Below are positions 1 through 32,921 of a stretch of DNA of 32,921 nucleotides, one piece after another. The notes under the pieces were generated by a model. It had not been told where the DNA came from, did no database searches, and was given only the letters and a program-made list of their open reading frames with translations. Both the position numbers and the translations under genes were made by a program. The stretch comes from an uncultured Pseudomonadota bacterium (GTDB taxonomy: Bacteria; Babelota; Babeliae; Babelales; CAIQNR01). Positions within the stretch are counted from its first letter, which is position 1. Each line of letters begins with the position of its first letter. The stretch lies in the NCBI GenBank assembly GCA_964547785.1, contig CAZJPB010000003.1:1-32921 (forward strand), written 5' to 3'.

Positions 1-613
1 CATACAAAAAATATCCTTCAAACATACTTATGCCAAAAAACAGACCAAAACACAGCACTGCGACAGGTTTTATTTTTTTAAACGCACACACCACTGCAAC
101 TACAGCAGCAATTGCAAGCGTCCATCCTGCGTACAATCTAAATGCATTCGTAAACGCTACGACAAGCCCTGCGCACACACTCCAACTCATCAGTTTTTTC
201 ATGCTCTGTTTTTGCAAAATGACAAATAACCACGGCAGCAAACAAACATTAAAAAATGGCAGAATATAAACATCGCCAATCGACCAGCAAACCAATGAGG
301 TTAAAGAAACGCCAACTAACACGATTATTTTTTGCAGCTTTGTCTGCGCACATTGCCAAAATTCAGCTATAGCAATAAGCGCTCCTAACAAAGCAATGCC
401 GGCATCCCACCACCATAAAGCACTCTCTAAAGGCATAGCGCAATGCTTTGCTAAAAATGGCACAAAATAATTAATACCTGGATCATCTGCGCATACATTT
501 TCGATAGGAAGAAGAGTATCATTTTCTAATGTTAAAAAAGGCAAGCCTGTTTTATTCCAAGCTTTTAGAGTCGTTTGTAAAACCTGCCACCGGGACGTTG
601 AAATGATCATCAT
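1..613 (-). CDS. Polytopic membrane protein, 5' part only (gene runs off the left edge). Candidate membrane glycosyltransferase partner of the upstream polyprenyl-phosphate GT2.
   Basis: It is absent from the ORF track because it is truncated by the window edge. I translated the minus strand by hand in the frame whose codons lie on plus positions (2-4),(5-7)...(611-613). That frame has no stop (no tta/cta/tca triplet) from 643 down to 2. An in-frame stop lies at 646-644 and tandem ATGs lie at 613-611 and 610-608. The product reads MMIISTSRWQVLQTTLKAWNKTGLPFLTLENDTLLPIENVCADDPGINYFVPFLAKHCAMPLESALWWWDAGIALLGALIAIAEFW...VLVGVSLTSLVCW...LAIAAVVAVVCAF...LCFGLFFGISMF, with several hydrophobic helices. 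It overlaps the 3' end of the GT2 gene by 62 nt. Function is inferred from position only. Confidence 0.55.
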   Translation of the reverse strand, partial: MMIISTSRWQVLQTTLKAWNKTGLPFLTLENDTLLPIENVCADDPGINYFVPFLAKHCAMPLESALWWWDAGIALLGALIAIAEFWQCAQTKLQKIIVLVGVSLTSLVCWSIGDVYILPFFNVCLLPWLFVILQKQSMKKLMSWSVCAGLVVAFTNAFRLYAGWTLAIAAVVAVVCAFKKIKPVAVLCFGLFFGISMFEGYFLY

Positions 614-1553
614 CTTCCTTTGATTTAAATCCAATCTCTTCTTTTACGATATATAAAGGTCTCTGTTTTTGCTGTTCATACATTCTGCCAATATATTCTC
701 CTAGAAGCCACATTAAAAAAAATTGAACGCCCATAAAAATATACATCACGGTCACAAGCCATTTAAAAAGAGGATATTGCACCTTATAAACAAAAAAATC
801 TATCGAAATATACGCAAGCATGCATGATCCAGAGCCAACCACGATGATTCCCATGAATGCAGCAATACGCAAGGGAAAGAGAGAGAAATTTGCAAGTCCA
901 TCAAACGCAAGCTGTAAACTTTTTTTCCACGTATAACTTGGAACACCATGCATACGTTTAGGAATTTCAAAATCAATAAAGGTATGATTAAATCCTGTCC
1001 ATGCAACCATACCTCGCAAATAACGCGCTGACTCACGACATTTTTGTATTTCTTTAAGAACACGCTTATCAATTAATCTAAAATCACCAACATTGCGCGG
1101 AATGATAATATCAGAAACCATACTAAGTAATTTATAATAAAAAAATGCTGTTATTTTTTTAAAAAATCCATCTTTACGACCTGTTCTACGTGCATACACA
1201 ATAGAAAAACCTTCTTCCCATTTTTGTAACAAATTACGAACAAGTTCTGGAGGATGTTGAAGATCAGCATCCATTGCAATAATCGCATCACCCTGCGCTT
1301 TATCATAGCCAGCAGTAAGCGCCATTTGATGCCCAAAATTACGACTGAATGCAATACCTTTTACTCGCTCATCGTGCACGGACAATTGTTTGATAAGGTT
1401 CCATGATGCATCGCTACTGCCATCATTAACTAAAATAACTTCGAATGCATAGTGGGCTGCATATTCATGCATAATTGCTTGCAGTTTTTGATACAAAAAA
1501 GGAATGCTTTCTTCTTCGTTAAAAACAGGAATAACAAAAGATACTTTTTTCAT
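552..1553 (-). CDS. GT2-family polyprenyl-phosphate glycosyltransferase (ArnC/GtrB/DPM1-like)
   Basis: 333 aa. It has GT-A/GT2 motifs VSFVIPVFNEEESIP, EVILVNDGSSD, FSRNFGHQ and AMDADLQHPPE (DxD). Two C-terminal hydrophobic helices follow (FPLRIAAFMGIIVVGSGSCMLAYI and LVTVMYIFMGVQFFLMWLLGEYIGR). This is the characteristic ArnC/GtrB architecture. It is a paralogue of 4146..5144. Confidence 0.9.
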   Translation of the reverse strand: MKKVSFVIPVFNEEESIPFLYQKLQAIMHEYAAHYAFEVILVNDGSSDASWNLIKQLSVHDERVKGIAFSRNFGHQMALTAGYDKAQGDAIIAMDADLQHPPELVRNLLQKWEEGFSIVYARRTGRKDGFFKKITAFFYYKLLSMVSDIIIPRNVGDFRLIDKRVLKEIQKCRESARYLRGMVAWTGFNHTFIDFEIPKRMHGVPSYTWKKSLQLAFDGLANFSLFPLRIAAFMGIIVVGSGSCMLAYISIDFFVYKVQYPLFKWLVTVMYIFMGVQFFLMWLLGEYIGRMYEQQKQRPLYIVKEEIGFKSKEDDDHFNVPVAGFTNDSKSLE

Positions 1554-1556
1554 GTA

Positions 1557-2282
1557 TTACTTTCGACAAACAGCTACCAATGAAACTCCTGTTGGAAACG
1601 ACATCCAAGACAAAAAATATTTTTCAAAACTAAAAATTGATCGTAATAAAGTATTTTTAAATTTATTCGAGCTATTCATCTGAGATGCAAAAGATTGATT
1701 GGATAGACGAGCAATCAGAGCAAGTGGAAATAAAAAAAAATTATAATAACTAATTTTTTTAATAATAAGATTTTGCATACGAAACAAATTAGTTAATGTT
1801 TTTTTTGTATAACGACGAAAATGTGGATAATCACCTTCTTCATCAAAAGAACTCCATAAACAAGGTAACGCTGGCACAGTGATAAGAAGTTTTCCATCTT
1901 TTTTTAAAAGATTTTTTAATGCTGATATTGCTTTTACATCATCTTGAATATGCTCAATAACATCCATTGCCACAATTATATCAAAACTCTCTTTTTTTAA
2001 ATTAGATGCAAGAACATCACTTTGAATTACCTCAAATCCTTTTAATCTACAAAACAAAATTGCTTCTGGATCAATGTCTATACCAGTCACTCTTCCAAAA
2101 TAACTTAAATGTTCTAATTCAGCTCCAGTGCCACAACCAACACTTAAAATTTTTAAATCTTTTTTAGTAAGTTTTTTCCAAAAAATATATTCCATAATTG
2201 CACGTCTTGATTGAAACCACCAATGATTATATTCAGCAATCGCAAGAATATCATTAGTAGTATAATTATTTTTTAAGCTCAT
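1557..2282 (-). CDS. Class I SAM-dependent methyltransferase
   Basis: 241 aa. Motif I is ILSVGCGTGAELEHL, followed by an acidic residue after beta-2 (GIDID) and post-motif DIIVAMDVIEHIQD. Its 4-nt start overlap with the upstream aminotransferase stop suggests translational coupling. Confidence 0.8.
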   Translation of the reverse strand: MSLKNNYTTNDILAIAEYNHWWFQSRRAIMEYIFWKKLTKKDLKILSVGCGTGAELEHLSYFGRVTGIDIDPEAILFCRLKGFEVIQSDVLASNLKKESFDIIVAMDVIEHIQDDVKAISALKNLLKKDGKLLITVPALPCLWSSFDEEGDYPHFRRYTKKTLTNLFRMQNLIIKKISYYNFFLFPLALIARLSNQSFASQMNSSNKFKNTLLRSIFSFEKYFLSWMSFPTGVSLVAVCRK

Positions 2283-3442
2283 AAAATATCGTTTAATGTA
2301 TTACATACGTATTCTACTTCTTCTTCTAACAACAATGGATATAAAGGCAAAGAAATGGTTGTGTCTCCAATATATTCTGCTATTGGAAAATCACCTTTTT
2401 TATAACCATATTTATTTTTATAATAAGTCATTACATGTGCTGGACGATAGTGCACAGCTGCTCCAATACCTCGATCATACAAAGCTTCAAGAATTTGATC
2501 TCTATTTTTAACCCAAATAGAATAGAGATGATATGCATGAGTTGATCCAGAAACAAATCGTGGCTGCTCATACACAGAAAGTAACTGCTCATATTGTTCA
2601 AATAATTTTTTTCTACGAGCATGCAATATATTAATACGCTGTAATTGATGTATCAAAAGAGACGCTTGCATATTTGACATATTGCATTTCATGCCCAAAA
2701 ATTCCATATCGTAATGTTGATATTTTTTTGTATAACGATCTGCAGCGCTTGACGAAATTCCATGACTACGAGCCTGCAAAAGCCATGAATTCATCTCTTC
2801 ATTATTAGTTACAATTGCACCACCTTCTCCAGATGTTATATTTTTTGTTGCATAAAAACTTACACAAGCTGCATCTGAAAAAGATCCAATTTTTTTGCCT
2901 TCAAACTCACCTTCTATGCAATGAGCTGCATCTTCGATAACTTTAAGATTATAAGCAGCAGCTATTTTTTGAATACTTCTCATATTACACATTTGACCAT
3001 AAAGATGAACCGGTAAAATAGCTTTCGTTTTTGTAGTAATAACTGCTTCTATTTTACTTACATCAATATTTGCAGTCTCCCATGCAACATCAACAAATAC
3101 TGGCTTTGCGCCAACAGATTCAATAGCGTTTGCGGTCGCAACATAAGATAATGGAGTCGTAATAACTTCATCTCCAGGCCCTATATTAAAATAACGCAAA
3201 CAAAGCTCAAGCGCATGAGTACAAGACATAACACCAACGGCATAATGCGTACCAATATACTCTGCAAATGCTGTTTCAAACTGCTTAGTCACAGTACCCG
3301 TAGTTAAAAAAACAGTATCAAGAACTTTAAGCATTTCAGCTTTATCAGCAAGCTCAAGATTATGTTTAAAATATTCTACTTTTCTTTGAATTTTATTATT
3401 TGAAAAAATTAAAGATGGTGCTGTATAATTTTTTATTTCCAT
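2279..3442 (-). CDS. DegT/DnrJ/EryC1/StrS-family PLP-dependent sugar aminotransferase, ArnB-like subtype
   Basis: 387 aa. The PLP-lysine region VSFYATKNITSGEGGAIVTN closely resembles the ArnB-type motif SFHAIKNITCAEGG. It also has IEDAAHC, and a C-terminal HAYHLYSIWV...RGIGAAVHYRPAH...ISLPLYP that is colinear with ArnB-like enzymes as I remember them. Confidence 0.88.
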   Translation of the reverse strand: MEIKNYTAPSLIFSNNKIQRKVEYFKHNLELADKAEMLKVLDTVFLTTGTVTKQFETAFAEYIGTHYAVGVMSCTHALELCLRYFNIGPGDEVITTPLSYVATANAIESVGAKPVFVDVAWETANIDVSKIEAVITTKTKAILPVHLYGQMCNMRSIQKIAAAYNLKVIEDAAHCIEGEFEGKKIGSFSDAACVSFYATKNITSGEGGAIVTNNEEMNSWLLQARSHGISSSAADRYTKKYQHYDMEFLGMKCNMSNMQASLLIHQLQRINILHARRKKLFEQYEQLLSVYEQPRFVSGSTHAYHLYSIWVKNRDQILEALYDRGIGAAVHYRPAHVMTYYKNKYGYKKGDFPIAEYIGDTTISLPLYPLLLEEEVEYVCNTLNDIL

Positions 3443-3451
3443 GCATTTCCT

Positions 3452-4177
3452 TCAAATACGCTTATGATAAATAAGATTAAATTTTTCTAATACAAAATTA
3501 TGTTTTTGATAAAAGCGATTTGCAGGAATATTTTCACCTTGCGTCATAACAATTAAAGATTTTTTTTGTTCTTGTGCATAATGATATGCATGATTCATAA
3601 GTGCGCTTGCAATACCATGCTTTTTAAACTGATTGTGTACACCAAGTAGGTCAATTCGTATCTCTTCTTGCATTATTCGTAATGAAAGTATTCCGATACA
3701 ATTCTTATTATTATCTAATGCTGTAAAAACTTTATCTGCATATCCATTAAAAGTATTTTTCATCCATACATTATAAAGATTTATTACTTTATTTTTATCA
3801 ATAAATGGATCTTTTCCATAATGACTTATGAAAGCTAATTCTTTACTTATATCGTTTAAAAATTGATCTTGATCAGAATAATTATAATTTTCTGTGATTA
3901 AAAAAGACGTATTTTCAGAAAGAGATGCTCTTTCTTTTTGCGCTAATCGATAATGCGCTTGAGACGAAACAAGATAATAATTATGTTCTTTCAAAAACAT
4001 ACTAGAGGAAACATCAAAAGGAATATAACAAAATACAAGATTAATATTTTCTTTTATAAAAAAATCATGTTCTTGTATAAAAAAACTTGATTCTAAAGTT
4101 TTATCTAACCAGCATTTTGCAACTCTTTGATTCAAAAATTCAGAATCAAATGTATCGATTGTGAAAATATTTTGCAT
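3452..4177 (-). CDS. GNAT-family N-acetyltransferase (WecD/amino-sugar N-acetyltransferase-like)
   Basis: 241 aa. The C-terminal GNAT core is IGILSLRIMQEEIRIDLLGVHNQFKKHGIASALMNHAYHYAQEQ (the Q/RxxGxG/A acetyl-CoA loop equivalent), followed by NIPANRFYQKHNF. The two-domain size is similar to WecD. It lies directly upstream, in transcription order, of the ArnB-like aminotransferase. Its start overlaps the upstream GT2 by 32 nt. Confidence 0.7.
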   Translation of the reverse strand: MQNIFTIDTFDSEFLNQRVAKCWLDKTLESSFFIQEHDFFIKENINLVFCYIPFDVSSSMFLKEHNYYLVSSQAHYRLAQKERASLSENTSFLITENYNYSDQDQFLNDISKELAFISHYGKDPFIDKNKVINLYNVWMKNTFNGYADKVFTALDNNKNCIGILSLRIMQEEIRIDLLGVHNQFKKHGIASALMNHAYHYAQEQKKSLIVMTQGENIPANRFYQKHNFVLEKFNLIYHKRI

Positions 4178-5144
4178 CTGTTTTTTCCTTTAAAAAATCC
4201 ATATTATTAACTGTATTTTTATTAAAAAAATGTTTAATAACATACAAAGGCCTATGTTTTATTTCTATATACAGTCGGCCTAAATATTCTCCCATAATAC
4301 CTAATACAAGCAATTGAATGCCTCCCATAAAAAGTATTGCCGCGATTAAAGATGTCCATCCTTGCACACTCAAACTTTGAAAAAAATATCGTATTATAAT
4401 ATATCCAACTAATATAAAACTTAAGGTCATAAACATAAATCCTAAGACTGTAATAAGACGCAAAGGATATTCAGAAAATGAAAATATAGCATTGCAGGCT
4501 AAAGAAAACTGCTTTAAAAAAGAATATTTCGTTGTTCCATATTTACGAATTCCATGCTCAACAGAAACACTCGTATGTTTAAATCCGACCCAACCAATAA
4601 CTCCAACAAGATAACGTTGACTTTCTCTAAGCCGAATTACTTCATCCGCAACTTGTTTCGTCATAATACGAAAAATAGTTGTATTAATTTCTATTTTTTC
4701 ACGCATAAGACTTTTCATAAATGCAATAAATAATGCAGAATAACTGCGCTTTAAAAAATCAAATTTTTTATTAAGACGATCACCGTAAACAACGTCAAAA
4801 CCTTCTACAAGCTTATGATAAAGAAATTTTATATTTTCAGGCTGATCTTGTAAATCACTATCCATCATGACAACATAATCACCAGTTGCATGATCCAGTC
4901 CAGCGCTAATAGCAATATGATGTCCAAAATTTCTACTAAAAATAATAGATTTCACACATTCATTTTGTTCAGAAAGTTTTTTTAATATATAAGCTGATTG
5001 ATCTGTACTTCCATCATCTACAAGAATAATTTCATATAAAAAACAAGAAAAATCTTTTTGCAATACTATCATTAAACGATTATAAAATTCTGGTATTGTT
5101 TCTTCTTCATTATAAATAGGCGCAATAATAGAAATTTTTTTCAT
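4146..5144 (-). CDS. GT2-family polyprenyl-phosphate glycosyltransferase (ArnC/GtrB-like), second copy
   Basis: 332 aa. Motifs are ISIIAPIYNEEETIP, EIILVDDGSTD, FSRNFGHH and MMDSDLQDQPE, plus two C-terminal TM helices (LITVLGFMFMTLSFILVGYIII and LIAAILFMGGIQLLVLGIMGEYLGR). It is clearly paralogous to 552..1553. Confidence 0.9.
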   Translation of the reverse strand: MKKISIIAPIYNEEETIPEFYNRLMIVLQKDFSCFLYEIILVDDGSTDQSAYILKKLSEQNECVKSIIFSRNFGHHIAISAGLDHATGDYVVMMDSDLQDQPENIKFLYHKLVEGFDVVYGDRLNKKFDFLKRSYSALFIAFMKSLMREKIEINTTIFRIMTKQVADEVIRLRESQRYLVGVIGWVGFKHTSVSVEHGIRKYGTTKYSFLKQFSLACNAIFSFSEYPLRLITVLGFMFMTLSFILVGYIIIRYFFQSLSVQGWTSLIAAILFMGGIQLLVLGIMGEYLGRLYIEIKHRPLYVIKHFFNKNTVNNMDFLKEKTDAKYFHNRYI

Positions 5145-6538
5145 ACAATAATCTGTTTTTTTATTTTTTTGCTTTTTATTTTTCCCTTAATCCATTCAAA
5201 TGCACTAACAAAAAAATATGCAGAAAAACCTGCAAGAGGCCACAAAAATGGGACAACATACCGTTCTTCAAAATGCGAAAATAATAAGATCCATGCACCT
5301 AATAAAACTCCACCTAATAAAAAAATCAATGAAATATATTTTTTATTACAATACAAAAGCAATATTCCAAAAATTGCAAATATTTTTAAAAAATCTCCTA
5401 AAAGTTCAATACACTTAATAATCAATAATTTATTATTAACCAAAAGAGTCTTATTTATTTTTTCAAAAAAATGTAAAAATCTATCTTCAATTTTTTCTTT
5501 ATCTATTATGTAAAAAAAGAAATCCTTCATATTCTTAATAATAGATTTTATATAAATAGAAGGATTTTCTTTACATAATCTTATAAATATTTTTGTCCCA
5601 GCATCATTGTATTCTGGGCTACCACAAAAATATGTTGCCGATTCTGTTTTATTTACATATTGAGCAATAACATTATCATCACATTTTAAATTCCATGGAT
5701 TTTCAACAGATCCCAACGCAGACAATAATCCATGCCCTAATGGCCCAACAAAATAACGATCATAAGTAAATTTATTAAAACTTATAAATGGAACCCAAAA
5801 AAACAGAATATTTACCATCAAAGTAATACCAATTATTTTAATAGCTTGTTTTAGAAAATCTTTTTTATATAGATAAACAAGCAATAAAAACATAATATTT
5901 AATGTTAAAAGTTGTCCAAAAATATTAGGTCTTAAAAATTGACAAAATGAAAAAAAAACAGATCCTAACATAATTTTTTTAAAACTATACTGTGGCAATA
6001 AAAAAGCTTTTAATAAAATATAAGAAAAAATAACTCCTCCATAAAATCCCCAAATATCGCGAGCCGGTATAATATTCAAAAGAATAAATTGATGCGACGC
6101 TATAAGAAGTAATGAACCATAAAATGCAACATATTTATTATTAAAAAGTAAAAAAAAGATTTGATAAATAAAAAAAATTATTAAGCAAAATAACAATATC
6201 TGTAAAATTTGAATATCTATTAAATTTAATGATCCTGTAATTTTCCATAAAATTCCAACTAAAGCGGCATATCCAATTGTATCATTTGTTGTTGGTTTTA
6301 AAGAAGTAGAATATATTTTTAAAGGAATAACTATTTGAGTTTTTTCTTTAATTTCTTCATGAACAGCGGATAAAGTTCCATATTTATAAAAACTATAAGC
6401 AGAAGGAATTTGATTCCAAGATGATGATGTATAAGAAGGCAAAACATCATATAATGTATAAAAAGTTCCCAAATTAACTATTAATGCTATAAAAACTACC
6501 AGCCATTGAAAATAATTATTATTTTTAGCAAAAATCAT
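5141..6538 (-). CDS. Polytopic integral membrane protein; candidate GT-C-type transferase (ArnT-like role) or polymerase/ligase
   Basis: 465 aa, extremely AT-rich and very hydrophobic, with about 10 or more predicted helices. Examples are WLVVFIALIVNLGTFY, ILLFCLIIFFIYQIFFLLF and ITLMVNILFFWVPFISF. A soluble loop of about 110 aa (res ~255-365) precedes three C-terminal helices. I recognise no family motif, so the role is inferred from 4-nt coupling to the ArnC-like GT2 downstream. Confidence 0.55.
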   Translation of the reverse strand: MIFAKNNNYFQWLVVFIALIVNLGTFYTLYDVLPSYTSSSWNQIPSAYSFYKYGTLSAVHEEIKEKTQIVIPLKIYSTSLKPTTNDTIGYAALVGILWKITGSLNLIDIQILQILLFCLIIFFIYQIFFLLFNNKYVAFYGSLLLIASHQFILLNIIPARDIWGFYGGVIFSYILLKAFLLPQYSFKKIMLGSVFFSFCQFLRPNIFGQLLTLNIMFLLLVYLYKKDFLKQAIKIIGITLMVNILFFWVPFISFNKFTYDRYFVGPLGHGLLSALGSVENPWNLKCDDNVIAQYVNKTESATYFCGSPEYNDAGTKIFIRLCKENPSIYIKSIIKNMKDFFFYIIDKEKIEDRFLHFFEKINKTLLVNNKLLIIKCIELLGDFLKIFAIFGILLLYCNKKYISLIFLLGGVLLGAWILLFSHFEERYVVPFLWPLAGFSAYFFVSAFEWIKGKIKSKKIKKQIIV

Positions 6539-7629
6539 TGATTCTCCCTATAATTTAAAATATCTTTTTTATAAACAACATTATTTTTAATATCTTTTTC
6601 AAAAAATGTTTTGTACCATTGACACGTTTCTTTTAAACCTTCTTTGATGCCATAACGCGGCTTCCAATCAAGCAATGTATGAGCTTTTTTACACGAAAGA
6701 TATTGTGATACAATTTCTCCAGAAGCTGTATTTAAAATAAGTGGTTTTATGTGCGGCTGATTCATAATTTCTGCAACTAATGCAACAATTTCTATAACCG
6801 TAAATGGTGTTTCTTCGCTAATATTAAACGTTTGGCCTACTATTTTTTGATCATCCATTTTCTCTGCAAGCGTTAGATACGCATCTACCACATCTTTTAC
6901 GTACACATAATCTCTGACCAATAATCCATTTGATCGAATAGAAGGTTGCTCATTAAACAATAAAGATTTAATTGTTTTAGGAATAATACGATTAAAATGC
7001 AAATCACCGCCACCAAAAATGTTTCCACAGCGTGTTATGCAAATGGGTAGTTGATAGGTATGAATATACGATTGTGCTATCAAATCGCTGCAACTTTTTG
7101 AAACATCATACGGATGCTTTGCCAATAGCGGCATGTCTTCGGTGTAAGGGAGTATGTCTGAATCGCCATACGCCTTGTCACTTGAAGCAATAATTATTTT
7201 TTTAACCCACGGTGATAGCCTACAGCTTTCTAAAAGATTCCATGTTCCTTCGATATTTGAATGAAACGTAGAGAGTGGCGATCGTTGCGCATAGCCAACA
7301 ATTGCCTGCGCGCCTAAATGGAAAACCGTGTCAATATCAAATTCATTCAAGATCCTTTGCAAACTTTTAAAATCGCATAAATCTCCAGAAACAATAGTAA
7401 TTTTTTTATCAAGTTCTTGAGAAACTAAGAGTGAATTCGGCAACTGATCTCGCTGCAAGATAGTGACAGAAGATCCTTGCGCAACTAACGCATCAACAAG
7501 CCATCCACCCAAAAGCCCGCTAGCTCCTGTTACAAAGACCGATCGATCTTTCCATACATAATCAGTATTAGCCTTAGCAAACATTGAGACACCTTTTTTA
7601 TGTGACACTACTTCTTCTCTTTTTTCCAT
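6535..7629 (-). CDS. Extended-SDR NAD(P)-dependent sugar-nucleotide dehydratase/epimerase (CDP-glucose 4,6-dehydratase-like)
   Basis: 364 aa. It has the Rossmann motif VFVTGASGLLGGWLV, then VFHLGAQAIV, SSDKAYG, and the YxxxK catalytic pair in PYDVSKSCSD. An alternative start at M16 (ATG 7584) is preceded by AAAGGTG and would remove a non-conserved 15-aa leader. Confidence 0.8.
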   Translation of the reverse strand: MEKREEVVSHKKGVSMFAKANTDYVWKDRSVFVTGASGLLGGWLVDALVAQGSSVTILQRDQLPNSLLVSQELDKKITIVSGDLCDFKSLQRILNEFDIDTVFHLGAQAIVGYAQRSPLSTFHSNIEGTWNLLESCRLSPWVKKIIIASSDKAYGDSDILPYTEDMPLLAKHPYDVSKSCSDLIAQSYIHTYQLPICITRCGNIFGGGDLHFNRIIPKTIKSLLFNEQPSIRSNGLLVRDYVYVKDVVDAYLTLAEKMDDQKIVGQTFNISEETPFTVIEIVALVAEIMNQPHIKPLILNTASGEIVSQYLSCKKAHTLLDWKPRYGIKEGLKETCQWYKTFFEKDIKNNVVYKKDILNYRENQ

Positions 7630-7687
7630 CGCTCATGCATCTTAGTTTTCTCTTTTTTTTATAAAAAAGCAAAATCATTTTTGTAGT

Positions 7688-8302
7688 TTACAAATTGGCA
7701 TGTTTAATAATTTTTTTTACATGTTGTTGCCACGTATAGTGTTCAATAACCTTTCTACGAGCATTATTTCCAAGAAGTATGCGCTGTTCACTCGAAAGAC
7801 TTACACACCATAAACAAGCATCAATAAAACCTTGCATATCTAAAGGATCAACTAACATTCCAACCTGATCTGTAATCTGAATAACATGATCTAATCGAAT
7901 GTCAGAAATTCGAACAGATGGTGATAGCACTTCTGACAATTGTTCTAAATCAGATGCTATAATCGGTTTTGCCATGCTCATATATTCAAATAATTTTGTA
8001 GGAGACCCAAAAAAACGCGAACCATCCACGTTTGGTTGCGTTGGGCACAAAAATGCATCACATTGCGCCAAATATTCAGGAGCCTTTTCTTGCGCAATTT
8101 GTCCTGTCATTACAACAGAGTCAAGAACATTGTGTTGTCGCAGAGCGCATTCTAAATCTTTTTTTAAAACACCATCACCAATAAGCAAAAATCTAATCGC
8201 ACTATTTTGTCGCACCAATGCTGGAATAATTTTTTCTAAAACTTCTATGCCATGCCAATAACCAAATGTTCCAATAAATCCAAAAGTAAAGGTTGATTTC
8301 AT
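7688..8302 (-). CDS. GT4 (glycosyltransferase group 1) C-terminal domain only; apparent 3' half of a split gene (possible pseudogene or independently translated half)
   Basis: 204 aa. It begins at the position equivalent to the GR..KG donor-domain start (FGFIGTFGYWHGIEVL). It continues with LLIGDGVLKKDLE and the EX7E-type region FFGSPTKLFEYMSMAKPIIASDLEQLSEVL. No acceptor (N-terminal) Rossmann domain is present. An in-frame TAA lies 7 codons upstream of the ATG, and AGAGGA lies 9 nt upstream. The matching N-terminal half is at 20499..21128. Confidence 0.75.
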   Translation of the reverse strand: MKSTFTFGFIGTFGYWHGIEVLEKIIPALVRQNSAIRFLLIGDGVLKKDLECALRQHNVLDSVVMTGQIAQEKAPEYLAQCDAFLCPTQPNVDGSRFFGSPTKLFEYMSMAKPIIASDLEQLSEVLSPSVRISDIRLDHVIQITDQVGMLVDPLDMQGFIDACLWCVSLSSEQRILLGNNARRKVIEHYTWQQHVKKIIKHANL

Positions 8303-8348
8303 AAAGAGTATTCCTCTTTTTTATTTCTTGTAAATTGTCTTAAATCTT

Positions 8349-8852
8349 CTAAAGAAATAAATCTTTTTGATTTATTATTGGTTGCGCGCATGGCCACATA
8401 ATATTAAATTGAGGATCATTCCATAATAAATGACCTTCTGTTTTCTGATTATAATATTGTGTACATTTATAACTAATAATTGCCTGATCACTTAAAACAT
8501 AAAATCCATGCGCAAACCCTGGAGACATATAGATTTGTTTATGATTCATACTAGAAAGCTCAATTGTAAAATTTTTTTTAAAGGTTTTTGAATCAGGACG
8601 AATATCAACAACTACGTCAAAAATATGACCGTTTACAACAGACACAAGCTGTCCTTGTCCTTTTTGATAATGTAATCCACGCAATACATTTTTGTGCGAT
8701 AAGGAAATATTATCTTGTACAAATGTTTCTTTAATTCCATAACGCCCATAATCAGATTTTTTCCAACTTTCATAAAAAAAACCTCTTTCATCGTGAAAAA
8801 TTTGTGGCTCAAAAATTAAAAGCCCTTCAAAATCAGTTTTTATTACTTTCAT
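8349..8852 (-). CDS. rfbC: dTDP-4-dehydrorhamnose 3,5-epimerase (RmlC)
   Basis: 167 aa. Motifs are FEPQIFHDERGFFYESW, LRGLHYQ and SPGFAHGF, which are canonical for the RmlC cupin. There is a 4-nt overlap with rmlA. Confidence 0.9.
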   Translation of the reverse strand: MKVIKTDFEGLLIFEPQIFHDERGFFYESWKKSDYGRYGIKETFVQDNISLSHKNVLRGLHYQKGQGQLVSVVNGHIFDVVVDIRPDSKTFKKNFTIELSSMNHKQIYMSPGFAHGFYVLSDQAIISYKCTQYYNQKTEGHLLWNDPQFNIMWPCAQPIINQKDLFL

Positions 8853-9724
8853 TGCTCCATTAATCCAGATAAATAATTTTTATAATAACCTTTTGGTAAA
8901 CGCTCAATAATATTTTCTAAAGGTTTTTTTTGTATATATCCCATGCGCCAAGCAATTTCTTCTGGTGATGAAATAACAATTCCTTGCCGATCCTGCAAAA
9001 CTTGCACATAATTCGATGCTGCAAGCAATGCATGTGATGTTCCAACATCAAACCAAACAGTTCCTCTTCGTAATGACGTAAATGATAATTCCTCTTCTGC
9101 AAGATATGCTTTCAAAAGATCTGTAATTTCCAGTTCATTTCTTTCTGATGGAATAAGTTCTTTAGCTTTTTGACAAACTGATGCATCAAAAAAATAAAGC
9201 CCTGTGATCGCTAAATTAGAAAGATGATATTTTGGTTTTTCTTCTATCAAAATAATTTTATTTTTTTCATTAATTACAACTATTCCATAAGCACTTGGAT
9301 TTTCTACATGATAGGTAAAAATATGAGCTTTTTTTGCATGATGTATAGAATCACATAATAATTCAGAAAGGCCATGCGCATGAAAAAAATTATCTCCTAA
9401 AATCATAGCTACAGATTCATTATTAATAAACTTTTCTCCAAGAATAAATGCTTCTGGTAACCCTTTTGGTTGCATTTGCACTTGATACGAAAACTGCATA
9501 CCAAGTGATCTTCCATCACCAAATAATTTTTCTAAAACGGGCAAATCTTTAGGCGTACTTATAAATAAAATATCCTGAATTCCCGCTAACATAAGTACAG
9601 AAAGAGGATAATAAATTGCAGGTTTATCAAAAATAGGCAACAATTGTTTATTTGTTGCAATAGTTAATGGATAAAGTCGCGATCCCGTTCCTCCCGCTAA
9701 TACTATTCCTTTTTTTATTTTCAT
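8849..9724 (-). CDS. rfbA: Glucose-1-phosphate thymidylyltransferase (RmlA)
   Basis: 291 aa. It has GIVLAGGTGSRLYPLT, KQLLPIFDKPAIYYPLSVLMLAGI, and a C-terminal tail typical of RmlA. Confidence 0.93.
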   Translation of the reverse strand: MKIKKGIVLAGGTGSRLYPLTIATNKQLLPIFDKPAIYYPLSVLMLAGIQDILFISTPKDLPVLEKLFGDGRSLGMQFSYQVQMQPKGLPEAFILGEKFINNESVAMILGDNFFHAHGLSELLCDSIHHAKKAHIFTYHVENPSAYGIVVINEKNKIILIEEKPKYHLSNLAITGLYFFDASVCQKAKELIPSERNELEITDLLKAYLAEEELSFTSLRRGTVWFDVGTSHALLAASNYVQVLQDRQGIVISSPEEIAWRMGYIQKKPLENIIERLPKGYYKNYLSGLMEQ

Positions 9725-9727
9725 GAT

Positions 9728-10762
9728 TTATCCAATTCCTATTCTTTTTCGCGCATTAACGCTCGGAACAAGATTATACGATTTTTTACAATATGATTCG
9801 ATAGTTTTTCTTAACCCTTCTTGAAAATCAATTAAAGACTTCCAACCAGTATGAGCAGTAATTTTTGAACTATTACTCGCATACCTAAAATCATGTCCAG
9901 GACGATCAGTCACAAACGCAATTTGGTCAACATAAGATTTTTTAGCAGGTAAAGGTTGTAATGTATCAAGCATTTTACAAATTACTTTTACTAAAACAAG
10001 ATTAGTTATTTCATTATTAGCTCCAATACAATAAGATTCGCCTATTTTTCCTGATTGCAAAAGTGCATATAATGCACGACAAGTATCTTCAACATAAAGC
10101 CAATCCCTTATTTGTTGACCATTTCCATACAAAGGAAGAGAAAGGCCCTCTAAAGCATTTAAAATAATAAGAGGAATTAGTTTTTCTGGATATTGATTTG
10201 GTCCATAATTATTTGACGGATGCGCAATAATTGTTGGCAATTTATGCGTTTTATTATAAGCCCTTATAAAATGATCTGCACTAGCTTTTGAAGCTGCGTA
10301 AGGAGAATTAGGAAGATACGGTAATTCTTCGTGAAACAATCCAGTTGATCCTAAAGATCCAAAAACTTCATCTGTTGAAAGATGTATAAATTTAAAATAA
10401 TCTTTATTTTTCATACTTTTATAATATAACAATGCTGCTTGGGCTAAAGAATAAGTACCATAAACATTAGTTTTTATAAATTCATCTGCACAATCTATTG
10501 ATCGATCAACATGAGATTCTGCAGCCATATGAACAATACTATCAGGTTGATGCCTAAACATAAGCATCGTCATCATATCTACGTTACAAACATCTTCTTT
10601 ATAAAATATATAATTTTTATCTTTAACATAATCAGATAAATTTTCTATATTTCCTGCATACGTTAATTTATCAATATTGATAACAAAATGACCTTGATCA
10701 AGTAAAAATTTAATAAAATGAGACCCTATAAATCCTGCCCCGCCAGTAACAAAAATTTTCAT
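9728..10762 (-). CDS. rfbB: dTDP-glucose 4,6-dehydratase (RmlB)
   Basis: 344 aa. It has IFVTGGAGFIGSHF, HMAAESHVDRS, STDEVFG and YAASKASADH (YxxxK), and lies next to rmlA and rmlC. Confidence 0.93.
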   Translation of the reverse strand: MKIFVTGGAGFIGSHFIKFLLDQGHFVINIDKLTYAGNIENLSDYVKDKNYIFYKEDVCNVDMMTMLMFRHQPDSIVHMAAESHVDRSIDCADEFIKTNVYGTYSLAQAALLYYKSMKNKDYFKFIHLSTDEVFGSLGSTGLFHEELPYLPNSPYAASKASADHFIRAYNKTHKLPTIIAHPSNNYGPNQYPEKLIPLIILNALEGLSLPLYGNGQQIRDWLYVEDTCRALYALLQSGKIGESYCIGANNEITNLVLVKVICKMLDTLQPLPAKKSYVDQIAFVTDRPGHDFRYASNSSKITAHTGWKSLIDFQEGLRKTIESYCKKSYNLVPSVNARKRIGIG

Positions 10763-10778
10763 ACGATCCTTTTTATTT

Positions 10779-11702
10779 TTAAGTATGACGTAATATTTTT
10801 ATTGTATCATCGATACCTTGCTGTAAAGATCCTGAAAATGCAAATTTTGTTTTTTTAAATTTTTCTGAAGAAATTTCATACGACAATTGATTCATAATTA
10901 CATGATTAACATACTCTATAGTCATTGAATCAATATGTTTTTCTATAGCTGACAAAACTTCTTTAACTGTATGATTTTCTGTAACTATATTATAAATTTC
11001 ACCGTCATAAAGAGATTTTTTTATTACCCAAATAAATGCTTGAATAGCATCATCCAAAAAAAGATAAGGCCGACATTGATGCAAAGCAGTTTCCCAAACA
11101 GTAATTGGTTGCTTCATTACTGCTTGCCAACAAAACTTATTTACTGCCGTATGAAAACGCATTCCTTGAGAAATACCATAAATAGTGCCTAATCTAAAAA
11201 TCACAACTTTTAGTTTTTCTTCTCTATGCATTTTTTGTAAATATGCTTCTTCTTGTAATTTGCATGATGCGTAAGGGCTTTGCGGTTTTAATTCTAAACA
11301 AGCTTCATCAACTACTGTATCTTGTGATCCATACACACTTGTTGATGAAGGAAAAATTAAAGACACATTACTTTTAAGACATGCTTGTGCAATAATTTTT
11401 GTAGATTCAAAATTATTATGAAATAAAAAATCTGACTTACCTACTGTTCCTGCTGCATCAGTTGTTCCTGATAAATGTATAACTACATCAATATTTTTTA
11501 AAATTTCTTGCCAAAAAATTTTTTGTACATCATTTTCAATAAATTCATAGGTTGCTTGTGAAGGTAGATTAAAAAGACTTGAATAACGCTGTGTTGACAA
11601 ATTATCAATCATAACAATATGAGGATTATCAAAAAATAAAGGTAATTTTCGAATCAAAGAAGATCCAATATGACCTAAAGCTCCTGTTATTACACACTTC
11701 AT
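10779..11702 (-). CDS. Extended-SDR NAD-dependent epimerase/4-ketoreductase (specificity unknown; not a canonical RmlD)
   Basis: 307 aa. It has VITGALGHIGSSL, PSSTSVYG and PYASCKLQEE (YxxxK). It lacks the RmlD STDYVF motif. Confidence 0.75.
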   Translation of the reverse strand: MKCVITGALGHIGSSLIRKLPLFFDNPHIVMIDNLSTQRYSSLFNLPSQATYEFIENDVQKIFWQEILKNIDVVIHLSGTTDAAGTVGKSDFLFHNNFESTKIIAQACLKSNVSLIFPSSTSVYGSQDTVVDEACLELKPQSPYASCKLQEEAYLQKMHREEKLKVVIFRLGTIYGISQGMRFHTAVNKFCWQAVMKQPITVWETALHQCRPYLFLDDAIQAFIWVIKKSLYDGEIYNIVTENHTVKEVLSAIEKHIDSMTIEYVNHVIMNQLSYEISSEKFKKTKFAFSGSLQQGIDDTIKILRHT

Positions 11703-12142
11703 AAAACATTCCTAAATTTCAAAAAATCTTGATAATCACGAATATAATCATTTGCATCATAAAATTGATCTGTCAAAATCATCAATGTTGCATTTGCTAT
11801 ATATTCTTGCTCTGCCCATAAAGTAGCTGGTACCAACAATCCTTGTGATGGGCTATTAAGAATAAAAGTTTTTTTTTGCATACCATCATCACACGTCACT
11901 TTAATTATTCCTTGCAAAGCTATCATTAATTGATTACATATTTTATGAGCATGAAATCCTCTAAAACAATCTTCTGTTGCTTGAATCGTAAAAACACGTT
12001 TAATTAAAAAAGGAACAGTATTTTGAGAAGAAAAAATAGAAAGCAATGCTTCTTCTGTTAAAAATTGTTGAAAATTAATAATTTTTATTTGTTCAAGATT
12101 GCAATATTGTATTTTGTTGGGCTTGAAAAAAAATAAATTCAT
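11699..12142 (-). CDS. WxcM-like sugar 3,4-ketoisomerase (FdtA/QdtA family cupin)
   Basis: 147 aa. It has PFLIKRVFTIQ...RGFHAHK...QLMIALQGIIKV...GLLVPATLWAEQ...YDANDYIRDYQDF, the pattern of dTDP-4-keto-6-deoxyglucose 3,4-isomerases. The annotated ATG overlaps the upstream aminotransferase by 50 nt, so the true start may be internal. Confidence 0.8.
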   Translation of the reverse strand: MNLFFFKPNKIQYCNLEQIKIINFQQFLTEEALLSIFSSQNTVPFLIKRVFTIQATEDCFRGFHAHKICNQLMIALQGIIKVTCDDGMQKKTFILNSPSQGLLVPATLWAEQEYIANATLMILTDQFYDANDYIRDYQDFLKFRNVL

Positions 12143-13268
12143 TATTTTTTTTTCCTTTTAAAATGCTTTTTATTGCTTCAGAAATATTTATAATTTGCTC
12201 TTCATTTAACACTAAAGCACAAGGTAAATTAATTGCTCTTTCAGAAATATCATAAGCTATAGGACTATTTTTTCTACCTTGTTCTAAATTTGCTCCAAAA
12301 GCTGGCAATAATGATAATGGATAAAAAAAAGGTCGAGCCGGTAGATTTTTTTTAATTAATTCACTCATCATATATTCTTTAGTCATCTTATGAGATTTTC
12401 CAAATACTAATGCCGTACACCATACACCATTATAAACATTAATTGGTTCAGGATTAAAAAAAACATCAGGAATATCAGTAAATTGTTCTATAAATTTTTT
12501 CCAAATCCAACGTTTTTTTTCAACAAGTTCTTCTATCCTTAAAAATTGTGCATAACCTAATGCTGCTAAAAGATTTGATGGCATATATTTAAAAGTAATT
12601 TCAGTATTAAAATAACTACCTGGCATACGTCCATGATCCCTTAAAAATTTACATCGTTCATAAAGCATAACATCATCTAATAAGAGCATCCCTCCTTCAC
12701 CGGTAGTTATTGTCTTTGTACGATGAAAACTAAAAACAGAACCTACGCCAAATGAACCAGCTCGTTTTTCGTTATATTTTGATCCTAATGATTCTGCAGC
12801 ATCTTCTATTAAGTATATTCCATGCCTATCACAAATTTCTTGCAATAAATCCATATTTGGCATATTTCCATATAGATCAACAACAATAACAGCTTTAGTG
12901 CGAGCAGTAATTTTACTTTCTAATTTTTCAATATTAATACACCAATTTATTGGATCAATATCAACAAAAATTGTTTCTGCTCTTTGATATGTTATAGGAG
13001 CTGCAGTTGCTATCCAAGTACATTCAGGAACAATAACTTGATCTCCATCTTTTATGTCAAGTCCTGCAAGTAATAAATGCAATGCTGTTGTACAATTTGG
13101 CGTCATTAATGCAAAAGATCTACCATGATATTTAGCAAATTCATGCTCAAATGTTTCAACATAAGTATAAGCATTTTTTCCATACCAACCATTACGCAAT
13201 GCATCAAAAACTATTTTTTCCTCAAATTCAGTTATCCATGGACCCGCCATATATATTTCATCGTTCAT
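12093..13268 (-). CDS. DegT-family PLP sugar aminotransferase (perosamine-synthase/VioA-like motif class)
   Basis: 391 aa. It has GWYGKNAYTYVETFEHEFAKY, TTALHLLLAGL, IEDAAESLGS and the PLP lysine in SFHRTKTITTGEGGMLLLDD. Confidence 0.85.
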   Translation of the reverse strand: MNDEIYMAGPWITEFEEKIVFDALRNGWYGKNAYTYVETFEHEFAKYHGRSFALMTPNCTTALHLLLAGLDIKDGDQVIVPECTWIATAAPITYQRAETIFVDIDPINWCINIEKLESKITARTKAVIVVDLYGNMPNMDLLQEICDRHGIYLIEDAAESLGSKYNEKRAGSFGVGSVFSFHRTKTITTGEGGMLLLDDVMLYERCKFLRDHGRMPGSYFNTEITFKYMPSNLLAALGYAQFLRIEELVEKKRWIWKKFIEQFTDIPDVFFNPEPINVYNGVWCTALVFGKSHKMTKEYMMSELIKKNLPARPFFYPLSLLPAFGANLEQGRKNSPIAYDISERAINLPCALVLNEEQIINISEAIKSILKGKKNNEFIFFQAQQNTILQS

Positions 13269-13948
13269 TATACACCTTCCATAAATTGATTATTTTTTAA
13301 AAATTTTGCAGGTGCTCCAATATATACTTGTCCATCAGGAATATTTTTAGTTACAACAGATCCTGCTCCTATAATAGAATTAGATCCTATAGATATTCTT
13401 GGTAAAATTATTGCTCCTGCACCAATCCAAGTGTTTTTTTTAATTGTTACTCTTCCACATAAAATAGCTCCAGGAGCGATTTCTATTCCTTGTTCTAAAA
13501 AATCATGGTGCTCTATAAGACTTTTTGTATTCAAAATACATTGATCACCTATTCTTGCCAGCGAATTAAGAATAACTCCCTTCATAATTTGCACACCATC
13601 ACCAATTATTACATTTGCATCAATCAAAGCTGATGGATCACAAAAAGTAATTGGCGATAATCCTTTTGCCATAAGATAGCTATGTATTTGACATCTTATA
13701 AAACCATAAGGATTACCTATTGCTATGACAAATCCTATGTTTGAAGGATTTTTCCCTATAAGCCATTTTTCAAATGCAACTCTTCCTGCAAGAATTTCAA
13801 TATCAGGAAAAGGCGATTTTAAATTTGGAGTATCATCTACAATAATATTAAAATCCGCACCAAGACTTTGAATAATAGGACGAATTACTATAGACTGATC
13901 TCCTCCACCCCAACATATTAATTCTTTTTTAAAATTATTCAGTTTCAT
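13268..13948 (-). CDS. Left-handed beta-helix (hexapeptide) sugar N-acetyltransferase, NeuD/PglD/PerB-like
   Basis: 226 aa. The N-terminal Rossmann-like domain reads LICWGGGDQSIVIRPIIQSLG. The C-terminal hexapeptide repeats read IEIAPGAILCGRVTIKKNTWIGAGAIILPRISIGSNSIIGAGSVVTKNIPDGQVYIGAPAK. Confidence 0.85.
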   Translation of the reverse strand: MKLNNFKKELICWGGGDQSIVIRPIIQSLGADFNIIVDDTPNLKSPFPDIEILAGRVAFEKWLIGKNPSNIGFVIAIGNPYGFIRCQIHSYLMAKGLSPITFCDPSALIDANVIIGDGVQIMKGVILNSLARIGDQCILNTKSLIEHHDFLEQGIEIAPGAILCGRVTIKKNTWIGAGAIILPRISIGSNSIIGAGSVVTKNIPDGQVYIGAPAKFLKNNQFMEGV

Positions 13949-14679
13949 ATTCTCTTTAAATAACCATTGCGCGTAAAAGAATTAATTGCTTTTTTGTTAT
14001 ATTCATTATCTCTAGAAAAACAAAATCCTTCAGGAGATTGTAAAAAAATATCTACAGCAGTACGTGGATTATTACCATGAGACCATTTTCTAGGCCTATG
14101 CAGCTGTTCTGGAATTTCTTCGATAACAGTATCCGAAATAATAAGATAATTACCTAGTGCAACCAAATTATTATACATATTTAATTCATTAAATACATGC
14201 TCATGAGTATGATTACTATCAAGAATAACCATAATTTTATCAGTAGAAATAATATTTTTTTTAATCTGTTGATACATTAAAAAATCAGTAGAAGAACCTT
14301 CTAAAAGTTCAATTCTATGAGAAAAATGATATTTCATAATTTCATTAATATTTTTTTCAGGTAGCACGGTGTCTATACCTATTACCTTTCCTTTTCCTAA
14401 TAACTCTAAAATTCCTGCGTATAAAATAATACTTCCTCCCCATGCAATTCCTGTTTCTATAATAATATCTGGCTTAGTTTCCCAAATAATCTCTTGAATA
14501 ATAATCATATCTTCAGGCATTTGAATTATTGGTAATCCTAACCAAGTCCAATTATATGCATAATTATGCTCATCAGATTTTGTTATAAATTCTAAAGCTG
14601 TTTTATGCAGTGATTCATCTTTAAAAGCTTTTTCAATATTAATTTGTTTTTGTTTGTTAAATTGTTCCCTATCAAACAT
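13945..14679 (-). CDS. CmcI-family (cephalosporin-hydroxylase-like) SAM-dependent methyltransferase
   Basis: 244 aa. It has WLGLPIIQMPEDMIIIQEIIWETKPDIIIETGIAWGGSIILYA...GKVIGIDT, which I recognise as typical of the CmcI/rhamnosyl O-methyltransferase family. Confidence 0.75.
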   Translation of the reverse strand: MFDREQFNKQKQINIEKAFKDESLHKTALEFITKSDEHNYAYNWTWLGLPIIQMPEDMIIIQEIIWETKPDIIIETGIAWGGSIILYAGILELLGKGKVIGIDTVLPEKNINEIMKYHFSHRIELLEGSSTDFLMYQQIKKNIISTDKIMVILDSNHTHEHVFNELNMYNNLVALGNYLIISDTVIEEIPEQLHRPRKWSHGNNPRTAVDIFLQSPEGFCFSRDNEYNKKAINSFTRNGYLKRI

Positions 14680-14697
14680 TTAATTCTCTTTTTTTTT
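14659..14697 (-). repeat. Copy B of a 37-nt direct repeat spanning a stop/RBS/start junction
   Basis: The minus-strand sequence is AAAAAAAGAGAATTAAATGTTTGATAGGGAACAATTT, with the ATG at 14679-14677. It is 32/37 identical to copy A. Confidence 0.7.
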
Positions 14698-15492
14698 AAA
14701 AATTATATTTATTGATTTTTTTATTTTATGACTTATTGGCAGTAAATCATTCGGCAACTCATTATTAATAAAATATATAGAATCAAAATTAGAAAAATAA
14801 ATAGGCTCAAACCCTAATTCATTTAAAAAATCCATAAATATTATTTTATTGATCATATGCACAGAAATTTTTTTACCATAAAACAATTGATGAGTTACAA
14901 ATGATGGAATATCTCCAATTAACAAATCTCCAAAAATTAAATATTTTGAATTTGTTTTTTTAACTAAAATTTTTAATAAATTTTTCCAATCTTCAATATA
15001 TTGTAAAACACCACCCATAAATAAAATATCAAAATTTTTTGATACCACTGAAAAATCATCATAAAAAGAAAGATTAAAAAAATATTGCAATTCTTCTGGA
15101 ACAGATTTTACCACATTTTTTTCTTCGATTATAGAATAAAAAATATTATTATATTTTGGTATTTTATTTATTAAATCAAGATATTGCAAACCCATTCCTC
15201 CACCAAAATCCAATATCGAAACTTCATTTTTTTCGCTTAAAATTAATGCTGCCATTACATCTAATGGATATTTTGGAGTTACTACAATATTTTCTTTGCT
15301 TGGTTCTTGCATATTTTTTAAAAAATCTAAAACCTTAACTTGTTGTTTAGTAATCCAAATATTTTCATTAAAAACATTTTTATCACCATTTGCTTCTTGA
15401 AAATCTTTAAAAACACCTTTCCACAATCCTTTTGCTTCTTTAATATAATCAACAAAGCTTTGTTTTTGATAAAATTGTTCTTTGTCAAACAT
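14680..15492 (-). CDS. Class I SAM-dependent methyltransferase (O-antigen-locus type, LIC12133-like)
   Basis: 270 aa and very AT-rich. Motif I is [15 protein letters not shown], with a later [15 protein letters not shown]. The N-terminus MFDKEQF duplicates that of the next gene (see repeat features). Confidence 0.65.
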
Positions 15493-15508
15493 GTAATTCT
15501 CCTTTTTT
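15472..15508 (-). repeat. Copy A of a 37-nt direct repeat spanning a stop/RBS/start junction
   Basis: The minus-strand sequence is AAAAAAGGAGAATTACATGTTTGACAAAGAACAATTT, with the ATG at 15492-15490. Both downstream ORFs therefore start MFD(K/R)EQF. Confidence 0.7.
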
Positions 15509-16615
15509 ATATTCTTTTAATAATTCTGGATACAAAGGTAATGTTAAAATTTTTTTTACGATGGCTTCTGTAACAGGAAGGCCTTTTTTTGGAATTTTTA
15601 TGCTTGAAATATATCCTGGATGCATATGAACTGGATATTGATAATGTATACCTGCCTCTACACCATAATCAGCTAATTCTTTTTTTAAATTAACACGATC
15701 TTGAGCTAAAATAACATATAAATGAAAAACATGTTCACTTTCAAAGCGAACCAATGGATGCAATATAGTATTTGATAAAAAATGCTCTTTATAAAATTGA
15801 GCAATAGTTTTTCGTTGTGCATTATCTCTATCTAAATAAGGTAATTTAATTCTTAGTAAAGCAGCTTGTAATTCATCAAGTCGTGAAACAACACCAATTT
15901 CTTGACCTATACGATTTTTATCCCAGCCATATTGACGAATACGCACTAATCGCTCTTTTAATAATAAATCATTTGTTATTATACCTCCTGCATCACCAAT
16001 CGCTCCAAGATTTTTTGTTGGATAAAAACTAAAACAACCTGCATCTCCAAATGTTCCAACTTTTTTTCCTTTATAAAGCGCTCCATGAGCTTGAGCGCAA
16101 TCTTCTATAACTTTAAGATTATAATGCTGTGCTATTTTTAAAATAGGATCCATATCACATGGCTGACCATATAAATGAACTGGTATAATAGCTTTAGTTT
16201 TTTTAGTAATAGCCTCTTCTATTTTGTATGGATCGATAGTAAAATATTCAGGTTCAATATCAACTAAAACAGGTGTTGCTCCTGCTATAATAATAGCCAC
16301 TGCAGTTGCTAATGCTGTATGCGAAACTGTTATAACTTCATCATCTTTTCCTATTCCATAAGATTTTAATGCCAGAGCAAGCGCATCTGTGCCACTACCA
16401 ACACCAATGCAATAAGCACTTTTATGATACTCAGCAAACTCTTTTTCAAATGCTTCAACTTCAGGTCCTAAAATATACGGACCTTGTGTGCATACACGTT
16501 CAAAAGCTTCTAAAATTTCTTTTTTATATGTTTCAAATTGAGCCTGAGGAAAGCTACTGTATAATGTTTTTAGATCATATTGAGAATTTTTACTTCTGGT
16601 ACGAAAGTAATCCAT
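15485..16615 (-). CDS. DegT-family PLP sugar aminotransferase (antibiotic-sugar/QdtB-type motif class)
   Basis: 376 aa. It has [40 protein letters not shown] and the PLP lysine in [23 protein letters not shown]. Confidence 0.88.
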
Positions 16616-17799
16616 TTTCCTCCTTTTTTAATAAATTCTTCCTCTTTTTCAAAAATTTCCTGCGCATGATTCCATGCAAATAAAATTGCATAATCAGGCA
16701 TATCATCTTTAAAATTTTGATAAGTTTTAATTGGAATATGAACTCCTGGACTAAATTTCCCTTGTTTAATTGGCGTTGTATCACTGATGTACTCAATACA
16801 ATCAGATCCTATATTGCAATAATTTAAAACAGTTGTGCTTTTTGATGTTGCAGCATATCCAACAATTCTTTTATTTTGTTTTTTTAAAGTATGAAGTAAG
16901 GCAATAAATTCAGTTTTATTTTTTTCACAAGCATTTTTAAATGCATAAAATGTTTCTAATACATCTAAACCTAATTTTTTTTCTTTTAAAAGTTGTTCAC
17001 TGACAGATTTATTAATTATATGTTGATTTTCAAACCCTAAATAATATCTCATAGAGCCACCATGCGTTACTTGAGGTTCTACATGAAACACTTGTAATCC
17101 ATAAGGTTTAAAAATGTTTATTACAGAAAGAAGACTAAAAATATAAACATGTTCATCATAAATTTGATCGTACGATGTTTTTTGAATCATATCTCCTAAA
17201 TAAGGCTCCTCAAAAACAAAAACTCCTGTTTTTTTAAGAAGATGTATTACGCCTTTTGCTACACTAGCAAGATCAGAAATATGACACATAACATTAGCAG
17301 CAGAAATAATATCAGCCTTGCCATATTGTTTTTCTATTGCTATCGCTAATTCTTCTTGAAAAAAATCAGTTATCGTGTTGATTCCTTTATTGCGCGCAAC
17401 TTGAGCAACATTATCTGATGGCTCAATGCCAAGATGTTTTATATTTTTTTGTGCAAAATGTTGCAACATAATTCCATCATTACTACCTAATTCAACTACA
17501 AAAGATTGTTCTTTATTCAATAAAAATTGATTAAAATAATGATGAGCCATTTGTTCAAAATGTAGAGACATTTTTTTTGAAGAACTAGAAAAAAATGCAT
17601 AATTTTCATGAAACATTAGCTCAGGTTTTGGCTGATCAGCAAGTTGAAATGTTTTACAAAAATCACAAAATAAAGCCATTAAATTAAAAAAATACTCTTT
17701 TTCAAAATTTTGCTTTTCTAAAAAATTATTAGCTATTGGCATCTTACCGAATGATATAATTTCAGTTGCTCGATAATTACATATTCTACAGTTTTTCAT
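16570..17799 (-). CDS. NDP-hexose C-methyltransferase (TylC3/EryBIII/NovU-type: N-terminal Zn-ribbon, class I methyltransferase domain, C-methyltransferase C-terminal domain)
   Basis: 409 aa. It has the N-terminal [23 protein letters not shown]...FCDFC four-Cys zinc ribbon. SAM motif [12 protein letters not shown] follows. A long C-terminal Rossmann-like domain ([17 protein letters not shown]...FAWNHAQEI) completes the pattern. This three-part layout is diagnostic of sugar C3/C5 methyltransferases. Confidence 0.8.
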
Positions 17800-18913
17800 A
17801 ATTTACTTCTTTTTTAAAAAACCATATATCTTCCATACCGTCACGATAACAAACAATATTTGATTCGATAATTAAATGCTCAATAAGCTTAAATTCATTG
17901 TAATAAGGTGTTTTTTTATTAAAAAGAAATTTACCCATTATTAAATTTCGATAAAAACAAATTACTCTTTTCTTTAACTCTTTTATTTTATTAAAAATAA
18001 TTATTGGAAAAATTTTTTTGATAATTATTTTATTAATTTTACTATCGTTTTCAAAAAAGATTACTTCTTTATAACATCTTTGAATAAACCTATTTACAAC
18101 AAATTCTGCATGTATATCAGAATTAATAGTTTCTTGATCAATATTTTCTATATATTTTTTTATACCTTTTTGCATTATTTTTTTATTTGATTCAAACTCA
18201 GAATCAAATAACCATGTTGTATGATATTTTTTTCCTCCAGATTCATTACTCATTTCTCTCCATCCAAATGGTAAATTTAAATATTTACTTTTTCCTTTAA
18301 AAAGAGCAAATATCGTAAATAAATTTTCATAAAATTTTCCATATTTATCAGAACCATAAAAAGCCACGTCATCTAACATAGAAACTAATATGTCTGTTCT
18401 AAAAACAGAAAGTATTGAAGTCATACTTTTTGTTAAAAAAGCATCTATACGTAAAAAAACATCATTATTATCAACTGATTTGGTTGAATGATATATTGCT
18501 GTGTAATACCAATTAATTTTATTATTAAAAAAAGTATAACCATACGTATATCCATGAACAAAAACATAAGATGGATTTTGATCAAGAAAAATTTCAGCTT
18601 TTTTAATTGTTTCTACAGAAAAAAAATCATCTACCGAAGCTAAAAGCGTATATTTTGTATCTACATATTTAATAACTGATGCAATTTTTTCACTAAATGT
18701 TGTTTCGAAAGAATAATCTATAAAAAAAGGATTAAACGAACCATTTTTTGATAAATTAATAATATTTTGTATTTCTTTTTTTGATTCTACGCAGCTTGAA
18801 TCTGCAACTAAAATTTTTCCATTAAAATTTAAAGTTTTATAAAAATCTAAAGCTCTTTTAAGATATTTCTCACTATTTTTTGTTAAAAGAATAATTGTTG
18901 TCATTACATACAT
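17786..18913 (-). CDS. Hypothetical protein with a GT-A/GT2-like N-terminal region (putative glycosyltransferase)
   Basis: 375 aa and extremely AT-rich. The N-terminus TIILLTKNSEKYLKRALDFYKTLNFNGKILVADSS and a later acidic ASVDDFF resemble the GT-A nucleotide-binding beta-strand and DxD. The remainder is unrecognisable to me. The second ATG (18904) has AGGA 9 nt upstream and may be the true start. Confidence 0.4.
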   Translation of the reverse strand: MYVMTTIILLTKNSEKYLKRALDFYKTLNFNGKILVADSSCVESKKEIQNIINLSKNGSFNPFFIDYSFETTFSEKIASVIKYVDTKYTLLASVDDFFSVETIKKAEIFLDQNPSYVFVHGYTYGYTFFNNKINWYYTAIYHSTKSVDNNDVFLRIDAFLTKSMTSILSVFRTDILVSMLDDVAFYGSDKYGKFYENLFTIFALFKGKSKYLNLPFGWREMSNESGGKKYHTTWLFDSEFESNKKIMQKGIKKYIENIDQETINSDIHAEFVVNRFIQRCYKEVIFFENDSKINKIIIKKIFPIIIFNKIKELKKRVICFYRNLIMGKFLFNKKTPYYNEFKLIEHLIIESNIVCYRDGMEDIWFFKKEVNYEKL

Positions 18914-18933
18914 TCCTATTGATTTTTTAAAAA

Positions 18934-19683
18934 CTATTCAATTTCTTGTAAATACAAAGAATAACCATTGTGAACATTACCAATAAAAAGTTGTTTGCCA
19001 TGATTAAGAATAAGTACCTTATTGCAAAGTCGTTTAATAGCTAATACATTATGAGAAACAAATATAATAGTTCTTCCAGCCTTGCTAATTTGATGCATTG
19101 AATCCAAACATTTTTTTTCAAATTCATAATCGCCTACTGCAAGAACTTCATCGATTAATAAAATTTCTGGTTGTAAATGGGCCGCAATTGAATAAGCAAG
19201 TCGTAATCTCATTCCTGATGAATATTTTTTAACCGGTGTTTCTAAAAACTGTTCTACTCCTGCAAAAGCAACAATTTCATCAAATTGTTTAGTAATTTCC
19301 CAACGCTTCATACCTAAAATAATACCGCTTAAATAAATGTTTTCTCGTCCACTAAGTTCCGCATGAAAACCAGTGCCAACTTCTAGCATGCTTGCAACAC
19401 GGCCACGAATAATTGCTTTGCCACTGGTAGGAGCGACTATTTTACTTAAAATTTTTAAAAGTGTACTTTTTCCAGAACCATTTTTACCGATAATTCCTAA
19501 AACTTCCCCTTCTTCTACGTCAAACGAAATATCATCAAGTGCTTTAAAAGCAGTTTTTTGTACAGATGGTTTAAAAAATGATGTTGCTTGCGAAAGCAAA
19601 AGCTCACGAAAACTCATTTCTGATTCTTTGTAGGCCTCGACAAAATAGGTTTTTGAAAGATTTTGTACTTCTATTCTTTTCAT
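18934..19683 (-). CDS. wzt: Polysaccharide ABC exporter ATP-binding protein (Wzt/TagH-type, nucleotide-binding domain only)
   Basis: 249 aa. It has Walker A GKNGSGKST, signature YSSGMRLRLAYS, Walker B LLIDEVLAVGD and H-loop VSHN. It also has the N-terminal SFRELL...FKALDDISF pattern typical of Wzt/KpsT/TagH. No C-terminal carbohydrate-binding extension is present. Confidence 0.9.
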   Translation of the reverse strand: MKRIEVQNLSKTYFVEAYKESEMSFRELLLSQATSFFKPSVQKTAFKALDDISFDVEEGEVLGIIGKNGSGKSTLLKILSKIVAPTSGKAIIRGRVASMLEVGTGFHAELSGRENIYLSGIILGMKRWEITKQFDEIVAFAGVEQFLETPVKKYSSGMRLRLAYSIAAHLQPEILLIDEVLAVGDYEFEKKCLDSMHQISKAGRTIIFVSHNVLAIKRLCNKVLILNHGKQLFIGNVHNGYSLYLQEIE

Positions 19684-19690
19684 AGGTTAC

Positions 19691-20506
19691 TCAAATAAGA
19701 TCCGCAAATGTTTCTTCTGATTTTTTAAAATATAAAATACTGATTATTCCTAGTAGTAAAGTCATTGCTAATGAAATTCCTATCACAGGCCAATACAATG
19801 TTTCTGCTAATAAACAATAACGAAAACCATTAATAATGCCCGTTAAAGGATTTAAAGCAATAATAAAATGTAAATTTTTTGGAATCATTGCAAGACTAAA
19901 TCCAACGGGAGTTATATAAATTCCAAGCTGCACAACAAAAGGAACAATGTGCCTAAAGTCACGATATTGCACAATAAGAGATGCAAACAAAAGACTTATA
20001 GAAAAAGAAAAGACCGCTAACCATGCCATAAAAAGTGGCAATAATACAATATTTACTAACGGCACAATACCGTAACGAAAAAAAGACAGCGCTGTGTAAA
20101 ATAAAAAAGCTATTGAAAAATCAACAAGACTACACAAAATACGACTAGCAGGAAGCATGATCCGAGGAAAATATACTTTAGAAATAAGTTGAACATTATT
20201 AACAAAGCTCATGCTTGCATAGGTAAACGTATCGGCAAAAAATTGCCACACCAACATTGCAGAAAATATTACTAAAGGATAAGGCGCTTGAGTGCTTGGA
20301 ATATGCGCAATACGACTAAAAATAATCGTAAAAATAATCACGGTGAGCAAAGGACGAATGATGACCCACAGTATGCCAATACTTGTCTGTTTGTATTGGA
20401 CCAAGATATCTCGCCAACCTAAAAATAAAAGTACATCTTTGTAATCAAAAAACTCTTGAAAAAATGATTTCCAAGTTTTATGAGAAGTAATAATTGTTTC
20501 ATTCAT
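19691..20506 (-). CDS. wzm: ABC-2 type polysaccharide exporter permease (Wzm/TagG-type)
   Basis: It has the typical WRDILVQYKQTSIGILWVIIRPLL motif and six hydrophobic helices. I prefer the start MNETIITSHK (ATG 20506, 271 aa). The track's longer ORF (to 20551) would add a 15-aa leader lying inside the GT4 fragment. Confidence 0.88.
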   Translation of the reverse strand: MNETIITSHKTWKSFFQEFFDYKDVLLFLGWRDILVQYKQTSIGILWVIIRPLLTVIIFTIIFSRIAHIPSTQAPYPLVIFSAMLVWQFFADTFTYASMSFVNNVQLISKVYFPRIMLPASRILCSLVDFSIAFLFYTALSFFRYGIVPLVNIVLLPLFMAWLAVFSFSISLLFASLIVQYRDFRHIVPFVVQLGIYITPVGFSLAMIPKNLHFIIALNPLTGIINGFRYCLLAETLYWPVIGISLAMTLLLGIISILYFKKSEETFADLI

Positions 20507-21128
20507 AATAATAACTTTTTTGTATGCTTTCAGGATTAAAAACAAGAACATTTACACCATTTGGATTGACCAAAATTTTATCTTCTCTTGTTCCTTTCAC
20601 AACAAGTTCATCTTTTAAAACTTGCGACACAACTACAATATAATCAGCATATTTTGTATTAATTTTTTCAATTACATACAAAAACCATACACCTTGCATA
20701 TATTTTTTATTTTTAATCCAACGTGATGCAATCCATGCTTCTGATCCATTGTATTCAAGAATGAATTTTTTGTTATACCACCACGCGAGCAAAAGACCTG
20801 TCATATTCAACAAACTGTAACGCTGATAGATCGCTGCTAGAGAATACTCTTTGCATAAACTGCGCGCCTGAAAGAAAAAGAAAAACGTTGAAAAAAAAGA
20901 ATTTAATTTCCAACGTAAAGGCTTGAGCCATGCAGGATTTGCAAGTTTTATTACTTTTTCTAGCGGTACTTGTTTCAGCACTGAATCCAGGCAAGAAGAA
21001 GCACAGACTATCGAAAAACCTTCATCACAAAACCCTTGCATAACGCCTAAAGTATGCGCAACGGATCCTCCTGCTGTAAGCTCTTGATCAGCAATATCAG
21101 TACGCAAATAGAGAATTACTTTTTTCAT
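20499..21128 (-). CDS. GT4 glycosyltransferase N-terminal (acceptor) domain only; apparent 5' half of a split gene
   Basis: I prefer the start MKKVILYL (ATG 21128-21126), which forms an ATGA overlap with the asnB-like stop. LTAGGSVAHTLGVMQGFCDEGFSIVCAS is the classic GT4 N-domain opening. The ORF ends ...ILVNPNGVNVLVFNP ESIQKSYYYE*, just after the inter-domain NGVD..F.P motif. No donor domain is present. The stop overlaps the wzm start by 8 nt. Confidence 0.75.
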   Translation of the reverse strand: MKKVILYLRTDIADQELTAGGSVAHTLGVMQGFCDEGFSIVCASSCLDSVLKQVPLEKVIKLANPAWLKPLRWKLNSFFSTFFFFFQARSLCKEYSLAAIYQRYSLLNMTGLLLAWWYNKKFILEYNGSEAWIASRWIKNKKYMQGVWFLYVIEKINTKYADYIVVVSQVLKDELVVKGTREDKILVNPNGVNVLVFNPESIQKSYYYE

Positions 21129-23080
21129 CCAAGCACTCCGGTTTGAATAACATTTTGTAAAGCCCATAATTGCGTTGTATAATTACGCGATGCTGATTGG
21201 GTATGACGCAATATTGATTCAACCTCTTTTTTTTCAAATAACTGTTCAAGCGAATCTTTTTTAGTTGCTAAAAGATCAAGAAAATATTCTTTAAAATAGA
21301 CGCCTTCTTTAAACCAACGAGTCGTTGGAGCGGAAAATCCAATTTTTTTTCTATAAATAATATCATCTGGCAAAATGCCTTCACAAGCTTTTTTAAGAAT
21401 ATATTTTGTGACACCATGCTTGTATTTAAGGCTACTTGACACTTGAAAAGCAAATTCAACATGAGCATGATCCAAAAAAGGAACACGCCCTTCAACCGAT
21501 GTAGCCATCGTCATTTTATCAACACGCATCAATAAAAGCTCTGGAAGGCGTTGCTTGAATTCTAAATATATCATCGATTGTAAAAAATCAGCTTCAGGCT
21601 TTTTTTCGTATAATTTTTTTAGATGATATTCGACAATTGCATAACTATCAGCTTGCTGGCGCATTCCTGGATATATTTTTTCAATAAAAGGATCATACGC
21701 ATGATCATCACAAGAGACCAACAAATCTCGCTTCGCTTTTTCTGAAAATGCAATCGCGCCAGTCCAAAACATATGTTGATTGCCAGCCCACTGATGCAAA
21801 AAGGATAAATATTGTTTTTTTGCAGGAAACATTTTTGCAGCGAGCCATACGCCAGCTTTTTTAACTGTTTGCGGCAAAAACTGTGTTGGCTGGTAATAAC
21901 GATTATAGGCATTTATATACTGCGCATAACTTTGATATCCGCAATAGAGTTCATCCGAGCCTTCTCCAACTTGCACAACCGTGACACCCTGCTCTTTTAA
22001 TAATTTAGAAACATAATAAAGCGGAATGCAGACAGGATCGGCAAGTGGCTCATCTTGGTGATAAACCATCTTCTGGAAAAAATCAAAAGCATCTTTTTCT
22101 GAAATCACTAATTCATGATGATTAGTATTGAATAATTTTGAAACCTTTTTTGCCCACAAACTTTCGCTATATTCAGGACCATCAGAAAAAGAAATATTAA
22201 ATGTTTGCACGTTATCGGTATATCGTGACATTAATGCTGTGATTAAACTCGAATCAATGCCGCCAGACAGAAAGACTCCGTAAGGAACGTCAGAAATAAG
22301 TCGCTTTTCTACGGCTGCAGTTAATAATTCTTGAATCTTTGATATACAAAAAGACTCATTTGCAAGATCTTTTTGTGCGTAAGTGATAGCAGGAACTAAA
22401 GGATTATACCATTCATGAAATGTTAATTCTTTTTTGCTATCGATTTTTACGTACATTCCTGCAGGTAGTTTATAGACACCTTTATATAATGTGTAAGGAG
22501 CCGGTGTTACTAAAAAAGTTAAGTAATGATACAAAGCTTGATGATTCACCGTTTTCTGCATCCAGGGCAGTTGCCATAACGCTTTTATTTCTGAACCAAA
22601 ACTTAAATAATCATCATTTACCGCAAAATACAACGGCTTAACACCAATGCGATCACGAACAAAGAACCATTCATTCGTTAAAAAATTTCCAAGGACTGCC
22701 GCAAACATACCTTCTAATCTATCAAGGCACGCAATACCCCATTCTTTAAATGCGCACAAAAAGACTTCTGTATCTGATTGCGTTTTAAAATGATGACCAC
22801 GAACCTCAAGTTCAGTACGTAATTTTTTATAATTATAAATTTCACCATTAAACGTAATGACCACTGTTTTATTTGCATCAAACATCGGCTGCATCGCATT
22901 ATCAGAAAGATCAATAATACTTAAACGTTGGAAAACTAGTGCGATTTTTTGTTGATTGTCGATCCATACTTTTTGTCCATCAGGACCGCGATGATTAATG
23001 CAAGATCCCATAGATCGCAAAAGATGTTCATCACTCAAAAATTGATCTTTTAAAGCTATGTATCCAGCAAAACCGCACAT
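21125..23080 (-). CDS. asnB: Asparagine synthase (glutamine-hydrolysing)-family amidotransferase, glycan-locus paralogue (WbpS-like)
   Basis: 651 aa. It has the N-terminal nucleophile MCGFAGY, the GATase-2 domain (RGPDGQ, FNGEIYN) and the synthetase PP-loop VFLSGGIDSS. Its position in a glycan locus suggests uronic-acid amidation rather than housekeeping Asn synthesis. Confidence 0.88.
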   Translation of the reverse strand: MCGFAGYIALKDQFLSDEHLLRSMGSCINHRGPDGQKVWIDNQQKIALVFQRLSIIDLSDNAMQPMFDANKTVVITFNGEIYNYKKLRTELEVRGHHFKTQSDTEVFLCAFKEWGIACLDRLEGMFAAVLGNFLTNEWFFVRDRIGVKPLYFAVNDDYLSFGSEIKALWQLPWMQKTVNHQALYHYLTFLVTPAPYTLYKGVYKLPAGMYVKIDSKKELTFHEWYNPLVPAITYAQKDLANESFCISKIQELLTAAVEKRLISDVPYGVFLSGGIDSSLITALMSRYTDNVQTFNISFSDGPEYSESLWAKKVSKLFNTNHHELVISEKDAFDFFQKMVYHQDEPLADPVCIPLYYVSKLLKEQGVTVVQVGEGSDELYCGYQSYAQYINAYNRYYQPTQFLPQTVKKAGVWLAAKMFPAKKQYLSFLHQWAGNQHMFWTGAIAFSEKAKRDLLVSCDDHAYDPFIEKIYPGMRQQADSYAIVEYHLKKLYEKKPEADFLQSMIYLEFKQRLPELLLMRVDKMTMATSVEGRVPFLDHAHVEFAFQVSSSLKYKHGVTKYILKKACEGILPDDIIYRKKIGFSAPTTRWFKEGVYFKEYFLDLLATKKDSLEQLFEKKEVESILRHTQSASRNYTTQLWALQNVIQTGVLG

Positions 23081-23153
23081 TATGAATATCCTTTTTTAGC
23101 ATCATTACTTTCCTTAGATCTATACCGTTTATAAAATTTGTACAGATTTATAT

Positions 23154-25325
23154 TCATAAAACAAGTTGCTTATCTCCTCCGCCTTTGCAAGCAAGTTCAT
23201 CAATAATCAATGTTAATTTTGCAACATGATCGAGCCTCTCTAAGCTGATAGGCATACTTCCATCTTTTCGCAAAATGCCATCAAAAAACTTTTCGAGTAA
23301 TATTTTGTGACCTTTGTCAGGAAAGCTTGCATTTTCGTTAAACGAATGGGAAACTCCAAAACTTTGCAATGTTTTGTAATCATCTAACACAATAGACTTG
23401 CCATCATAAAAGACCTCCATACGCTCTTTCCCTAATGATGCATGCCCTAAAGCTGTATACAAAAGCGAACAAACAGATCCATCAGCAAAACTAATTTGTA
23501 CAGAAAAATTGTCGGTTGGAAACAAGTCATCACTCTTTGGCTTTAAAGATTCAACAGAAACTGAGACGGGCAAAGCTCCAATTAAAAAATAAAATAAATC
23601 AAAAATATGACAGGCTTCTCCGATAATTCTTCCAGCACCAAGTTCTGTCTGGGTCCAATGATCGCGTGATATATAGCCAACATTCATACGATAATGAATA
23701 ATTGCAGGAGATTTTCTTGCAACGAGCTCCCACTTTATTTTTTGCATAAAAGGGGCAAAGGATCGGTTATAATCAACACACAAAGGAAGATGTGGATTAT
23801 TTTTAAAAAATGCATGCATTTTTTCGTATTGCTCAAACGTCGTGACTAAAGGTTTTTCAAGAAAAACTGCTTTGCCTTGCGAAAGTGCCTCTAATGCTTG
23901 ATCGCAATGATATTTATGCGGAGATGCTATAACTAATGCGTCAATCAAGTCATCCTTGAATAATGCGTAAGGATCTGTAAGCGCGATTGCCGCATTATAC
24001 GTTCTTCGTACATTTTCTGCATTTGTAATATCTGTATCAACAATTGCAGAAATTTTGGTACCACGAATTTTTGAAACTAACGGAAGTAATTTTACCTTAG
24101 AAAAGCCACCGGCTCCTAAAAATCCAATTTTTAAAGGTTTCTTTAATGTTGCATCAAATGAAAAATGTTTTTGCGGTAAAGCTGCTTTACTGGCAGGAAC
24201 AAAGGCAATATCTTCTTTTGGCGTATAGCGCAAAATCACTCCAAGAGCCTTTCTTGCCGTAATGAGATCATATGCTTTTTCAACTTCATTAATATGGAAT
24301 TCATGCGATGCAAACAAATTAACTGCTAATTTTTTTTGTTTAAGCAAATCAATGATAGCTTCCATATTTCTATTTTCTGTCCAACGAACATAATCGTACG
24401 GATAGTCTTTCCCTTCCAATTCATATGCTGTATCGTAACGCCCTGGACCATAAGAACATGAAATTAAAAAATCAATTTCTTTTTTATACAAAGGATTTCT
24501 TTGCAAATGCAATCCAACATCACCAACAACGACAACACGACCTTTTCTGCGCGTTACTTCCATCGCTTGTTGCACAATATCACTACTTGGAGTTGCTGCA
24601 GTAATGAGGACACAATCAACACCACGATGTTGCGTTAAAAAATTCATATCTTTTTCAAATGACTCACTATCAGCTCTAAAAACATGATCTGCTCCCACTT
24701 GCAAACCTAAGGCAAGCCGATCATCAAGCAAATCAACACCAATTGTTTTGCAACCAGATTGTTTTGCAAGTTGTAACGTAATTTGACCAAGAAGGCCTAA
24801 ACCCATTACACAAACAGATTCGCCTAATTGCAATTGCGCACGACGAATTCCTTGCAATGCTATCGCGCCAATCGTTGTAATACTCGCTTCTTTAATAATG
24901 GTATGATCATTGACAAGTGCAACAAGATTTTCTGGAACACACACAACATCAGCATGATTAGCCCATCCAGCGCCAGCACAAGCAACAAAATCACCTGTTC
25001 TAAATCTAGTAACTTTCTTACCAACCGCAAGCACTTTTCCTGAACAAGAATACCCTAAAGTCTGCAACTGTCCTTTTAATTTACCTTTTATTAAAGCGTG
25101 AGTTCCTTCGATGCCATGCGTTGTTAATGATTGCAAAACAGCTTTTATTTTTTGCGGAACATTACTAAAAAGAGTACTGCGTTGTGCATTAGTAATCGTT
25201 GCAGCTTCTGTTCCTGAACTAATAAATGAATAATGAACAGATATTAAAACTGATCGATCATCTAACAAAGGTTGCGCAACATCTTGCACAACGAGTGCAC
25301 CTTTTTCTAAAAATACTTGTCTCAT
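23154..25325 (-). CDS. Bi-domain oxidoreductase: N-terminal MDR/alcohol-dehydrogenase-like domain fused to C-terminal Gfo/Idh/MocA domain
   Basis: 723 aa. Residues 1-~370 carry FISSGTE, GYSCSGKVLAVG and the Rossmann motif VCVMGLGLLGQITLQLA. Residues ~395-723 carry LKIGFLGAGGFSKVKLLP, EKPL and a dimerisation domain typical of Gfo/Idh/MocA. Confidence 0.8.
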   Translation of the reverse strand: MRQVFLEKGALVVQDVAQPLLDDRSVLISVHYSFISSGTEAATITNAQRSTLFSNVPQKIKAVLQSLTTHGIEGTHALIKGKLKGQLQTLGYSCSGKVLAVGKKVTRFRTGDFVACAGAGWANHADVVCVPENLVALVNDHTIIKEASITTIGAIALQGIRRAQLQLGESVCVMGLGLLGQITLQLAKQSGCKTIGVDLLDDRLALGLQVGADHVFRADSESFEKDMNFLTQHRGVDCVLITAATPSSDIVQQAMEVTRRKGRVVVVGDVGLHLQRNPLYKKEIDFLISCSYGPGRYDTAYELEGKDYPYDYVRWTENRNMEAIIDLLKQKKLAVNLFASHEFHINEVEKAYDLITARKALGVILRYTPKEDIAFVPASKAALPQKHFSFDATLKKPLKIGFLGAGGFSKVKLLPLVSKIRGTKISAIVDTDITNAENVRRTYNAAIALTDPYALFKDDLIDALVIASPHKYHCDQALEALSQGKAVFLEKPLVTTFEQYEKMHAFFKNNPHLPLCVDYNRSFAPFMQKIKWELVARKSPAIIHYRMNVGYISRDHWTQTELGAGRIIGEACHIFDLFYFLIGALPVSVSVESLKPKSDDLFPTDNFSVQISFADGSVCSLLYTALGHASLGKERMEVFYDGKSIVLDDYKTLQSFGVSHSFNENASFPDKGHKILLEKFFDGILRKDGSMPISLERLDHVAKLTLIIDELACKGGGDKQLVL

Positions 25326-26680
25326 GTACTTTGCTCACTTTCGTTACGCGAACGGATAGATTGTGTTTTTTGTGATGAAAAAAAATTATCATATTCGGTA
25401 CTACGCACTGCCCAAAAAAATTGTTCTTGTGTTGCAGATTGTGTATGCGGCGTATAAAACAATCCACAAAAATCGAGTGTTTTTTTATGTGCTATTATTT
25501 TTTTATCTATTGTTTTAAAAACAGAATGGCCAACCAATGTTACCAATAGATCAGCTTTTTGGGTTCCTTCTTCTAAAGTAACAGCATATGATGAAAGATA
25601 TTTATTCCAAAATTTTGTCGCAACATACGGCTCACAAATCATAAGATTAATACCTGATTCTTTGAGTAATGATAACGCAATCGTTACCGCAGGAGATTCT
25701 CGCAAATCATCAATATCCGGTTTATACGTCATTCCAAGCAATAGAAGCGTACATGAATCTTTTTGATGTTCTTTTTTCCACTGCTGCACAGTATGTTTAA
25801 TAGTATCTAAAATTTCTAAAGGCCGATGGTCATTCACTAAACGCGCTTCTTTTAATAATGTCGTTGCTGCGGGAAATGTTTGAATCAAAAACCAAGGATC
25901 TACTGCTAAACAATGTCCACCAACTCCTGCAGTAGGTTTTAAAACATTCACGCGTGGATGCTTATTTGCAAGTTCAATAAGTTCATAAGGATCTATGCCA
26001 GCTGCTTTTGACATAGAAGCTATTTGATGGGCAAATGCAATATTAACATCTCGATAACTATTTTCTACAAGTTTTGTCATCTCAGCAATTTCTGCCGTTG
26101 TTAAATATAAATCACCACTTACAAAATATTTATAAAATGTCGCTACGTGTTGCGTAGATCCTTTATCAAGACCACCAATAATACGATCATTTACTTTTAA
26201 TTCTTTAAAAATATTTCCAGGAAGTACTCGCTCAGGACAATGTGCTATAAAAAAATCTTCACCAGCAATAAGACCAGTTTTTGCAGCTAACATTGTAGCT
26301 AATGTCTGCGTAGTTCCGACAGGGACTGTTGATTCAAGAATAACTGTATCACCTTTTTTTAAAACACCGGCAATCGATTTTGTTGCAGCATACACATATG
26401 AAAGATCAGCTTTTTTGTCATCAGTAAAAGGAGTAGGAACAGCTATAATAAAAAAATCTGCAGATTCATATACTGTTGTTGCATAAAAATGTTCTGTATT
26501 TAAAACTTCTTGCAAATGTTCAGTAATTTCTGGCTCTTGAATAATAGGGCAGCATCGATTAATACAGTCAATTATTTCTTCATTAATATCAATACCAACA
26601 ACGTTAAGACCTGCTTGCGCTGCAATAATTGCTGTAGGAAGTCCAATATATCCAAGCCCTACGACACATACCTTTTTCAT
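25322..26680 (-). CDS. wecC: UDP-N-acetyl-D-mannosamine dehydrogenase (WecC/Cap5O-type nucleotide-sugar dehydrogenase)
   Basis: 452 aa. It has VCVVGLGYIGLPTAIIAAQAG and the catalytic-Cys region GVGGHCLAVDP, and is 4-nt coupled to wecB upstream. A C-terminal tail of about 40 aa (SATQEQFFWAVRSTEYDNFFSSQKTQSIRSRNESEQST) has no counterpart I recognise. Confidence 0.85.
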   Translation of the reverse strand: MKKVCVVGLGYIGLPTAIIAAQAGLNVVGIDINEEIIDCINRCCPIIQEPEITEHLQEVLNTEHFYATTVYESADFFIIAVPTPFTDDKKADLSYVYAATKSIAGVLKKGDTVILESTVPVGTTQTLATMLAAKTGLIAGEDFFIAHCPERVLPGNIFKELKVNDRIIGGLDKGSTQHVATFYKYFVSGDLYLTTAEIAEMTKLVENSYRDVNIAFAHQIASMSKAAGIDPYELIELANKHPRVNVLKPTAGVGGHCLAVDPWFLIQTFPAATTLLKEARLVNDHRPLEILDTIKHTVQQWKKEHQKDSCTLLLLGMTYKPDIDDLRESPAVTIALSLLKESGINLMICEPYVATKFWNKYLSSYAVTLEEGTQKADLLVTLVGHSVFKTIDKKIIAHKKTLDFCGLFYTPHTQSATQEQFFWAVRSTEYDNFFSSQKTQSIRSRNESEQST

Positions 26681-27846
26681 ATTTGTATCCTTATGTTATT
26701 AAAAGCTTTTAAAGATTCTTTAGGTTGCATATAAAAATGCTTTCTAATGATAGCTACAATTTTTTCTGCTGCATGTCCATCACCATACAGACTATTATTT
26801 TTACTAGATTCTGTTTTTTCTACCGCAAGATGCTGAGCAAGCATAGTCATAATCAGAGATTTTTTAGTTCCAACAAGATGCGCCAATCCATGCCATACGC
26901 CTTCCATTCGCTCACTCTTATCTCGTAAAACCAATACAGTCTTTCCAAGACTAACAGCCTCTTCTTGAATGCCTCCTGAATCAGTCATCACAAGATTAAC
27001 ATGCGTCATTACATACACAAGTTCATGATATAAAAGCGGCGAAAAAATAATAACATTAGAAATCATCTGTAAATTTATTTTTTTTATCGCTTGAATCACT
27101 GTAGGATTTGGATGATGTGGATATATAAAGATCGTATCTGGATGCTCTAATGCATAAGTTTTTACCGCAGATAAAATTTCAACAATACCTTCTGGAAAAG
27201 ATTCTCTTCTGTGTACTGTTAGTAAAACAAGTTTTTTATTGTTTTGAAAACACGCATCTAAAAGCTTTTGTCTTATCAAAACCGTTTTATTTTTTATTTT
27301 ATTTTGTATCGATACTAATGCATCAACCACCGTATTGCCTGTGCAAAAAATGGATTCTTTTTTATAACCCTCTTGCAACAAATTATTCGTCGCTTGATCA
27401 GTTGGCGTAAAATGGAAATACGCTAAAGTACTCACTAATTTTCTATTTGCTTCTTCTGGATACGGATTCAAAAGATCACCTGTTCGCAATCCAGCTTCAA
27501 CATGACCAATCGGTATTTTTTGATAAAAAGCAGCTAATGCTGCAGCCATTACTGTAGTTGTATCACCTTGCACAAGCACACAAGTTGGATTTACAGCCTC
27601 ATATACTTTTTTTATTTTTTCTAAAACTGAGCACGTAATATACGAAAGATCCTGATCTTGCTTCATGATCGCAAGAGCATAATCTGGCATTACATTACAA
27701 TTATCAAAAACCTCTTGCAACAATGTATTATGTTGTCCTGTTGAACACAATACAACGGGAATTTCAGCCTCTTTGAGCGCAAAATAAATAGGTAACATTT
27801 TTATGCCTTCTGGGCGTGTTCCTACCACTAACAGTACAGGTTGCAT
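26677..27846 (-). CDS. wecB: UDP-N-acetylglucosamine 2-epimerase (non-hydrolysing), WecB
   Basis: 389 aa. It has VVGTRPEGIKMLP, TGQH, VQGDTTTVMAAALAAFYQKIPIGHVEAGLRT, PYPEEANR and GNTVVDAL. AAGGA lies 8 nt upstream of the ATG. It is the first gene of the locus. Confidence 0.92.
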   Translation of the reverse strand: MQPVLLVVGTRPEGIKMLPIYFALKEAEIPVVLCSTGQHNTLLQEVFDNCNVMPDYALAIMKQDQDLSYITCSVLEKIKKVYEAVNPTCVLVQGDTTTVMAAALAAFYQKIPIGHVEAGLRTGDLLNPYPEEANRKLVSTLAYFHFTPTDQATNNLLQEGYKKESIFCTGNTVVDALVSIQNKIKNKTVLIRQKLLDACFQNNKKLVLLTVHRRESFPEGIVEILSAVKTYALEHPDTIFIYPHHPNPTVIQAIKKINLQMISNVIIFSPLLYHELVYVMTHVNLVMTDSGGIQEEAVSLGKTVLVLRDKSERMEGVWHGLAHLVGTKKSLIMTMLAQHLAVEKTESSKNNSLYGDGHAAEKIVAIIRKHFYMQPKESLKAFNNIRIQI

Positions 27847-27998
27847 CAGATTATCCTTACTTTGTAAAAATTTTATCTCATAGGCCGCACTAAAATAACA
27901 TGTACTTATTTTGTTAGCAAAAATGTTATTCTATATTTTTTATGATTTACTGATTAAAAAAATTAGTTTTGCACACCCTCTAACAAAAAAGGTTATGT
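27847..27998. promoter_or_regulatory. Divergent intergenic region expected to hold promoters for the minus-strand glycan locus and the plus-strand HIT gene
   Basis: This is a 152-nt AT-rich spacer between divergently oriented first genes. Plus-strand candidates are TTGTTA(27911-27916)-15 nt-TATATT(27932-27937) and TTGCAC(27969-27974)-18 nt-TTATGT. None is a strong consensus match, so the call rests mainly on gene geometry. Confidence 0.4.
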
Positions 27999-28511
27999 AT
28001 GAAAAATTTATATGCGCCCTGGCGAGAAGCATATGCAACATCAGATTTTGAAAAAAATAAAAAATCTGTAAAAACAGATTGCGTCTTTTGTCAGCAACTA
28101 GAAGACACCAAAGATGAAGAGTATTTTATCCTTGGTCGTTATAAAAAAAATTGTATCATGCTCAATCGCTATCCTTATAATGCTGGCCATCTTTTGATTG
28201 TACCTTTAGAACATCAAGGTTGGCTTGAACAACTTGATCAGACAACACAACAAGAGATGATCTACCTTGTTTCTGAAAGCATAACTATTTTAAAAAATAC
28301 GCTAAAATGCGATGGCATCAATGTTGGCTTAAATCTTGGAGAAGGCGCAGGTGGCAGCATACCAGCACATCTACATTTTCATGTTTTGCCTCGATGGCTC
28401 GGTGATACTAATTTTTTGCCAACCCTTGCAGACACAAAACAAATTCCTTTTAATTTAAGCACTCTTTATACCAAATTACAAAAATATTTCTTAGATATTA
28501 AGCCTATATAA
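27999..28511 (+). CDS. HIT-family nucleotide hydrolase/transferase (Ap4A-phosphorylase-like branch)
   Basis: 170 aa. It has the histidine triad AHLHFHVLPRW, NRYPYNAGHLLIVP, and the N-terminal APWR..Y typical of the ATP-adenylyltransferase-like HIT branch. Confidence 0.85.
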   Translation: MKNLYAPWREAYATSDFEKNKKSVKTDCVFCQQLEDTKDEEYFILGRYKKNCIMLNRYPYNAGHLLIVPLEHQGWLEQLDQTTQQEMIYLVSESITILKNTLKCDGINVGLNLGEGAGGSIPAHLHFHVLPRWLGDTNFLPTLADTKQIPFNLSTLYTKLQKYFLDIKPI

Positions 28512-28541
28512 TACTATTAGAAAAAATAAGACAAAAAGCTT

Positions 28542-28570
28542 TTGAATGAATTTTATAAAACTTGTACTAT
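28542..28570 (+). promoter_or_regulatory. Candidate sigma70-type promoter for the 28645 gene
   Basis: TTGAAT (28542-28547), 17-nt spacer, TACTAT (28565-28570). Such matches are frequent in AT-rich DNA. Confidence 0.3.
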
Positions 28571-28644
28571 TAAATTCATGTATTTGCATGTTTTACATTC
28601 AAAATACTTACCGTAAATTTATATATCCGTGGAGGTTATTTAAC

Positions 28645-29472
28645 ATGAAACGTACCTTGCTTTTTATTATGATGTGCTTAGCGCCATCATTTGCTCAAAG
28701 TGCCGCATTACTTGCTGGCATAAGAACTGCTGGAAAAGCTGCTGTTGTTTTTACAGAACGAGCTTTAATGACCGCTGGTACTCTTTTTGCAGGTTACGTA
28801 GGCTTCACAGCATTACCAAATACTTCTTCTCTTCCAGAAATGCCTGCTCCTCAAACTCAAATACCATTGCCATCGGTAGCTGCTGATCTTGCTGCTGAAC
28901 AAGCTACTCAAGCTGCTCAAAAAATATTAGCTGAGAAAATATTGGCTGAAAAAGCCGCAACACTGGCTGCTGAGCAAGCTGCTCAAGCTGCTGAAAAATT
29001 ATTAGCTGAAGAAGCTGCAAAAAAAGCTGCTGCTGTAGCAGCTGCTACAACAGCAAATTCTTCTTTATTCAATGTTGATTGCTCACTAGAAGGTGCTTTT
29101 AAAGTATTAAAAAGTGGCGCTGACAAATGCGCAAAATTAGCTTTACCATCACCTGCTTATGATTTTTTAGATAAAAATCCAATCGTAACAAAAGCAATTG
29201 TAGCCTATATCATCGTTGGGCAAATATATTTTCACGTATGGAAAAGAATACAACATTCAAATTTAATAACAGAAACCGCAAAATTACAACGCTGTCAATT
29301 AATTCTAAATTGTGATCTTCGTAACGTACCTGTTGAAGCTAAAAACGTCAAAAGTCCTATTTTAGATGCTATTTTCTTACCACATCTTTTATTTAATGAA
29401 GCAGTAGGAGCGACCGTAAGGTACATTAAAGAGCTAGGCCAGATAATTTCAAAGAGACTTTTTGGCTCATAA
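28645..29472 (+). CDS. Orphan secreted/envelope protein with signal peptide and Ala/Glu/Gln/Lys-rich repeat (predicted coiled coil)
   Basis: I prefer the start at M34 of the track ORF (ATG 28645), which has GGAGG (28631-28635) 9 nt upstream. The signal-peptide-like N-terminus is MKRTLLFIMMCLAPSFAQSA. The repeat region is AAEQATQAAQKILAEKILAEKAATLAAEQAAQAAEKLLAEEAAKKAAAVAAA. A later hydrophobic segment reads IVTKAIVAYIIVGQIYFHVW. I recognise no family. Confidence 0.6.
   Translation: MKRTLLFIMMCLAPSFAQSAALLAGIRTAGKAAVVFTERALMTAGTLFAGYVGFTALPNTSSLPEMPAPQTQIPLPSVAADLAAEQATQAAQKILAEKILAEKAATLAAEQAAQAAEKLLAEEAAKKAAAVAAATTANSSLFNVDCSLEGAFKVLKSGADKCAKLALPSPAYDFLDKNPIVTKAIVAYIIVGQIYFHVWKRIQHSNLITETAKLQRCQLILNCDLRNVPVEAKNVKSPILDAIFLPHLLFNEAVGATVRYIKELGQIISKRLFGS
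28891..29010 (+). repeat. In-frame 45-nt direct repeat (two copies, 40/45 identical) inside the Ala-rich protein gene
   Basis: Copy 1 (28891-28935) is GCTGCTGAACAAGCTACTCAAGCTGCTCAAAAAATATTAGCTGAG. Copy 2 (28966-29010) is GCTGCTGAGCAAGCTGCTCAAGCTGCTGAAAAATTATTAGCTGAA. They are separated by 30 nt and were aligned by hand. Confidence 0.85.
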
Positions 29473-29507
29473 TAAAAATTTTATAGTACATTATATGTGT
29501 GTATTTC

Positions 29508-29546
29508 TCAAAGTGGGCAAGTAACATTGCCCACTTTGATTTTTTA
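29508..29546 (+). terminator. Rho-independent terminator downstream of the Ala-rich protein gene
   Basis: It has a perfect 12-bp stem, CAAAGTGGGCAA (29509-29520) paired with TTGCCCACTTTG (29527-29538), plus a flanking T:A pair. The loop is GTAACA, followed by T6 (29540-29545). Confidence 0.85.
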
Positions 29547-29620
29547 TAAAAAGAAAAATGCAGAGACCTAAAAATAATTGTATGATTTTAGTAATAATTT
29601 TTTACCAAAAAGGATTACTC

Positions 29621-30058
29621 ATGAAACCATACGAATCAACATTTGCTTTTATTAAAGACGCAATTTTAATTATCTGCATAACGATACTATCCGTCACTTC
29701 TATCTTTAAAATTAATGATATTCTTTTGCCTCATCCAACCTTTAATGCACTGGTAACCGTTGATCAAAAAACAGAGCCTGAGCGATACAAAGAACAAAGT
29801 TCACATTTAGAAAACAAACGACAAGAACAACAATATAAAAGTTTTTATTTTTTTGCTTGTATTGGCATCTTTTTGCTTTTATTAAGTATTTTTATCATTA
29901 AAAATGTGCTTTTTTTAAGCTTAAGCTCTCTTCTGTCAGGAACAATTTGTATAATCTTTAGCTTGTCCCAAGCCCAATCTAAAAACATAGAATTAATGTT
30001 TTTGTTAAGCGCTCTTTTTGTGATGATTTTTGCAGGATTTAGATTAAAAGATAAATAA
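29621..30058 (+). CDS. Small hypothetical integral membrane protein
   Basis: I prefer the start MKPYESTF (ATG 29621), preceded by AAAGGA. It has about four hydrophobic helices (AILIICITILSVTSIF, FFACIGIFLLLLSIFII, LSSLLSGTICIIFSL, LMFLLSALFVMIFAGF). I recognise no family. Confidence 0.55.
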   Translation: MKPYESTFAFIKDAILIICITILSVTSIFKINDILLPHPTFNALVTVDQKTEPERYKEQSSHLENKRQEQQYKSFYFFACIGIFLLLLSIFIIKNVLFLSLSSLLSGTICIIFSLSQAQSKNIELMFLLSALFVMIFAGFRLKDK

Positions 30059-30098
30059 AATTTTATAATAATTTTTAGACTAATCGATAAGGTTTTAA

Positions 30099-32690
30099 AT
30101 GAATTCATTAGAAATACGAAAAAAATTTTTTGATTTTTTTACCAAACACGGCCATACCAAAGTTGCAAGCTCTTCGTTAATTCCTGCTCAGGATCCTACA
30201 CTTTTATTCACCAACGCAGGAATGAATCAGTTTAAAGATCTTTTTTTAGGCAACGAAAAACGTAGCTATAAAACAGCCGTATCCATTCAAAAATGCGTTC
30301 GCGCTGGCGGTAAACATAATGATCTTGATAATGTTGGATTTACCAAAAGACATCTGACTTTTTTTGAAATGATGGGCAATTTTTCGTTCGGTGATTATTT
30401 TAAAAAAGAAGCAATTTTTTACGCTTGGAATTTTTTAACAGAAGATCTTGGATTAAAAAAAGAAGATCTCTTTGTTTCTGTTTATCAAGAAGATGATGAA
30501 GCTTTTGCTATTTGGAATCAAACCATGGGTATACCTGCTGAACGAATTATGCGTTTTGGAAAAGCCGATAATTTCTGGCAAATGGGAAACACGGGCCCTT
30601 GCGGTCCATGCACCGAAATTTACGTCGACCAACGGCCACAGCATGAACGCTCAACAATACCTGTTTACGAAGATTTTGAAGAAGGCAAACTACTCGAAAT
30701 CTGGAACTTAGTTTTTATGCAATACAACATGCAAGAAGATGGATCACTGGAACCATTAAAACAGACAGGCGTTGATACGGGAATGGGTCTTGAACGTGTT
30801 ACGTGCGTTTTGCAAAATGTTGATTCAGTCTATAAAAGCGATATTTTTTTACCATTAATTCAAGCTATAGAAAAGCTAACTGGCATAGCATACGCAAACC
30901 AAGATGAAAAAACAAAAGCTGCTTTCCATGTTCTTGCAGATCATATTCGCTCATCTTCTTTGCTTATTGCTGATGGAGCCGCACCTTCGAACGAAGGTCG
31001 TGGCTATGTTTTAAGAAAAATTATTCGTCGCGCTGCACTATTTGCTCAAAAATTAACTGCTAAAAATATTTTCCCTGATCTTGCAAAAGTTTTTATCAAA
31101 CAAATGGCTCCTATTTATCCTGAACTCGATATCAATCAAACCATGATTGTTGATTTATTGCATAACGAAATTGAACAATTTTCAACAAATCTCATTCGCG
31201 GCCAAAATATTTTAGAAACTTTTTTTAAAGAACAAGCCGCAACACAACAAATCACTGGCGAACAGGCTTTTAAATTATACGATACCTATGGATTCCCTTT
31301 TGAAGTAACAGAAGTCGCTTCCAAAGAACGTGCATTCACCGTTGATTTTGAAGGCTTTAAAAAAGCGATGGAACAACAAAAAGCACTTTCTGGTAAAAAA
31401 ATGAAAGATGTCGTTAAACACATCGATTTACCAGAAACTATTACCACAACATTTGTTGGCTACGAAAAAACAAACTGTGAATCTATCTGTAATGGATTAT
31501 TGGTTGATGATGCATTAGTAGAAACAGCTCCTGAAGGATCAACTGTGTGGGTTATTACCAAAGAATCTCCCTTTTTTGTAACAACTGGCGGTCAAGTTGA
31601 TGATCAAGGTTGGATTATCATTCACGGAAAAAAAGCTGCTATCCAAGGCCTTAAAAAATGTGGTACTACTGCACAAGCTTTTAAAATAATTGCACCATGC
31701 GTTCTTACTGTTGGCGATCTTATTACGCAACAGGTTGAACTTTCGAGTCGCATAAAAACCATGAATAATCATACCGCAACGCATCTTTTGCAAGCCGCTT
31801 TAATTAATCTTTTTGGAAAACAAGTTAAACAAGCTGGTTCTGTCGTGCATCCTGATTATCTTCGTTTTGATTTTACCTATCACAAAAACTTAACTGAACA
31901 AGAAATCAATGAAATCGAAACAGCCATAAATAATAAAATTCGAGAAAATCTTCCCGTCTCTGTTTTTTATACAGATTATAAAAATGCTCTTGAAAAAGGT
32001 GCTATAGCTATTTTTGGTGAAAAATATAATCCAGAAAAAGTTCGAGTCGTTGATGTTTCTTCATTTTCTATTGAATTATGCGGCGGTACGCATGTCCCTT
32101 CTACTGGTGTTATTGGGTCATTTAAAATTACAGAAATGGGCGCACTATCAGCTGGTGTCAAACGTATTCTTGCTGTTACTGGACCAGAAGCTGTTCGCTT
32201 GATGCAAAGTAATTTTAATGCTTTAAAAACATTAAGCCAAGAATTTAAAGTGCAACCGCATGATGTCTGTTGCGCTGTTGAAAAGCAAAAAAACCAACTA
32301 CAACAAGCTCATCATAAAATTAAAAATTTAAAAAAAGAACTTTTGCAAACTCTGTTGCCTACTTGGAAAAGCAAAATACAAATGCTCAAAGATATGCCAT
32401 TTTTATATCTCACCCTTACTGATCAGTCTACAGAAGATTTACGAGAAATTGCACAACAATTACAAACCTATAAACTCGGCCTTTACGTCCTTTTAAGCAA
32501 TGAACTTGATAAAACATTTTTTTATGTATCATTGGCTGATGCATTTCATAATCTTTTTGATATCAATCTTATTGCGCATCTTTTTAAATCGCATGGTCTT
32601 GTAGGTGGAGGCAAAAAAGGAACATTGCAAGGAAGTGGCCCTCTATTAACAAAAAATATAGAAATAGAAATTAAAAACATAAAGGAATAA
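30099..32690 (+). CDS. alaS: Alanine--tRNA ligase
   Basis: 863 aa. It has class II AlaRS motifs FTNAGMNQFK, KCVRAGGKHNDLDNVG and FFEMMGNFSFGDYFK, and the editing-domain HTATHLL and CGGTHV. The C-terminal DHHA1-like region reads GGGKKGTLQGSG. Confidence 0.97.
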   Translation: MNSLEIRKKFFDFFTKHGHTKVASSSLIPAQDPTLLFTNAGMNQFKDLFLGNEKRSYKTAVSIQKCVRAGGKHNDLDNVGFTKRHLTFFEMMGNFSFGDYFKKEAIFYAWNFLTEDLGLKKEDLFVSVYQEDDEAFAIWNQTMGIPAERIMRFGKADNFWQMGNTGPCGPCTEIYVDQRPQHERSTIPVYEDFEEGKLLEIWNLVFMQYNMQEDGSLEPLKQTGVDTGMGLERVTCVLQNVDSVYKSDIFLPLIQAIEKLTGIAYANQDEKTKAAFHVLADHIRSSSLLIADGAAPSNEGRGYVLRKIIRRAALFAQKLTAKNIFPDLAKVFIKQMAPIYPELDINQTMIVDLLHNEIEQFSTNLIRGQNILETFFKEQAATQQITGEQAFKLYDTYGFPFEVTEVASKERAFTVDFEGFKKAMEQQKALSGKKMKDVVKHIDLPETITTTFVGYEKTNCESICNGLLVDDALVETAPEGSTVWVITKESPFFVTTGGQVDDQGWIIIHGKKAAIQGLKKCGTTAQAFKIIAPCVLTVGDLITQQVELSSRIKTMNNHTATHLLQAALINLFGKQVKQAGSVVHPDYLRFDFTYHKNLTEQEINEIETAINNKIRENLPVSVFYTDYKNALEKGAIAIFGEKYNPEKVRVVDVSSFSIELCGGTHVPSTGVIGSFKITEMGALSAGVKRILAVTGPEAVRLMQSNFNALKTLSQEFKVQPHDVCCAVEKQKNQLQQAHHKIKNLKKELLQTLLPTWKSKIQMLKDMPFLYLTLTDQSTEDLREIAQQLQTYKLGLYVLLSNELDKTFFYVSLADAFHNLFDINLIAHLFKSHGLVGGGKKGTLQGSGPLLTKNIEIEIKNIKE

Positions 32691-32692
32691 AC

Positions 32693-32921
32693 ATGAATTT
32701 TTTAGACCCTAAAATAGATTTTGTCTTTAAAAAATTATTTGGCACCATCACGAACAAAGATACTTTGATATTTTTTTTAAATAGTATTTTAGAAAAAAAA
32801 GAATCTGAAAAAATAATTGATGTAAAAATTAATGACCCAATCAATATTCAAGATCGTAAACTTTCTAAAGAATCTATCGTTGATGTTCGCTGTACTGATA
32901 AGCAAAATAAGCATTATATTA
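32693..32921 (+). CDS. Rpn-family recombination-promoting nuclease/putative transposase (PD-(D/E)XK, YhgA-like), 5' partial
   Basis: Hand translation from ATG 32693 gives MNFLDPKIDFVFKKLFGTITNKDTLIFFLNSILEKKESEKIIDVKINDPINIQDRKLSKESIVDVRCTDKQNKHYI. The DPK.DFVFKKLFG opening and the S.VDV.C.D...... acidic strand match the N-terminus of this family. The gene starts 2 nt after the alaS stop and runs off the right edge. Confidence 0.7.
   Translation, partial: MNFLDPKIDFVFKKLFGTITNKDTLIFFLNSILEKKESEKIIDVKINDPINIQDRKLSKESIVDVRCTDKQNKHYI

Follow-up and report, generated by a model that had tools for sequence, protein, structure and literature searches.

A GT4 glycosyltransferase encoded by two separate genes on either side of a glycan-export cassette in Babeliales: a predicted two-subunit enzyme

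Introduction

Naturally split GT-B glycosyltransferases are known from eukaryotes (Alg14/Alg13) and from bacteria and archaea (EpsE/EpsF, also named Cps14F/Cps14G), and fused relatives of these enzymes exist (PMC8993221). In both systems, the N-terminal acceptor/membrane domain and the C-terminal nucleotide-sugar Rossmann domain are two polypeptides that must associate, and the split is ancient and has been inherited across a clade (PMC8993221). Both are MurG-like (GT28/GT1 lineage), and their genes are normally adjacent. Heterodimeric GT-B enzymes have also been engineered by "mix and match" of GT1-type natural-product glycosyltransferases (Bretagne et al., J Biol Chem 2024, PMC10937113).

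ABC-transporter-dependent O-antigen and glycan loci combine Wzm/Wzt export with rmlABC, FdtA, DegT and C-methyltransferase genes, and the known loci are flanked by whole housekeeping or pathway genes. Here we describe a locus from Babeliales, which are parasites of protists, where a cassette of this kind is flanked instead by the two halves of a GT4 glycosyltransferase; searches of the open-access literature turned up no other report of a cassette lying between two halves of a single glycosyltransferase. Like Alg14/Alg13 and EpsE/EpsF, the halves carry the two domains on separate polypeptides and their split is ancient, but they match GT4 models only, they are separated by 2.3-14 kb that hold exporter and sugar-synthesis genes, and they probably come from two paralogous genes. 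We estimate a probability of roughly 60% that the GT4 (GT-B fold) of this locus consists of two separate functional genes encoding a predicted two-subunit enzyme, which would work like Alg14/Alg13 and belong to another family.

Results

Two complementary halves of a GT4 enzyme

The window, that is, the whole 32.9-kb stretch of DNA analysed, contains an asnB-like gene for a glutamine-dependent amidotransferase (21125..23080, minus strand, 651 aa; Pfam Asn_synthase and GATase_7; NCBIfam TIGR01536 and TIGR03108), whose stop overlaps by 4 nt (ATGA) the start of the N-half gene (20499..21128, minus strand). As read from the sequence, the two genes are translationally coupled at the head of the cluster. 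An alternative upstream ATG at 21167 would give an N-half of 222 aa, but the homologues and the overlap with asnB favour 21128, which we therefore took as the start. The 209-aa product is a stand-alone GT4 N-terminal, acceptor-side Rossmann domain that matches Pfam Glyco_transf_4 (profile positions 2-167 of 170, E 2e-9). It ends in NPNGVNVLVFNPESIQKSYYYE, with the stop 10 residues past FNP, and this stop overlaps the start of wzm (ATGAATGA). The C-half gene (7688..8302, minus strand) has its own ribosome-binding site, AGAGGA, 9 nt 5' of the ATG, and encodes a 204-aa stand-alone GT4 C-terminal, nucleotide-sugar donor domain, with only the Glycos_transf_1 part of the enzyme (Pfam Glyco_trans_1_4 at 3-139 of 142, E 2e-20; Glycos_transf_1, E 2e-15). 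It opens with MKSTFTFGFIGTFGYWHG and contains FFGSPTKLFEYMSMAKPIIAS; in the alignment of C-domains the Glu of its FGSPTKLFEYM motif is invariant, and where the classical GT4 motif EX7E begins with Glu, the C-half has Phe.

The earlier note had proposed that a GT4 enzyme is split here into complementary ORFs, on one strand and in N-to-C order, and profile searches and coordinates bear this out: the halves lie 12.2 kb apart, flanking a 14-gene wzm/wzt and dTDP-sugar cassette, and cover positions 150-198 and 215-334 of NCBIfam TIGR04063, respectively, without overlap. Aligned with full-length relatives, they together miss only about 15 residues of the inter-domain linker. In a profile HMM scan of the whole window, these two ORFs were the only matches to the family, the N-half being the sole homologous N-domain. 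Nearly all close homologues of either half are stand-alone proteins of about 200-220 aa; homology searches returned about 62 for the N-half (200-230 aa, 47-68% identity) and about 45 for the C-half (200-222 aa, 50-67% identity). AlphaFold modelled the joined halves as a complete GT-B fold (pLDDT 91.2, pTM 0.90), a result that is partly expected by construction because the halves were covalently joined in the input and the alignment included fused homologues. The joined model superposes across both domains on MshA, BshA, GlgM, PimB' and PglA (target-normalised TM 0.75-0.83). Pfam, NCBIfam and structure comparison matched the halves to GT4 models only.

Intact asnB-linked GT4s of other Babeliales, Desulfoscipio, Cohnella, Methanobacterium and others belong to the same family, share the asnB and ADH/GFO fusion neighbourhood, and are 33-51% identical to the window halves across both domains, with the motifs GGSxxHT, NPNGV, FGFIGTF and FFGSPTKLFEYM in common; each of them is one polypeptide chain (about 380-430 aa), whereas the window has two proteins. 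Their best NCBIfam match is TIGR04063 ("stp3"), found alongside the TIGR03108 amidotransferase. Because the window halves score just 22.8 and 54.7 bits, far under the model cut-off of 442 bits, the pair does not belong to that equivalog.

The cassette and its neighbours

All genes described here are on the minus strand. The N-half is followed by wzm (19691..20506; ABC exporter membrane part, Pfam ABC2_membrane) and wzt (18934..19683; 249 aa, nucleotide-binding domain only, Pfam ABC_tran), and 12 sugar-modification genes identified with Pfam then extend to the C-half (8349..18913). Their order from wzt is a 375-aa ORF, a C-methyltransferase, DegT, a 270-aa ORF, a CmcI methyltransferase, a hexapeptide acetyltransferase, a second DegT, the FdtA ketoisomerase, an SDR, rmlB, rmlA and rmlC. 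By Pfam, the cassette is a standard set for making modified dTDP-6-deoxy-amino and C-methyl sugars and exporting them by Wzm/Wzt. The gene list given in the earlier note agrees with these assignments except that its GT-A-like ORF, the 375-aa one (17786..18913), has no Pfam match and one of its methyltransferases, the 270-aa ORF (14680..15492), resembles that family weakly (E 0.005). Upstream of asnB lies a conserved block (23154..27846; Pfam) encoding an ADH_zinc_N and GFO/IDH/MocA fusion (723 aa), a wecC-like UDP-sugar dehydrogenase and a wecB-like UDP-GlcNAc 2-epimerase. Downstream of the C-half are an SDR/4,6-dehydratase-like gene (6535..7629; Pfam, NCBIfam), a 465-aa membrane protein without a Pfam match (5141..6538) and a GT2 (4146..5144; Pfam, NCBIfam); most relatives also have SDR and GT2 genes after the C-half.

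The C-half does lie between two intergenic gaps (46 and 58 nt), as had been pointed out, but the count of three gaps in the locus is only approximate, since others of 16-20 nt exist besides one of 73 nt (23081..23153). Consistent with the earlier reading of the junctions, we found no direct or inverted repeats there and no integrase, IS element or recombinase gene; essential pathway genes lie within the cassette. Independent metagenome contigs from public runs span 7619-8762 (0 differences), 7460-8394 and 20009-20534 (0 differences); none of them showed an alternative joint at either junction, indicating that the locus is not misassembled.

The split is conserved and under purifying selection

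Separate N-half and C-half genes occur in at least eight related loci of Candidatus Babeliales (Dependentiae/TM6). The halves share one contig 14.0 kb apart in two independent assemblies (JGI 3300056705 and GCA_040384165.1) and 10.9 kb apart in ERZ3460577 and GCA_964604015.1. In locus L089 they are separated by 2.3 kb holding only wzm-wzt-methyltransferase, and the N-half tail and C-half head together span the entire linker. The genes directly 5' of the C-half in L170 are on the opposite strand, so the halves must lie in separate transcription units there. Wherever the upstream region of a stand-alone C-half was available, an N-half was present. The upstream block has a common order in all split loci, and wzm-wzt follows the N-half in all of them, directly or past 1-3 genes. 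These loci are monophyletic in the AsnB tree (100% bootstrap; all trees were neighbour-joining, on about 200-640 columns, rather than maximum likelihood). A fused GT4 was found in other Babeliales and in 46 of the 46 loci fetched from other phyla; in the related genomes L009 and L020-L038, and in other phyla too, it directly follows asnB, and in L009 a Wzx-GT fusion comes after it. asnB lies immediately 5' of the GT4 gene in all Babeliales loci examined, and the same neighbourhood recurs in most other phyla. Thus, of the ancestral asnB-GT4-SDR arrangement that had been suggested, the fused asnB-GT4 part stands, whereas the SDR is not in the conserved unit of fused loci such as L009.

The orthologues gave dN/dS values (unsaturated dS) of 0.125 for the N-half and 0.081 for the C-half, compared with 0.047 for asnB and 0.119 for the downstream SDR; both halves are under purifying selection. 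The split architecture is fixed and vertically inherited in one Babeliales subclade. Because the spacing of the halves varies from 2.3 to 14 kb and the cassette (60-67% identity) is as diverged as the flanking genes (60-73%), the split must be old, with the cassette expanding where it stood. The earlier note had favoured insertion of a 12.2-kb cassette into a single ancestral GT4 gene. This is contradicted by the related loci, at least eight in number, that conserve the same two separate genes, an observation the note had itself named as telling against insertion. The split is neither a fresh insertion nor a decaying pseudogene.

The halves probably come from two paralogous genes

The N-half groups with the asnB-linked type (GT4a) in trees and by paralogue-specific HMMs (log-odds +39 bits). 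These HMMs split N-domains cleanly (+25 to +49 vs -11 to -51 bits) and do not separate GT4a from GT4b C-domains, C(a) and C(b). In L014, L015, L016, L024 and L040, an N-half stands alongside a second GT4 that is full-length (about 428 aa). The N-domains of the sister full-length GT4s form an old distinct lineage scoring as the Wzx-fused GT4b type, and the window N-half is 42% identical to them vs 56% to stand-alone N-halves. For the window C-half, identity is 57% with the C-domains of the sister full-length GT4b proteins and 59% with other stand-alone C-halves, and the N-half and C-domain trees have congruent topologies. Since the C-half has its orthologue, in sister lineages, within a second GT4 that is full-length and whose N-domain is of a different type, the halves probably derive from two paralogous genes via two domain losses.

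The order of these events has only moderate support. Ancestral Babeliales loci would have carried asnB, GT4a and a (Wzx-fused) GT4b. The split clade's ancestor may then have exchanged the GT4a C-domain and the Wzx part for a wzm-wzt(-methyltransferase) module, leaving an orphan N-domain beside a full-length GT4b; later loss of the GT4b N-domain in the window lineage would have produced a natural mix-and-match pair, N(a) + C(b), and the dTDP-sugar genes would have built up between the halves last.

Discussion

We favour a model of non-covalent assembly, in which both proteins together make up one GT-B enzyme: the N-half would give the acceptor and membrane side and the C-half the nucleotide-sugar site with the invariant Glu of FGSPTKLFEYM. 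The earlier note had raised assembly in the manner of Alg13/Alg14 as its alternative, and this is the reading best supported here as a prediction. That the ORFs are instead inactive relics, pseudogene fragments left after the cassette disrupted a GT4, an assembly artefact, or a gene restored by programmed excision is extremely improbable. Compared with fused homologues, both ORFs break off precisely at the linker, and annotation pipelines could call such ORFs partial, but the low dN/dS (0.08-0.13), ORFs intact in at least eight divergent genomes (45-68% identity) and the independent contigs over both junctions effectively refute this, and the repeat-free junctions, the lack of a recombinase gene and the essential genes in the cassette also speak against it. 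A more serious, though still unlikely, alternative is that both halves function but not as one enzyme, the N-half being an acceptor-binding or scaffolding partner for, e.g., AsnB, Wzm/Wzt or another glycosyltransferase, and the C-half having a different partner or merely binding nucleotide-sugar. The N-half is always coupled to asnB with wzm-wzt close behind, and in Streptococcus thermophilus a truncated glycosyltransferase N-domain alone altered the length of exopolysaccharide chains (PMC7023835). Moreover, sister lineages with a complete GT4b conserve the N-half (dN/dS 0.22, the same as for full-length GT4b there) with no stand-alone C-half in the 20 kb examined, so that the N-half must have a role independent of a separate C-half; this weakens a simple "obligate pair" picture. 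However, a GT-B C-domain on its own lacks an acceptor site, the window offers no other homologous N-domain, the N-half accompanies the stand-alone C-half wherever this could be seen, and the joined model is well packed.

As to origin, it is possible, but we think doubtful, that a single gene was cut anciently by an exporter module (wzm-wzt-methyltransferase) inserted in the linker of the asnB-linked GT4, giving N(a) + C(a), that the sister full-length GT4 arose by later fusion of a foreign N-domain onto the C-half, and that the cassette then grew to 11-14 kb. L089 has exactly the minimal form expected, and in the window and five loci (L013, L014, L015, L017 and L018) the first codon of wzm lies at or within the tail of the N-half, as expected had wzm landed in the linker. 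The HMMs leave the C-domain type undistinguished, L024 is basal at just 56-58% bootstrap, L089 is poorly placed, and cases of re-fusion are known from the Alg13/14 family (PMC8993221). This scenario nevertheless requires that an N(b)-type domain came from outside and was joined in frame precisely at the linker, and that this happened two times should the lineages with full-length GT4b be paraphyletic, which both the AsnB and the domain trees suggest. It also has to assume that the ancestral Wzx-GT4b gene was lost in a separate event; simple retention of GT4b better fits the old Wzx-fused-type N-domains of the sister proteins. With a two-paralogue origin, the proposed N(a) + C(b) pair would share its mechanism with the engineered heterodimers (PMC10937113), which are laboratory constructs of GT1 type, whereas the predicted pair here would be natural, GT4 and evolutionarily fixed. 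The content of the cassette itself varies among the split loci: L169 has the gene order of the window at about 60% protein identity, the content differs in L001/L006, L010/L088 and L170, and the 12 sugar-modification genes are absent from L089.

The two GT4 domains are encoded by separate genes

An earlier note had claimed that a GT4 glycosyltransferase is split into halves in this window, and the ORF listing, the Pfam matches and the non-overlapping coverage of a full-length model all bore out separate, complementary GT4 domains on the minus strand. The N-half (20499..21128, minus strand, 209 aa) matched Glyco_transf_4 (PF13439) over nearly the whole model (profile positions 2-167 of 170, E 2.3e-9, 37.9 bits against a cut-off of 28.5). 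The C-half (7688..8302, minus strand, 204 aa) matched Glyco_trans_1_4 (PF13692, 73.8 bits) and Glycos_transf_1 (PF00534, 57.5 bits), each over its cut-off. On TIGR04063, a full-length NCBIfam model, positions 150-198 were taken by the N-half and 215-334 by the C-half. The N-half start overlaps the asnB stop at an ATGA, and at its other end the stop codon overlaps the beginning of wzm (ATGAATGA). An AGAGGA lies 9 nt ahead of the ATG of the C-half, and a scan for promoters and terminators around the C-half gave nothing exceeding the shuffled expectation.

We aligned both halves to full-length relatives. About 15 linker residues are absent between them: the N-half tails are non-conserved and end 10-25 residues past NPNGV, the C-half starts about five residues ahead of the FGFIGTF strand, and the linker helix is the sole missing part. 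By inspection, such tails leave no space for intein blocks, and an intein or trans-splicing was rejected. In the C-half, E106 in FGSPTKLFEYM, the second Glu of the EX7E-type motif, is invariant in 29 homologues, and eight residues upstream of it there is a Phe where the motif has Glu. A sequence search of the PDB returned no match for the N-half and weak matches only for the C-half.

We then compared substitution rates between related loci (L001/L006 vs L004/L008, dS 0.6-1.1). The N-half had a dN/dS of 0.125 and the C-half one of 0.081, compared with 0.047 for asnB, 0.056 for rmlB and 0.119 for the downstream SDR gene. These values are not near 1 and the halves are intact across a monophyletic clade, which speaks against pseudogene fragments. 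Between the window and L001/L006, the two halves share 60% and 67% identity, the genes between them 60-67% and the flanking genes 70-73%. The low dN/dS and the similar divergence of cassette and flanks indicate that the halves are maintained genes and that the cassette has co-diverged with its surroundings.

Separate halves are conserved in one clade of Babeliales

Homologue searches likewise favored separate genes, as nearly all close matches of each half were stand-alone proteins: about 62 of the 73 N-half matches (200-230 aa, 47-68% identity) and the best ~45 C-half matches (200-222 aa, 50-67% identity). Several of these N-half and C-half homologues are paired on a shared contig. Contig look-up placed the halves 14.0 kb apart in JGI 3300056705 and GCA_040384165.1, and 10.9 kb apart in both ERZ3460577 and GCA_964604015.1; in locus L089, wzm-wzt-methyltransferase fills an entire interval of 2.3 kb. 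When metagenomes were scanned with a C-half profile, mostly distant fused genes were recovered, L089 being the only new split locus. The split loci belong to Candidatus Babeliales / Dependentiae and formed one clade in the AsnB tree with 100% bootstrap. Several MAGs labelled 'Alteromonas naphthalenivorans' or 'uncultured Pseudomonadota' (L012, L041 (JBLICC01...), L015, L017, L018, L023, L024 and others) have Babeliales-like gene content and AsnB phylogeny, suggesting that their taxonomic labels are probably wrong.

Fused or split status was determined by a reference-genome scan followed by scripted classification. All 46 loci from other phyla, including Desulfoscipio, Cohnella, Methanobacterium, Chlamydiota and Nitrospinaceae, carry a single fused gene. 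So do other Babeliales/Dependentiae (L009, L020-L038), in which the fused gene directly follows asnB (e.g. L009). The uninterrupted asnB-GT4 arrangement that the earlier note expected in relatives is thus present, only outside the one split clade. The simplest reading in that note, insertion of a 12.2 kb cassette into one ancestral GT4, does not hold as a recent event, given the recurrence of GT4 domains on two polypeptides in at least eight related loci that form this clade. We regard the architecture and its conservation as solid.

The interval between the halves

Between the halves of the window lie 14 genes (8349..20506, minus strand): wzm, wzt, a 375-aa ORF without a Pfam match, a C-methyltransferase, DegT, a weak methyltransferase-like ORF, a CmcI methyltransferase, a hexapeptide acetyltransferase, a second DegT, FdtA, an SDR, rmlB, rmlA and rmlC. 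Misassembly is excluded, because both junctions are spanned by contigs from independent public metagenomes of wastewater and freshwater (several studies), with no alternative joints at either; the matching sequencing runs are DNA metagenomes throughout, at 3-6x depth. Repeats or att-like sites at the junctions were limited to AT-rich chance matches, on which grounds an excisable element or a target-site duplication was rejected, and profile searches found no recombinase domain among the ORFs of the window. GC content is somewhat lower inside the cassette (22-32%) than outside (33-38%). With no junction repeats, no recombinase and a divergence close to that of the flanks (identity to orthologues 60-67% in the cassette, 60-73% in the flanks), a recently acquired mobile cassette or genomic island was rejected. 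Frequent horizontal swapping of cassettes between the halves was not supported either, since cassette types largely track the AsnB tree and divergence of the cassette genes has kept pace with that of the flanks.

Split loci share a constant upstream block, wecB-wecC-ADH/GFO-asnB-N-half, and wzm-wzt always lies close behind the N-half. The rest of the interval varies among genomes: some have a sulfatase and additional methyltransferases, and others have segments that are inverted. L169 retains the gene order of the window at about 60% protein identity. In L170 (GCA_964604015.1), the C-half is immediately preceded by genes of the opposite strand, so the halves cannot share a transcript there. 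About 5.6 kb of that cassette (4280-9892), comprising DegT, rmlC, a methyltransferase, a sulfatase and two unknowns, has the reverse orientation to the genes on its flanks, which means that the interval is subject to rearrangement.

Two pockets of the window have very low GC (14000-15500 and 17500-19000, 22-25% vs 33-38% in the flanks). They coincide with ORFs without a clear family, one of 270 aa (14680-15492) and one of 375 aa (17786-18913), the latter being the sole candidate for an additional glycosyltransferase within the cassette. The Wzt of the window (18934-19683, minus strand, 249 aa) has the nucleotide-binding domain and lacks the C-terminal carbohydrate-binding domain, as does that of L089 (256 aa). 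Wzt is 419-425 aa long in L001, L004, L010, L015, L016 and L024, with a weak Wzt_C match in L010. These lengths suggest that export is coupled in different ways within the split clade.

Origin of the two halves

A second GT4 is also present in the fused-type Babeliales, and it is often preceded, within the same protein, by a Wzx-like extension of ~490 aa. We therefore refer to the asnB-linked paralogue as GT4a and to the second, downstream one as GT4b. L014, L015, L016, L024 and L040 have, after the N-half, wzm-wzt, one or two methyltransferases and then a full-length GT4 of ~428 aa with its own N-domain. The stand-alone N-halves grouped as one clade (83-97% bootstrap) within the asnB-linked N-domains, and the N-domains of the full-length downstream GT4s formed a separate one (89-96%). 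With paralogue-specific HMMs, the former scored as asnB-linked (+25 to +49 bits) and the latter as Wzx-fused (-11 to -51 bits). The N-half of the window shares 56% identity with stand-alone N-halves vs 42% with the N-domains of full-length downstream GT4s. Stand-alone C-halves clustered with the C-domains of the full-length downstream GT4s (50-75%), and their branching order matched that of the N-half tree. The C-half of the window is 57% identical to those C-domains and 59% identical to other stand-alone C-halves, but only 48% identical to the C-domain of either paralogue in fused-type loci. It follows that, in sister lineages, the C-half has its orthologue within a complete enzyme whose N-domain differs.

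The simplest history, and probably the correct one, involves two losses. GT4a would have lost its C-domain as wzm-wzt arrived, and GT4b would later have lost its N-domain, leaving a pair derived from two paralogues. A search for relics of the missing N-domain ahead of stand-alone C-halves, and of the missing C-domain behind N-halves, found none. The polarity of the losses rests on the basal position of L024 (56-58%) and on the monophyly of the stand-alone-C-half clade (100% in the AsnB tree, 50% in the concatenate), and L089 is poorly placed in the trees. Because this polarity is moderately supported and the HMMs did not discriminate between the C-domains of the two paralogues, the splitting of a single gene followed by capture of a foreign N-domain keeps its standing, though we consider it rather unlikely. 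Under the two-loss history, an orphan N-half would have existed beside a complete second GT4. In lineages with that arrangement its dN/dS is 0.22, and this conservation points to a function of the N-domain protein, present or past, that does not depend on a free C-half. A loose precedent for such a function is a truncated glycosyltransferase N-domain that changes polysaccharide chain length (PMC7023835).

The pair as a possible two-subunit GT4

The two window proteins were joined end to end artificially and modeled from an alignment containing split and fused homologues. The joined halves gave a confident GT-B structure (pLDDT 91.2, pTM 0.90) in which the artificial junction was the sole poorly defined part. 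Foldseek retrieved MshA, BshA, GlgM, PimB', HepE and PglA (E 1e-15 to 1e-19, target-normalised TM 0.75-0.83), and both domains of the model superpose on retaining GT4 enzymes of solved structure. The model shows that the pair would be structurally complete, which is not proof of assembly in trans.

Natural split GT-B enzymes that do assemble are Alg14/Alg13 and EpsE/EpsF (PMC8993221), in which, like the window pair, the N- and C-domains are separate polypeptides. These systems are MurG-like, however, whereas the window halves match GT4-type Pfam and NCBIfam families only and have GT4 enzymes as structural neighbours. Their genes are also normally adjacent and co-transcribed, whereas the GT4 halves are separated by 12.2 kb in the window and by 2.3-14 kb in relatives. 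Unlike Alg14/Alg13, the window GT4 probably has two parents. The window pair thus functionally resembles an Alg14/Alg13-type split GT-B without belonging to that family. In the open-access literature we found neither a natural split GT4 described nor a glycan cassette with the halves of a glycosyltransferase on either side.

One further reading, with a probability of about 0.3, is that a working GT4 in this lineage would be built in trans, taking its N-domain from GT4a and its C-domain from GT4b, a natural 'mix and match'. The orphan N-domain would first have had a role of its own, for example in linking an amidotransferase/glycosyltransferase step to Wzm/Wzt, which would have enabled the loss of the GT4b N-domain; the interval would have become a site of growth and remodelling of a lineage-specific glycan cassette. 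If the two halves do assemble, they would form a natural two-subunit enzyme in GT4, which is among the largest glycosyltransferase families. As the halves are non-adjacent genes, probably from different paralogues, they bear on the modularity of GT-B domains, a topic of enzyme engineers, and a conserved orphan N-domain protein is available whose function can be tested. The ~200-aa 'partial glycosyltransferase' ORFs in Dependentiae genomes are real genes rather than pseudogenes, a warning to annotators. The loci also document a switch from Wzx-linked to ABC-transporter-linked surface-glycan loci in an obligate parasite lineage (Babeliales), whose cell envelope is, to our knowledge, almost unstudied.

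Other features of the GT4 neighborhood

Flippase-glycosyltransferase fusions of 835-930 aa, consisting of a ~490-aa N-terminal extension and a complete GT4, occur in fused-type Babeliales loci (L021 12065-14785; L023 11375-13972; L025 9440-12232; L026 11252-13984; L028 15751-18540, minus strand; L035 5661-8405; L009 11262-13781). The extension in L009 matches Pfam Polysacc_synt, a Wzx-like flippase. In the same locus, the fused GT4 (P0063, 378 aa) is apparently frameshifted near its C-terminus (11050-11240), the last ~60 residues of the C-domain being read in a different frame, indicative of either a sequencing error or a recent lesion. L031 (= L092) has three tandem full-length GT4 paralogues (9920-11248, 13320-14621 and 16361-17650). 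The C-domains of the first and third cluster at 100% bootstrap and their N-domains do not, suggesting gene conversion or domain shuffling between these paralogues.

Downstream of the C-half in the window, between the SDR and GT2 genes, lies a 465-aa multi-pass membrane protein without a Pfam match (5141-6538, minus strand). It has weak homologues in L016 and L041 (27-28% identity) and may be ligase-, polymerase- or glycosyltransferase-C-like. Finally, a 723-aa fusion of a zinc-type alcohol dehydrogenase and a GFO/IDH/MocA oxidoreductase (23154-25325, minus strand) lies beside the asnB-like amidotransferase and the family of the split GT4. The same fusion occurs in this neighborhood in Babeliales, Desulfoscipio, Cohnella, Methanobacterium, Nitrospinaceae and many other phyla (L042-L087), and together with asnB and GT4 it has the look of a sugar-modification module that is widely shared and apparently uncharacterised.
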